Shown here: positions 1 through 64,000 of the stretch, one piece after another
Layout: each line of letters begins with the position of its first letter
Numbering within the stretch: the first letter of the stretch is position 1
The notes under the pieces: model-generated
What the model was told of the DNA's origin: nothing
Seen by the model: only the letters and a program-made list of their open reading frames with translations
The model's database searches: none
Assembly (NCBI GenBank): GCA_044892525.1
Contig: CM097885.1
Location: 24,368,001 to 24,432,000, forward strand
From: Schmidtea polychroa
Lineage: Eukaryota
Length of the DNA stretch: 64,000 bases
Direction of reading: 5' to 3'
Program-made: the position numbers and the translations under genes

Positions 1-1125
1 AGAGTGTAAAAATGTAGATTTACGCTTACAACTATATCCAAAAATGATTGAAGATGGGCTCCTAGATACTTCAAATTATCCAGTGACCGATCCGTTGTTC
101 TCTGATAAAATTTGTTCTGTAATCGGGAAAGTTAAGGATGAGAATAAAGGAAATCAATATAAAGAATGGGTGTTTCTTCGACCCAAGTGCTACTCACTCC
201 AAGGCGATAAAAACACTCTAAAAGCCAAAGGAATAAGACTAACAAACTCTAATCTTACACATGAAGCCTATAAAAAAGTGTATACTGATGGTGGAACAGT
301 GAGCATCCCACAAAAAAGAATAGGAAGTGTCAATCATCAGTTGTATACTTTCATGACAGAAAGACGAGCTCTCCAATGTTTGGACGATAAAAGGTATTGG
401 TACAATTGTAATGAAAGCTATGCCTACGGTCACTATAAGATTCGTCAAATGCATATTGCAACTGCTATGTCTAGAAATGAATGCAAATCGAAACAAGCAC
501 TTTAACAATTAAATTTATGTGAATAATAAAATATATATTGTGAATTATTTGACTTCGTTAATTAAAATATGTTTTATCATTTAATAATTCATTTGTCCAA
601 TTAATTTAGATAATTAGTTTTAAGTAAGAATTATTATTTATCATGAAAAACTTTGCTTTGTTTTGAAAAATTAATGCCCATTTTATTTTAAATTAACACA
701 GCTTTATTTTATGATTATTACTAATTAAAATTTTATTCAAATTGAAATATTATTGTTACAATTTACACTCTTGTTAGAATATATTAAATGTAAATGTAAA
801 ATAATAACAATAAAAATAAATAATAATAATAGTAGATAAAAAAAATTAAATTAAAAAAAAATTAATTAAATAACGTAAGTAATTAAAATAAAATATTAAT
901 AAATAATTAATTAATTAAATGTAATAAATTGAAAATTAACTAAAGTAATTAATTAAAACAAAAAACATAATAAAATAATTAATTAATAAATTAAAAAAAA
1001 AATTAAATAGAAGTAATAAAATAAATTTAAAAAAAAAATAAATAAAAATGATTCTATTGACCTATATTTGATCTGGACATTGGGATGACCTTGAAAGTGT
1101 CCTGGAGTCCTCACTATATACTACT
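1..1125 (+). mobile_element. Right end of a Maverick/Polinton element (element A), truncated by the window start
   Basis: pPolB C-terminus at 2-505, then a terminus 'agtgtcctggagtcctcactatatactact' ending at 1125. It parallels the right end of element B ('agtgtcctggaggtgacacatcctactact', 33600); ACTACT-3' is the reverse complement of the AGTAGT Maverick end. The TSD cannot be verified. Confidence 0.7.
2..505 (+). CDS. polB: Protein-primed family B DNA polymerase (pPolB), C-terminal fragment
   Basis: Frame is open from the window start. Motifs LDTSNY, VIGKVKDE, FLRPKCYS, KAKGI, DDKR and AYGHY; clearly homologous to the pPolBs at 28059-31974 and 56893-60817. Confidence 0.92.
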   Translation, partial: ECKNVDLRLQLYPKMIEDGLLDTSNYPVTDPLFSDKICSVIGKVKDENKGNQYKEWVFLRPKCYSLQGDKNTLKAKGIRLTNSNLTHEAYKKVYTDGGTVSIPQKRIGSVNHQLYTFMTERRALQCLDDKRYWYNCNESYAYGHYKIRQMHIATAMSRNECKSKQAL

Positions 1126-1577
1126 GTCCGATTGTCGTATTTATGATCGCTGGTAGGTATGATGATCTGGAAGTGAATGAAATATGCTTAATAGAAGGTT
1201 CTAGTTTATTCACTGGAAATTTAATTCCATGGGCCGGTAATACATATTACCGGTAATTTTCAGGGTCCTATGTTGTTGATTTTAATATCCCTGTTGTGCG
1301 TGATGAACTACATGGCCTAATTATATACGGATTAAGCCTCATCTGTCTTAAGTCTGTTTATCATACCTCTGACTCCCTGACTCAGTACCAGGCTGTCGAA
1401 GATTAAGATTTGATCAAACGATTTAATACAAACTCTTACATTGTAATTTATATTACTGTTAATTATATTACAAGGGCAAAAAGAAAAAGGCGACAATCAA
1501 AAGGATGAAATTCAAAAGTACGTATTAGTAAAACAAACAATAAAAGAGCGAATATAATTAATATTATAATTAATATT

Positions 1578-3188
1578 AGTAGTAGGATGTGTCACCTCCA
1601 GGACACTATAAAATAAGTTGTATAAAACAAGTTAAGTAGTATAAAATAAGTATAAATTAAGTTAAAATTTAAGTAGGTCAAGTTAAAATTAAGTAGATCA
1701 AGTTAAAATTATGTAGGTCACGATTATATAGTTTAAAAATATGTAGGTCAAGTTAAAATTAAGTAGATCACGACTATATAATTTAAAATATGTAGGTCAA
1801 GTTAAAAGTAAGTAGATCACGACTATATAGTTTTTAAAATATATATAGGTCAAGTTACTTTAAACATGTGTCACCTCCAGGACACACACATATATATATA
1901 TATATATAAGTAGGTCAAGTTAAAATTAAGTAGATCAAATTAAAATTATGTAGGTCACGACTATATAGGTATTAAAATATTTAGGTCAAGTTACTTTAAA
2001 TATATGTTACCTCCTGGACTCTATGTAATCAAGTATGTCAAGTTAAATTTAGATAGGTCACGACTATATAGTTTAAAAATATGTAGGTCAAGTTCAAATT
2101 AAGTAGGTCACTACTGTATAGTTTTTAAAATATGTTGGTCAATTAATTTAAACATGTGTCACCTCCAGGACACTATATAAATAAGTAAGTCAAATTAAGT
2201 AGGTCACGACTATATAGTTTATAAAAAATATGTAGGTCAAGTTATTTTAAACATGTATCCCTATAATATATACATCATTCAAAAGATATTTGAGAGTAGA
2301 GTACAATGATCATACCTTCAAAGGTGTATGGTGAATCCTTAACCTTCAAAAGGTGCAAAACCCTCGAATTTTTTCAAACTCTATAATACATGTCATTCAA
2401 AAGGTAATTGAGATGTGAGTATGATGGTCATACAATCAAAGGTGTATGGTGAGTCCTTCACCTTCAAAGGGTCAAAAACTTTCGAATTTTTTCAAACTTT
2501 ATAATATATATACATCATTCAAAAGGTATTTGAGAGTAGAGTGTGATGGTCATACCTTCAAAGATGTATGGTGAGTCCTTACCCTCAAGTGTCAAAAACT
2601 TTGATTTTTATTCAAACTGTAAATTGATCATTACAACAAATTTTCAATCCCCAAAATAAATTTCCCAACTCAAAAATTTCCCAAATTTTAAAAATTCCCA
2701 AAAACAATTTTCCCAACTCAAATTTTTTCAAAAATTAAAAAGTCCCAAAAATGAAATTCCCAAAATTTCCCAACTCAAAATTTTTCAAATTTTAAAAAGT
2801 TTTCAAAACTATTTTCCCAAATTTTCCAACTAAATAGTAAAAGAATGTTTTACAAATTTTTTTTTTCCTCGAATACATCAAACCAAAAATTTAACAAGGT
2901 TAGTCACACAAATCTAATTCTGAAATCAAACAAATGAATTTAATAAAAATTAAAATCATCAACATACACAAACGCCGCCTACTCGCCCGCCCGCCGCCCG
3001 CCCCGAAGGGGCTGGCGCGGTAGTTTGTAAATTTGGTTTAGTTTGAATATTATTATTTGCAACATAGTTTTATTATTTACAATATTCAAAGTATTAATAA
3101 CAAAGGTAAAGAAATAAATGTTTATTAAATGTATATAGTATGATACTCATTAATATACATTGAACATGCTTTACATTTGCGAACATTT
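1578..3188 (+). repeat. Left terminal inverted repeat of element B (1611 bp)
   Basis: Near-identical reverse complement of 32060-33600. Built from ~20-30 bp TAGGTCA units, GTGTCACCTCCAGGACAC copies, three ~120-bp units (2262-2620), TTTCCCAA repeats and a GC box. Confidence 0.95.
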
Positions 3189-3682
3189 GAATCATAACAT
3201 TTAGAACATACAATTACATGTCCGCAAGGTAAAAACAAAACCGATACTTGATTTTCTTTACAAATGTAACAAGTTAAATACCTTTTCCTACCATCATTGA
3301 GTTTTTTCGTTAGCTTATTTTCAATCAATTCGGATTTCGATATCCATTCATAAATCAATCTACTACTATATCCTGGTTCCAGCCTTAAATCCATACAATT
3401 CCAAAAGTATTCATTCAATGAATCATTATCTACTATTGCTTTGTCTAAATGCATCAAATAAATCGATAACTTCAAAATGCATTTATTGTAATTAAATAAT
3501 TCAATCAAATATCCAATGGAGGAATGTTTGAAAATTTCTAAAATTTTTATGGTTTCTATTTCAGTGAGAGATTCATGATTGTTCATAAAATCTTCAACGG
3601 TGCAGTTTAAAAACTTGAATGATCTCGTGGTCATCTGTAATTTCTTAATAAATTTATGAAAATACCTATATTCTGCACACAT
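3125..3682 (-). CDS. C-terminal C3HC4 RING-finger protein (IAP/MDM2-type RING), putative E3 ligase; Maverick accessory gene
   Basis: CYICKENQVSVLFLPCGHVIVCSKC...CKAC at the extreme C-terminus; AATAAA overlaps the stop. No BIR motif recognised. Confidence 0.85.
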   Translation of the reverse strand: MCAEYRYFHKFIKKLQMTTRSFKFLNCTVEDFMNNHESLTEIETIKILEIFKHSSIGYLIELFNYNKCILKLSIYLMHLDKAIVDNDSLNEYFWNCMDLRLEPGYSSRLIYEWISKSELIENKLTKKLNDGRKRYLTCYICKENQVSVLFLPCGHVIVCSKCYDSNVRKCKACSMYINEYHTIYI

Positions 3683-3990
3683 TTATAAGAGATACATTAA
3701 AACAACTCATTATTAAACAAGAAAATAATTTAAAATCAATAATGGTAGTCTAAAAATTGATGAACTCGTATTTAATCCCAATAATTAATAACATGAATTT
3801 CCTTGTTAATCGCTCAGAAACAATTCTTGAAGATAATCGTATCGAGATGCCCGTTGTGAAAAATTAATGAATTTATTGACAGTGTTAGGTATAAAAGTTT
3901 ATCAAAAACTATAATAATTCTTGGTAAATGTTGTTGCCTTTGAATAATAGTATAAACAAAATTAGTTTTTCATTTTAATTATTTTCAACC

Positions 3991-4371
3991 ATGTCGGAAA
4001 AAGGTAAAATATGAATTTTATAATGTTTATTAATTTATTTAGCATATATAATCAACTTTTTGATTGAAAAATTGGAGGAAATATCTAATGTAAAAATTAG
4101 AGAATTTATGAATGTTCCAGAGAAATTAAAATGGCCGTATTCAGACGATGAAATTAATGAAGATGATATGTCATATGAATCTGAAAATATTTCCCAGCAA
4201 GAAGATGAATGTACTGATTTGCCTAGTGAAGAAATTAAGTCATGTATTGAGAATTCTACAACAGATAAATTACCAAATGAATCTAAACAAGAAGATGAAT
4301 CTATTGTTTTTACTAATTGTATTGATCATATTGCTGAAAATATAATGAAAAGAGATTGTATTGAAGATTAA
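3991..4371 (+). CDS. Acidic hypothetical protein, 113 aa, 2 exons join(3991..4003,4043..4371)
   Basis: ATG TCG GAA AAA G|gtaaaa...tttag|CA joins in frame to ORF 4060-4371 via a 39-nt intron; AATAAA at the stop. Confidence 0.7.
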
Positions 4372-4443
4372 TAAATTTAAAACTTTAGTTATTTTCAATG
4401 ATTTAAAAACACCAAAACACTAATAAAGATGTATTAAATAAAT

Positions 4444-5038
4444 TTAACATGAACAATGTTCCTCTTCAAACTTTTCTTCGGCTTTTATAATTTTCCAAAT
4501 TGGTTTGATTCGGTCTCTGCTTACATTATACCCTTGAATTAATATGGTAACCATGCAGGTTATTTTGCTCATCTTACCATCATTGCGAATCATATCCAAA
4601 TCATATCTAATGAACATATCTTCATCATCAAATTCAATATTTTCATTGATCCTCTGAAATAATTGTCCCAATAGCATCTTGTCGTGAAACTTGATTTTGG
4701 AAAGTCTCACATTGTAGAAACATTTTTCCAGAGTTACTGGTTCCTAACAATAAATAATAATAATAATAAAATCCAAAATAATTTATACAAACTTACCTTA
4801 AATGTATAGGAAATTGGACAATACAAATAATTTAGTTTGTATTGCATGAATTCGACTGGCTTTTTTGTATCCACTCGAACATTGACCAAGGTTTCCGTGG
4901 ATAATGTCGCTTCTTTAAATTTCCTTTTTCCGAATTCCTGAGCGGCATCTGCAATTTTTATCTTCAAAACTCCTAGATTAAAAAATCAATAAATGGAATA
5001 TGTGTAAACGACAACAAACCTGTAATTTGATTATCCAT
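4444..5038 (-). CDS. Hypothetical protein, 164 aa, 3 exons complement(join(4444..4743,4797..4972,5020..5038))
   Basis: GT-AG introns of 47 nt (5019-4973) and 53 nt (4796-4744) fuse ORFs 4734-4967 and 4444-4710 in frame behind MDNQIT. Confidence 0.72.
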
Positions 5039-5229
5039 TTGTAGTAATAATATTTAATAATTTGAACCAGATATTTATACTAATTTCATTGTAAACAAGT
5101 TTCAAGTGACAGGCATGATCAAAACGTGATCAACTAGTTCATTTTATGCTAAATAACAAAGTCTGAAATGATTTATTGTATACAAAGAAATATTATAGGT
5201 TAATTAAGGTTATCACAAAACAAATATAA

Positions 5230-5611
5230 TTATATTTTATTACAACAATACATTTTTCGCAATTCCACAAGTAAAGCATGAATTATTTCTCGTTTCTGTA
5301 GATTTACAAAACATGTACAACTATCATCCCCACAAGTATTCTGTATATTATTTTTACAAAAATCACAATTTTTAACATCATCGGTATAACATGTAATCGT
5401 AGCATGATCCATATGAATTAAATCTATTACATTTATTCCAGTTATTTCATAAATTTTGTAAAACACAACTTCTGGAGCACAATACATTAAGGAATTGTTC
5501 AAATTCGGATAAAAATCTTCAATTTTATCAATCAAAATTTTTAGTATAGTTTCTAAACAAAATCAGTAAATTTAAAATAAAAAAAAAACAGTTACCTTCA
5601 TGTTCAATCAT
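5230..5611 (-). CDS. Cys-rich hypothetical protein, 2 exons complement(join(5230..5552,5596..5611))
   Basis: ATG ATT GAA CAT GAA G|gtaact...tttag|AA ACT joins in frame to ORF 5230-5535 via a 43-nt intron. H/C cluster (CDFC...CGDDSCTC) suggests Zn binding. Confidence 0.6.
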
Positions 5612-6116
5612 TGTTGAATAAATATTCAAGCAAATCCTCGTTACTTATATTTGAAGAAATTGTTAAAGATCCAATCAAATCCTTTACATCGTTTATAATT
5701 CCTTCAACAATAGTATGAAAATCTAAATTTTTAATACCTAGTACAACTATTTTACCACTCGAAAAAATATTTACACATAGTGGATTATATTTTGTATAGC
5801 GCAGAGCGGGAAATAATTCAGGCTCATATATACAATCTCCATCTAATAACTTTGCTAAATTATTCAAATTAATAGATTGTTCAACCTTGGTAGCTATAGT
5901 AAGACTTTGAACTTGAATATCTTTGATATTATATTGCAAATTCTCGAATTCGATAGGCTTCTTACAACCCATTATACGACATTTACCATTTTTGAAAAAT
6001 ATAATGGTATATTTTCCAGTTTTGTCGACATATTGTTGAGGTTTACACTTGGGGAAATTCATCATACCAACAGTTTCCAAAGACACACGACCTCTATAAT
6101 TAATATTTGTCAACAT
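5604..6116 (-). CDS. TATA-binding protein (TBP)-like protein, divergent, Maverick-encoded
   Basis: Two TBP-fold repeats: IIFFKNGKCRIMG, and INLNNLA...YEPELFPALRY...VNIFSSGKIVVLG (cf. TBP YEPELFPGLIY and LIFSSGKxVxTG). First ATG at 6116; an upstream exon is possible. Confidence 0.85.
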   Translation of the reverse strand: MLTNINYRGRVSLETVGMMNFPKCKPQQYVDKTGKYTIIFFKNGKCRIMGCKKPIEFENLQYNIKDIQVQSLTIATKVEQSINLNNLAKLLDGDCIYEPELFPALRYTKYNPLCVNIFSSGKIVVLGIKNLDFHTIVEGIINDVKDLIGSLTISSNISNEDLLEYLFNND

Positions 6117-6143
6117 TTCTAATGAATATTTAAAAAAAAACAA

Positions 6144-6191
<48 letters not shown>

Positions 6192-6194
<3 letters not shown>

Positions 6195-9100
6195 GCCCGG
6201 TTTTAGGCATAGGCGACGTCGGCAGCAGCCTAGGGCGCCGATTTACAAGCGGGCGCCAAATAGTTCTGCTTTTTTTATCAAGTAAATTAAATATTTTATA
6301 AACTTTCTATCTTTATATTGATATATACATATGTATGAATTTGTATATATATGAATTTGTATGTACGTAAAACATGTAATTCCATCGTTGTTTTAGTCCG
6401 ATACCGATTACTTATTTCTTTTAAAATTTAAAAAAATACAACGGAAAATCGATTTAAAAAAATATTTTGCAAGTTCAAAAAAGTTAACTGAAAAGCGGTT
6501 TTAAAAAAAATTTAGCATATAGCATGCTCTGAAATTTTTTTAAATTACGCAATAATTTTTAGTTTTATTTTAAAAGAATAAAGTCACATGCAGTAAAGTT
6601 TTAAAAGACTAAAGTAAATGTTAAAAAAGTTAAAAAATAAATAAACAGAAAGTGAAAAAAAAAATAAAATTTAATTAGTGCAGGGCTCAAATTTTTTTTA
6701 TTTAAAGTATATATAATTTCGGTCGTACTTCCAGTATAATTTTTACATATATACAACACAGTAATTTAATTTATATTGGATTTTTCTACACCTATTATTA
6801 AATCTATTATATTCTATTAATTTTTACTTGAGGTAGCATAATGGCAGATAGAAAAAAATTATCTGGCGCACAAAATAGAAAACGTAAAGCTGAAAAGAAA
6901 AATGAAGAAAAAAAGCAAGAAGGTGCTTTTCTGAAATATATTTGTCGTCAACAATCACAAGATAAAAATCGAAATGAAATGACTCCGAGAAAACAAGTAG
7001 ACTGCAATTTGGAAGAGCAAATGGATAGGAACTCTACAACTAGAAATGCAGAGGTGCCTATTTTGACTGAGTTTCCACATACGAATGTGGAAGAAACTAT
7101 AGAAGAAACTGAAGTTGAAACAATTGAAGAAACTGTTGAAGAACCTATAGAAGAAATTGTATTAGAAACTATAGAAGACACTGAAGAAATTTTAATTAAT
7201 GAAACTTTGGAAATATTAGAAAGCGTAAATTCGAGTCTTGATTATAGTGATCCGGCAACTTGGTTAAATTCACATGACTTACGTTCTGGCCGTTTGAGGC
7301 AAATTTTGGTTGAACACGGACCAGAACAAATTGAAGAATTTGATTTTCCTCAAAATGAGAGCCATAGAAAATTTTCAATGAATTTTTATAGAAGGAGACT
7401 TGCAAATGGAGAAGAAATGCGGCGTCATTGGCTACAGTATTCCAAAACAACTAATTCGGCATTCTGCTTTTGTTGCAAAATTTTTAATAATAACCAGCGT
7501 GTAATACATCTCTCCGATAAAGGATCAAGCGATTGGAAAAATATGTCTGTAATTTTAGAAAGACATGAGAAAAATAAGGATCATTTAATTAATTTTCAAA
7601 CTTGGAAGGAGCTAGAATTGCGTTTAAAAAAGAATAAAACTATTGACCAGGATAATTTGCGTCTCATAAAACAAGAAGAGAGACACTGGCAACAAGTCTT
7701 AGAGCGTCTTATAGGTCTAGTTAAAGTGCTTGCTACGCAAAATATTGCATTTCGCGGAAGCAATGAAAAATTGTATTCTCCTGGAAATGGAAACTTCCTT
7801 AGCTTTGTAGAATATTTGGCCTCTTTTGATCCAATTATGGGTGAGCATCTTCGCAGAATAAAGAACAATGAAACACAAGTTCATTATTTGGGAAAAGATA
7901 TTCAGAATGAGTTAATACAACTTTTATCTAAGAGTATTAAAACAAAAATTTTAAAATCGATTTCCATGGCTAAATATTTTTCAATAATCCTGGATTGCAC
8001 ACCAGACGTTAGCCATACTGAACAAATGACGTTGATTATTCGTTTTGTCCATACAAATACAGAAAATTGTGATTTAGATCCCATATGCATAAGAGAACAT
8101 TTTTTGGGATTTGTGAAACTAACAGATACAACTGGTGCTGGTATGACCGATGAAATCGTTCAGATGTTAGCAGATATGTCATTACCTATTGAGAACTTGC
8201 GTGGCCAAGGATACGATAATGGTAGCAATATGAAAGGCAAAGAAAATGGCGTGCAACGGCGAATTCTGAATCTAAATCCACGAGCACTATTTGTTCCTTG
8301 TTCTGCGCATTCTTTGAATCTGGTTGTTAATGACGCTGTAAGCTGTTGTTTAGATGCTACATCATTTTTTATGTTAGTGCAACGAATATATGTCTATTTT
8401 GCCGCTTCAACACGTCGATGGGAAGTTTTAAAACGTCATGCTTCAAACTTGACAGTGAAGCCATTGAGCGATACAAGATGGGAGAGCCGAATCGATGCCC
8501 TTAAACCTCTACGCTATCAGCTAAGTAAAGTTATTGCTGCACTTATTGATATTTTTCAAGATACTTCTCAAACAGGAGTTTCTGGTAATACTTCACGTAT
8601 AGAAGCACAGGGCCTTGCTAAAGCTATTTCGAATTTCGAGTTTGTAGTTTCTGTTATTATCTGGTATGATATTCTTTTCAACATAAATATTACAAGAAAA
8701 CAACTTCAATCTGAGAAAATTAATATTCAAGATGCTATGAAGCTACTAGAAGATACCAAAAAATTTCTATTCAACTCCCGAAATGATGAAGGTTTTGAAA
8801 GAATATTGGTAGATGCGCGAGAACTTGCTGAAGAATCAGAAATTTCCCCAATCTTTAAACAAACTCAGCGTATCAGAAAACAAAAAAAACAGTTCGAATA
8901 TGAAGCCAACGATGAGCCCATTCAGAACCCAAAAGAAAAATTTAAGATCAGCTTTTACTTCGCAGTTTTGGATAGAGCTTTAAAATCTGTTGAGCAAAGA
9001 TTCACCCAAATGTCAACGATAAATTCAACATTTGGATTTCTATACAACATACATAATTTGCAATATATTTCGTCAAAGAAAATATTAGAGGATTGTCTTA

Positions 9101-9648
9101 AACTGGAAAATTTTTTACGGCACGATGATTCTAAAGATATTGATGGTACAGATTTATTGAACGAATTGATATTTATAGCTAGACATATTCCAAAAAACTT
9201 ATTGCCGGAAGATGTACTTAATTATATTTGTAAAAATAATATAGTGGACAGCGTTCCAAATATATTTGTTGCTTTGCGAATTTTATTAACCCTACCAGTT
9301 TCTGTGGCAAGCGGTGAACGAAGCTTTTCGAAGCTTAAACAGATCAAAACATATATAAGATCTACAATGTCACAAGAACGGCTTGTGGGATTAGCAATAT
9401 TGTCGATTGAACACGAAATGGCGCGTGATATAGATACGAAGTTGCTGCTTGAAGATTTCACTAAACTAAAAGCACGAAAAATTAAATTTTAAATGGTTTT
9501 TGTTTTCATATATATTTTTGTGTAATAAATAAATGAAGTATAGTTATTTTATTTTCATTTACTTCTTTAATTATTGGGTTTGTTTCTAGACTAGAGGCGC
9601 CATTTTTTTAGTTTGCCTAGGGCGCCAAATACTCTAGCGTCGGGCCTG
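6192..9648 (+). mobile_element. Autonomous hAT DNA transposon (3457 bp) nested in element B
   Basis: Ends CAGGCCCG...CGGGCCTG, subterminal CCTAGGGCGCC motifs at both ends, 8-bp flanks ATATATAT in a (TA)n tract, intact transposase. Confidence 0.93.
6841..9492 (+). CDS. hAT transposase (ZMYM1-like group; TTF-type Zn finger, RNase H-like DDE core, C-terminal dimerisation domain), 883 aa
   Basis: WLQYS..AFCFCC, FSIILDCTPDVSHTEQ, GQGYDNGSNMKG, CSAHSLNL, TRWESR, SVASGERSFSKLKQIKTYIRSTMSQERL; ORF uninterrupted. Confidence 0.96.
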   Translation: MADRKKLSGAQNRKRKAEKKNEEKKQEGAFLKYICRQQSQDKNRNEMTPRKQVDCNLEEQMDRNSTTRNAEVPILTEFPHTNVEETIEETEVETIEETVEEPIEEIVLETIEDTEEILINETLEILESVNSSLDYSDPATWLNSHDLRSGRLRQILVEHGPEQIEEFDFPQNESHRKFSMNFYRRRLANGEEMRRHWLQYSKTTNSAFCFCCKIFNNNQRVIHLSDKGSSDWKNMSVILERHEKNKDHLINFQTWKELELRLKKNKTIDQDNLRLIKQEERHWQQVLERLIGLVKVLATQNIAFRGSNEKLYSPGNGNFLSFVEYLASFDPIMGEHLRRIKNNETQVHYLGKDIQNELIQLLSKSIKTKILKSISMAKYFSIILDCTPDVSHTEQMTLIIRFVHTNTENCDLDPICIREHFLGFVKLTDTTGAGMTDEIVQMLADMSLPIENLRGQGYDNGSNMKGKENGVQRRILNLNPRALFVPCSAHSLNLVVNDAVSCCLDATSFFMLVQRIYVYFAASTRRWEVLKRHASNLTVKPLSDTRWESRIDALKPLRYQLSKVIAALIDIFQDTSQTGVSGNTSRIEAQGLAKAISNFEFVVSVIIWYDILFNINITRKQLQSEKINIQDAMKLLEDTKKFLFNSRNDEGFERILVDARELAEESEISPIFKQTQRIRKQKKQFEYEANDEPIQNPKEKFKISFYFAVLDRALKSVEQRFTQMSTINSTFGFLYNIHNLQYISSKKILEDCLKLENFLRHDDSKDIDGTDLLNELIFIARHIPKNLLPEDVLNYICKNNIVDSVPNIFVALRILLTLPVSVASGERSFSKLKQIKTYIRSTMSQERLVGLAILSIEHEMARDIDTKLLLEDFTKLKARKIKF

Positions 9649-9734
9649 ATATATATATATGTAATATTATAGAGTAATTAAATCATTTTATTCTTTACGA
9701 TATAAACAAAATAACTTTTAAATGAATATTAAAA

Positions 9735-10361
9735 ATGGAACTAAGAAATGATGCTGTATATCAAATAGTCGGACCAAGTGGTAGCGGCAAAACTTTGTTT
9801 GTTTGCAAATTACTAAAATCACATTTATTCAAATCAAAATTTAACAAAATTTATTGGCATCGAGGTGCTGATCAAGAACACGGATTGACTCAATCAAGTT
9901 TCTGTAAATTGAAAAATATGAAAATAGTAGAGGGATTTGATAAAAATTGGTCCAGTAGACTAAAGAAGGGGGATGTCATAATTATTGATGACTTGTATCA
10001 AGAGGCTAATAAAGAAAAGAATTTCAATAATTTATTTACCAAAATCAGTAGACACGTTGGTGTAACTGTTATTTTTATAACTCAAAATCTATTTCATCAA
10101 GGCGGTGCACATAGAACTCGTAATTTAAATGTTCAATATTTGGTTGTTTTTAAAAACCCTAGAGATGCAACAGTTATAGATTTTCTTGCAAGACAAGCAT
10201 ATCCAAATAATCGTAATTTTCTGATTAATGCATTTCAAGATGCTACAAAACAACCTCATGGATATATATTTCTTGATTTCACACAACAGTGTCCTGATGA
10301 TTTACGAGTGAGAACTGATATTTTCAATAAAGAAGGGTCAATGGTTTATAAACAAAGTTAA
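9735..10361 (+). CDS. Genome-packaging ATPase (A32-like, FtsK/HerA superfamily)
   Basis: Walker A GPSGSGKT, Walker B IIIDD, SRH..IFITQNLF, FKNPRD, PHGYIFLD as in Maverick ATPases. Confidence 0.93.
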   Translation: MELRNDAVYQIVGPSGSGKTLFVCKLLKSHLFKSKFNKIYWHRGADQEHGLTQSSFCKLKNMKIVEGFDKNWSSRLKKGDVIIIDDLYQEANKEKNFNNLFTKISRHVGVTVIFITQNLFHQGGAHRTRNLNVQYLVVFKNPRDATVIDFLARQAYPNNRNFLINAFQDATKQPHGYIFLDFTQQCPDDLRVRTDIFNKEGSMVYKQS

Positions 10362-10379
10362 AACCTGGATTGACTGATC

Positions 10380-10892
10380 ATGTTTTTGAGAGCGAGAGTT
10401 AAAAATCTTAGAAACGATATTGAAAAAGAAAAAATTAGTGTTGCACCAAAAACTAGTTATACACCTCCTAAAATACTTGTTACAGAAAACTTTCCATCAA
10501 TGAATCTCATTTCAAAAAATCCAAAATCTAAACCAAATAAAAAGCCTAAACAAGTAAAAACAATAAAAAATCATCGTAGTTTTCCATTTTTTAATGCATT
10601 GTTAAAGGCACCTAGCATGAAAAGAATGACTATTTTGCAATCATTTCCAAATTTTGTTGTAGATGATTTACTTGATATTATACTCAAAGTAGTTAAAGGC
10701 AAGACTATAATTAGCAAATCTGACAAAATTATTTTAAAAAAGTACCAAAAACCTCTGTTGACGCTAGTAAATAATAAAAATCGTAAGCAAATGAGAAAAA
10801 TTATATATAAACAACAAGGAGGGTTTATTGCTGCATTAATACCATTGGCATTATCATTATTAGGTGGAGCAGGTCTACTAAAATCGTCATAA
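10380..10892 (+). CDS. Basic putative virion core protein ending in QQGGF plus a hydrophobic tail
   Basis: Lys-rich. The C-terminal QQGGFIAALIPLALSLLGG resembles the GG-F/hydrophobic ends of adenovirus pX-like and Maverick core proteins. Confidence 0.7.
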   Translation: MFLRARVKNLRNDIEKEKISVAPKTSYTPPKILVTENFPSMNLISKNPKSKPNKKPKQVKTIKNHRSFPFFNALLKAPSMKRMTILQSFPNFVVDDLLDIILKVVKGKTIISKSDKIILKKYQKPLLTLVNNKNRKQMRKIIYKQQGGFIAALIPLALSLLGGAGLLKSS

Positions 10893-10895
10893 ACA

Positions 10896-11123
10896 ATGGG
10901 TGCTAATCCTTCATTACCTAATGTAAATTTTAATTTTAAATCTTCATGTTGTAATGGAGAAGATATGGACGAATCCAAAAGACGAAGCAGGTTTTGGTGG
11001 AGTCGAAAAATTAAAGAAAAGAGTTCAGAATTCGAAGATAGAAACCCAGAATTGGTTATCAGGTCAGCTCGCGTACAGTTTGAACAAGCCAATGCTGAAA
11101 AGATTTCCAACAAGACCATATAA
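10896..11123 (+). CDS. Small putative N-myristoylated protein overlapping the integrase 5' end
   Basis: ATG 3 nt after the previous stop; MGANPS fits MGxxxS; SSCC motif; last 170 nt overprint the integrase in another frame. Confidence 0.45.
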   Translation: MGANPSLPNVNFNFKSSCCNGEDMDESKRRSRFWWSRKIKEKSSEFEDRNPELVIRSARVQFEQANAEKISNKTI

Positions 11124-12010
11124 AACATTTGATATTGATGATTTATGGCAAATGGATTTGATGGAAATGATACCATATTCAAAGATTAATAAAGGATACA
11201 AGTATATTTTGACATGCATTGATGTTTTCAGTCGTTTTGCTCGAGCAATTCCTACCAAAACTAAGTCGGCCGAGGAAATATCCAAAGCAATTAAACTCAT
11301 GTTTACAGATGGATATCCAGACAATTTAAAAACAGATTTAGGTAAAATATTTGTAAAATCAAATTCATTATTTTTTCTTAGGAAAGGAATTTTACAACAG
11401 TAAAGTGAAACAAATCCTGGATAAACTCAAAATCAACCATTACTCTGTCCATTCTCAATTCAAAGCTGCTCTTGTTGAAAGATTTAATCGAACTCTGAGA
11501 GACAAGCTAAAAAAGTTGTTTGTACATCAGGGTAATAAGACATGGATAAATGTTTTACCTCAAATTATATATGGTTATAATCATTCATCACATCAAGGTT
11601 TGAAAGGTTTGAGACCTGTAGATATTTCATCAAAAACATCATTGAGATTGAAAAAGGTTGAAAAAATTAAAAAACCAAAATATAAAGTCGGTGACCATGT
11701 TAGAATTAGTAAAATTAGCGCATCACCATTCATTAAAAATTTCGATACAAATTGGAGTGATGAAGTATTTGTAATTTCAAAAATAAATACTAAGCAGAAT
11801 CCTGTAATGTATGTCGTCAAAGATAGTGATGAAAATATTGTACAAGGGAAATTTTATGAGCAAGAATTACAAGTTATTCCTCCCCCAAAAGTATTTAGAA
11901 TTCAAAAAATACTGAAAACTAAAAATAAAGGCAAGGATAAACAATACTATGTCAAATGGCACGGTTATCAAAAACCGTCATGGATATCGTCAAAAGACCT
12001 AGTAAAATAA
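10954..12010 (+). CDS. int: Retroviral-like DDE integrase with C-terminal chromodomain, 338 aa, join(10954..11341,11382..12010)
   Basis: WQMDL (D); TDLG|KEF (D), restored by removing the 40-nt GT-AG intron 11342-11381; VERFNRT (E); chromo-like IQKILK...YYVKWHGY..SWI. Confidence 0.93.
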
Positions 12011-13010
12011 ACTTTTATATTATTTTACCAAGCAATAGCTGTCCACTTATTCATCCAGATAATAAAGCCAGCAAATTCAGGGTCAATCTTCAAAATCCTA
12101 TATATTTGGATAATAGCTGGGAAGTTGCTCTGTTGGATTTTACATTTGTATACCAAGCCTTTCCATTTTATAGTAAGGCTAAAATTGGATACAAAAAGAA
12201 TGAGTGGCAGGATAGATTATTGTCTATGATCATTGATAATGCAGATGATGAAGTTCGGTTGTCTAATTCAACTGATTCAGCTGTGAAAATGTGTATTAAC
12301 CATCCATATATAGTAGTTGAATGTAAACATTATCCTTTTACTGTAAAATTTGATAGTTTGGAAATGGCAAAACGATTGGAATTAAAAACCCAAAGTCATA
12401 AAGTTCATTCCGATAAATTCACTGTGCTACGACCGGGATATTCCAAAACTGGACAGCGATTTGAACCAATTTTATTTACAGTTTCATATCCAGGTATAAG
12501 TCTGGTACATTTGAGTTCAAAGATAATTTATACATTTCGAAATTGGATGAATTGCAGTCATATTTAAAACAAAGTGGTTTATTTAAATCATTGGAAATAT
12601 CAGACAGATGCAAATTCAGTTTAAATCCCGAATTTACTGAAATTATTTTTGATGCAAATCTAATAAAAACATTAGGATTATCAAAAGCAACATATGCTCA
12701 AGATGATCAAGGTGTAAATACACCGAAAATAATTAAACTTCACCAACAAATGTTCATCTATAGTAATATTGTTGATCCTGTAATTGTTGGCGATTCTTTG
12801 GTCCCACTCCTGAAATCGGTTTGGATTGAAAAATATGAACATGATGAAGTTGTCAATATAAATATCGATAATCCCATGTATTTACCTGTTTCAACCTCAT
12901 GTATAAACAATATAGAAATAAATATACGTGATGATTCTGGTAAATTAATTGAATTTCCAAAAGATTCAAAAACTCATTTGACGCTACATTTTCGTAAAGT
13001 AGATGGCTAA
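11956..13010 (+). pseudogene. Minor capsid (penton-like) protein, frameshifted near 12500-12545
   Basis: N-terminal FYIILPSNS...WEVAL and C-terminal MFIYSNIV...VGDSLVPLL...IEINIRDDSG...LHFRK lie in two overlapping frames. Start may be at the later ATG (11980). Confidence 0.8.
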
Positions 13011-13371
13011 TTCGGATATTATTAGTATGTACAGTGGTAGCCAATCTGGCGGTGAATTACCATATTTTATCGGTAAACAGTACGGATCAGGATGGTTACG
13101 AACAATTGGTAGATTTGCACTTCCTATTCTTAAACGTATTGGTAGTTTTTGTATGAAAACTGCAAAAGACGTTATTATGAATGATCAGAAAATATTACCA
13201 TCCCTAAAATCTAATGCTTTGGCTGAATTAGGAAAAGTTATACCAAGTGTTGCTGGTATGTTTCAAAAAGATGAAGCCCCAGCTCCAGCACCTGCTCACA
13301 AACGTAAAAAACACCGATCATCACGTATAAACAAACGAATGAAAGGCCATGGAACTATATTTGCAAAATGA
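13003..13371 (+). CDS. Putative virion core/membrane-active protein with QxGG and QxGxG motifs
   Basis: QSGGELPYF, QYGSGWLRTIGRFALPILKRIG (amphipathic), basic tail ending in IF; lies between the two capsid genes. Confidence 0.75.
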   Translation: MANSDIISMYSGSQSGGELPYFIGKQYGSGWLRTIGRFALPILKRIGSFCMKTAKDVIMNDQKILPSLKSNALAELGKVIPSVAGMFQKDEAPAPAPAHKRKKHRSSRINKRMKGHGTIFAK

Positions 13372-14593
13372 TTTGTGGTAAATCCGAATTATGTATATTT
13401 GATAGACCAAGTCCCCAAGCGGTGATTGAATTTGGGGCGTTTGAGGAAGTTTTTCCAATGAATTCAATTACTGATAGTAGAAATGATGTATAATTTTACA
13501 TCAATGGTTCTCAAACAGAATATTTAGATTTGAACGATATTTTATTGTCTGTTCAGATCAAGGTTATAGATAAAGATAAAAAAGCTTTGGGTGATGCTGC
13601 TGATGCAATACCGAACAATTTCATGTTTCATACTCTGTTTAAAGATGCAGTTCTCGGATTTAATAATAGCAAGATTGAGGGTGGTAATAATACATTCATT
13701 CACAAGGCTTTGATAGAAACTATTTTAAATTACAATTCCGTTACTCAATTCCGATTGGTCTTACTCCAATGGGATATTCTGCAACCGACGATGAAAGAAA
13801 AAAGTGGATTAAAGGCTCAAAAACATTCACCATGTGCTCATCGTTACAACTCGATTTTATGGATCAACCGAAATATTTGCTTCCAGGAGTTAATGTCCAC
13901 ATTCGATTGAAAAGATCCGATTCTGCATTAACTCTTACTAGTGCTACAGGTGCACCAATATGTCAATTAGTTGATGCAAAATTATTAGTGAGAAGAGTTC
14001 GAGTAGACCCATCAGTATTAGCGGGTCATCAATTAGGGCTTAATTCGAAACATGCAATTTATCCATTAAAAACAAAGGAAATTGTACAATTTGCAATTGC
14101 TAAAGGTGCTTCATCATTCTATAAAGAACAGATATTTGGTGATAGAAGAATGCCTAATTTTATTCTGGTAACATTTCAAAGTGAAGCACAATATAATGGA
14201 TCATATACTGCTTCCAGCACAATTTTCAAAAACTTTGCTGTTACTTCATTAACTCTGTCGAAAAATACTGATTATCGAGAAACATATACTCAAGATTTCG
14301 ACACTGATAATTACTGTTCTACATATATGCAAAGTATTGTTAGAAATCTGGGATATTTAGATAAAAATTTGAATTGTGGAATAACTCTTGAAGAATTCAA
14401 AACAAAATACCCATTTTTCACATTTGTTTTAGCCCCCAATTTTGATTTAAATCAGAGTCAATTACCACAAAACGGGAATTTACGATTGGATATAAAGTTT
14501 GCGAGAGCCATTACAGAACCTGTGCATGTTATAATATATGGAGTATTTGAAAATGAAGTTCAAATTACTGCAAACAGGACCGTGCTGGTATAA
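13368..14593 (+). pseudogene. Major capsid protein (double jelly-roll), disrupted
   Basis: MICGKSELCIF start at 13368, in-frame TAA at 13491-13493, EYLDLND, frameshift near 13740-13765 (duplicated CAATTCCG), C-terminus GNLRLDIKFA...VIIYGVFENEVQI. Confidence 0.87.
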
Positions 14594-14997
14594 ATGTATA
14601 CAGAAATACAGAAAGTTGTCATGGAGTAAGTTGTTTTTTATACTGTTTAATTTATTAAAATAGTTCTGTTCAGGTTAATCGAATTGGAAAACAAATATTA
14701 AGAAATGAATTTTTAGGAGTTTTTCCTCTCGATAAAATACCATTTTTGAAAAATAATCAAGCCATAATCGTCAATACCCATTCATCTCATCTTGGCGGAG
14801 AGCATTGGATTGCAATCTATGTAAAACCAGATAAGATACATGTATTCGATCCTATGGGTTTCTATTATCCTGCTTTATTGGTTTCGAAACTACAAACAAT
14901 GGGCAAACCTATTGTATATAATAAAACAATGTATCAACACCCTTTAACTCGTACGTGCGGACAACATTGTTTAGGATGGCTTATGTCTATTAAATAA
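14594..14997 (+). CDS. Adenain-like (C5/Ulp1-fold) cysteine maturation protease, join(14594..14625,14664..14997)
   Basis: FLGVFPLD, IVNT...GEHW (His), FDPMG (Asp), YQ...TCGQHC (Cys). A 38-nt intron gives MD|SVQVNRIG in frame. Confidence 0.9.
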
Positions 14998-15047
14998 TAA
15001 ATGTTTTTATAAAAATATGTTTTTATTATTTTATAATTATTATTATG

Positions 15048-15107
<60 letters not shown>

Positions 15108-15273
15108 GTTTTATTATTTTTATAATTATTATTATGTTTTATATTATTACAATAATAACAAAGTCCGTCATGACGGTGCATGCTCCGTGCATGATTAACA
15201 AAGGCATGATATTATCACGTTATAAACAATTGTAATACAAATTTCATCATAATTATTTTATTACAATTTTAAA

Positions 15274-15666
15274 ATGTCATCAATTAATACTAAAATCAAT
15301 GTGGTTCTTTCGAGAAATGGTAAGGATTTTTAATTACTTATTTATATTAAATAATTAAATTTACAATTAGAAACTCGTACCGTTAACTCGTCAGTCTTCA
15401 ATAGGCGATTAGGTTCTGGAAATGATGGAAATGGTAAATTTATAATTATTATAAATACTTTTATTATTATTATTATCTTTATTATTTAGACAATTATTTT
15501 GGTGATTGGGCCGCAATTACCGAAAATGACGACATATTAGATATTTCAAACATATTCCAAAATGGTAATTTATTAGTTTAATTAAAATTGTATTACCATT
15601 AACATTTTAGAATCTTCTGTTTCGAATAACGAATCAAAATGTATGTTTCATTTTATTAATATATAG
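15274..15666 (+). CDS. Four-micro-exon ORF absent from the ORF track (15274-15319, 15371-15433, 15490-15564, 15611-15640 or -15666); small gene or 5' exons of pPolB
   Basis: Three phase-1 GT-AG introns (51, 56, 46 nt), each after AATG; spliced frame is stop-free: MSSINTKINVVLSRN/ETRTVNSSVFNRRLGSGNDGN/DNYFGDWAAITENDDILDISNIFQN/ESSVSNNESK. Confidence 0.65.
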
Positions 15667-15867
15667 TTTTTAATTAATTAATAACTTAATAATATAGATT
15701 TTATGTAAATATAATGTAAATATAACTTTATGTAAATTATTTCAGTAATCATTAAAATAGTAATTGAGTAGGTAGTTAGGAGCCCGCTGCAACAATGGGG
15801 GTACCCCCCCCCCCCCCTGTTGCACGATTTTTTTATGTTGCAACTTTTTATTACGCAATTGTTCCAC

Positions 15868-16560
15868 ACTATAGTGAGGGGGTCTCGATGGTCCTGGGAT
15901 TTTCAATACAAAAAAATTTTTTTTCAATACAAAAACGATGGTCCTGGGATTTTCAATACAAAAAATTTTTTTCAATACAAAAAGGCGGTCTCACTAAAAA
16001 AGCATGGAATTTTCAGACTATAGTGAGGGGGTCTCGATGGTCCTGGGATTTTTAATACAAATAAAATTTTTTCAATACATAAATCCGACTACCACTAAAA
16101 AAGCATGGAATTTTCACACTATAGTGAGGGGGTCTCGATGGTCCTGGGATTTTCAATACAAATAAAATTTTTTCAATACATAAATCCGACTACCACTAAA
16201 AAAGCATGGAATTTTCACACTATAGTGAGGGGGTCTCGATGGTCCTGGGATTTTCAATACAAATAAAATTTTTTCTATACAAAAATCCGACTATCAATAA
16301 AAAAGTCAAGGATTTATCACACTATAGTGAGGGGGTCTCGATGGTCCTGGGATTTTCAATACAAAAAAATTTTTTTCAATACAAAAAGGCGGTCTCACTA
16401 AAAAAGCATGGAATTTTCAGACTATAGTGAGGGGGTCTCGATGGTCCTGGGATTTTCAATACAAAAAAAAATTTTCAATACAAAAATCCGACTACCACTA
16501 AAAAAGCCAAGGATTTTTCAGACTATAGTGAGGTGAGTCTCCTTGGTCCTGAGAAATAGG
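15868..16560 (+). repeat. ~101-bp tandem repeat (ACTATAGTGAGGGGGTCTCGATGGTCCTGGGATTTTCAATACA...)
   Basis: Unit starts at 15868, 16017, 16118, 16219, 16321, 16421 and 16522; mirrored at about 27050-27565. Confidence 0.9.
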
Positions 16561-16584
16561 TGGTCTACACTAAAAACGTGGTAA

Positions 16585-17230
16585 ATTTTTCAATTAAAGT
16601 AAATAATGGTCCAAATTTTTCAATTACAGTAAATAATGGTTCTAAAAAATTAAATTACAGTAAATAATGGTTCTAAAAATTAAATTAAAGTAAATTATGG
16701 TCCAAATTTTTAAATTACAGTAAATTATGGTCCAAAAAATTGAATTAAAGTAAATTATGGTCCTAAAAATTAAATTACAGTAAATTATGGTTCTAAAAAT
16801 TAAATTACAGTAAATTATGGTTCTAAAAAATTAAATTACAGTAAATAATGGTTCTAAAAAATTAAATTACAGTAAATAATGGTCCTAAAAATTAAATTAC
16901 AGTAAATTATGGGTCTAAAAATTAAATTAAAGTAATTATGGTCCAAATTTTTCAATTACAGTAAATAATGGTTCTAAAAAATTAAATTAAAGTAAATTAT
17001 GGTCTAAATAAGTAAATTATGGTTCAAATTTTTCAATTAAAGTAAATAATGGTCCAAATTTTTCAATTAAAGTAAATTAAGGTTCTAAAAATTAAATTAC
17101 AGTAAATAATGGTCCAAATTTTTAAATTAAGTAATCAATGGTAAAAAAATTTTAAATAAGTAAATTAAAGTAATAATTTTTAAATAAGTAAATTAAAGTA
17201 ATGTAATAAGTAAATTAAAGTAAGATTTTA
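16585..17230 (+). repeat. ~30-bp AT-rich tandem repeat (AATTACAGTAAATAATGGTTCTAAAAAATTA)
   Basis: About 20 degenerate units; mirrored at about 26330-27025 and present at about 61500-61960. Confidence 0.9.
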
Positions 17231-17364
17231 AAATTTATTAACAAAAAGTTGAAGGTGTTTGAGAATTGAAATTTTTTAATGAAAATTTTTATGGAATAAT
17301 TTTTTAAGTAATTTTTAATGGAAATTTTTATGAAATATTTTTCAAAGACAAATTTTAATAATAA

Positions 17365-18450
17365 TTCAACAACAAACCAACAACTTAGTACCAACAACCA
17401 GTAACTTACGAACATGTTTTAACAACTAGATACCTACAACTAGTTACTAACAACTAGTTACCTGATATCAACTACTCACAACCAACAACAACCAGTTACT
17501 AAGCATTATTAACCAACTACTAAGTACCTACAACTAGATACCACGTACTAAATAACTCTCAAACAACCAAGTACCTCCAACTAGATACTAACAACTAGAT
17601 ACCAAGTACCTACAACTAGATACCACGTACTAACTGACTCTCAAACAACTAGATACTAACAACCAGTTACCTGCTACCAAGTACTTACAACTAGTTACTA
17701 ACAACCAACCAACTAGGTACTAGATACCAAGTACTAACAACCAACAACAACCAGGTACTAAGCATTATCAACCAACTAAATACTAAGTACTAACAACCAA
17801 CCAACTAGGTACTAGATACCAAGTACTAACAACCAACAACAACCAGGTACTAAGCATCATCAACTAACTACTAAGTACCTACAACCTACAACTAGATACT
17901 AACAACCAGTTACCTGATACCAAATACTTACAACTAGATACCAAGTACTATCAACCAAAAACAACCAACCAACTAGGTACTAGATACCAAGTACTAGCAA
18001 CCAACAACAACCAGGTACTAAGCATTATCAACCAACTAAATACTAAGTACTAACAACCAACCAAATAGGTACTAGATACCAAGTACTAAGCATTATTAAC
18101 CAACTACTAAGTACCTACAACCAACTAGCTACCACCTACCAAGTACCTACAACTAGATACTAACAACCAGTTACCAAGTACCTACAACCACCTACCCATT
18201 AACTAGCTACAACCAGCTAACAACTAGCTACCAACTACCAAGTACTAACAACCAACTAGCTACCACCTACCAAGTACTAACAAACAGTTACCAACTACTA
18301 AGCATTAATTACCTACAACTAGTTACTAACAACTAGATACCAAGTACATACAACCAACAACTAAGCATTATCAACCAAGTACTAACAACCAAGTAACTTA
18401 CCTAGTACTAAGCACTGTCAACTAGATACCAAACACTTACAACCAGATGA
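17365..18450 (+). repeat. Strand-biased mosaic repeat of short words (CAACTAGATAC, CAAGTACT, AACAACC, TAAGCATT)
   Basis: C/A-rich top strand; mirrored G/T-rich copy at about 25035-26120; related block at about 62250-63420. Confidence 0.88.
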
Positions 18451-18743
18451 CCACATGAAATTATTGGTTAAGTATGAAAATAAGGATTATATTTAGTTGT
18501 TAAGTAAATTATGGTGTAAAATTAAGAAATAAAGAATAATTAGGTAAATTAAAGTTAAAAATTTTAAATAAGTAAATTAAGGTTCAAAATTTAAAATTAA
18601 GTATCCAATGGTTCAAATTTTAAATTAAAGCTAAATAAGTAAATTAAAGTAAGATTTTTAAATTTATTATCAAAAGATTGAATAACCACCAACTTTTTTG
18701 AGAAATGTAATTTATAATGAAAATTTAAATGGAAATTTAAATG

Positions 18744-18825
<82 letters not shown>

Positions 18826-21204
18826 TATACTAATAATTCAACAGTTACCAACAATCGGTTACTGATTATTTTTTAACTAGGTGCTAACAAATACTTACAC
18901 CATGATACCACGTACTAACTAAATCTCAAACAACCAGATACTTACAACTAACTACTAAATATTCTTTATTGTATTTTATGAAATGCTTTTTAAATTAATT
19001 TTTTATCTATCTTCAAAAATATGTTTAATTACAATCAATAGAAAACCTTTTCAAATTTAACAAAAATGTTGATTTTCATCAAAAAACCACAACTCATCAC
19101 CACGTGGAATTCAAAATAATTTTAATTACAATGAAAGACTAATGAATTCTAATTTACAAAACATTCTTCTTTTAAATGAAAACTACTGACTTATTATTGC
19201 AAAGTAAAAATCGCATTCAATAAATACTTATTGTTGATCAGTTTTATTATATATACTCTTAGTCTATCCGACAGGATGTTTTGACCCCCTAAGGGTACAG
19301 GTCGTAAGGGCACTGGTCGTAAGGGTATTAGTCGTAAGGGTACTGGTCGTAAGGATATTGCTAACTCTCAACCCCCCATCTACCAATTAACTAGATACTA
19401 ACAATCACCATAAAAACCCATCGAGAAATTAACAAATATCAACCTACAACTATATAACAACAATCAGTAAACAACACTATACCAACTACCAAATATAAGA
19501 TACCAACAACTTAATATCATCTACCAGTAACTATAAACACGTATTTTCAATTAGATACCAAGTACTTACAACAATATACCAAACGCTATCAGTTAAGTAC
19601 TTACAACAAGATACCAAAACTATCAGCAAAATACTATCAACCAGATACCAAGTACCAACAATCAACTAACAACACATAAAAATAATAGCAATTAAATACA
19701 AAATATTCTTCATCGCATACACTATTTTCTTATCAAAATCTAAAAAGTCAACCAACTACTTACAACCTACAACTATGTATTAACAAATTGATCTTTAAAA
19801 GCAAACACTCATCACTTGAAAATATTTGATGAAAAATTAATTGAACTCAAGGAACTTTTAAGATTTACCAATAACTAGGTAAAAATTGATTAAATTATTG
19901 TAAAAATTTAAATTATTCTAAATATACTAAATAAAAAAATATAATTAATAGACAAGAAAGAATTCTAATCATTAATCATCCAGTAAATAAAAAAATACTG
20001 ATCATTCAAGTTGAATCAACTAAGATATTAAATTAATAAGATAAGATTTAGTAGATAATTGATTTAGATTGAATAAATTAATTGAAATAAAATTAATTTT
20101 AATTTTTTTTAAAAAGTAATACATGTACTCAAATTGATTGACTGATTTCTCAATATATTCAAAAAATCAGTATAAATTCATTACAATTATCAAAGTCAGC
20201 AATCTACAATAAAAATAATTATCATTAAATTCCAAAAGAGACTAGATAACTAATGATAACATCTAACAAACCAGTAAATTCATTTAAATGGCAATAATTG
20301 GTATATCCAAGTGAATTCTCCAATAAAATCATCTAAAAAGAATCATTTCCCCCTAAATATATCAATATTTAAAGATTGGTATTTTAATGATAAGTACTTG
20401 TTAAAGATCATATATTCACCTCAAACTAACAAGATTCCTTAAAATCCCCTTAAATGACTATATTTCTATCCTTAATTCATATTATTACAAATATCATCTA
20501 AAAAGCATCAAATTTCCCTGAAATATATCAATATTTAAAGATTGATATTTTAATGATAAGTACCCGTAAAGGATCATATATTCCCCTCAGACTAATAAGA
20601 TTGCTTAAAGTCCCATTTAAATGACTATAATTCTAACTTTAATTCCTATTATCACGAATATTTCCCTATAAAACATGTAAAATCATTAACCCTAAATAAT
20701 TTATAAAATCTAATGATAAAACTGGTTATAATTAATTTTTTGTTAATCACTGTACTCGATATTTTAAATAAATATTACTACAATATAACTGACTAGGTCC
20801 CATTGAAAGATTAAATTTATCCATTCAATAAAATATATTTCTTCAAATGATCATTTTTACCGATATTCAACCGATTTAATCATTAATTAAAATCAAGATT
20901 TCTTCCAATAAAGATCAATTTTATTTAGTCAATGTTTTAAGTTCATATTTCTCAACTTTTGTCGTTGTCCGTCTAAATAAAGATAAAAATAATTTAAAGT
21001 TGATATCAATCCCATTTATCTGTAAAGTTTTCATTGTCAAAACCAAGTAAATCGATCATTATCCCTACTTAATAAAACATAAGTCTAAATTAATATACAA
21101 TGGATTAATCACAACCTAATAAAACGATATAATTATTATTGATACATAACTGACTAATTGACATTTCCCTTAAAACAATGATATTTTACCAACATCACCA
21201 TTAA

Positions 21205-21510
21205 AAAAATCATATATTCCCATCTTAACCCATGTCTCATTAAATTTAACCGACTATATTCCCATCTTAACCCATCCTTCATTAAATTCAATCGACTATA
21301 TCTCCCTTACAGTGATATATTTCCATCTTATCTGATCTCTCATTAAATCTAACCGACTATATCCCCTTAAAAAATTATATATTCCCATCTTATCTGATCT
21401 CTCATTAAATCTAACCGACTATATCCCTTTAAAAATCATATATTCCCATCTTAACCCATCCCTCATTAAATTTAATAACCGACAATATCCCATCTTATCC
21501 GATCTCTCAG
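21205..21510 (+). repeat. ~40-60 bp tandem repeat in the foldback spacer (ATATTCCCATCTTA...TCATTAAAT...CCGACTAT)
   Basis: 5-6 degenerate units visible. Confidence 0.75.
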
Positions 21511-21739
21511 CAAATATTTCTACCCTTTTAAACATCTATCCGATTATATCCCTTATTTTCCCTAAAGATTTCACCCACTTGAGCCCTTTAATATATATCA
21601 ATCCTCTTAAAATCCTCAGAGAACTTCAAAAATATGACTTTTAATTAATTGCTATAGGAACCAGACAAATAATAAGAGCCCACTAAAAGATCAAAATTCA
21701 CTAAATTTTCTACAAATATTTACCATCAAATACTGGATA

Positions 21740-21793
<54 letters not shown>

Positions 21794-22850
21794 TGATCAT
21801 AATTCTTCAGCTATTCAGCCAATCATTTTCAAGCAATAACAGCAAACTAAATTTCTGTATATCCTACAATAATTATCAAGTAAATTTAAAGTCATTGATA
21901 AAGTTGGTTTCTTAGCTTATGTTTTTTAAAGTTCATTAATGTGTAAATATTCTTAGAAAATTCTTGAAAAATTATTTATTCAAATACATTACAAAGTCAT
22001 CAAAAATCACTTAATTATTAACCTAATTGTCAATGAAATTAATTTTTATTTAAAAACTAATCAATAAAATACAACTAATTATCAAGAAATTAATTAAATT
22101 TATCACCATTAAAACCTTAAATTTTTAATCAGTCAACATGAAATTCTTAGAAAGTTATTCAATATCCTCATCAAAATTTATCCTACCACTTGATTATTGT
22201 AAAAACTCTAATTATTAACCTCATTAAAAATAAATTTTTATTTAAAATTAAAAAACCAATCAATAAAAATACATCCAATTATCAAGGAATTAATTAAATT
22301 TATCTTAGAATTAGCATTAAATTATTAAATATTCATTCAATAAACATGAAATTTGCAAAAATGTTAGAAATCCATGAAAATGATAGATATCTACAAAAAT
22401 TACGGATATTCACAAAAAAGTACGGAAATTCATGAAAATAATAGAAAATTACAAAAAATGATAGAAATTCATAAAAATGATAGAAATTTACTTGAATAAA
22501 ACCATCAACTCTAAAAATTATCAATACCTTAAACAACAAATTTGTCTAAATAATCATTCAAATAAAAACATTAAATACCTTTACGACTAATACCCTTGCG
22601 ACATGTTGAATGTGAGTAGTACCCTTGTGAGCAATACCCATAGGGGGACAGAATATTTTGTCGGATAAACTCAGAGTATATATTAATTAACTCATTTTTC
22701 ATTGAATCAGTAAAATTATCGTAAATTTCGATAAAAAATCTAAAGTGGTAAGCAATGTAAAGAGAAATATTCTTTAAACTTTGATAAAATTAACAATGAA
22801 GGTGGTAAGAATCTTCATTAAAGTGAGGAAATTATTCATTACTCGATTCA

Positions 22851-24676
22851 AATCTTTCAATGGGACCTAGTCAGCTATATTATACAGTAATAATTATTGT
22901 AAATTTCAAATAGAGTGATTTATTTTTAGAATAAAAATTTAATTATAACTGCTTTTATCATTAGATTTTATAAATTATTTAGGGTTAATGATTTTACATG
23001 TTTTATAGGGAAATATTCGTGATAATAGGAATTAAAGTTAGAATTATAGTCATTTAAATGGGACTTTAAGCAATCTTATTAGTCTGAGGGGAATATATGA
23101 TCCTTTACGGGTACTTATCATTAAAATACCAATCTTTAAATATTGATATATTTAGGGGGAAATGATTCTTTTTAGATGATTTTATTGGAGAATTCACTTG
23201 GATATACCAATTATTGCCATTTAAATGAATTTACTGGTTTGTTAGATGTTATCATTAGTTATCTAGTCTCTTTTGGAATTTAATGATAATTATTTTTATT
23301 GTAGATTGCTGACTTTGATAATTGTAATGAATTTATACTGATTTTTTGAATATATTGAGAAATCAGTCAATCAATTTGAGTACATGTATTACTTTTTAAA
23401 AAAAATTAAAATTAATTTTATTTCAATTAATTTATTCAATCTAAATCAATTATCTACTAAATCTTATCTTATTAATTTAATATCTTAGTTGATTCAACTT
23501 GAATGATCAGTATTTTTTTATTTACTGGATGATTAATGATTAGAATTCTTTCTTGTCTATTAATTATATTTTTTTATTTAGTATATTTAGAATAATTTAA
23601 ATTTTTACAATAATTTAATCAATTTTTACCTAGTTATTGGTAAATCTTAAAAGTTCCTTGAGTTCAATTAATTTTTCATCAAATATTTTCAAGTGATGAG
23701 TATTTGCTTTTAAAGATCAATTTGTTAATACATAGTTGTAGGTTGTAAGTAGTTGGTTGACTTTTTAGATTTTGATAAGAAAATAGTGTATGCGATGAAG
23801 AATATTTTGTATTTAATTGCTATTATTTTTATGTGTTGTTAGTTGATTGTTGGTACTTGGTATCTGGTTGATAGTATTTTGCTGATAGTTTTGGTATCTT
23901 GTTGTAAGTACTTAACTGATAGCGTTTGGTATATTGTTGTAAGTACTTGGTATCTAATTGAAAATACGTGTTTATAGTTACTGGTAGATGATATTAAGTT
24001 GTTGGTATCTTATATTTGGTAGTTGGTATAGTGTTGTTTACTGATTGTTGTTATATAGTTGTAGGTTGATATTTGTTAATTTCTCGATGGGTTTTTATGG
24101 TGATTGTTAGTATCTAGTTAATTGGTAGATGGGGGGTTGAGAGTTAGCAATATCCTTACGACCAGTACCCTTACGACTAATACCCTTACGACCAGTGCCC
24201 TTACGACCTGTACCCTTAGGGGGTCAAAACATCCTGTCGGATAGACTAAGAGTATATATAATAAAACTGATCAACAATAAGTATTTATTGAATGCGATTT
24301 TTACTTTGCAATAATAAGTCAGTAGTTATCATTTAAAAGAAGAATGTTTTGTAAATTAGAATTCATTAGTCTTTCATTGTAATTAAAATTATTTTGAATT
24401 CCACGTGGTGATGAGTTGTGGTTTTTTGATGAAAATCAACATTTTTGTTAAATTTGAAAAGGTTTTCTATTGATTGTAATTAAACATATTTTTGAAGATA
24501 GATAAAAAATTAATTTAAAAAGCATTTCATAAAATACAATAAAGAATATTTAGTAGTTAGTTGTAAGTATCTGGTTGTTTGAGATTTAGTTAGTACGTGG
24601 TATCATGGTGTAAGTATTTGTTAGCACCTAGTTAAAAAATAATCAGTAACCGATTGTTGGTAACTGTTGAATTATT

Positions 24677-24740
<64 letters not shown>

Positions 24741-27689
24741 CATTTAAATTTCCATTTAAATTTTCATTATAAATTACATTTCTCAAAAAAGTTGGTGGTT
24801 ATTCAATCTTTTGATAATAAATTTAAAAATCTTACTTTAATTTACTTATTTAGCTTTAATTTAAAATTTGAACCATTGGATACTTAATTTTAAATTTTGA
24901 ACCTTAATTTACTTATTTAAAAGTTTTAACTTTAATTTACCTAATTATTCTTTATTTCTTAATTTTACAACATAATTTACTTAACAACTAAATATAATCC
25001 TTATTTTCATATTTAACCAATAATTTCATGTGGTCATCTGGTTGTAAGTGTTTGGTATCTAGTTGACAGTGCTTAGTACTAGGTAAGTTACTTGGTTGTT
25101 AGTACTTGGTTGATAATGCTTAGTTGTTGGTTGTATGTACTTGGTATCTAGTTGTTAGTAACTAGTTGTAGGTAATTAATGCTTAGTAGTTGGTAACTGT
25201 TTGTTAGTACTTGGTAGGTGGTAGCTAGTTGGTTGTTAGTACTTGGTAGTTGGTAGCTAGTTGTTAGCTGGTTGTAGCTAGTTAATGGGTAGGTGGTTGT
25301 AGGTACTTGGTAACTGGTTGTTAGTATCTAGTTGTAGGTACTTGGTAGGTGGTAGCTAGTTGGTTGTAGGTACTTAGTAGTTGGTTAATAATGCTTAGTA
25401 CTTGGTATCTAGTACCTATTTGGTTGGTTGTTAGTACTTAGTATTTAGTTGGTTGATAATGCTTAGTACCTGGTTGTTGTTGGTTGCTAGTACTTGGTAT
25501 CTAGTACCTAGTTGGTTGGTTGTTTTTGGTTGATAGTACTTGGTATCTAGTTGTAAGTATTTGGTATCAGGTAACTGGTTGTTAGTATCTAGTTGTAGGT
25601 TGTAGGTACTTAGTAGTTAGTTGATGATGCTTAGTACCTGGTTGTTGTTGGTTGTTAGTACTTGGTATCTAGTACCTAGTTGGTTGGTTGTTAGTACTTA
25701 GTATTTAGTTGGTTGATAATGCTTAGTACCTGGTTGTTGTTGGTTGTTAGTACTTGGTATCTAGTACCTAGTTGGTTGGTTGTTAGTAACTAGTTGTAAG
25801 TACTTGGTAGCAGGTAACTGGTTGTTAGTATCTAGTTGTTTGAGAGTCAGTTAGTACGTGGTATCTAGTTGTAGGTACTTGGTATCTAGTTGTTAGTATC
25901 TAGTTGGAGGTACTTGGTTGTTTGAGAGTTATTTAGTACGTGGTATCTAGTTGTAGGTACTTAGTAGTTGGTTAATAATGCTTAGTAACTGGTTGTTGTT
26001 GGTTGTGAGTAGTTGATATCAGGTAACTAGTTGTTAGTAACTAGTTGTAGGTATCTAGTTGTTAAAACATGTTCGTAAGTTACTGGTTGTTGGTACTAAG
26101 TTGTTGGTTTGTTGTTGAATTATTATTAAAATTTGTCTTTGAAAAATATTTCATAAAAATTTTCATTAAAAATTATCTTAAAAATTTCCATCTAAAATTA
26201 ACTAAAAAAATTATTTCATAAAAATTTCCATTAAAAATTACTTAAAAAATTATTCCATAAAAATTTTCATTAAAAAATTTCAATTCTCAAACACTTTCAA
26301 CTTTTTGTTAATAAATTTTAAAATCTTACTTTAATTTACTTATTACATTACTTTAATTTACTTATTTAAAAATTATTACTTTAATTTACTTATTTAAAAT
26401 TTTTTTACCATTGATTACTTAATTTAAAAATTTGGACCTTAATTAACTTTAATTTAATTTTTAGAACCTTAATTTACTTTAATTTAAAAATTTGGACCAT
26501 TATTTACTGTAATTTAATTTTTAGAACCTTAATTTACTTTAATTGAAAAATTTGGACCATTATTTACTTTAATTGAAAGATTTGAACCATAATTTACTTA
26601 TTTAGACCATAATTTACTTTAATTTAATTTTTTAGAACCATTATTTACTGTAATTGAAAAATTTGGACCATAATTACTTTAATTTAATTTTTAGACCCAT
26701 AATTTACTGTAATTTAATTTTTGGGACCATTATTTACTGTAATTTAATTTTTTAGAACCATTATTTACTGTAATTTAATTTTTTAGAACCATAATTTACT
26801 GTAATTTAATTTTTAGAACCATAATTTACTGTAATTTAATTTTTAGGACCATAATTTACTTTAATTTAATTTTTTGGACCATAATTTACTGTAATTTAAA
26901 AATTTGGACCATAATTTACTTTAATTTAATTTTTAGAACCATTATTTACTGTAATTTAATTTTTTAGAACCATTATTTACTGTAATTGAAAAATTTGGAC
27001 CATTATTTACTTTAATTGAAAAATTTACCACGTTTTTAGTGTAGACCACCTATTTCTCAGGACCATGGAGACTCACCTCACTATAGTCTGAAAAATCCTT
27101 GGCTCTTTTAGTGTAGACCAGCTTTTTGTATTGAAAATATCCTGAGACCTTAAATTACCATGCTTTTTTAGTGTAGACCAGCTTTTTGTATTGAAAATAT
27201 CCTGAGACCTTAAATTACCACGTTTTTTTAGTGTAGACCACCTATTTCTCAGGACCAAGGAGACTCACCTCACTATAGTCTGAAAAATCCTTGGCTTTTT
27301 TAGTGGTAGTCGGATTTTTGTATTGAAAATCCCAGGACCATCGAGACCCCCTCACTATAGTCTGAAAATTCCATGCTTTTTTAGTGAGACCGCCTTTTTG
27401 TATTGAAAAAAATTTTTTTGTATTGAAAATCCCAGGACCATCGAGACCCCCTCACTATAGTGTGAAAATTCCATGCTTTTTTAGTGGTAGTCGGATTTTT
27501 GTATTGAAAAAATTTTATTTGTATTGAAAATCCCAGGACCATCGAGACCCCCTCGCTATAGTGTGGAACAATTGCGTAATAAAAGGTTGCAACAAAAAAA
27601 AATCGTGCAACAAAAAAAATCGTGCAACAGGGGGGGGTTACCCCCCCCCCCCCCCCCCAATTGTTGCAGCGGGCTCCTAACTACCTACT
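22851..27689 (-). repeat. Right arm of the foldback element
   Basis: Inverted copy of the left arm, differing by indels of repeat units. Confidence 0.9.
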
Positions 27690-27733
27690 TAATTGTAATA
27701 GTAATAATTATAATAGTAATTGTACTAGTAGTA

Positions 27734-27853
<120 letters not shown>

Positions 27854-28026
27854 GTACCAATAATAATAATAATAACTTAGCATTATTTAGCATTAACTAA
27901 TTATTTTATAGTTGATAATATTATAGACAAATTTTAAATGAAAGATTAAATTACATTTATTATTATTATTATTATTAAATAAATAATACATTTTCATTCA
28001 ATAAATAATTATTTAAATTTTATTAG

Positions 28027-31000
28027 GAAAATTTTATCCTAAATATTGTAATTCGTCTATGGGTCATGACAATAAATGCCACAAAAATATGAAGAAATAT
28101 TATCGCCAACCTTTTAATGGCATCAACTTTTTTATTTGCCCCATATGCAAAACTTCCAAGAGTGTAAGGTATAAGGAATTTTTTAGTCAACATTCTCAGC
28201 ACTTAAATTCTTTCAAAACAAATAAAAAAGAACTGTTTAAAATAATAAATAAGAATAACATTGAAATTGTAAATATTTTAAATAATAACACAAAAAAGAA
28301 ATCTAATAAAAGACCTGCTGAACATAGGGTGTCTAAAATTAAAAATAAAATTATAAAAACTGAAGTTATTGAGATCCGTGACGACGAAATTATTAAAAAT
28401 GAAGTCATTCTACTCAGTGATGACGAATGTAATAATATTACATATACTATAAATCATGATATTATAAATGATAATATTGATACTATAAATGCTATAAATG
28501 AAAATATAAATAATGATAATACTATAAATACTATAAATCAAATAGGTGGATCATCTTTAGCGATTGAGCCGATAATAGAATCAAATTTAAATGGCGCCAT
28601 TCGAACTATTCGATTTAATATTGCCGATTCACAATTAATTAAAATTATAATAACGGATAAAATCACTGAAAAGTTAACATCTGAAATAAATAACATGGGT
28701 AGCGTCAAAATTCAATTCGCTATTCTTATAAGATTTGAAAAAGATGGGGAAATCCGTGACAACTACTTTTCAAATAACGCCGAGATCTTTTCCCATAATT
28801 TTTTAATTGAGGGAGTTAATAAGTTAAACGAAAAAATTGAAAAGTTTACCTATTTAGGTAGTGGCTGGAGAGTAATTAATATCTTAGAGATCGATTTCAT
28901 TCTGACTAAATTTGCTCCTATTTGTCGCCTATCTGGTCATAGTTACATTCGTACACCTGCAGATTTGAAATCTAAAGGAGCAATTATAAATGTTAAAAAT
29001 AAGGATCATAAGTGTTTCCTTTATAGTATTCTCGCGCTCTTGAAAAAAGATGAAATAGGTAGCCACCCTGAAAGAGTTTCAAAATATGAAAATCTTTTAA
29101 ATATTCTTAATTACAATGAAGTCACGGATTGTCCGATGAAATTGTGTAATATACCTAAATTCGAAAAGAAAAATTTAGACTTAAATCTTGCCATAAATGT
29201 TCTGGCTTATACCCCTACTGTGATAGTTGATGATGATCAGGTTCCTAATGACTATGTTTTTAAACACCCCCACTTAAGTATAATTCACAGATCAACGGTT
29301 ACTGGCGGTACTCCAATTTATTTATTACTCTTGGAAAATAAGGATAATTATCATTACACCGCAGTGACCAACATTACACGTTTAATGAACTGCCATCGTA
29401 ATAATGACTGTAGTATTCAAATAAGATGCAAATGGTGCCCACATTGTCTTAACGGTTTTCGATTAGACAATGCTTTCACTAAACATGTGGCCCTATGCAG
29501 TAAAAATCAAACGGGTACAACCCTTTACACTTTACCCGAAAATAAATATTTAGAGTTTCAAAATCATTCAAAGAGAATCACCCCACCCTTTGTTATTTAT
29601 GCCGATTTTGAATCGGTTTTACCTAAAGATGTTAAACATCATCAAATACATTTACCTATTTCAGCAGGTTTTTTTATTAATAAATAATCTTAACAATAGA
29701 AAATCGTATTACTAGTTTTATGGTCTTGATTGTATACCTCAATTTCTTAAAAAAGTAGAGGAAATTGCTGTCACAATTGTCCTACCTTATTATGAGCTTG
29801 AAGGGAAAAAACGGTTAGGACCTATGACTTTTGCTGAGGAACGACAATTCAAATCTTGTAGGAACTGCTATCTTTGTAAGAAGGTTTTATCCATTGCTGT
29901 TCGAGATCATGACCATTTTACTGGTAATTATCTCGGTGCAGCCTGTAGGAAATGTAATATGGCTCGCAGAATTTATAAACAGTTGCCGATTGTATTTCAT
30001 AATTTACGAGGATACGACTTACACCATATTTTAAAATATGGTCTCAATGGCTTTCCTTCTTGGAATTTGAATATAATACCCACAAGCGCAGAGAAATTTA
30101 TCTCGATGATTGTTCACATTAAAAAATTAGCTGTTCGTTTTATCGACAGCATGCAATTTGTTAATTGTTCTTTGGCTAAGGCTGTAAAAACTCTAACTGA
30201 TCTTCCTTTGACTTCGTCGGTTTTTGATAGGCTAATAATAGATGCTAAAGCCATATTTCCTTATGATTATGCGACTGATTTGTATGTACTTGAAACTACT
30301 TATGAATTGCCTCCTATTTGGTCTGGTGTTACTGAAGATGAGTATACTAAAGCTCAACTTATTTGGACTCAACAACGTTGTACTAAATTGGCTGACTATA
30401 TGTTAACTTATCAAAAATTGGATGTATTCCTCCTTGCGGACTATTTCCAACAATTCCGTGCCAAGGCCATCGCATACAATGGTCTAGAACCTCTAAACTT
30501 TTATGGTATTCCGGGTATGTCATGGGCATCAGCGCTTATGACATTAACTGAGCCTATAGAACTTTTACAGGACATGGAAATGTTCAATTTTTACGAAGGA
30601 GGAATACGTGGTGGGTTAACATTTGTTAACAAACATTACGTTGCTGCTTCTGATAATACAGAATTATTATATATTGATATAAATAATCTGTATGGTTGGG
30701 CTCTTAGCCAAAATCTTCCTTTTGCTGATTTCACTTGGGTGTATTATGGATTGAATGATGTATTGCTTGAGTGCATGAATGCTGACATTGAAATCCTTCC
30801 CTATGGTTATACCATAGAAGTGGATATAGATATTCCAGAAATTTTTCATGATTTTTTAAATGACTTTCCTCTTGCTCCTGAGAAAATGTGCCCGCCTGGT
30901 TCGAAAGTTGAGAAGTTGATGCTCACGCATTGGCCAAAGAAGAACCATGTTCTTCATTGGAGGCTTCTCAAGCTTTATTTGTTTCTTGGTGCCAAAGTTG

Positions 31001-31974
31001 TACATATCCATAGGGCTATAAAATTCAAGCAAGCACCGATTTTTAAAAATTATATAAATAAAAATACACAACTAAGAGCTGAAGCAAGCAGTGAACTGTA
31101 CAGAGATTTATTCAAATTGTATAATAATAGCTTGTACGGTAAATCCGTTGAAAACCTTAAGAAGAGATTAAATTTACGACTATGTAATTCCGCGAAAAAA
31201 TTAATTACATATTCATCAAAACCATCATTTAGAAAAACCATCAAAATTGATGATGATCTTTTTGGTGTACATCTCAATAAGGAGTCTATATGTTTGGATA
31301 GACCCAGCTACATCGGACAATCAGTGCTGGATTTATCCAAACTAAGTATGTATCAATTACAGTACATAGAATTAGCAAAATATAGGAGTCAGTTTAACTG
31401 TGATATAAATATAGTTGCGGGTGATACCGATAGTTTCTTCTTAGAGGTCAAAAATTTAAAGCTTGACGTTCTTTTGCCAGCGATGATTTCGGATGACTTG
31501 TTAGACACCTCAAATTATGATCCCTCTCATCCTTTATATTCTAGGAGACTCGACTCAGTTATAGGAAAGTTTAAGGATGAGAGTAAGGGTGTAGGATATA
31601 GTGAGTGGGTTTTCTTGCGACCAAAGTGCTACAGTCTTTTAGGAAATAAATCTACTATGAGAGCTAAGGGCGTAAAACTACCAGGTACAGATATAAAACA
31701 TCAATCCTATTTAGATTGTTACAACAACAACACAGTTATTTCTGTACCTCAGACTAGAATAGGAACCCGAAATCATCAGTTTTTTACCTTTAAAAACTCA
31801 AAGATTGCTTTAACTAATCATGATGATAAAAGAGCTTGGGTAGAGAAAAACTCTAGTAAAAGTATTTTATTAGGATGTAGTTTGTTAATAAAAATAATAA
31901 TAAAAATAATAATAATGATAAAAATAATAATACTTACTATATTGTGTACAAACAATATATCTTATAATATATAA
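28027..31974 (+). pseudogene. polB: Protein-primed DNA polymerase B of element B, disrupted and 3'-truncated
   Basis: ExoI YADFES; EndoVII-like insert CYLC..RDHDHFTG..ACRKCN; ExoII FHNLRGYD; PolA YIDINNLYGWA; PolB KLYNNSLYGK; PolC AGDTDS. Frameshift in a T-run at about 29670, TAG at 29713-29715, and homology lost after about 31855 (no terminal GHY). Probable splice acceptor at 28025-28026. Confidence 0.93.
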
Positions 31975-32059
31975 CCATTGGATAGAGCTCTTCGAGACCT
32001 TTTTAATGAACCATTATTCAATATAATCTATCGAAGGTAATCCTTAAAATTCAAATTTA

Positions 32060-33600
32060 AAATGTTCGCAAATGTAAAGCATGTTCAATGTATATTAATG
32101 AGTATCATACTATATACATTTAATAAACATTTATTTCTTTACCTTTGTTATTAATACTTTGAATATTGTAAATAATAAAACTATGTTGCAAATAATAATA
32201 TTCAAATTAAACCAAATTTACAAACTACCGCGCCAGCCCCTTCGGGGCGGGCGGCGGGCGGGCGAGTAGGCGGCGTTTGTGTATGTTGATGATTTTAATT
32301 TTTATTAAATTCATTTGTTTGATTTCAGAATTAGATTTGTGTGACTAACCTTGTTAAATTTTTGGTTTGATGTATTCGAGGAAAAAAAAAAAAAATTTGT
32401 AAAACATTCTTTTACTATTTAGTTGGAAAATTTGGGAAAATAGTTTTGAAAACTTTTTAAAATTTGAAAAATTTTGAGTTGGGAAATTTTGGGAATTTCA
32501 TTTTTGGGACTTTTTAATTTTTGAAAAAATTTGAGTTGGGAAAATTGTTTTTGGGAATTTTTAAAATTTGGGAAATTTTTGAGTTGGGAAATTTATTTTG
32601 GGGATTGAAAATTTGTTGTAATGATCAATTTACAGTTTGAATAAAAATCAAAGTTTTTGACACTTGAGGGTAAGGACTCACCATACATCTTTGAAGGTAT
32701 GACCATCACACTCTACTCTCAAATACCTTTTGAATGATGTATATATATTATAAAGTTTGAAAAAATTCGAAAGTTTTTGACCCTTTGAAGGTGAAGGACT
32801 CACCATACACCTTTGATTGTATGACCATCATACTCACATCTCAATTACCTTTTGAATGACATGTATTATAGAGTTTGAAAAAATTCGAGGGTTTTGCACC
32901 TTTTGAAGGTTAAGGATTCACCATACACCTTTGAAGGTATGATCATTGTACTCTACTCTCAAATATCTTTTGAATGATGTATATATTATAGGGATACATG
33001 TTTAAAATAACTTGACCTACATATTTTTTATAAACTATATAGTCGTGACCTACTTAATTTGACTTACTTATTTATATAGTGTCCTGGAGGTGACACATGT
33101 TTAAATTAATTGACCAACATATTTTAAAAACTATACAGTAGTGACCTACTTAATTTGAACTTGACCTACATATTTTTAAACTATATAGTCGTGACCTATC
33201 TAAATTTAACTTGACATACTTGATTACATAGAGTCCAGGAGGTAACATATATTTAAAGTAACTTGACCTAAATATTTTAATACCTATATAGTCGTGACCT
33301 ACATAATTTTAATTTGATCTACTTAATTTTAACTTGACCTACTTATATATATATATATGTGTGTGTCCTGGAGGTGACACATGTTTAAAGTAACTTGACC
33401 TATATATATTTTAAAAACTATATAGTCGTGATCTACTTACTTTTAACTTGACCTACATATTTTAAATTATATAGTCGTGATCTACTTAATTTTAACTTGA
33501 CCTACTTAAATTTTAACTTAATTTATACTTATTTCATACTACTTAACTTGTTTTATACAACTTATTTTATAGTGTCCTGGAGGTGACACATCCTACTACT
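32060..33600 (-). repeat. Right terminal inverted repeat of element B (1541 bp)
   Basis: Reverse complement of 1578-3188, lacking about 70 bp of the TAGGTCA array. Confidence 0.95.
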
Positions 33601-34599
33601 AATATTATATTAATGATTATAATTACTGAGTAAGATTCGAGTAGTGAATATTGAAAAGATTTCAAAAGAATATGCATTTCAAAAATGTATATGGCAAATA
33701 TTGACTAAATTAAAATTTTAAAAAGTATAATTATAGGAAGGAAAATTTTAAAATTTGTATGAAAATTTATTTATTATTTATCTTTAAAAAAATTTAAGCG
33801 ATGGTTTTAGAATACATTGTAAGTACCAGGGGTTGTAATTTACTAGTTTCTTATGGCTATGTCCCAGGAGAGAGAAAACTTACAAGAAAACTTACAAGAA
33901 AATAGGACTACGTGTGAAGAATTGCGCATATTCCGAATTTAAATGTTTAAGGTGTTTAAAGGAAGAATTTTATAACAATTCGCTCTTTTGTTTTTCGATT
34001 TTATAGAAACGCGCCCATTCGAATTTCACACTTTCCTTTTGTTTTTATTGGAGGATACGCAAGAACGATGATATCACGATCAAACTTAAAGGCTTTACAC
34101 GTTATTAAACTTTCTTGTATAAATTAAACTTCAAATGAAATGCCACAAACTTACGCCACTTATTTTGCAAATGTGAGATTTGGAACGAGCGGAATTCAAC
34201 ATGAGGACTTAATCAAGGCGTTAGAACGTTTTGCCATCCATTATACCTAGGTACCATAGGCACAAGAGTCGACAGATTATCTATCTAGACTTCACTATGG
34301 TCGAGTATATAGTGATTTTATTGACTTGCTCGTGGGATGAGAAAATGATTTCTATGCATGATTGTAAAAATTAAAACAAAACTAGAATGAAAACATCGCT
34401 ATTATTTTCAAGTGATTGTTAATTAATCATACATCATTACAAAAGCTTCAAATTAGGAAAACATAAAACAAATCGTATTCACTTAATAATTTCAATACAA
34501 AGTTAAGGGTTAAGGACATATAATACTTGGCAAAAACGCATTGAAATTGTAAAAAACATCGTCAATATTTATTCTTGATTTTGTGTGTGCGAGTTCATT

Positions 34600-34797
34600 A
34601 AAGAGAGCTTGAAGACTATAAATCAGTAATATATCGATAGTTATGATACTCACGAATTTTCGGCACTGCTCTTTTTTCAAGTTAATTTTCACTTGAAAAT
34701 TCATTTGGAAAATTCACTTGAAAAAAGCAGTGCCGAGAATTCGTGAGTACCAAAAAACATCGATATATTACTGATTTATAGTCTTCAAGCTCTCTTT
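34600..34797. mobile_element. ~200-bp hairpin/MITE-like inverted repeat
   Basis: AAGAGAGCTTGAAGACTATAAATCAGTAATATATCGAT... pairs with ...ATCGATATATTACTGATTTATAGTCTTCAAGCTCTCTT; a diverged arm recurs at about 54575-54650. Confidence 0.7.
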
Positions 34798-35547
34798 TTA
34801 ATAAATTCAATATATTGAATAAAAAATTCAATAAAAAATGAATTTTATTTATTCACAATTTTTTTATTATTTCCATTTTTCATACATCTGTCAAATTGAT
34901 ATGAATTGAATTACATTTCATAATTCAACATTTATCTAACTTGAAATAAATAAAATATTTTCCACTTCTATCTACAATCTGTAGCGGTTTTCGCTGGAGA
35001 ACTTTATGTTATTAATTGAATATCTAATTTTACAATTAATATTCTTCAGCTTAAGTAAAATATTTTATCTAATTTTCACCATTGATTTATTTTCATTTTC
35101 AATTTTCTTCATTTTTTAGATAATAAATTAATATTTTGTTTTTATTTACCTATAGCCAGAAAAAGGAAATTGTATAGATAAATATTTTTAATGTTTGTTT
35201 ATATTTTGCATGTGTGAAATTGCGATTTTGTTTGTCTATCACAAGATGAAACAATTTGTAATTTTATTTTTTTAATTAATTTTTACTTTCTTGATATTAA
35301 TTATTTCATTTTAAGATATTTAAAATTTATGTTTTTTCGTGTTATACTTCTTGCTCTGTATATTTGAATTTATGACGTGTTTGAATTTTTTTATTGGTTT
35401 ATTTAAACAAAATGTTTAAAATATCAGTTTTTGTCGAGAAAATAAATGTTAAAAATATAACCACTGATTAAATGGTTATATAGCGAATTCGTATAATCTA
35501 AATCAAATTAAAAACATCAAGAAAATTTATTACAAAACTTGGACATT

Positions 35548-35961
35548 TTAAATAATAAAATTTATCAAGATCGGAAGAAAAAGTAAGAATGTTGATTTCA
35601 AGTTATTTGAACTCAACCTTGAAGTTCTTTCATGGCAGAATTGTGATTTTTTTATACCTTCAATGGATTTTTTAGACTTACGTTTACCATACATTTTGTT
35701 CAGTTGGAGTCGAATTGTAGAGTTCCCGTACGGGTTGGTTCCAATACAATGAAGTTGATTATGATTGGAATTGTCTGATAATTGCGAATGTCTGATAGTT
35801 TTACGGGAGGTTGCAATTGTTATTTCGTCGTTGAAATTTAATGGAGATTTGACAAATGCTGCTTCATTAAAATTCATAAATTCTAAAGTCGGTAATGGAT
35901 CTCCTACAGTTATGCATCTTAACTGAATAAACTCACAGGGGTACAGATCCAAGGTTATTTT
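35548..35961 (-). CDS. Host LRR-Ig surface protein, last exon (Ig-like domain and hydrophobic C-terminal tail, possible GPI signal)
   Basis: ttag|AAA phase-0 acceptor matches the donor at 38912; LRCITVGDPLP...LHCIGTNPYGNS; ends STFLLFLPILINFII. Confidence 0.78.
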   Translation of the reverse strand, partial: KITLDLYPCEFIQLRCITVGDPLPTLEFMNFNEAAFVKSPLNFNDEITIATSRKTIRHSQLSDNSNHNQLHCIGTNPYGNSTIRLQLNKMYGKRKSKKSIEGIKKSQFCHERTSRLSSNNLKSTFLLFLPILINFII

Positions 35962-38912
35962 CTAAATAAAAATAATAATTTGAGAGTATTGTTATACATA
36001 AAATTAAGTTACAAAATAATAACATATTTACCTCAAGATTAAGTGGGCTATAGTTTAGTGGAAAATTTCAGTAAAATCCAATTTAAAACCAGCAAAGGAC
36101 AACATAAGTCTTCGTTGCAATTTATTTATTAAGTGAGAAAACTTTACGGCAAAGGCTTATTTTGTCATTTACATTTTAAATAATTTATTTATTATTGAGT
36201 TGTAATTATAATTCGGCAGGATAAAAATGCATATCTAACTTCACGCGTCCTTGATCAAAATAAAAACTCAACATATTAGTTTCAATCATTATTTCAGATT
36301 ATACTCGTTCAAATTTTCACTGATATAAATAATCCTTTGTTTGATAATCAGGTCATCCTAAGGAAAACCGCTTAAAGCAATGAAACGAATTTGATTATCT
36401 ATACTGGAAATCATTCAGTAAGAATTAGTTATTTCATATTATTCATGAACTGGTAATAAATCTGAGGGATTCCCAAGGTTTTGAGAGAAGGACAAATTGG
36501 AAGGGAACAGTCGAAAAGTGGCATCGAGCTTAAAAAGCCTTCTTCTCTATCCCCTGAGGACTATACTACTGTCTTAACATTTGACACCATGTAATAGCTC
36601 ACCAAAGATGTGTCTGTCCTATGGTGAGCACTTTTTGCTGATCCATTTAAATATCTGAGTTGTACCAGCGGTCAAAGCTTCAGTTCGGGTCCAAGCAGGA
36701 CAAGATATTTGAGAACGATGAGTGAATTAGATAGTTTAAGCATAAATTCCTGCCTCGGACTGATATGATACATGTAGAATTTTGTCCTATTCGATTTCTT
36801 TTCCAATGTTAAGACATAGATCCACTAGGAATGATTTTGACGATTGTAATTTTTAAAGTGACCGATGCCGATGACGATATGGAATTCAAGTGATAAGAAT
36901 TTTCAAGCAGAAGCGACACAAGGGTTAAATCTCAGAAAAAGCGACCTATAGTTCTGACGGCCTAAATTAAATAATTCGAGGAATTTTTTGAGAAGTCGAT
37001 TGATAGCGCTTTCTGAGTTTAACTCTAACTGGAATGTCAAGATACCCATCATGACGGCCATAGGTCCGATATACTAATAATTCAAATTGATCTACCCGAC
37101 CATACTTCACGGACAACCATAGAAAGGTCTTGACAGCGTAAAGAAAACTAATCGATTCCAATAATTGTTAGGAAGGTCAGACGCGACGAAAATTAGTATG
37201 GTTCGGAAATTTCCTTCTTGCCCACAGGGCACGACTGACATTTAACATTTGAAGACCTAAATCTCCAAACTTCAAAAAAAAATCGACAGATTAGAAGATG
37301 CATGGTTTGCGTCAAAACGCACAAAGGAACTCCAAGAGTGATTACAAAGACTTGGGCGTTGTAGAGTCGGCTTAATCACGGAGAGTCGGGCTCAATGAAT
37401 AGTAATTAATGAAAAGATCCAAGAGCTAATAAGAGCATATACCCGCGTAAAACTACTAACTCAGATATTTTCCTTACTAGAAGCGGAGGACTATCGCAGT
37501 ACCTGAGGCCCCAGAGCATAAGAAAACCAAGAAAGGCAATCCTAGTAAAACTAGTTGGTTAAGAAAATAAACATCTTCAGGTTACCATTCAAAGTTACAA
37601 ATTATACTTAGATTTTTCCTTGCTCCCAAATGTCGTCAAAACTTTGCGGTGATATCAACGACAAATGGAATTCGACCTAGAGGAATTGTTAAAATTTTGA
37701 TCTATCTGTATCATTGTGTCATTCACAAATCTTCACTCGTGTAAGTCTCAGAATGATAACGATAAAAGTAGTTATATTGACCGGGGTCGAGTATTTATTA
37801 ATAATATTATAATAATTCATAATTAAAATTTTATAATTAAATTTATTCCAATAAAAAATGCTAGTTTCACGAATTTTCAATATTCAAACAAATAAATAAT
37901 ACAATAATTTCAATCTCATCGAACTGAGTTGTGATTAAAAGTTAAAAATCAGCTTCATATAATGATAATCAAATATTTAAATATAAATTTCTCCTACTTT
38001 TTAAACTTGGATTTAATGTTTTTTTAATTTTCGTGTCCAGTGAGAATACGTATTCCCACTTTTGTTTTGGCCTAATAAGACCCATAGGAATGCCTTTTCC
38101 CGATATTTACTACTACCGTCATCTAGTATTGATCATTTACATAAAAAAATTAATTAAACAAAAATTTTTTTTATCATATTGTTGGGTTTTGGGTTATTTC
38201 TAGTCGGTTCTCTCTGACTCCTGGTGTTCTTTAAATTAAAACAATGAACGACCCAACGTATATTGAAACAACAAGTTCACAATTTATTATCACGCTACAA
38301 TTACCAATCAAAGTTTTATACGATTCTCCGCTCGGCGTTGATGCTTTGCCAACAAACAATATTCACCTTTTGTTCCTTTAGTTCTCCCGACTCTCTTTTT
38401 CCTCGGTTTCTCTTTGGTTTGATCCCTTTCTGCCTTTCCGTATTCTTAATTCTATTTCTTCTTTTCCCTACTTCCCTAAATTCGTTTTTTACCTCTCGAC
38501 TATTCTCGATTCTTCTTACCCTCCCTGAGGCAAAATGCCGATCTTTATATATTAGATATTAATACATAAGAATGTAAAAGAAAAATGTTAAAAATCCCAA
38601 AATAAATAATTTTGGCACGAAAGGATTAAGTTTTATTTTTTAAATTGTTTTCTTATAAAATCTTCAAGATTATTCAGTTGCGATTTTGTATTTTTAATAG
38701 ATCGAATATTTTCAAATCTCTATCGTTTTCAGTTTTAATCTTTGAAATCCTTTTCACATTTAAACACATTTACTGTTTTTTTTATTCTTGCAAACTATTA
38801 ATGCGTCCCAAGTGGCAGACGAAAGGTTTAAGCTGTAAAAGGTTTATATTATCATTTACTTGTTTAACATGTAAAATTTTATGATAATGAATCGAATTTT
38901 AATTTGACTTAC

Positions 38913-39787
38913 TGAAATTGAAATTTTCGAAATCGTTTTGTAGTTTTCGATTTCTAAATATGTTTTTGGTGGGTAACAAGGAGATTTATGGTAGTCGGGG
39001 TCTTGATAATTTTCTACCACCACAATATCTGACTGATCATTAATTTGAATTACTCTGGAACATTTGATTTTGATTTTTGGGTTCGAGTTCGTTAGCCAGT
39101 TCAGTTCACATCCACAAAACAAAGGATTATTTGAAAAGCTAATTTTTCTAAATTTCAGAACGTATTTCATGGATTCCGACAGTTTTACTATTCTATTTGA
39201 ACTTGCATCTAAATAAGACAGATTTTGAAAGATATACGGAAACATTTTATGAAATCCAATGATTTGATTGTTGTTGATAAATAGCTTTTCAATATTCGCA
39301 TAAAATCCGTTATGGACCAATGGGAAAACACCTTGAATAAGATTGTGACCAATACTGAGCGCTTTGGTGTCTCTAACTAGATGTTTGTAATTTTTCCAGT
39401 CGAAATTAATTCCTATTTCGTTGAAATCTAAATGAATTTCGTCAGCTTTAAGATTTTCGAAAAATTCTGAATTGTCAATGTGGTTACGCATCAACCTCAA
39501 TTCATCAAACTGGAAGAACTTAAAGTAATCTGAACTGAATTTGAGCCTTTTAAAATTGTTATTCCATGTTAAAACCTTTAAGGTTTTATGAACGACAAGT
39601 AAAAATACATGAATGGCAGGAGTTGATATGTTCAAACCCCCAAGATTTATTTCTTCTACTTGATAGCAATTCCTAAGAGAGAACGGAGATACTTTCTTGA
39701 GGTTGGTTAGATGAATGAAAGACAATCGTTTAACGTTCACTGAATTCTTAAAGATATCGTCAGGCACTTCAGAAATATTGAGCTCAG
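38913..39787 (-). CDS. Host LRR-Ig surface protein, large LRR plus LRRCT exon
   Basis: LxxLxLxxN repeats (IEKLFINNNQI, LSYLDASSNRI) and NNPLFCGCELNWL; tag|CT phase-1 acceptor, TCA|gtaagt phase-0 donor. Confidence 0.85.
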
Positions 39788-40929
39788 CTAGAATTTAATG
39801 ATATGATTATATACATAGTTTGGAAACAAATAAAAATAAAGGAAATTGAAAATAAAAACAGATCAATTCTAAAAGTAATAAGCGGCTTTATTAAAAGAAT
39901 TTTAAGAATTTTTAAATGAAAATTATTTTTTTGATGAATTATGGGAGTAATGTGATTCTATTCTAATTGAAATTTTTGAAATTGACAGGGACGGAAAAAT
40001 TTGCAGTGCTTTTCAACTTTCTATATTAACTTCACTTTGTGTGTATGTTTGAATGTTTGTATGAGTCACGCAAATTTTGCGACGGTAAATTAACCCACTT
40101 CCCGTGATCGTATCGAGCTGAAATTTGGCAGATAGATTTGTCATAGGGAAAAATGCATTTTTTTCAAAATTTCATCCTTTTGAATATTTTCAATTTTATT
40201 AATATTTTCAAAATTTCTTTCAAAATATTAATAAAATGTTACTTTCAAAGTAATTTCTAAACTAGTTGATTTTGCGTAATATTAAATATTTCATAGCATT
40301 GAGCACACATATTGAAATTTTAGTTTTGAGAGAATATAAAAGAGTGAGATATAGAGAGTTTTTAAAACTATGTTTTACGGTTAGTTTATATTATTAAAAT
40401 GGGGAATGTCTACGAGTTTGCTACTAAATACGTAATTGTTACTTCATATCATTACGTAAAATTCATTTTTGATATAAATTTATTTTACGCTATAAATTTA
40501 TTATTTTAATTGACAATATAATAAGGTTTTTCGATATTTTCTGAAAATTGACATTTCTCTATCGGATGATGCATCATTTATCAAATTTATTCAAGTATTT
40601 TTTCTATGTATCTATAAGTAGATAATGGAAATCAGGAAATCAAATCTCTTTTTTTTGGTAGACCTGGTTGTATGGAATAAAGTAATCGTTAATACAAGTT
40701 AGTATGTAAACCAATAAATGACTCATAATTTGTCAGCAATTATCTTTTCCCGTTTACCTTCCCAAATTTGTAAATCATAGAGCGAAATCCTAAAAACCTC
40801 CAAAATGAAATTAGTCTACTTTCACAAAAAGCTGGCAGTAGCGGAAATAACGGAACATAAAATATGCAATTCAACCACTAGTTAAATTTGTCAAATGTAA
40901 ATTTAATTTAGTTGCAGTAAAATTTGATG

Positions 40930-41290
40930 TGTCTAAAATAATTGCCAATTAAGGTAAATCTTTGAGTGATGGCGAATACATCAAACTTGAATGTACCCCT
41001 TTTTTGTTTGAGGATTTCTCAAATAAAGATAAAATTTTAAAGCGTATGAAAGACATGGTAGCCAGTCGAAATACTGTTAAAGAGTGAAACTGATGTCACT
41101 AATTTTCAATTTGCTTTGACGAAAATACGGATGATGCGTTATCCGCCGAATTAGCGATCATTGCTTAGTATCTTAAAGATTGTGAAATATGAGTTGAACT
41201 TTTGAAAATAGGCAGATATTCCTTAAACTACTACAGAAGCCTGCATATGCAGGTCAGCTGTAAAGGTACTTTCTGACAAAGAAACCTATT
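40930..41290 (+). pseudogene. Decayed hAT transposase fragment (GTF2IRD2/SPIN-like group)
   Basis: Pieces translate as GKSLSDGEYIK, ASRNTVKE and FSICFDENTDDALSAELAIIA*Y, with stops and frameshifts. Confidence 0.7.
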
Positions 41291-41539
41291 TAACAGGTCA
41301 GCAGAAAAATCATTTAGTAGAAAAATTCAGTGTCGGCTGGGAGAAGATTTTTGTAAACAAAGGCTTCAAAACTGTTTTAGTTAACGGTACACGTTGGAAT
41401 GTGAGATGTTGTATACTTCTAAAATGTTAGAAGGCTATAATGTAACAATCGGATTGAATATCCATGCTCGGCCGGATCAGAGTATCTGAGTCAACAACAT
41501 TTGGTTCCTAACAAAGAGCCTGTGCTAGTTTTGAACCAA

Positions 41540-41910
41540 TTTTTATTGAGAAAAATAATTTCAATGCAAAAAATTGATAAACACTGGGAATTGAAATGCG
41601 CTTGGTGGATTTAGTTCCTGTAAATCTTCCAAATATTCAATATAAAGCAATCGAAGATGATGATGCATGGAAGATAATTTAAGATTGGATGAATAAAAAA
41701 TGGTTAATTCAGAAGTGAGAAAAAGAAATTGAAAATGAGAATAAAATAACAATATCAATAAAATTAAACAATGAAATACGACAATGGCATTTTTAATTAA
41801 CAAGTACAATTTGAAAAATAATTCCAAAAACAAAACCAAATTGAGACTAAATTTGTCAGAGATAACAATCGAACCACCAGAAAAAGCGGGAAAATAAAAA
41901 GAAAAATAAT
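41540..41910 (+). repeat. Dispersed repeat with a diverged inverted copy at about 45350-45780
   Basis: Shared ATCAATAAAATTAAACA(A/G)TGAAATACGAC...TAATTAACAAGTACAA; family not identified. Confidence 0.6.
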
Positions 41911-43111
41911 TGTATTGCTCGAAATCTACCAGAGATATAAGTAATTAAAGATGACCTAAAGGAATGTGCTGGAAGTAGTAATTTTAAAAAATTCTCATCT
42001 GTAAATATCATTAAATGGGAGGAAGAAAGTGACACGCAACTTGGATTAAGTGATACAATATTAAAAAGAAAAAGATGGACGAGTAATCATAATTTAAACT
42101 AAACGCAAAGGCAAAGATAAAATAATTAAGAAATTATCGAAGAAAATAGTCTGGTAGGAAAAGAAATTTAAAACAACTTATTAAAATTATTATCGAGTAA
42201 TTTCAAGTTAAAAGCAGGAAAGTAACTATATCGATTCAATTAATTGTTGGAATCAAAGACGGTAGTTAAGAGGCTGTAAATTTCAAGTTGTGTTACAGAC
42301 GTGATATTTCTCCCGAAAGGCTGTAATAACCAATAAAGTTATTGTTGTAATATCGAATTATTTTATGTCGTTATAAATTGATAATCAATTGTGGTGATCA
42401 ATTAAAGTTTATATGATTTGAAATTCGTTATTGTTGTCAATAAAGGCACGATTTAGGATCAGATCAGTAATTGTTAATTTTATATTTCACCTACAACCCC
42501 AACACTTTTATATCTACAACAATTTTCTGGCACAGAAAAATAGTCTTTGTTTATAACAATAAAAAAAGTTCCCCATTCGTGGTAGTAGTAGCTTAAAGTG
42601 AAATTCAGTACCAATTTCTCCATCCATTTGGCATACTAAGTAAAGTTATTATAGTTATCTAAAATTAAGTAGGCTTCTAAAATGTTTATATTGGATTTTC
42701 TAAGATAAATGGTGAAAAATATTATCACAATAATGTTTATGTAGGTGGACTATATGTTTATATAATATATTGTAGGTAAATGTAAATAAATGATAACGAC
42801 TAGCAATAAAAACTTAACAAAAAAATGACGAAGTGAACTATGGGTTTGTTTTTGTATTTATTTTTAATTCCCTTAATTATTAGAATTTGCCAAAATTTTA
42901 TATCTTAAGTGGGTAAACATTTTATTTTTCTCCTCTATCTTTCACATTAACCGGTTTATTTGTTTATATTTATTACAACATCTTTCAACTTATAAATTAA
43001 ATAATATTACTCAATCAAATTGAAGGAAAATAATTAAAAAATTGACAGATTTAAAAATTTTTATTTGTAAAAATATTTTAATTTTTTAATTACTTTTTAA
43101 ATAAAGACAGT

Positions 43112-43165
43112 CAGAGCCGGCTACTTGCATAGGCGATATAGACAGTCGCATAGGGCGCCAAATTT
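43112..43165 (+). mobile_element. Isolated hAT-type left end related to 6192
   Basis: CAGAGCCGG..GCATAGGCGA..GCATAGGGCGCC vs CAGGCCCGG..GCATAGGCGA..GCCTAGGGCGCC; no matching right end found. Confidence 0.55.
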
Positions 43166-43683
43166 TAGAAACAAAAATACAAATTTTAAACCACTTATAG
43201 CTAGGGTTCCCAAATGAGAACTATTAGAAATAGTTATATATCCTATACAATATTTTTAAATGGGCGTCAAAAATATCGACAAATGATAAATTTTTAACTT
43301 TTTATTTTTGTTTAATATTTATTTCACAGATTTAATTGTTTTTCTTGTAGGTTTAATACTTTGTTTATAAAACTTTTGTCATCTGACGTAATTTGATATC
43401 TAAAGGATTAAAAAATATATACCAAATGGATCAAATTGTTAATAAGTTATATACTATTTCTGGAATCATCAAAATCTCGAATCACTCTTTGTTCTGTATG
43501 TGTATGTTTACCCTATATTTATCTTTCTCTATCATGTAGTATTTCAGTCTTAAGATTTTTAATGTTCTCTCATCTTCTAACACAATCTTTCAACATTATT
43601 TTAAAAGAATATAGAACATTATAAATTAAATGTTTCGAAGAATTGTCTGTCATTATATTTTGAATTGTTGGCGTAAAACTTAC

Positions 43684-43738
43684 AGTTGGGAACCTTTTTC
43701 AACCTTTCCAATTCAATCTTGACATTTTCCAATTCAAA
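43684..43738 (-). CDS. Candidate 55-nt internal exon of the host LRR-Ig gene
   Basis: tag|FELENVKIELERLKKVPN T|gtaag; the phase-1 donor fits the acceptor at 39787. Confidence 0.5.
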
Positions 43739-43923
43739 CTACATATTTTAAATAACGCATAAAATCAAATCTAATAATTTTTTCTTTGAGTAATGCTTTT
43801 AATAATTTAATAAATGAGAAATTATATGATATATAGAATGGTAAATATGAAGGTTAAAAAGTAAAACATAAAAAATGAAAATATACGAAATGTTAATACG
43901 AAATTCGTAATAATTTCCAAATA

Positions 43924-44487
43924 CCGTATTTTTCGGACCATAAGACGCACCGGGTTATAAGGCGCACAAATTAAATGACAGAAAAATCCGATGAGTCAAA
44001 CTTTATTCAACTCTATTCAACTCTTTCACAATAACTCTCGACATTGTTCAGTGTTATAGACATAAAATGCAAAACAATACACTGACATCTTTGGTTTATT
44101 CTATTCCTCTACCAAAATAATGATATGTTAACAATATATTAATTATTTTTAACTTTCGGAATAAAAAACGCAATAAAAAATTTGCATGTATTTTATATTG
44201 TGTGTGCTGTGTTTGTATGTAAAATTATTTTTCTGTCACTTTCTTAATTTTTATATAAAAACTTCAACTTTCGGAACATTAAATTTTTACACACAAGTAA
44301 GTTTGTGTGTTCCTATATTATAATTTTATCGATTTATTTTAGATTATCGAAACTTTTATATTTTGGGTTTAGGTGTAAAATGGTTCTAGGTCAAAAAACC
44401 AGAAAGCACAACCATACATAAGGCGCACTGGGGATTTTTGAGAAAATGAAAAGATATTTAGTGCGCCTTATGGTCCGAAAAATACCG
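43924..44487. mobile_element. Non-autonomous Tc1/mariner-pogo-type element (564 bp)
   Basis: TIRs CCGTATTTTTCGGACCATAAGACGCAC / GTGCGCCTTATGGTCCGAAAAATACCG, TA on both sides, no ORF. Confidence 0.82.
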
Positions 44488-46033
44488 TAACTTGATTAGA
44501 TAAATTTTTTTGCGATACTTTAAATATTTGAGAGAAGTAAAATATTTTTCGAAGTATGAGCTGCTGGTTCCCGATTCCTGGTGTAAATATTTCATTTCTT
44601 GTTCAGACTTGCTAGCATCATGTATTTTATCATCATGGGAAATTTCTTTAATATTTTGTGTTGGAGTGAGCAGGTCGAAATATTTTCATTTAGTAAACAA
44701 TGCGGAAATGCTTACCTATTTATTTGAATTATGTATACAATCAATATTAATTTCAAATTTTAAAAAAATCGTGTTATAATAGTTTAATCATAGTATGAAA
44801 ATGTAAAGAACAAGATAGATTCACAATAAATGGATGCAACAAGTCAAGGAAATATCTCGGACTTTTGTTGATGTTGGCTAAATGTAAGCCATTCTAAGTT
44901 ATGTTGTCTGTGGACGGCACTGGGAAACGAAAAATTAATATTAAATACTTTTGAGTTGCATTAAAAAGCGCAAATAAATTTAGAAGTGCAAAAATCCAAA
45001 TCCAAAGCAGGTAAAACTCATTTTTAAAATTAGAATAAAATTTATTAAAAAGTTATTTAAAATTAAAATCAATATTGTTGGGTTATTACATTTAAAATCA
45101 TTACTGACTATGAAAATTATAAATTTATATGCGCAAGCAGTTGCACAAGAAACACATTTTAATGCAGTAAAACACAAAAAGATGGCCGAAAAAAACACAA
45201 AATAGCAAAAAATATCAGCTTACTCAAGAGGTAAGACTGATATCGAAAGTGGTTTCTCAATCAATCAGGAAAATAAAGAACATAAGAAATTAAAAGCAGA
45301 AAACCAATAATTAAAACAAAAAAAATAAAAAAGACCAATCAGATTTATTAGAATTACTTTTTCCGACTTTCCCGGTGGTCTACTCTTTATTTCTCCTACA
45401 CGTGTCTAGTTAAAGCAATCCCATTCGCAATTTTGTTGTTTGTTTTGTTTTCTCTTTTCAATTTGTACTTGTTAATTACTAACGACTTAGTCGTATTTCA
45501 CTGTTTAATTTTATTGATTTTTTGCCATTTCCGTTTCATTTTTTTATTTCTTACCCTTGCTGCTGCTTCACGGAATTCTGGAGCAATATACTCTTTATTT
45601 TATACCTTCTCCCCTCATTTTGCTCACTCAAATAATTATTTAATTTTATTATTTAGGTATCCTCAACATTACTTTCTTGTAACTCTTCATATTATCGTAT
45701 TTCTTCAATTTAATATTTATTTCTCAAACTATTCAATATTTTCTTTCGAATCCTTCTGCAAACATTGACCCCCTAGTAATCTGAAAGTGAAAATTTCATA
45801 AAAGAATTGAACTGATATTTTTCAATAATTATAAATACCAACCCAAATAAACTTCTCTTAAGTAAGATAAATTTTGAAATGTTGATGCAGGTAATTCATT
45901 GATCCGGCACTTTGAGATCGAAATAAACACAAGATTTGAAAATCTCTGGAAATCGAAAATTTGCTCAATTTTGTTGGAATAATTGCATTTAATTATTAGA
46001 TAATTAATGCTTGGTGGAATATCTAATCAATTA

Positions 46034-46138
<105 letters not shown>

Positions 46139-49100
46139 AATTATGTAAAATGTTTATGTATTTCTCTGCACTCTACAAAAGAACATGTACCAGTCTTCTC
46201 TGTCACTTGAAATTTAAATTTTAAATTCCATTTTAACATATTTAATTTGATAAAATTCTGAATTGAATTTTATCTTTATTTTATTCCGCAATGATTGACA
46301 GTGACAAAAGTGCAATATTACAGCAAATGTATAATTCATATTTTCTAGAAATATTTGAACAATTTCCTAGTGGTATTGACAATAAAAGTTTTTTCAATTA
46401 AATATTTAAATAAATCAAAATTAATATTTTCAATTTTATTGTTTTCACAGTTGTTTGAATTATGTTGTAAATTTAAACTCTTTATAATATTTATCTTTTA
46501 TTTTTACTTTTGATCTCCTTTTTAATTCAATAATTTTCATATAAATATTTGTAAGACTAGATCAAATCAATAAATAAGGTGCACGATATTGTTATGATAT
46601 ATAGTCTGATAAATCTTAATAATAATTGGAATAAAATTTTGTGAAATTTCGATTTTTATGATTGTTTTAGGAATATTTGTCTATTTTAATTATCATTGCA
46701 TGAGGATTACACAAATTTCCTGGCAGTTACTATAAGAAAATTCTAGGAAAAATTTAGATTTGAGCATACCCATTCGAAATTCGACTCAGTAAATTATGTT
46801 TATATAGTTGTAAATTTAATTGCGTTTTCAATGAGATGCTAACATATGAAATTATGGAGTCCTTAGTACAGTTTTGAAAGTTTATATTATTTTTAAAACG
46901 AGAGTCAAAATGAGGAACATGTTGTTCCTATCCAAAATATTAAATGCACTTGTAAATATAATTACTGTTTTTCAGTACAGGCTCTCTTCGCATCCGGGCA
47001 CCATATGCAAAGAGCCCCAAAAATTACGTTTTAATAATGTAAAAATTTGCTTTTATGAAAATGAGAAAAATTAATTCATTTTATTATTATTTAAATTTTT
47101 TATGAATATATATTATTATATGTGTACTTTTTATTCTTGAAAATAAAATGCTATATATTATGATGGTACTCATATTCTAGTATTTTCTATTACCTTTTTT
47201 ATAGTTTCTAATGAAAATATATTGCGTCAACAAATTCTTTAAGAGTGCTAAATTGGTATAATAATTATCTGTCCATTATTGAGCATCACCGTTATTTGTT
47301 TATCTACATCAATTCATAACTACTGTCAATTATTATCGAAATTGAAATCTTAATTAATAAATTACCAAATAATTAAATCTAAATCAAGTCATCAAGAGAT
47401 TATTTCAGTTCCGGTTTTGGATGTTTATCTGTCCGAATCTTTGATGAAATAGCCTGTTTGCAAATTTATTGACTATTTAACACATTTGATTTGTTTACTG
47501 ATTGTGACATTGCATTTTTCATAGATTTCATCTCTGTAAAATGTGTATTTTAGAATTTATTTTATTTTTTATGTGACTGTAAAACGGGCCGAGCCAGATA
47601 AGGATCGACTCTACATGAAATTTAGCAAGCAATATCGACAAATGTAAACACTATTTTTTGATAATTCAGTTCAGAAACGTTGTTGTATTATTAATAGAGT
47701 TTCAGTAGGAAAAGAACTCTCGATCTGACTTCTCATTTTCAGTCGGAAATCAGTTTAATCCCAACAAAACAGAACTTTATTTATTGATCACAAGAAATGC
47801 ACTTTATTAACAATTTTCACTGTCCAATGACGTGTAAAACGTCCCTTGAATCAATTGAGTTGCAATCTGAATGCTTAATTGTTTATTACTTCTCTCCACT
47901 CTGGTTAATCATTTTTAAATTTTTCTTCTATCCGGTAGAATGGAGAATTTTTAATTTATATGAATGTTGGTGTAATTTATAAAACCATAAAATAAAATGG
48001 ACGTAGAACAAAAATCAATAAAAACACTAAAATAACAAAAGTACAAAAAATTTATAAAATGTAAAAATTAATATTAATCGGGGCGAAATGGGTATAATTG
48101 AACGCGAAATCATGAGACAAATCCAGAAACAGTAATAAAAATTTAGTCAGGAGTCCATAGAGAAAGTTATAATGAAATAACAAACTAATTAAAATTTAAT
48201 TCGCTAATGGAAAGCCCAAGACAATGGGAAACAACCCGCAGAGCACTGAGCTCCGTCTAATTAGAAGGTGAAGCGAATTCGACCGAGCGACCGTTAAGGA
48301 AGGAAATTGGCAGGTTAACAAATAATCCCTTATAGAAGATTAAAATAACAGGTAACCAATGAGTTAGACTCTAACTGTTAGAGGAATGTCGGTAATCTCC
48401 ACAAGAATTAAAATAACGGTTGGGTAAATGCCGATAATTATTGGGCAAATGTCGGTAATCCCTGGAGCAATTAATGTTAAATTGATAATGCCTTTTAGAA
48501 AAGTATAAAAGGAAAAGATTAAAAGAGACGAGTAGCCAATTGGTCGAAGACACAAAATTAACGAGGATTTATAGCAAGGCTATTCGATTTGCGACGCGCG
48601 GGATTAATTTGTCCCGTGAAGACCTAATAACTCGCACGTGGACTTATGCCAAAATTTTAAGGATTTTTTAAATCTATGTTTTTATTATTAGAATTATAAT
48701 TATTAGAAGCTTATATCTATAATATATATTTTTTCATTTTTTCCCATTTTGCACATTGATTAAATTATATCATTTACATTTATAATTCACTTTTAAAAGC
48801 TTCCAAAATGCACTGTTGTGCATGTATCATTTTAAAAAATTTATTGGATGTGCTCATCAGTCCACCTCCCAGAACCCCTCTTCTGAGCCTCTAACCCGCC
48901 ATCATCTACATATTTCTCTAGTTTGGCCCTCAACTAAATCTAATTAAATAATTCTTATCTATAGGTTTGTCTTGAATAATAAATGAAATTAATAAATTTA
49001 TTTATTTTATTGTTATAATCCTTTTCTAGGGACCTCCAATCATTTTAAAATTATTTTAGACCCCCGGTTACCACTCTTACCCTCGAAAAATATTTTATCA

Positions 49101-51228
49101 TTACATTTTTGATTATTTAATAATTTTTTTATTAATTTCTAATAATTTCCATTTTTTTATTTTATTTTATACATTTTTGTGCAACCTCAGCAATATTAAA
49201 TATAAATAAAGAAATACTAAATTTATTGTTATTTATCTGCAGCTGGTTCAAAAAGGTGAACGTTACTGAACATTGCTAAGAAAAAAAAATTATCTGATAC
49301 CGAATTGTATTATTCAGAGATTTTGTCTTTCACAAGGGAAAATAATTTTTCTCGAAGTTGTGTTATAAAGAACGCAATGCACTGTAGTTTTCTCCCTTGA
49401 ATTTTGTATAAATTATGTGTTCTAGATGTAAGGATTAGATTGAAAAATCACATTTAAAAGGACAAATTTTCTCAAATAAATGATAAAAATGTTTTTCATT
49501 CACAAATATTAAAATGTAAAAGAAATTGAATTTTATCTCCATTGAAAACAGCGACCAGTAATTTTTTTCATTTCTACGACGAAAATTTGTGTCTAGATTA
49601 AATTAAATTTTATTTTAATTGAATAAATAGTATTTTTGATAAGCAGTGAAAATCAGATTAAAGATTTTATGAAGATATATTTTCCATAAAAAACTTCTTA
49701 AACTTTCAAAAAAATACATTTCCTACTTTTCAACTTTTATTAAAAATCAGAATTAAAAATAATTATTTTCAAAGTTTTTTGCTTAAAATATTTTTACAGT
49801 GAACAAAAATCTTCTCAAGCTTCCCAACAACTTCAATCAGGATTGGTCAGAAATGTTTGGTCGATAGTTTTCAATGAAGAGAAAAAAAATTGAAATTAAA
49901 AATAGTCGAGCAATGGTGATTATTAAAAAAAATACAATTCAACTAGAATTAGAAAAAATATCATTCTACAAAACGCTTGTTTATTACATGGACTGATCAG
50001 GTCCGACTTTGTTACAAACACATCAAAAACATTTAATGCAATTAAAACAGTGAATTTGGGGGATCTGCATTTGTAGTAGTAAAATTTGATAATTTCACAA
50101 GTAACCATAAAATTATGTAACGATTAAAACAAATTAAAATTTTTGTCAATGATTCACATCAGCATCTAATGGATTTATTCTTAAAACAGATGATTTATTA
50201 AAATTCTCCAATAAATAGTTTATATTTCATGTAAGAATTTTTAATAAATTTTTCATGTAATTTTTCATTTATTTTTTGTGATAATTTTATTATTTATTTT
50301 ACAAAAATTTTATTAATTTCTAAAATTTTAAAAATAAAATGGAACAGAATTTTTGTTTCGTTTTAACAAGAGGAGAGGTCCTAATTATATGAGGACAACT
50401 GGTAATTCTGTGAGGTTATTTATAAATAAAGTTTTCAATAGGAAAATCTCGATATCTGACTCCTACTAAAATAAAAAAATTGCCAATTGAAACTTTTTTT
50501 CTTAATCCAACTGCAAACAAATTTCATGGACAACTTTTCTCGATAAAAGAATGACCTAAAGTTTATATTTTTGATGAATAAAATTTCGAATTCTTCTAAT
50601 TTTTTCATTTCGTTCACTTTTGATGCTTCGACAAGTATGAAAATGTGTGGGAAATTCTCCAGCTTTGGCAAATTTTCCAATTATAACAGCTATTTTGATG
50701 GGCTGTAACCCTTGTTCTCTGGTTTACCCGACTGGCTAAATTAATTTGTCATTTTGAATTTCTGATAGTCTTCAAAACTAATTTTTGTTTACCCAATTAC
50801 AATGAATAATGCCCATAACTCATTTTCTAATTAATTAAATTTATTTATTTATTTTTTGTATATTTAATTTCCTACTTATCCTCATTATTCGTCATCAATT
50901 TAACTACTTTTTCATTTTTACTGCAATTAATTAATTTTTAATCAATTTTGATTAATTGTGTAAAATCTTCACAAAATGATGTTGTCTGTCCTCTTTCTAA
51001 TTGTTGTCTTTTGTGAATAAAGTTTCGAATTTTCTTAAATAAACTCCGAAAATTAATCATTTTAAGATTTACGATAATATTTTCTCATAAAAGTTGGAAG
51101 GTTTTTCTAATAATATAAATCTTTAAATGATGTCAAACCTTTGGTTATAGCTTTTATTGACGAAAAAAGTTAACTGTTATCACTTTCTTGAAGTTCCGAG
51201 TGTTATTATTTATTATTTATTATTATTA

Positions 51229-51365
<137 letters not shown>

Positions 51366-51388
51366 ATTATTATTATTATTATTATTAA

Positions 51389-51442
<54 letters not shown>

Positions 51443-51489
51443 TAATGTGCCATTGGTTGAAATAATTGAATTATGTTGCTTGTTATGGA

Positions 51490-52960
51490 ATGAAAACATT
51501 TCTGAACATCATATTTTGGATGGAAGGGCATTTCGTGAACTTCTTGAATTTGCTACTTCGAAATCAATTTTCTTTTCAATAATGAATGGTATCAACAAAT
51601 AGATGGAGTTTCTATAAATTCTCCTTTAGCACCAACGATGGCTTCAATTTTTTTTAACAAGCTTAGAAAAGAAAATTGCATCTTTCCAATCTATGCAACC
51701 CACTGTATGTGGATGATATTTTTCTTATGTTTGAAAATGTTGATCCGTTTTTGCATTATATGAATAGTCTACATTAAAACATTGTACTCACATGTGAAAC
51801 GGAGAAAAAATCATCACTTGCTTTCTTTTATCTGTTATAACAACGCAAAGAGAAACACTATGAGACAGAGATTTATAGAAAACCAAATGATACCGGTCTC
51901 TATACTTCATCCGAAAGTTTTTGTGAATTCAAGTATAAAAGAAATATGGTGAAGGGGTTGATTTATCGTCCATGGTCTTTGTCTTCTACTTTTAAAAATT
52001 CAGTAAAAAGTGTTGACATATTGGTTGAATTGTTAATGAAGAATGGTTATTCAAAATACTTTTTATTAATTATGGTAAAAGAGACTGTTGACAAATTTAT
52101 TAAAAATCCTAAGGATCCATGTTTGAGAAAATCTGGGTGTGATTTTGTTGAGGTGGTGAGTCTGATGAGTCAAATGAATTAAATAGTGTGAGCAAGGATG
52201 ATGAGCCTAAATTTGTGTTAGTATTGCCGTACTCAGAAGGTCTTAAGGATTATAAAGTGAAGATAAGAAAGCAATTAGGGAATTTAAACTATAGGATAGT
52301 GTCAACTTCATGGAAAATACGCAATATGTTTATTAATAAGTCTAAAACTCCGGTCGAATTGTGTTCGATCTCATTTATCAGTTTACATGTAATGGGTGAA
52401 ATGATACATACATTGGAGAGACTTCCCGTTATCTCTGAATTCGAGCTCGAGAACATTATAGACCGAAGGTTTTGACCAATATTAGTGAACACAATAAGGG
52501 TTGTAAGAGTAAAATAGGTATGTCTGATTTTAAAATTTTATTAAAAAATTTCGATATTTATTGGAAACGTGTAATTTGTGAGGCGTTATTGGTAAAGTCA
52601 TTGAATCCGAAAATTAATGTGCAGAATGCAGTGAATACTTTTGTTTTGAATGTTTTTAAATATTTTTTTGTATATTGTTTGTATTGATTGTTGTTTGTAA
52701 AATTAAAAAATTAATAAAAAGCTATTAAAAAATTAAATTATTAAATTAAATAGTAAAATTTTTTAAAATAATCTATTATATTAATTATAATTTTTAAAAA
52801 AGAATGAAATGTTTTTATTAAATAAAAATTTTTTTTATATAATTAATAAATTTTTTTAAAATCCTTAATTTATATAGTTATTATATCCCACCTGATGATG
52901 ACAGGAAAACTGTCGAAATATATCGTGAAAAGAATGTTTGATTAGCGTTTTCTTATAATT
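51490..52960 (+). mobile_element. Decayed, 5'-truncated Penelope-like retroelement (RT plus GIY-YIG endonuclease)
   Basis: FNNEWYQQIDGV..SPLAP, YVDDIF (51706), IYRKPNDTGLY, IYQFTCNG*NDTYIGETSRYL*IRAREH; many stops and frameshifts; bounded by (ATT)n tracts. Confidence 0.88.
52889..52927 (+). ncRNA. Minimal type I hammerhead ribozyme in the Penelope-like terminal repeat
   Basis: CAC-CTGATGA-T-GACAG(GAAAA)CTGTC-GAAA-TATATC-GTG: both core boxes, 5-bp stem II, palindromic stem III, CAC/GTG stem I. Confidence 0.8.
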
Positions 52961-52961
52961 A

Positions 52962-53032
<71 letters not shown>

Positions 53033-53189
53033 TACCGCATTACATAAAATTAATGAACAACATTGTTAAAAAATTCAAAACATTGATTTCTAACTTAAAT
53101 TCAACTGATTAGAAAAAAAATTCATTTTTAGTTTAAAACTTATCGATGATAAATATTTAAACATACATGTCAACGATTTAATAATAAGA

Positions 53190-53270
53190 AAGCACCAATC
53201 AAACATTCATTTCACGATATATTTCGACAGTTTTCCTGTCATTATCAGGTAGGATATAATAACCATAGAA
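53190..53270 (-). repeat. Inverted copy of the Penelope terminal repeat with a mutated hammerhead core (CTGATAA)
   Basis: Reverse complement matches about 52870-52945. Confidence 0.8.
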
Positions 53271-55463
53271 ATTCTAGATTTTTGAACAAATTATATAAAA
53301 TTTTTAATAAAAATATTTTATTCTTTACAAATTATTAAAATTATAATTCAAATAACATATTTTTTTTTTTAATTTTAGCAATCAAATATAAAATAAAATA
53401 AATGAAATTCTAAATAAAAACAGATTGATGGTGAAGATAAAAATAAATAATTTTATTGTTCAATCGTTTATATCTAGATTTGCATTTTAAAATGTTTTAT
53501 CTTGCAATTTAAAAATACTATTTACACCCTAAGGTTTCGAAAGCTTATAGGTTTAAATACAATTTGTCTAGAGAAGGCTTGCGCAACTTAAGAAGCGTCA
53601 AGAAATAAAAGTTTCAAGGTAAATAGTTGAGGCTAAATGGGTAGTTAATAGAAAAGATTATTACTCCTATCACAAATTGATATCATATCAATATAGATTG
53701 AATTTATTTTATTATATATCAATTTCTTTTCACTTTTTAGTGCTTTCTAGAAAGTGTTCTTGGGCCGTATGTTGTGCAGGTTTGGTCTAGAATCTAGATA
53801 AACTGAATAATATTATTATGATCCTGGTGTAATTAAAATAGAGTTAAAACTTACTCAGAAATAAATGTACTTAAATGATATAAGGAATAATCAAAAGTTA
53901 AGCCGCGTCAAGTTTATGGACATCAAATTTTAAGAAATAAAACCCAGACCAGTAATGAAATAGACAGAAATGGTGTCATTTTGCATATTTTTGCAACCAG
54001 TCTGATAGACTGTTCTAACAGATGTGCAATTCATTTCTCTTGCATTAAACAAATATTACTGTTCCCACATTCAACTATGCAAATAATTCATATACTATTT
54101 TATTTATAATATTTTAACACATTTTCTATTTATTCTTTAGTTTTCTTTACCATCAAAATTTACCTTCTAACATCGTCAAAGTACACTTGGAGAATTTAAA
54201 ATGTTAAAGAAAAGATAAAAATTAGCTGTTAGACATGTAAAAAATTATTCGGTTTATTAAAAATAAAATTTTTAAAATGTTGAGCAGAAAAAGATTGAAA
54301 TAAACATTTTAATGGAAAATAAGAAATTTTACGTGCAAAAGAATGAAAAGTTCATTTTAAAATATTTTACTGAAATTAAATTTTAATTATAGCTGTTAGA
54401 TGATATCGAAATTATAATCTCATATTTGTTTGAATACTGAGGATTGATGTAAATATAATTTTACATCGGAATAAGGGTTTATCACTCTAGAAATTATTAA
54501 TAGCAAAGTTATTACAATTATAAGAACTTTTTTTTCAAATTTCAAAACTGATTTCTTTTCCATTGTATTTATTAAAAAGCTTGACTATGAATCAGTAAGT
54601 ATATCGATGTTTTTGATATTCACAAATTTTTGGCACTGCCTTTTTTAATTTTATTATTATTATCCAATTCATGATATATTTAGATATATTTGATAGTCAA
54701 GTTATTACATTTGACATTTTAAATTTAATTATTTATGTTGAATAATAAAATAAAATACGAACGAGATTATTCTGTACATTTGCTAAAAAAGAGAATATTT
54801 AAAAAATAAACTTAAAAATTTTTAATTTTTTTTTAAACTGAAAATTGTTTTCAAACTATGAAACTACAAAAATAGAAATTTCCGCGTATAAAAATAATAT
54901 ATTTGAAAAATTAGCTATAAAAAGTAAAATTAAATTTATGTAGCATTTTGGATAAGCAATTACAAAGTTTTACAAAGGTAAGACAAAGTTTTAAGTGTTC
55001 AGTAACAGCTGGAATTGTATTGCGGAAATACTGGTTAAACCTGCCTTTCCTAAATATTTAGCACCTCCTTCAAGATGTCCATATTATCGAGGGTTCCCTT
55101 GACCTGTTTTATTTTAACCCTTGTAATTAGTTGATTAATTATTTTTAATAAACATTAATATATACAACAGTAATAATACAAATAGATGGAGATAGAGGGT
55201 TTTTAGTAGGATATGTAGGTATATAGTAACAAAAATATTGTGTGTGAAATTGGGGGGGGGGGGTGGGGGTGGTATTCAGGAATTGTGCAACTGATAAATT
55301 AATTTAATTAAATGCATTAATATGTCGCTGGTTTACGTGTCATTTACTTTTTGTTGCTGGAAATCATCATATATGAACTTGTGACTCATCAAAAAACTGC
55401 CCCATAATTATAATACATTAATAATTAATGATATATATATATATATTATAACAAAAAAATTAC

Positions 55464-55599
55464 GTAATAAATCGTTTTCATCTGGAATTGAGGTACATTC
55501 GGTTTGTTGAATTTCAAAATTTTTTGATGTCCTGCAGATAGTGGCATCTGAGAATGTATTTGAAAATAAAAAATATAAAATAAGAATCACAGATTTCAT
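55464..55599 (-). CDS. Candidate first exon (signal peptide) of the host LRR-Ig gene
   Basis: MKSVILILYFLFSNTFSDATIC...ECTSIP followed by a C|gtaatt donor; intervening exons not resolved. Confidence 0.55.
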
Positions 55600-56656
55600 T
55601 GCAGAATAACAATGTTAAATAGAAAACTAATATACAAACAATTTTTAAAATATAAAAAATCAAGATGATAAACATTTAATAAGTGGTTTGTTTATATATT
55701 TCTCGTTATTTCATTGGATAGCAGATAAAATTTTTTATTGGTCAATGGCAAATAATTAGTGGATTCTGAATTAATGTATTTTATAGATATTATTTTAGGG
55801 CTTTCATTTAACTGTTTTACATTATTATTAATATGATTATTAGGAAACTCCACTCAAACATACGTTTTACAATATATGTCGACAGCTGAGTATCTCCAGA
55901 GCCAAACATTTAAAATCATCTGCAATACTCTGCGAATCTGTTTAACAACGACCTTCATGAAGGATTACATTTGTTTGAAAATTGTTTGGTATTTTTGAAC
56001 TTTTAAAATTTCATCTAAGCATGGCCTAGTGCAGGATTCCCCAAACTATGTTCTGCGTATCCAAACTAAGTGTTCGGCGGAGCCTAAATAGTAGATGCAT
56101 AGGAGCCCGCAAAACCAGGGGTCCGCAAGACCACACCCCCCCCCTCCCTCGCCATTTTAATTTTTTTTTTCAAGGTCAAATTTTTTAATGTAAAGTTCAT
56201 TTTTTTTTATTTGAAATTCGAGAGTTCCCGACAAGAGATATTATTATTTGAAAATAAAGGTCTTTGAAACACAGGGATTATTATTATATATAGTCCGAGT
56301 TTATCCGACAAGATATTCTGTCCCCCTATGGGTAATGGTCACAAAGGTACTGCTTACAATCAACAACTCGCAAGGATATTATTAAACAAATCAACAAAAC
56401 ATTTATTTAAACAATAAAATAATTTAACAAGGGTTATGTAAATACAAAGTCATTTTATTATTATGATTACTATTTTTATTAATATTACTATTATTACTAT
56501 TACTATTATTATTATTATTATTATCATTTTTTTTTATTTATTTTTTTTTAATATTTTAATTTATTTATTTACTATTTATTAATATTTTTATTTTTATTAT
56601 TTTATTTTATTTTATTTTTATTTATTTATTTTATTTTTTTATTATTATTTTTATTA

Positions 56657-56716
<60 letters not shown>

Positions 56717-56745
56717 CTTATTTTTATTATTAATATTATTATTAC

Positions 56746-56817
<72 letters not shown>

Positions 56818-56892
56818 GATTTACAAAATTATTATTAGTTTTCATAAAAATGATAATAAATTAAGACATTAAAAGATATATTAAATCACAGA

Positions 56893-59800
56893 TCAATTCG
56901 ATAACAGTACGTCATCTATATCAATATCATTGCAATCATTGGCATCATTGAAATCTGGACTTCGACCTCCGAATATTGGACGAATTTCTGAAATTACTTG
57001 ATCAACATCTAAGGCATCTATTCCTAAATAATGCCCAAATGCGAGACTGGCATTTTTCCCCACCCATAATCGTTTGTCATCGTTGTTTGACAATGCAATC
57101 TTAGTATTTTTAAACGTAAGAAGTTGGTGGTTACGCGTCCCTATTCTAGTTTGCAGTACCGTATATACTACGCTGTTGTTGTAGCAGTCTAAATAAGACT
57201 GGTGCACTATCTCAGTATTACCAAGCTGAACTCTCTTAGCCCTAAGTGTTGCCTTATCTCCTAAGAAACTATAACACTTGGGTCTTAAGAAAACCCATTC
57301 CTTATACCCTAAACCTTTACTTTCATCTTTAAACTTCCTTATCACAGAATCCAAACTCTTTGAATACAAAGGATGAGCAGGATCATAATTGCTAGTATCT
57401 AAAAGATTGTCACGAATCATTGCCGGCAAAAGAGTGTCAAGCTTACAGTGCTTTATCTCTAAGAAAAAGGAGTCAGTGTTACCGGCAACGATATTTATAT
57501 CACAATTAAATTCAGACCTGTACTTGGCCAATTCCACATATTGTAGTTGATACATCCTTAGTTTAGACAGGTCTAACACTGTTTGTCCGATGTAGCTAGG
57601 TCTATCTAAACATATAGAATCTTTAACCAGATGAGCCGCAATCAGATCATCAGCAATTTTGATAGATTTTCTGAAAGTAGGTTTTGATGCATATACAATC
57701 ATCTTTTCAGCTGAATTGCATAGCCTCAAATTCATCCGTTTTTTCAGATTCTCAACCGATTTCCCATACAGACTATTGTTAAATAATTTGTATAGATCCC
57801 TATATAATTCGCATGTAGAATTAGCTCGTAAATTTGTGTTTTTGTCTATGTACGATTTAAAAATGGGTGCATGCTTAAATTTAATTGCCCTATGTACATT
57901 TTTAATAATAGCCCCCAATTCTATATACAACTTGAGAAGTCGCCAATGAAGAACATGGTTCTTCTTCGGCCAATGCGTGAGCATCAGCTTCTCAACTTTA
58001 GAATTTGGCGGGCACATCTTTTCCGGAGCAATCGGAAAATCATTCAAAAACTCATGCACACGCTGAGGGATATCGATATCCACTTCCATAGTATACCCAT
58101 ATGGAAGATTTTCAATATCATCATTCATACATTCATTCAAGACAGAATCAAGATCATCATACACCCATTCAAAGTCAGCATAAGGCAGATTTTAGCTTAA
58201 GGCCCAACCATACAAGTTGTTTATATCTATATACAAGAGTTCAGTGTCTTCAGAACTAGCAACATAATGTTTCTAACAAATGTTAACCCACCCCGTATCC
58301 CTCCTTCATCGAAATTGAACATTTCCATGTCCTGCAAAAGTTCAATGGGTTCCGTTAATGTCATTAGCGCTGAGGCCCATGACATACCAGGAATTCCATA
58401 GAAATTAAGAGGTTCAAGACCATTGTAAGCAATGGCCTTTTCACGGAATTGTTGAAAATAATCTACGAGGAGAAACACGTCTAATTTAAGGTAAGTTAAC
58501 ATGTAATCTAACATGTTATTGCAGTTTTGCTGAGTCCAAATAACTTGGCCTAATGCATACTCATCATTAGACACTGAATCCCAGATCGGAGGTAGTTCAA
58601 GAGTCGATTCCAGAACCTCAAGCGATGTAGCGAAGTCATAAGGAAAGATACCTTTGGCTCGAACAATTGCGCCATCAAAAACAGAAGAAGTTAAAGGCAG
58701 ATCGGAAAGAGTCTTAACCGCTTTTGCTAAAGATGAATTAACAAACTGCATGCTGTCAATAAAACGAACAGGCAATTTGTTAATATACGCAATGAGGGAG
58801 ATGAATTTCTCGGTAGTGGTCGGAATAATATTTAATTCCCAAGAAGGAAAATTATTCAAAACATACTTCAAAATATGATGGAGATCATACCCCCTCAAAT
58901 TGTGAAAAACAACAGGTAACTGTCTCTGAATTCGCCGAGACACATTATATTTCCTACAAGCAGCACCAAGATACTTACCTGTGAAGTGGCAATGGTCCCT
59001 AACTCTACCTCTAATGAATTTATTTTCAAAGGTAACAGGTCCTGGAATCTCTAAATGCCCGCTGTTGAACAAAAGACAAAGTTTGCATGGGCTTTTTCCC
59101 ATTAATTTTGTAATATGGCAGGACAATTGTGACAGCAATTTCCTCCACCTTACGCAAGAAAGACAACACACAATCATCACCAACAAACTCATAATAAAAT
59201 CTTGTATTATTATAATTATTAATTAAAAGCATGCCTGCTGTTATTGGCATATGTTTTTGGTGGTGGATGATGTCTTTAGGTAAAATTGCCTCAAAATCGG
59301 CATATATCACGAATGGCGGGGTGACTGTTTTGGAGTAATCTTTAAATAATAAATTTTTATCTTTAGGTAGCGTGTATAATGTAGTACCTATCTGGTTCTT
59401 ACTGCATAGTGCAACATGTACGTTAAATGCTTTTTCATGTCGAAAACCATTGAGACAATGGGGGCACCAGTTCACTCTAATTTTAACACTGCATTCACTG
59501 TTAGGGTGTGAGTTCATTAATTTTTGTAAGTTAAAAACTGAGGTATAATGGAAATTATCACCGTCTTCCAATAAAAGTAAGTATATTGGTTCACCACCTA
59601 TAACCTTAGATCGGTGAATAATATCTAATTGAGGATGATGTGGAATATAGTTACTATCATCGTTTTCTATAGGCTTAGCTGGGGTCTTTTTATAAATTAA
59701 AACATTTATTGCTAAATTTAAATCACTATTTTTTCTTTCAAATTTAGGGATATCACACAATTTCATTGGACAATCGAAAATGGGGTCAAAATTTAACTCG

Positions 59801-60817
59801 CCAAGATAATTTTCATAGGAACTAACACGATTTCTATGACGACGTATAACATTACGTTTTAAAAGTGCTAAAATACTATATATAAAGCACATATCGTCGG
59901 TGTTTTTGACGTTTACTATAGCTCTTTTTGGGATTAATGCTGATGGGGTGGGGATATCACTATGTCCAGCTAACCTATTCATATGTGTATATTTAGTTAA
60001 AATAAAATCTATCTCTTTGATTTTAACCACCCGCCATCCGCTACCCAAATATGTGAACTTTTCAATTTTATTATTTAATCTGGTGATTCCATTCATTAAA
60101 AGATTTTCTGTAAAAACCTCGGCGCTATTAGAGAAAAAATTATCTCGGATTTCCCCATCTTTCTCAAACTGGATTAAAACGGTGAACTGAATTTAACTGT
60201 GCCCATACCTACAATTTCGGTAATTAATTTATTTGTGATCTTATTTGTAAGGGAAATTTGCACCAAGTTATCTTTTTCGACATTAAATCGTAAATTTTTT
60301 CGTGCACCCTTAAAATCTATCTCAATTTCAGGTTCGTCGTCAATGTCGATCGAACTCTTATTATTTACTGAACCACCTATTTGAATATTATTTAAATCAC
60401 TTATTTGATCTATTTTAGCAATTTTAGAGGGAACACAATACCTAAATTTAACAGCAGGCTGTTTATTATTTAGAATATTATTTATTTTAGTATTTAGATT
60501 AGTATTATTTACATTATCATTTACATGTTTTGTATTATAATTATTATTTATAGGTTTTGTATTTATGTGTTTTATGGTATTATGTGTTGATTGTTGTATT
60601 TTAATAAACAATTTCTTTTTATTTAAAGAGAACCGATTTAAATGTGATTTGTGAATATTATAAAACTCTATATATTTAATGCTTTGGGAAGTCTCGCATA
60701 TTGTACATATAAAGTAGTTGATACCATAGAATCTATGACCGTAGTATTTTTTCATTTTTTTATGGCATATATTTGTATGATCATTTGATGACATGCAGTA
60801 GCGTGGGTATAATTTAC
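56893..60817 (-). pseudogene. polB: Protein-primed DNA polymerase B of element C, multiply disrupted
   Basis: Four ORF pieces colinear with 28027-31974 (YADFEA, RDHCHFTG, FHNLRGYD, KLFNNSLYGK, AFGHY). Frameshifts near 60175, 59030 and 58270, a TAA near 58193, and catalytic DTD changed to NTD. Confidence 0.93.
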
Positions 60818-61130
60818 CTGATAAATAATAAATATATATCAAATATATTAATAGATTTAAATATTAATAAAATATTGCATTTATATTTAATTGTCTTTAT
60901 TAACAATTCTTAAGCCGTATTTATCGCATAATAATTGTCGAACCCATATGTTACGCACGCCCATATCTTACGCAAAAATTTTTTTATTCTACACAAAGAA
61001 ACAAATTAGATAAAAGAGCATAAGAAGCAATAAAAACACCAAAATATTATATAAAAAGCAATTAAATAATGAAATTTAATTATTGTTTTTCTAAATTTCG
61101 GATATTAAACAAGAAGATACATATCGCGTT

Positions 61131-64000
<2,870 letters not shown>

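What the first reader, a model, noticed from the sequence alone, without database searches (positions are those of the whole stretch)
3991..15640. Maverick genes carry at least nine tiny spliceosomal introns, one beside an integrase catalytic Asp
Seen: GT-AG introns of 38-56 nt at 4004-4042, 4744-4796, 4973-5019, 5553-5595, 11342-11381, 14626-14663, 15320-15370, 15434-15489 and 15565-15610, each restoring an open frame. Removing 11342-11381 rebuilds the conserved TDxG-xEF integrase motif. Maverick core genes are usually annotated as single ORFs, so an intron-rich lineage would be missed or misread as pseudogenes. Inference: host-adapted gene structure, and possible splicing control of integrase and protease.
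Basis: partly seen in the sequence, partly recalled or inferred. Interest (0 to 1): 0.7.

Follow-up and report, generated by a model that had tools for sequence, protein, structure and literature searches.

The report
Intron-gaining Maverick virus-like lineage
A virus-like Maverick/Polinton element in an AT-rich eukaryote genome has nine tiny intron-shaped inserts, and its integrase and protease genes read correctly only without them; the protease insert is shared by distant relatives, so these normally intron-free elements likely depend on host splicing, though no spliced RNA was seen.

Summary
All nine GT..AG segments (38-56 nt) are at the stated coordinates, on the coding strand. They lie in a 32-kb Maverick (1578-33600; perfect 6-bp TSD; TIRs 1537/1540 identical) whose capsid and polymerase genes are broken. 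Integrase intron: the exons meet without a gap in 56 of 59 homologs; none of 71 related loci has it; two 86%-identical DNA contigs keep it. It is a recent, family-wide gain at an AG|GT site. Protease intron (splits codon 2): present in 5 of 5 protease-bearing loci of the same clade, 0 of 6 outside, so old and likely under selection. A relative has its own intron in the TBP-like gene. The last three introns likely belong to a micro-exon leader of the polymerase. Four accessory-gene introns rest on frame logic alone. Splicing is not shown: no spliced joint among 15 listed (255 hidden), and one possibly-RNA contig retains three introns. Regulated splicing is untested. The scan noted polymerase-leader introns in other copies of this genome and intron-bearing Polintons in other genomes. 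New variant of a known kind.

The parts
1578..33600 (.). Maverick/Polinton element, AGTAGT...ACTACT ends, 6-bp TSD AATATT on both sides; defective copy
1578..3191 (.). left terminal inverted repeat (partner 32057-33600; 1537 of 1540 aligned bases identical)
32057..33600 (.). right terminal inverted repeat
3125..3682 (-). RING-finger gene, no intron seen
   Evidence: PF13920
3991..4371 (+). acidic orphan gene; exons 3991-4003 and 4043-4371
   Evidence: frame logic; no homolog test
4004..4042 (+). intron 1, 39 nt, phase 1, 13 coding nt after ATG
   Evidence: 3-nt deletion inside it in 3 DNA contigs
4444..5038 (-). orphan gene; exons 5020-5038, 4797-4972, 4444-4743
   Evidence: only a 95%-identical sister fragment found among 1.84 billion representatives
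4744..4796 (-). intron 2, 53 nt, phase 0
   Evidence: retained in X1 contig 4034-5748
4973..5019 (-). intron 3, 47 nt, phase 1, weakest donor (GTTTGT), GC 26%
   Evidence: retained in X1 contig
5230..5611 (-). Cys-rich orphan gene; exons 5596-5611 and 5230-5552; ATG overlaps the end of the TBP-like gene
   Evidence: no family found
5553..5595 (-). intron 4, 43 nt, phase 1
   Evidence: sister copies carry a 1-nt insertion and a 5-nt deletion inside it; retained in X1 contig
5604..6116 (-). TBP-like gene, intronless here; relative L005 has a 40-nt intron in it
6192..9648 (+). hAT transposon inserted in a (TA)n run; unrelated to the introns
9735..10361 (+). A32-like packaging ATPase, intronless
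10954..12010 (+). rve integrase with C-terminal chromodomain; exons 10954-11341 and 11382-12010
11342..11381 (+). intron 5 (integrase), 40 nt, phase 1, two codons after Asp128; 5-nt direct repeat at its ends; recent gain
11941..13010 (+). gene in the minor-capsid position, frameshifted near 12500 in this copy (identity as minor capsid not tested)
13368..14593 (+). double-jelly-roll major capsid gene, broken in this copy (stop at 13491, frameshift near 13740); no intron
   Evidence: fold predicted on intact relative L009, 54% identical
14621..14997 (+). adenovirus-like cysteine protease; exons 14621-14625 and 14664-14997
14626..14663 (+). intron 6 (protease), 38 nt, phase 2, splits codon 2; conserved across the clade
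15274..15564 (+). three phase-1 micro-exons (15274-15319, 15371-15433, 15490-15564), likely the 5' leader of the polymerase
   Evidence: inference
15320..15370 (+). intron 7, 51 nt, phase 1
15434..15489 (+). intron 8, 56 nt, phase 1
15565..15610 (+). intron 9 as listed, 46 nt, phase 1; donor good, acceptor uncertain (may be the start of a long intron ending at 28026)
15767..27689 (.). 11.9-kb gene-less foldback element with AGTAGG ends and TSD TAATTG, nested inside the likely long leader intron
28027..31974 (+). main exon of protein-primed polymerase B; starts at a 3' splice site (AG at 28025-28026); broken near 29685-29715 in this copy

Best explanation
The nine segments are likely ordinary short spliceosomal introns of a Maverick lineage that has gained introns at several times and would need the host spliceosome to make its integrase, protease and, probably, polymerase. 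Shown: the segments, their splice-site ends, the frame restoration, the gap-free fit of the integrase exons to homologs, and the conserved position of the protease intron. Inferred order: (1) an old intron splitting codon 2 of the protease, present before the clade of 16 integrase rows diversified; (2) a recent integrase intron that likely arose by duplication of an AG|GT site with AT-rich filler, since the intronless sister lineage reads GAT TTA GGT AAA there and the intron begins GTAAAA; (3) an independent gain in the TBP-like gene of a relative. Likely mechanism of persistence: the elements are transcribed in the nucleus, short AT-rich introns are removed constitutively by intron definition, and the 5 of 9 that are first introns within 46 coding nt of the ATG would be kept because 5' introns raise expression. 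Unspliced, the protease message stops after two codons and the integrase after 149 residues without its third catalytic residue.
For:: 9/9 GT..TAG, AT-rich, 8/9 with G before the donor; 56 of 59 homologs have no gap within 5 columns of the integrase junction, 52 have Gly in the junction column; 71 of 80 loci span the junction; excess is 0 nt in 54 and -1 to +12 in 17, never about 40; two X2 contigs at about 86% identity span the integrase intron with 0 and 1 gaps; two X7 contigs carry a different AT-rich stretch up to the same TTAG. ATG-NN|GTAAGT ... AG|T in L007, L009, L049, L013, L014 (39, 39, 39, 47, 47 nt; three distinct lineages, proteases 52-57% identical) with diverged interiors; absent in 6 of 6 more distant loci, 5 of which have an in-frame ATG there (L073 unclear); the five and the window fall in one clade (SH-aLRT 95, quick tree); own 40-nt intron in TBP of L005, lacking in the window and in the 5 other loci where the motif was found; polymerase homology between two divergent Mavericks in the window starts exactly at a shared AG. 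AG|GT at the junction in L001-L003.
Against: No spliced joint at any of the nine among the 15 joints listed (255 hidden). X1 (RNA by guess only) has a 1717-nt contig across 4034-5748 that retains introns 2-4 and carries all X1 depth at 5252, 5558 and 5579; it ends where X6 shows a poly-T loose end, as a polyadenylated unspliced transcript would. The X7 contigs at the integrase acceptor are also unspliced. Introns 1-4 and 7-9 have no homolog test. The ninth acceptor is doubtful. The copy itself is defective, so its frames are not all under selection. Host and its intron sizes are not established here. The tree is a quick one, and several loci are repeats of one sequence.
Confidence: 0.8

Rival explanations
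1. Regulated splicing: the introns are retained by default and removed only in some cells or states, gating integrase, protease and polymerase as intron 3 gates the P-element transposase (P-element recalled, not from a call).
For: Retention would cleanly abolish both enzymes. All transcript-like contigs visible are unspliced. Polintons are piRNA targets in planarians and are desilenced on differentiation (PMC8532177, passages).
Against: Donors and acceptors are mostly strong and ordinary; the integrase intron is recent and absent from 71 relatives that manage without it; the unspliced contigs may be DNA, read-through or nascent RNA from silenced copies; no tissue data.
Confidence: 0.12
2. Only the integrase and protease introns are real; the accessory and leader segments are AT-rich spacers or decay picked by pattern.
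For: Loose GT..AG segments are as common as in shuffles; X1 contig retains introns 2-4; no homologs for these genes; intron 3 has a weak donor.
Against: The strict rule hits only listed segments, on the coding strand; each supplies an ATG to an ORF whose first Met is 21 or more codons in; L005 shows the same start-proximal layout in two accessory genes; indels in sister copies fall inside introns 1 and 4 (but also at 5073 and 5252 outside them).
Confidence: 0.15
3. The inserts are post-integration damage (copy-specific insertions or introner hits) in a dead element.
For: The copy has stops and frameshifts in capsid and polymerase and two nested transposons; introners do land in Maverick-like proviruses of dinoflagellates (PMC11957031).
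Against: Protease intron position is shared at 52-57% protein identity; integrase intron is in 86%-identical copies; the introns are not copies of each other (best pair family-wise p 0.08 on the last 20 nt) and the integrase intron has no 13-mer match elsewhere in the window.
Confidence: 0.03

Closest known systems
Vertebrate Mavericks (Barreat and Katzourakis 2021, PMC8097293)
   Same: TIRs, 6-bp TSD, pPolB, rve integrase, ATPase, protease, jelly-roll capsid
   Different: Intact vertebrate elements have 'eight conserved and intronless ORFs'; here integrase, protease and likely pPolB are split, and the element carries TBP-like and RING genes
Nematode Mavericks with cargo (Widen et al., bioRxiv 2022.07.12.499685)
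   Same: [quoted passage not shown]
   Different: There the introns are in captured host cargo and the core genes are called intronless; here core genes carry them
Introner-bearing maverick-polinton-like proviruses of dinoflagellates (PMC11957031)
   Same: Spliceosomal introns inside Polinton-like elements
   Different: Those are repeated introner copies, mostly inserted after integration; these are unique sequences, one conserved in position across a clade
Adenovirus spliced polymerase and IVa2 messages (recalled; also named in earlier scan notes)
   Same: Related nuclear DNA viruses whose polymerase start codon sits in a small upstream exon
   Different: Adenovirus uses long alternative introns in large transcription units; here the introns are 38-56 nt and gene by gene

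Membership tests
Maverick/Polinton | Long terminal inverted repeats with AGT-type ends | tested here: met
   1578-3191 and 32057-33600, 1537/1540 identical, ends AGTAGT
Maverick/Polinton | 6-bp target-site duplication | tested here: met
   AATATT on both sides
Maverick/Polinton | rve integrase | tested here: met
   PF00665 above cut-off on exon 1; homologs include Maverick integrases
Maverick/Polinton | Protein-primed polymerase B | tested here: met
   Pfam gave no PF03175 hit on 29716-31971 itself, but it is 74-75% identical in DNA to the second copy at 56896-59222 that hits PF03175; broken in this copy
Maverick/Polinton | Packaging ATPase and adenovirus-like protease | tested here: met
   PF04665 E 1.5e-7; PF00770 E 1e-6
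Maverick/Polinton | Double-jelly-roll major capsid protein | tested here: met
   Model of relative L009 (54% identical to the window fragment), pLDDT 83.6, matches iridovirus, PBCV-1 and mavirus capsids at E 1e-15 to 1e-17
Maverick/Polinton | Minor capsid (penton) gene | not tested
   Gene in the expected place with relatives in the loci; fold not checked
Maverick/Polinton | Intronless core genes (described trait, not part of the definition) | tested here: not met
   Integrase and protease split
U2-type spliceosomal intron | GT donor, YAG acceptor, T-rich 3' part | tested here: met
   9/9
U2-type spliceosomal intron | Removal restores a protein collinear with homologs | tested here: met
   Integrase and protease only; the other seven have no homolog test
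U2-type spliceosomal intron | Removed from the RNA | tested here: inconclusive
   No joint among 15 shown, 255 hidden; retention in one possibly-RNA contig
Introner elements | Many near-identical copies at unrelated sites | tested here: not met
   No significant pair among 171 apart from ATT-rich likeness; only the window and 80 loci could be searched, not the genome

The most novel reading that the evidence does not exclude
This clade of animal Mavericks is being 'eukaryotised': it keeps gaining short introns, mostly right behind start codons, which mark its messages as host-like against small-RNA silencing and give a splicing switch that holds integrase, protease and polymerase off until the element is activated; the long polymerase-leader intron also serves as a safe landing site for gene-less satellites.
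Probability: 0.17. Interest if true: 0.8.

Novelty: new variant of a known kind. Interest (0 to 1): 0.57.

Why it matters
Surveys of endogenous Polinton-like viruses call genes with prokaryotic predictors on the stated ground that they 'do not contain introns' (PMC10120064), and 'intact' Mavericks are defined by intronless ORFs (PMC8097293). An intron-bearing clade would be scored as decayed or mis-started; protein hits here already show likely read-through of the protease intron as false N-termini. The clade also offers dated intron gains (one old, at least two recent, with an intronless sister sequence at the gain site), which are rare, and implies nuclear, spliceosome-dependent expression of a capsid-encoding element.

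Tried and rejected
No whole genome is held, so copies could not be compared genome-wide. No RNA holder on record was listed. Viral contigs gave no relatives in two scans; phages none. A search with polymerase residues 1-75 among longer proteins found nothing, so the leader was not confirmed by a homolog. Representatives search with the 4447-4743 exon gave a 95% sister fragment and one repeat protein that I judge a chance hit. ESM Atlas on the 5233-5550 exon gave only scores under 0.85; on the host LRR gene it did not name a host group. The Markov null destroys ORFs and is not a fair control; not used. The likeness of the integrase intron to the L005 TBP intron (both 40 nt, 15 of 17 bases before the YAG) was tested as a shared introner origin and not supported (family-wise p 0.08, 0.32). 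A candidate intron at the start of the L008 RING gene was not confirmed. Proximity to the catalytic Asp was rejected as a special feature. Kapitonov and Jurka 2006 is not held; its 'no introns' is known to me only as cited in PMC8097293. Paper searches for published spliceosomal introns in Maverick core genes found only the introner and cargo cases; Repbase entries, subscription papers and supplements were not seen and may already record such introns.
Full report
Observation. All nine segments start GT and end TAG at the stated coordinates, three on the minus strand, 38-56 nt long and 7-26% GC. Eight have G before the donor. Reading exon by exon with X at each junction gives stop-free frames for an acidic orphan (3991), a three-exon orphan (5038), a Cys-rich orphan (5611), the integrase and the protease. 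Loose GT..AG segments are no more frequent than in shuffles; a strict rule written afterwards finds seven sites, all among the nine and all on the coding strand, with none in the hAT ORF or the two polymerase bodies. The statistics are therefore only suggestive, and the case rests on comparison.

The element. It runs from 1578 to 33600, with AGTAGT ends, a perfect AATATT duplication and TIRs identical at 1537 of 1540 positions. It encodes RING, TBP-like, A32-like ATPase, rve integrase, adenovirus-like protease, a double-jelly-roll capsid (model of relative L009) and a protein-primed polymerase. This copy is defective: the capsid gene has a stop at 13491 and a frameshift near 13740, the gene before it a frameshift near 12500, the polymerase a break near 29685-29715. 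A hAT (6192-9648) and an 11.9-kb foldback element (15767-27689) are nested in it. The host is not identified by my calls; earlier scan notes call the genome planarian-like (unchecked).

Integrase intron. It lies two codons after Asp128. Of 59 full-length homologs, 56 have no gap within five columns of the junction and 52 have Gly in the junction column. Of 80 metagenome loci, 71 span the junction; none has an excess near 40 nt (0 in 54, -1 to +12 in 17), including the sister group L001-L003 at 68% identity. In DNA run X2 two contigs at about 86% identity cross it with 0 and 1 gaps, and two X7 contigs show a different AT-rich stretch up to the same TTAG. So it is fixed in the family and absent outside it: a recent gain. 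The sister group reads GAT TTA GGT AAA at these codons, the intron begins GTAAAA and has a 5-nt direct repeat at its ends, which fits gain by duplication of an AG|GT site with filler (inference). This accounts for the position without any link to catalysis. Unspliced, the frame stops after 149 residues, before the catalytic Glu and the chromodomain.

Protease intron. It splits codon 2; unspliced, the message reads two codons and a stop. Eleven of 80 loci had a protease hit. Five (L007, L009, L049, L013, L014; three distinct lineages, 52-57% identical) have ATG-NN|GTAAGT ... AG|T with 39-47 nt of diverged AT-rich interior; the six others lack it, five with an in-frame ATG at that place and one unclear. 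In a quick integrase tree of 68 of 81 rows (13 short hits left out) the five and the window lie in one 16-row clade (SH-aLRT 95) and the six outside. Among 13 protease hits, six have likely intron read-through as N-termini ending in Ser at the acceptor, three start Met-Asn/Asp-Ser/Thr directly and four are uninformative (read by eye). Conserved position and donor with free interior is the signature of a spliced intron under selection. A relative, L005, has its own 40-nt intron in the TBP-like gene, absent from the window and from the five other loci where the motif was found. ATPase, capsid and the polymerase body show no intron-sized excess in the clade.

The last three introns. The exons at 15274, 15371 and 15490 are 46, 63 and 75 nt, all phase 1, and lead to no sizeable ORF locally. 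The polymerase main exon has no conserved start: its likeness to the second Maverick in the window begins exactly at a shared AG (28025-28026; near 60818 on the minus strand). Without the foldback insert the third donor is 539 nt from that AG. The exons are thus likely the polymerase leader, as earlier notes proposed for other copies (e1-7879951, e1-7879963; these gave me the reading). Whether 15611-15640 is a fourth exon or part of the long intron is open; no homolog carrying the leader was found. In L007 the polymerase appears by eye to have its own Met at this place.

RNA. No holder on record as RNA was listed. Of four runs laid (three guessed RNA, one likely DNA), 15 joints were listed and 255 hidden; none listed matches an intron, and listed ones have depths of about 460 or more, above the guessed-RNA depth at most sites. 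Against splicing: an X1 contig of 1717 nt retains introns 2-4 and holds all X1 depth at the three listed places in and near intron 4; the X7 contigs at the integrase acceptor are unspliced. These may be DNA, nascent or read-through RNA of silenced copies, and contigs drop minor forms, but they are the only transcript-like evidence and it is negative.

Mechanism. Best reading (0.8): constitutive short introns removed by the host spliceosome, gained repeatedly in a nucleus-transcribed lineage. Five of nine are first introns within 46 coding nt of the ATG; 5' introns raise expression in nematodes, plants and mammals (PMC12055998, passages), a plausible reason to keep them (inference). Regulation by retention (0.12) is possible but has no direct support. 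The integrase and protease introns are well supported; the four accessory ones and the leader rest on frame logic.

Comparison with the literature (passages only, by term search, unless said). Vertebrate Mavericks: intronless (PMC8097293). Nematode Mavericks: core intronless, cargo with introns (bioRxiv 2022.07.12.499685). Protist surveys assume or report no introns (PMC10120064, PMC8547959). Dinoflagellate Maverick-like proviruses carry introners (PMC11957031); cryptophyte PLVs carry group I introns (PMC12220804). PMC10748475, PMC11296320, PMC8502044, PMC6431247 and bioRxiv 10.64898/2026.07.28.741278 gave nothing on spliceosomal introns in core genes. Planarian short introns peak at 45-85 nt (PMC13594981); four of the nine are shorter, so a match to the host is not shown. 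Planarian Polintons are piRNA targets (PMC8532177). Searches found no report of conserved spliceosomal introns in Maverick integrase or protease; Repbase, subscription papers and supplements were not seen. The scan itself has noted intron-bearing Polinton genes in this genome and in several others (unchecked).

Verdict. A real feature and a new variant of a known kind: a true Maverick whose clade departs from the intronless rule, with one old conserved and at least two recent intron gains. Interest 0.57; RNA proof is missing.

Noticed in passing
window 15767-27689 and 61131-64000: Related gene-less foldback elements with Maverick-like AGTAGG ends sit 300-350 nt upstream of the polymerase 3' splice site in two divergent Mavericks, i.e. 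inside the likely leader intron in both.
   Followed up: partly
window 56893-60818 (-) and 1-455 (+): A second, decayed Maverick polymerase and the 3' end of a third one: the window is a Maverick cluster.
   Followed up: partly
window 1578-33600: TIRs are 99.8% identical and the TSD is perfect although capsid and polymerase genes are broken, which suggests recent mobilisation in trans.
   Followed up: no
window 5604-6116 (-): TBP-like gene inside the element, shared by several related loci.
   Followed up: partly
window 11342-11381 and L005 376-415: Two independently gained 40-nt introns share 18 of their last 19 bases; not significant after correction, worth rechecking with more introns.
   Followed up: yes
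L005 830-869, 1303-1342, 43-83 (-); L013 5651-5698: Further intron-shaped segments in accessory genes of relatives.
   Followed up: partly
L003, L007, L052: Two tandem genes resembling the minor-capsid-position gene instead of one.
   Followed up: no
window about 35962-36031 (-): A 70-nt intron-shaped segment of the same style in front of a host-type ORF, downstream of an LRR exon at 38856-39794.
   Followed up: partly
window 4034: Poly-T loose end in run X6 and the end of an X1 contig coincide here; possible end of a minus-strand read-through transcript, or internal priming.
   Followed up: no
window 6192-9648: hAT transposon with an intact 886-codon ORF in a (TA)n run between the TBP-like and ATPase genes.
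   Followed up: no

Follow-up and report, generated by a model that had tools for sequence, protein, structure and literature searches.

A two-lobed TBP-fold protein in a Maverick element of Schmidtea polychroa and its candidate role at a YATAAACR promoter box

Results

Layout of the element

The window, a stretch of 64,000 nucleotides of Schmidtea polychroa DNA, contains a Maverick at 1577-33600 that is bounded by TIRs and a target duplication. Several hallmarks of Mavericks are found at this locus: TIRs (about 1.6 kb long), AGT ends, a 6-bp target duplication, polymerase B, an rve integrase and an A32 ATPase. The same (AGT)2 TIR ends, 6-bp duplication, polymerase B, integrase, ATPase and core ORFs are described for Mavericks/Polintons in PMC8097293. 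The parts of the element are as follows.

1571-1576, target duplication AATATT
1577-3191, left TIR, starting with AGTAGT
3125-3682, minus strand, RING-finger ORF (Pfam), YATAAACR absent upstream
3951-3958, plus strand, YATAAACR, 40 nt before the ATG at 3991
4432-4990, minus strand, probably spliced gene whose relatives are predicted to be OB-fold, T7 gp2.5-like ssDNA-binding proteins
5254-5601, minus strand, Cys-rich ORF, downstream of the TBP-like gene
5604-6116, minus strand, TBP-like ORF, 170 aa in one open frame, core fold at residues 1-152
5690-5697, minus strand, YATAAACR inside the TBP-like ORF, 97 nt before the Cys-rich ORF
6145-6154, minus strand, canonical TATA-like box TATATATA at the end of a (TA)n tract, 36/38 nt before the TBP-like start
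6192-9648, plus strand, hAT transposon foreign to the Maverick, within the (TA)n tract that separates the TBP-like gene from the ATPase
9701-9708, plus strand, YATAAACR, 34 nt before the ATPase start
9735-10361, plus strand, A32-like packaging ATPase (Pox_A32, E 1.6e-7)
10347-10354, plus strand, YATAAACR in the end of the ATPase (codons Tyr-Lys-Gln), 33 nt before the next gene
10380-10892, plus strand, conserved 170-aa core ORF, PZ-like, no Pfam match
10806-10813, plus strand, YATAAACR, 90 nt before a 75-aa ORF
10888-10895, plus strand, YATAAACR (CATAAACA), 8 nt before the 75-aa ORF and 66 nt before the integrase
10954-12007, plus strand, retroviral-type (rve) integrase, two frames in this copy
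11956-13010, plus strand, minor-capsid-like gene, two frames in this copy, with the variant GATAAACA upstream
12902-12909, plus strand, YATAAACR, 101 nt before the 122-aa ORF
13003-13371, plus strand, conserved 122-aa basic core ORF, PW/pVII-like
13326-13333, plus strand, YATAAACR, 42 nt before the major-capsid-like start
13368-14593, plus strand, major-capsid-like gene, two frames in this copy
14671-14994, plus strand, protease-like frame that matches a metagenome Maverick ORF at 42%
15221-15228, plus strand, YATAAACR preceding a short ATG-led, probably spliced frame
16011-27568, long foldback insertion of about 12 kb, arms at about 16011-20494 and 23013-27568
28059-31974, plus strand, DNA polymerase B with an EndoVII-like domain, two frames here (phrog_1907, E 2.6e-21)
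32057-33600, right TIR
33601-33606, target duplication AATATT

The ATG at 3991 likely leads via a short intron into an acidic ORF at 4108-4371, and the two frames of the integrase suggest a possible intron in that gene as well. We take the polymerase B to be of the protein-primed type. The PZ-, PW/pVII-, protease-, minor-capsid- and major-capsid-like labels are assumptions of ours that follow gene order. The capsid- and protease-like ORFs are conserved and lie in the order expected of Mavericks, and for the capsid-, PZ-, PW- and protease-like ORFs no library match (Pfam, PHROG, PDB sequence) supports the labels. Among the ORFs of the element and its siblings that were scanned, none matched TFIIB in Pfam, and no RNA polymerase gene was seen among the ORFs of the element.

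Throughout the family, the ATPase lies head-to-head with the TBP-like gene, and no co-oriented Maverick gene is present upstream of the ATPase box. The hAT transposon is absent from 29/29 other loci. Sibling copies without the foldback insertion jump from about 15630 to 27750. The arms of the insertion are 4.5 kb long and made of tandem repeats, and a related foldback arm (61271-64000) begins near 61.2 kb, adjoining a second polymerase gene. Two more related elements of Maverick type are marked by their polymerase B genes, at 56893-60794 (minus strand) and 44-505 (plus strand), which match a sibling polymerase at 62-77% and 54%, respectively; within the 64-kb window no TBP-like gene was found with either. 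The 3' end of the RING gene lies within the TIR (31994-32120 versus 3062-3191), and several sibling copies carry the whole RING gene at the opposite end, so inversion between the TIRs seems to reshuffle the ends.

The minus-strand ORF encodes a two-lobed TBP fold

An earlier note on this DNA had described an ORF of about 170 aa, in one frame and with two TBP-type repeats, inside the TIR-bounded element. Here we confirmed that 5604-6116 encodes a two-lobed TBP-fold protein. Its translation contains both YEPELFPAL and IFSSGKIVVLG. The Pfam TBP profile (PF00352) matches residues 66-131 with an E value of 3.5e-17 (62.5 bits versus a gathering cut-off of 22.9), and the PDB sequence matches, to E 2.7e-6, are TBPs without exception. 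Sequence-level scoring by Pfam and by the PDB sequence search detects the second repeat only; the note had called the second repeat well kept and the first short and divergent. In the first repeat, the span from Asn to Phe is 37 residues versus 47 in host TBP, and the span from Gly to the second repeat is 20 versus 33.

The AlphaFold model, built on an alignment of 93 sequences, has a pLDDT of 93.7 and a pTM of 0.81. It aligns with human TBP over 149 residues at Z 13.3 (rmsd 2.7, 24% identity), and because the alignment to whole TBP cores spans residues 1-149/152, both lobes are present. The closest unrelated folds, the TBP-like saddles of Rep proteins, reach Z 6.7. In the ESM Atlas the matches were TBP clusters, at 0.95-0.96 but with low recognition.

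The DNA-facing surface is rebuilt and helix H2 is missing

Residues were counted in 201 family proteins, with positions mapped onto cellular TBP by alignment; the yeast TBP numbering, the residue roles and the lobe orientation used in this mapping are as we take them to be. The earlier note had proposed to look at the DNA-intercalating Phe residues and the TFIIB stirrup. Three of the four Phe residues are kept (F41 in 193, F102 in 199 and F118 in 199 proteins), which we take to be yeast F116, F190 and F207. The first intercalating Phe (yeast F99) falls on position 26, in a region where the local alignment is loose; this position is Pro in 181/201. Both stirrup glutamates are kept, with E98 in 186 (and Asp in 10 more) and E100 in 199 proteins. 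In TBP, these two C-lobe glutamates are TFIIB contacts (PMC7221094).

The Maverick protein thus shares with cellular TBP (human 1cdw, yeast 1ytb) the two-lobed saddle of about 150 residues, three intercalating Phe residues, the C-lobe Pro and both TFIIB glutamates. It differs in that the first Phe is lost and the N-lobe is shorter, by about 10 residues ahead of Phe41 and by 13 following Gly50. In addition, DNA-facing Val, Thr, Leu, Ile and Asn residues of cellular TBP are replaced by near-invariant others: Asn6 (146 of 201), Arg47 (192), Met49 (199), Ser71 (Ser or Thr in 198), Arg106 (161) and Asn116 (199). In the subclade of the 5604-6116 protein helix H2 is missing as well, as the model has no helix of at least 4 residues between positions 51 and 65; the sister subclade retains a helix at this position, but a non-basic one. 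The canonical TBP features that the protein does not have are therefore the full set of four intercalating Phe residues and the basic helix H2. This basic N-lobe helix is the surface for TFIIA, TAF1, Brf1 and Mot1 (PMC7221094, section 12).

The TBP-like gene belongs to a wide Maverick family under purifying selection

A protein search of the 781-Mb genome found at least 150 copies at 99-100% identity, and the genome contains 277 exact matches to a 26-base word of the gene (0 for the reversed control). Four more subfamilies, of 145-156 aa and 53-55% identical to the 5604-6116 protein, are present in the genome, again head-to-head with the ATPase. Among the five subfamilies dN/dS is 0.18-0.36, with 0.18 for the sole unsaturated pair, and the gene is under purifying selection. 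Synonymous-only counts within subfamilies were left out of this evidence because the loci had been pre-chosen for 100% protein identity.

Database homologs number 107, at 33-94% identity, and a profile search extends beyond these. The linkage survey that the earlier note had called for found a Maverick core gene at 38 of 80 metagenome loci with a TBP-like gene, and at 26 of the 35 that are at least 3 kb long; gene-context counts rest on metagenome loci and on loci found by the ATPase alone. The phylogeny that it had also called for places 12 family members on one side of a 100/99 branch and 19 host, cellular and viral TBPs on the other (LG+G4, bootstrap unsettled; a quick tree gave 91). The clade is thus separate from host and viral TBPs, but AU tests neither name nor exclude a donor (p 0.115-0.418). 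Six or more TBP/TRF-type genes (L113-L121) are present in the host. In L115, L117 and L118 a single frame covers both repeats, and L117 pairs with L118 at 100/99. An IMG/VR search with the family alignment gave 1 locus, on a giant-virus-like contig, with a TBP outside the clade, and the 7-15 IMG/VR TBPs tested were all outside it. Scans of IMG/VR with the MCP and the ATPase gave no loci, and thus no independent complete TBP-less group-2 Mavericks.

The earlier note had allowed for a one-off copy of a host gene. A recent retrocopy is refuted: the gene, which may have an ancient cellular origin, is common to a wide Maverick family.

Two classes of promoter box

The first motif set consisted of de-duplicated 70-nt windows upstream of orthologous genes. 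YATAAACR occurred before the ATPase in 23/27 cases, the PZ-like gene in 13/14, the 75-aa ORF in 6/6, the MCP-like gene in 8/12, a DEDD-like gene in 11/14 and a PLA2-like gene in 10/12. It was rarer before the mCP-like gene (6/17), the integrase (6/17), the pVII-like gene (1/7), a 92-aa ORF (2/5) and the protease-like gene (0/4). In total, 86 of 135 upstreams, among which some starts may be mis-picked, carried the box, versus about 3 by shuffle (mean at most 1.1 per gene) and 0 in antisense. Its distance peaks at 31-36 nt before the ATG; some boxes lie 6-17 nt before the ATG, too near for a TATA-type start. The C is kept in 97/135 upstreams (ATAAACA 76, ATAAACG 21). Upstream of the TBP-like gene itself YATAAACR was found in 0/62 cases, and TATAWAWR in 28/62 versus 5.9 by shuffle; directly before the ATG of the TBP-like gene there is a TCATT Inr-like word.

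In the subfamilies of the genome itself, where starts were picked by hand and "late" follows gene type, YATAAACR was present at 22/23 late-module (packaging/capsid) starts and at 0/19 other starts. The single miss is the ATPase of a sibling copy, with TATAAAAT in place of the box. The canonical TATAWAWR was present at 15/19 other starts, in 14 of these 33-41 nt before the ATG, and YATAAACR sits at the same distance.

The box also overlaps the end of the ATPase gene. In 27 ATPases from clade-bearing elements, 24/24 Y/H-K-Q/R sites use box-forming codons, against a background of 64% TAT and 67% AAA in the same genes, in sequences that are related and not independent. This indicates a constraint on the DNA. 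In the window as a whole YATAAACR is at chance level (24 seen versus 24.8 expected), and the signal is therefore positional.

Two other readings of the box were rated low. A poly(A) signal does not fit its absence after the last gene of a run in L034. For a Forkhead site, compared by the FOX consensus, the box occurs in one orientation and GTAAACA is found in only 2/135 upstreams, versus the counts for ATAAACA and ATAAACG given above.

Mavericks without this TBP clade lack the box

A search with the ATPase alone gave ten loci, of which one (L196) was left out, as it has no usable gene start. The two loci with this TBP clade (L190 and L191) carry YATAAACR at 10/11 core starts within 120 nt, two group-1 upstreams being shorter than that. 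The seven loci in which this clade was not seen carry it at 0/21 core starts; five of the seven are fragments, whose elements may have had a TBP gene outside the contig, and the other two (L194 and L198) encode different TBPs. In a second high-copy Maverick family of the same genome the count is 0/10 starts, which gives 0/31 for the pooled Mavericks without this clade. No TBP-like match was found in the stretches of this second family that were examined. It (L177, L179-L183) consists of near-identical ATPase copies (145 matches scored), with AT-rich stretches before the starts.

Fisher's test for the co-occurrence of clade and box gives p 1.7e-7, which is overstated, as clade and box possibly arose just once, on one Maverick branch, and the co-occurrence would then amount to little more than a single independent event. 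The association, though clean, may go back to one origin.

The two different TBPs are observations in their own right. L198 is a Maverick contig that stands in a bacterial MAG record, likely through contamination. Its stretch 4714-5831 contains the gene of a divergent TBP (Pfam E 2.3e-18), which overlaps a TFIIB-like gene with a TFIIB repeat (E 6.8e-7) and a Zn ribbon. This looks like a separate Maverick TBP-TFIIB pair, and there is no YATAAACR before the L198 core genes. L194, a Maverick fragment, encodes at 2443-2976 a more cell-like two-repeat TBP (E 2.3e-33) outside the clade, head-to-head with a capsid-like gene; a BIR gene is also present.

Neighboring and accessory genes

The relatives of the 4432-4990 gene have a predicted OB fold that resembles T7 gp2.5 and ASFV CP312R at middling scores (Z 6.8-7.2), and an ESM Atlas search with this neighbor returned nothing. 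The conserved neighbor is thus predicted to be a T7 gp2.5-like SSB and not a transcription partner. It adjoins the TBP-like gene in 27 loci. Sibling subfamilies also carry a Bcl-2-like gene (L185:2599-2955 and L161:6270-6581), whose matches, at E 4e-4 and 3e-3, stay below the cut-off, and an ORF of 166 aa that starts like a signal peptide, both with canonical TATA boxes upstream.

Discussion

The TBP-like protein is probably a minimal viral late-promoter factor for YATAAACR, analogous to herpesvirus ORF24. We infer binding of the box, the start site and the timing from sequence. According to this proposal, host TBP and Pol II would transcribe the TBP-like, SSB-like and other accessory genes early, from canonical TATA boxes. 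The conserved C-lobe (Phe102, Pro103, Phe118) of the TBP-like protein would then kink the 5' YATA half of the box, and the rebuilt polar N-lobe (Asn6, Arg47 and Met49, with the first Phe lost) would accept the C at position 7, a base disfavored by host TBP. Through stirrup residues Glu98 and Glu100, host TFIIB and Pol II would be brought to the packaging and putative capsid genes, and loss of the N-lobe helix H2 would remove the TFIIA/TAF1/Brf1/Mot1 surface, allowing escape from host control. The protein is thus likely a built-in switch that would point host Pol II at the late genes. Weighing against this proposal are the late-module genes with few boxes, the boxes very near an ATG, the chance-level count in the window, the tolerance of host-type TBP for the C and the possible single origin of clade and box. 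The earlier note had suggested that the protein redirects Pol II to AT-rich promoters of the element. The redirection is supported, but instead of generic AT-rich promoters we find YATAAACR before one gene class.

Sequence data guessed to be RNA add little to this. One set (X1) may be DNA, since its contigs cover the TIR and run through the divergent promoter. A thin set from the same study (X6), also guessed to be RNA, shows loose oligo-A/T ends, one of them 58 nt after the ATPase-end box and beside A-rich DNA; a single contig, of depth 3, covers the 3' end of the TBP-like gene.

Viral TBPs are already known in nucleocytoviruses and herpesviruses. The herpesvirus vTBPs (KSHV ORF24, EBV BcRF1, HCMV UL87) are likewise viral TBP mimics with a polar face that act with host Pol II at a TATA-variant box before late structural genes. 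The face of KSHV ORF24 is polar and Asn-rich, which distinguishes it from TBP, and its late promoters carry TATTWAA, where the Maverick box is YATAAACR (PMC12529657). ORF24 is, however, a large multi-domain protein with an N-terminal Pol II-binding domain and an extra C-terminal domain, working in a six-protein complex, whereas the Maverick protein is a bare saddle of 145-170 aa. In ORF24, moreover, all four Phe residues are kept, the glutamates for TFIIB are absent and Pol II is bound directly, while the Maverick protein keeps the glutamates. Herpesvirus late transcription needs six viral proteins, and here we identified no viral transcription partner. The fold similarity to a BcRF1 model is weak (E 0.016). 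At the level of sequence features, then, the Maverick protein would work like a herpesvirus vTBP, but it is not a member of that family.

Most nucleocytoviruses encode their own RNA polymerase. BFVD gave fold matches of the Maverick protein to nucleocytovirus TBP-like proteins, which are likewise divergent, two-lobed and without the N-lobe regulator signature (PMC7221094). In that account they are usually paired with a viral TFIIB and their adapter residues have diverged; the scanned ORFs of this element, in contrast, show no TFIIB. A TBP label also appears in the legend of Fig. 5 of Starrett et al. 2021 (PMC8502044; preprint 10.1101/697771), for MELD viruses with adintovirus-like PolB. A TBP in this broad virus group is therefore not wholly unreported, but the legend gives only the label for a Polinton-related virus, and the accessible text of that paper holds no analysis, family survey or promoter motif for it. 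The main text of PMC8097293 does not mention TBP, TATA or an element promoter motif. The readable supplements of PMC8502044 and PMC7221094 gave no matches to the TBP family or the box, and beyond the legend we found no account of either in the openly accessible article texts covered.

Four alternatives have to be weighed. The first is that YATAAACR is a weak TATA box for host TBP/TFIID, or a site for another host factor, and that the TBP-like protein represses or competes until replication. We take the C(-25) variant of AdML to read TATAAACG. A host-type TBP has been crystallised on this variant (1qn3) and thus tolerates the C at position 7, where Hoogsteen pairs avoid the clash with Leu (PMC4402545). 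Moreover, in plant protoplasts 27% of the activity remained with TATAAAcg (PMC10005294), so host TBP could weakly read YATAAACR. The shared ATG distance of the two box classes and a protein without the TFIIA/TAF1 surface would also fit a repressor. However, a pure blocker has no need of the two TFIIB glutamates, which are nevertheless kept, and the strict retention of the C is odd for a host-TBP site; for another host factor, the Forkhead reading fits poorly. We consider this alternative unlikely, though not negligible.

The second is that gene and box were merely co-inherited, and that the protein bends TIR or origin DNA for protein-primed replication or packaging, the box being read otherwise or marking 3' ends. 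The predicted SSB next to the TBP-like gene, the early-type promoter of that gene, the occurrence of TBP-like saddles in Rep proteins and the nearly single phylogenetic event behind the co-occurrence all agree with this. The conserved TFIIB stirrup does not, and the box precedes the ATPase even though no co-oriented gene lies upstream; a 3'-end mark is also opposed by L034, where no box follows the final gene of the run. This possibility seems to us rather unlikely.

The third, a decoy also raised in the earlier note, is that the protein dampens host transcription, either by sequestering TFIIB or by sitting on the TATA boxes of the host. A stirrup that is kept while the regulatory helix is lost would suit such a function, as would the host-modulating genes of the element (RING) and of the sibling subfamilies (the Bcl-2-like gene). 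We favor it less, as conservation in the protein is highest on the surface turned to the DNA: the most invariant residues lie there and differ from host TBP. A decoy also leaves the two promoter-box classes unexplained, and we regard it as very unlikely. Finally, a functionless recent retrocopy of a host gene has next to no probability: the gene lacks introns, unlike that of host TBP, and AU tests did not reject host TBP or a paralog as sister of the clade (p 0.115-0.234), but the identity to host TBP and its paralogs of only 17-24%, the 277 exact-match sites, five subfamilies and 107 homologs, and the separate clade and purifying selection refute it.

If the late-promoter reading is right, this Maverick branch would have two-stage transcription through a stand-alone TBP of 145-170 aa and YATAAACR, together with host TFIIB and Pol II. 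This would be the smallest orthogonal pair of its kind, with other Mavericks using unrelated TBPs and one its own TFIIB. We see the chances of this wider view as evenly balanced.

Maverick particles have not been observed (PMC8097293). A dedicated factor and its box would provide a testable control point for turning on the Maverick capsid genes, and YATAAACR versus canonical TATA may serve as a sequence marker for late versus early genes. As a natural TBP with altered specificity, the protein would be useful to test how the saddle reads TATA position 7, and the pair is possibly a small orthogonal promoter system. Together, factor and box argue that Mavericks may be regulated viruses and not passive transposons.

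What the first reader, a model, noticed from the sequence alone, without database searches (positions are those of the whole stretch)
15767..27689. Candidate new system: 12-kb gene-less foldback satellite with Maverick ends and a 6-bp TSD
Seen: AGTAG...CTACT termini, a non-palindromic 6-bp direct repeat TAATTG, ~5-kb inverted arms (over 80% of its length) made of ordered tandem-repeat modules, no credible ORF, and a diverged second copy at 61131. Established: 6-bp TSDs and AGT-type ends are Maverick integrase/pPolB hallmarks. Inference: a non-autonomous element replicated and integrated in trans by Maverick proteins, and near enough to genome size to be packaged, like a defective-interfering or satellite genome. 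Repeat expansion may act as size stuffer. Caveat: the flanks are low-complexity.
Basis: partly seen in the sequence, partly recalled or inferred. Interest (0 to 1): 0.88.

Follow-up and report, generated by a model that had tools for sequence, protein, structure and literature searches.

The report
Gene-less palindromic Maverick satellite element
This is a real 12-kb jumping DNA with no genes, a shortened copy of a very abundant family of mirror-image elements that use the same ends as a virus-like Maverick transposon in the same genome and mostly match its length, as if they were empty passengers built to fit its capsid.

Summary
Confirmed. Window 15767-27689 is a gene-less foldback with AGTAG/CTACT ends, inserted into an unrelated Maverick. 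TAATTG is a true target duplication: 10 of 10 sister copies of the host have it once. It belongs to a family of roughly 900-2,200 loci; 21 of 26 gene-less copies checked have exact 6-bp TSDs. The typical member is a 15-17.7-kb near-complete palindrome; the window copy is a one-off inner deletion. A complete Maverick family (15.5-19.2 kb, about 118 marker hits) shares the ends and subterminal arrays; five variable terminal 29-mers are identical between it and gene-less copies. The same ends bound polymerase-only palindromes, a capsid-block palindrome and a helper/gene-less hybrid with a TSD. Lengths pile up to 17.7 kb, then stop. Best reading: a non-autonomous satellite copied and integrated in trans by Maverick proteins through a snap-back intermediate (0.85). 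Packaging is plausible but unproven (0.4); repeat 'stuffer' compensation was not seen. The scan noted this family before at three other loci; I found no description in print.

The parts
15761..15766 (.). Left copy of the 6-bp target site duplication (TAATTG)
   Evidence: single copy at the empty site in 10 of 10 host paralogues
15767..27689 (.). Gene-less foldback element, 11,923 bp; inner-deletion copy of a ~16-kb palindromic family
15767..15795 (+). Left terminus: AGTAG start and a 29-mer with nine variable positions; identical to the right end of this copy
15886..17202 (+). Subterminal 101-bp and 30-bp tandem arrays shared with the complete Maverick family (71-85% over 0.5-1.5 kb) and with the polymerase-only palindromes
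17366..18466 (+). A+C-rich array of 14-46-bp units; found in gene-less copies, not in sampled helpers or polymerase palindromes; holds the family marker
18500..20812 (+). Rest of the paired left arm: 30-bp-like block, (AAT)n, unique AT-rich DNA, 166-bp duplication
20813..22853 (+). Unpaired inner half of the left arm (61-bp and 19-bp arrays, AT microsatellite); mirrored in full-length copies, mirror lost here
21844..22575 (+). Module S: about 77% alike to the DNA upstream of pPolB in the polymerase-only palindromes, same orientation and about 6.1 kb from the end; not found in 8 sampled complete-Maverick loci
22842..22863 (+). Deletion junction (near 22853, 3-bp microhomology) that removed about 3.5-4.5 kb: the centre and the inner right arm
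   Evidence: unique in the genome; removed length estimated from full copies
22851..27689 (-). Right arm, mirror of 15767-20812
27690..27695 (.). Right copy of the target site duplication
1578..33600 (+). Host: gene-bearing Maverick of another family (ends AGTAGTAGG, TSD AATATT, 1.6-kb TIRs; RING, TBP, ATPase, integrase, protease, pPolB); the element lies between protease and pPolB
61131..64000 (+). Left end of a second family member that runs out of the window into a 52.5-kb nest of copies

Best explanation
A non-autonomous Maverick/Polinton satellite. It keeps only cis signals (terminal origin and integrase attachment sequence, subterminal arrays) and is replicated by the protein-primed polymerase and inserted by the integrase of a complete Maverick family in the same genome. 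Shown: ends, 6-bp TSDs, copy number, lack of genes, a cognate complete family, shared terminal variants, a mobile hybrid, arm homogenisation. Inferred: protein-primed strand displacement releases a single strand that snaps back into an ~8-kb hairpin; its end re-forms a duplex origin, so one arm templates both and the two ends of a copy come out alike; template switching near the centre turns any arm into a palindrome or joins arms of different classes. The window copy is such a palindrome that lost its inner right arm once, before or after it inserted into another Maverick.
For: Terminal 13-mers: 1,582+/1,581- and 1,156+/1,166- hits against 27 and 6 in reversed controls. Exact 6-bp TSD in 21 of 26 gene-less pairs, 2 more with one mismatch. 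12 further copies read in full are gene-less and share the module order. Of 15 integrase-hit loci followed out, 10 carry capsid block plus pPolB; 7 of 7 such elements with both ends in hand have exact TSDs. Their 407-aa protein falls with double-jelly-roll clusters (score 0.98; PF21738 on 14-30% of members). Five terminal 29-mers are identical between gene-less and complete elements. A 15.2-kb hybrid of helper genes and a gene-less arm has an exact TSD. The two ends of one element are identical in 33 of 46, against 2.6% between elements. Arms within an element are 99.8% or more alike in 7 of 10, against a mean of 95.0% between elements. Polymerase-only palindromes (35 inverted pairs in the first 100 of 916 marker hits) and one capsid-block palindrome show that foldback formation is general here.
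Against: No activity was observed; all evidence is genomic. The window copy has T at terminal position 10, while every complete element sampled has A; its own 29-mer was unique among 42, and no 29-mer was shared between polymerase palindromes and the other classes. 3 of 26 gene-less pairs lack a TSD; of the first 19 pairs fetched, 5 lacked one (one of these was my mis-pairing). In 3 of 10 copies the arms are only 94-98% alike. Host gene conversion could also keep inverted arms alike after insertion. The origin of the 4.4-kb non-coding arm interior is unexplained: no remnant of pPolB or other helper genes was found.
Confidence: 0.85

Rival explanations
1. On the size question only: the family is mobilised in trans inside the nucleus but never packaged. 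The 17.7-kb ceiling is inherited from an ancestor made of two ~8-kb arms; copies shrink by deletion and grow only by large insertions.
For: Short copies (5.8, 7.9, 11.9-13 kb) have perfect TSDs and show no obvious compensating repeat growth. The gene-less arm is colinear with the 8-kb polymerase arm (module S at the same place), which explains the size by descent. 13 of 51 end pairs are longer than 18.2 kb; I assumed these are nests and read none of them in full except a 21.7-kb one that was not a clean palindrome.
Against: The 4.4-kb interior has no detectable relation to the gene it replaces, yet the total length stays at helper size; arrays vary several-fold between copies while 15 of 51 pairs fall at 16-17.7 kb and none between 17.7 and 20.6 kb. 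Non-autonomous DNA transposons are usually under 2 kb (PMC3014272, passage read).
Confidence: 0.5
2. The arms are simply expanded TIRs or decayed remains of the gene-bearing element, and each gene-less copy is an independent deletion.
For: The outer ~1.5 kb is shared with the helper; helper deletion derivatives with TSDs exist (L009, L071/L098). The window copy itself is a single deletion.
Against: The interior modules are conserved in order across 13 copies at about 95% identity and absent from sampled helpers; the family marker has 3,929 hits against 118 for the helper marker.
Confidence: 0.05
3. A split (multipartite) Maverick: polymerase on one segment, integrase and capsid on another, with the gene-less element as a third segment.
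For: The first sample held polymerase-only palindromes and a polymerase-less 8.2-kb capsid/integrase element with the same ends and TSDs.
Against: 10 of 15 integrase-hit loci followed out carry pPolB in the same element; the 8.2-kb form is a deletion of these.
Confidence: 0.05
4. Assembly or foldback-read artefact.
For: Some palindromes are over 99.6% symmetric; one pair of neighbours has mirrored flanks (L012-L015); no contig spans the stretch laid; no long reads were seen.
Against: Different, non-palindromic TSDs with unique flanks at many loci; empty sites in host paralogues; arms differ by repeat-unit indels; contigs of two runs from two studies of the same coded organism cover 30 of 30 bins (one may be the source study).
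Confidence: 0.03

Closest known systems
Maverick/Polinton elements (polintoviruses)
   Same: 6-bp TSD, AGT-type end motif, TIRs, size near 17 kb (intact vertebrate elements 16,862 +/- 1,678 bp, TIRs 46-1,447 bp; PMC8097293, passages read; 13-25 kb, TIR 100-1,500 bp in 10.1101/2023.08.22.554363, passages).
   Different: No genes at all; arms of 5-8 kb that make up almost the whole element; end motif AGTAGG rather than exact (AGT)2; about ten times more copies than its helper.
Non-autonomous Polintons (Polinton-N type, Repbase; recalled, the 2006 paper could not be read) and MITEs
   Same: Cis ends only, mobilised in trans, outnumber the autonomous partner.
   Different: Helper-sized instead of short; interior is not a deletion remnant of the helper; near-complete palindrome; coexists and recombines with polymerase-only and capsid-only palindromes. 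How long the Repbase elements are was not checked.
Helper-dependent ('gutless') adenoviral vectors
   Same: Only terminal repeats and cis signals kept; non-coding stuffer holds the genome near capsid size (at least ~28 of 36 kb; PMC7226970, passages read).
   Different: Those are engineered, not integrated and not palindromic; here packaging and a packaging signal are unproven.
Palindromic/snap-back defective genomes of terminal-protein replicons (phi29 in vitro replicons, yeast pGKL hairpin plasmids, adenovirus defectives; all recalled, one search found no usable paper)
   Same: Whole-genome palindromes expected from strand displacement with template switching; one end duplicated.
   Different: Those are transient, gene-containing deletions; here a stable, gene-less, integrating family with its own sequence.
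Foldback (FB) elements of Drosophila and Galileo (recalled; FB only mentioned in PMC6431247)
   Same: Long inverted arms built of ordered tandem repeats, variable length.
   Different: Those have 7-9-bp TSDs and P- or Mutator-type transposases (recalled); here 6-bp TSD and ends shared with a Maverick.
Butterfly polintons with gene-containing 2-kb TIRs (10.1101/2025.02.07.637071, passages read)
   Same: Shows that polinton arms can be duplicated in mirror image to include genes, like the polymerase and capsid palindromes here.
   Different: Gene-bearing, 2-kb arms; no gene-less helper-sized class described in the passages seen.

Membership tests
Autonomous Maverick/Polinton | Encodes pPolB and retroviral-like integrase | tested here: not met
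   No ORF, no tblastn or nhmmer remnant
Autonomous Maverick/Polinton | Encodes ATPase, protease, major and minor capsid proteins | tested here: not met
Non-autonomous Maverick/Polinton | 6-bp target site duplication | tested here: met
   This copy with empty sites; 21 of 26 gene-less pairs exact
Non-autonomous Maverick/Polinton | AG/AGT-type terminal motif in inverted orientation | tested here: met
   AGTAG...CTACT; sixth base G, so not exact (AGT)2
Non-autonomous Maverick/Polinton | Ends shared with a complete element in the same genome | tested here: met
   12 of first 13 bases shared with this copy; five 29-mers identical between classes; subterminal arrays 71-85% alike
Non-autonomous Maverick/Polinton | Multi-copy family with its own conserved structure | tested here: met
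   3,929 marker hits; conserved module order in 13 copies
Non-autonomous Maverick/Polinton | Mobilisation by helper proteins demonstrated | not testable with these tools
   Only indirect: TSD length, shared ends, hybrid element
Packaged satellite / defective-interfering genome | Length within the helper's packaging window | tested here: inconclusive
   15 of 23 TSD-checked copies 14.5-17.5 kb, helper median 16.6 kb; this copy 72%; copies down to 5.8 kb exist
Packaged satellite / defective-interfering genome | Present in capsids or as extrachromosomal protein-linked DNA | not testable with these tools
   Only assembled contigs were available
Packaged satellite / defective-interfering genome | Interferes with helper multiplication | not testable with these tools
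   Copy ratio near 10:1 fits but does not show it
FB/Galileo foldback transposons | 7-9-bp TSD and cognate cut-and-paste transposase (recalled) | tested here: not met
   TSD is 6 bp in all exact cases (one search tested 2-10 bp); the gene-bearing partner is a Maverick

The most novel reading that the evidence does not exclude
A natural 'gutless' satellite of an endogenous animal DNA virus: gene-less, helper-sized palindromes that are packaged in Maverick capsids, as one member of a population of two-armed genomes (capsid arm, polymerase arm, empty arm) that reassort at the centre and swap a combinatorially variable terminal sequence. The length ceiling would then be a genomic footprint of virion formation by an animal Maverick.
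Probability: 0.4. Interest if true: 0.88.

Novelty: new variant of a known kind. Interest (0 to 1): 0.7.

Why it matters
Whether animal Mavericks make virions is open (particles 'have not been observed', abstract of PMC8097293). A non-coding passenger that holds helper size without any coding reason is the kind of evidence a capsid limit would leave, and with about ten passengers per helper it would be the easiest DNA to detect in particles. The homogenised arms and ends also bear on the untested panhandle model of Polinton replication. Practically, a family of this size (very roughly 1.5-3.5% of the genome, my extrapolation) is invisible to screens that require pPolB or integrase hits, which is how published surveys found elements.

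Tried and rejected
Multipartite Maverick: rejected by complete elements. Targeting of other Mavericks: flanks hit Maverick protein or DNA in 6 of 32 elements against 6 of 20 evenly spaced control stretches (Fisher p 0.5; small samples; two controls fell at or beside family members), so nesting reflects abundance. Decayed pPolB inside the arms: tblastn and nhmmer gave nothing above reversed controls, apart from one polymerase-upstream piece in L109 and the shared subterminal array. Terminal hairpin: z-scores -1.0 and -1.5 for this copy's ends, -4.2 for one of six ends folded; not claimed. RNA families: none. Expression: no RNA holder listed; run X7 is only guessed to be RNA; no conclusion. The deletion junction was not among the contig pieces shown, so it rests on the assembly. 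First arm-identity attempt failed on segment length and was redone on shorter modules. L021 was mis-paired; its left end lies further out. Host not identified: one protein search gave a single unnamed hit; two paper searches used a recalled flatworm guess that was not tested (passages of 10.64898/2025.12.11.693146 mention Maverick expansion in Dugesia, nothing on gene-less palindromes). Literature: 8 searches found no description of such elements; the library lacks most subscription papers, Repbase was not searchable, Kapitonov and Jurka 2006 was not held, and no supplements were read. A word search and a sequence search of earlier scan notes returned nothing.
Full report
OBSERVATION. The element runs from 15767 to 27689 (11,923 bp), starts AGTAGGTAGTTAG, ends in its reverse complement and is flanked by TAATTG on both sides. 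The arms 15767-20812 and 22851-27689 cover 83% of it. Between 16767 and 20266 they differ at 8 of 3,476 positions; the outer kilobase differs by repeat-unit number. It has no credible gene: longest ATG frame 86 aa against 53-117 in 30 shuffles, no Pfam hit for the one internal stop-free frame, no Rfam hit, no trace of Maverick proteins.

CONTEXT. It lies between the protease and pPolB genes of a different Maverick (1578-33600, TSD AATATT; RING, TBP, ATPase, integrase, protease and pPolB-region Pfam hits). That host has at least 39 close relatives. Ten were read at the insertion point; all ten carry one TAATTG and continue into the window's right flank. The duplication is therefore real despite the simple flanks. 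Nesting in Mavericks was not above background (6 of 32 against 6 of 20).

FAMILY. The genome (781 Mb, host not identified) holds 3,163 exact hits of the terminal 13-mer and 2,322 of a variant with A at position 10, against 27 and 6 for reversed controls. I fetched 39 end pairs from the first 24 Mb of the largest contig, chosen as adjacent opposite ends mostly under 22 kb apart: 13 of 19 and 17 of 20 have exact 6-bp TSDs. Restricted to gene-less copies, with the window's, the count is 21 of 26 exact, 2 with one mismatch, 3 none; four of the 26 were classed from marker positions only. A 15-mer of the gene-less arm has 3,929 hits, which extrapolates to about 900 two-armed copies and up to about 2,200 loci. 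Markers were picked from my sample and miss divergent copies.

ANATOMY. A module map of 13 fully read copies shows one plan: terminus, 101-bp array, 30-bp array, A+C-rich array, unique AT-rich DNA, 166-, 61- and 19-bp repeats, module S, then a centre of about 1-2.5 kb and the mirror image. The six A-type copies read in full are 14.8-16.9 kb with arms of about 6.5-7.9 kb. The window copy has a whole left arm but has lost the centre and the inner right arm; its junction 22-mer occurs once in the genome.

HELPER AND SIBLINGS. The same ends bound four other kinds of element. (a) Complete Mavericks: TBP, ATPase, integrase, capsid block, protease, pPolB; 10 of 15 integrase-hit loci followed out have this make-up (two with damaged pPolB), 7 with both ends measure 15.5-19.2 kb (median 16.6) and all 7 have TSDs; a marker finds 118. 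The 407-aa gene groups with double-jelly-roll clusters (no PDB sequence hit); the minor-capsid label rests on position and recall. (b) Palindromes with pPolB in both arms and no integrase or capsid, 13-16.3 kb, some with a ~270-300-bp mini-element at the axis; about 320 by extrapolation. (c) One palindrome of the capsid block and several deletion forms. (d) A 15.2-kb hybrid of helper genes and a gene-less arm with an exact TSD. The gene-less arm is colinear with the polymerase arm: module S sits in the same orientation about 6.1 kb from the end (77% alike), with 4.4 kb of non-coding DNA where pPolB lies. No remnant of the gene was detectable.

ENDS AND ARMS. Among 46 elements with both ends, the terminal 29-mer has 42 forms that vary mainly at nine positions with two or three letters each; 33 of 46 elements have identical ends, against 2.6% of ends from different elements. 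33 of 36 position pairs show all four allele combinations, and five forms are shared by gene-less and complete elements. Invariance of the first 13 bases is partly built in by how ends were found, and recurrent mutation could add to the pattern. Against my reading, this copy's own form is unique and of the T type, while all complete elements sampled are A type. In unique arm DNA, the two arms of one element are 99.8-100% alike in 7 of 10 copies (94.1-98.4% in three), while arms of different copies average 95.0%.

LENGTH. Taking every adjacent opposite pair of ends in the first 19.2 Mb (seven internal mini-ends removed), 51 pairs lie 2-60 kb apart: 5 under 10 kb, 33 at 10-18.2 kb, 15 of them at 16-17.7 kb, none between 17.7 and 20.6 kb, and 13 beyond (all classes pooled). 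The long ones are assumed nests; marker positions fit that for some but I did not read them. Intact vertebrate Mavericks cluster at about 17 kb +/- 10%, read there as a capsid constraint (PMC8097293, passages).

MECHANISM. Most likely (0.85) the element is a cis-only satellite. Helper pPolB primes at the AGTAG end and displaces a strand (inferred from adenovirus-type replication as cited in PMC8097293); a near-complete palindrome snaps back into a long hairpin whose end is again an origin, so one arm templates both (inferred; fits the end and arm identities); the helper integrase inserts the product with a 6-bp duplication (inferred from TSDs and shared ends); template switching near the centre makes palindromes and hybrids (inferred from classes b-d). 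Whether it is also packaged is open: the ceiling at helper size without a coding reason favours it, short TSD-flanked copies and descent from an 8-kb polymerase arm weigh against (0.4). Compensating repeat growth was not seen.

COMPARISON AND NOVELTY. It fails membership of autonomous Mavericks and passes the testable marks of a non-autonomous one. Non-autonomous Polintons are known (recalled; the 2006 paper was not held), so the kind is not new. Helper-sized, gene-less whole palindromes that outnumber the helper about tenfold and exchange arms and ends with it were not found in 8 literature searches; I read passages of seven papers, no supplements, and could not search Repbase. The closest working analogy is the engineered gutless adenoviral vector (PMC7226970, passages). 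Earlier notes of this scan describe the same family at three other loci; their coordinates match end pairs in my lists, and one note's count of about 160 copies is below mine.

VERDICT. Real, a new variant of a known kind, interest 0.7. The window copy is a damaged member; the interest lies in the family and in what its length and ends say about Maverick replication and virions.

Noticed in passing
L005/L006, L012/L013, L024/L025, L028/L029, L033/L034: 13-16.3-kb palindromes with a pPolB frame of 1,000-1,340 codons in each arm, no integrase or capsid, arms 98-99.7% alike, exact TSDs; pPolB N-terminal region differs from the complete family's. About 320 by extrapolation.
   Followed up: partly
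L024:9516 to L025:81; L028:8829-9112; L021:801-1107; L031 near 2914: A 270-310-bp mini-element bounded by the same Maverick ends sits at or near the axis of several polymerase palindromes.
   Followed up: partly
L083/L084 (G000:C1:67839002 onward): Mirror-image duplication of the capsid/integrase block (TBP to protease, tail to tail), no pPolB; right end not found.
   Followed up: partly
L106/L086/L087 (G000:C1:4717073-4732320): 15.2-kb hybrid: gene-less arm joined to helper genes (TBP, ATPase, integrase, part of the capsid block), identical ends, exact TSD.
   Followed up: yes
Terminal bases 10-26 of 46 elements: Combinatorial variation at nine positions, the same in both ends of most copies, even among helpers whose integrase genes are 98-99% alike; cause unknown.
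   Followed up: partly
window 17367-20766 and mirror: Strong strand bias: the outer-to-inner strand of each arm is A+C-rich (GC skew -0.39, AT skew +0.21), much more than in gene-bearing arms.
   Followed up: no
window 6832-9492: 886-codon hAT transposase frame inserted in the host Maverick between TBP and ATPase.
   Followed up: no
window 56893-60863: A second pPolB, in four frames on the minus strand, 72% alike in DNA to the host's; the second family copy starts about 270 bp upstream of it, as the first copy ends about 330 bp upstream of the host pPolB.
   Followed up: partly
window 61131 to G000:C1:24481681 (L001, L002, L147): 52.5-kb nest with matching outer TSD holding at least three further gene-less copies, one 97.7% alike to the window element over 4 kb.
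   Followed up: partly
L009:901-9052 and L098/L071: Polymerase-less helper derivatives (8.2 and 10.8 kb) with exact TSDs and T-type ends; one has TBP at both ends.
   Followed up: partly
L012-L015 (G000:C1:9092710-9134844): Two near-identical polymerase palindromes 15 kb apart with mirrored and repeated flanks; a larger duplication or an assembly problem.
   Followed up: no
L137/L138 (G000:C1:20304067-20314192): 10.1-kb asymmetric copy with exact TSD: gene-less arm on the left, other DNA with 167- and 128-codon frames on the right.
   Followed up: no
L105/L073 and right flank of L011: A RING-finger gene lies next to short pieces resembling the gene-less interior; possibly a shared source of that DNA.
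   Followed up: no
window 38856-39794: 312-codon minus-strand frame with weak leucine-rich-repeat hits and one unnamed homologue; probably a host exon.
   Followed up: partly
window 18850-23010 against run X10: Short contig pieces from a second coded organism cover 28 of 30 bins at 90% or more, a weak hint that the family exists in a related species.
   Followed up: no
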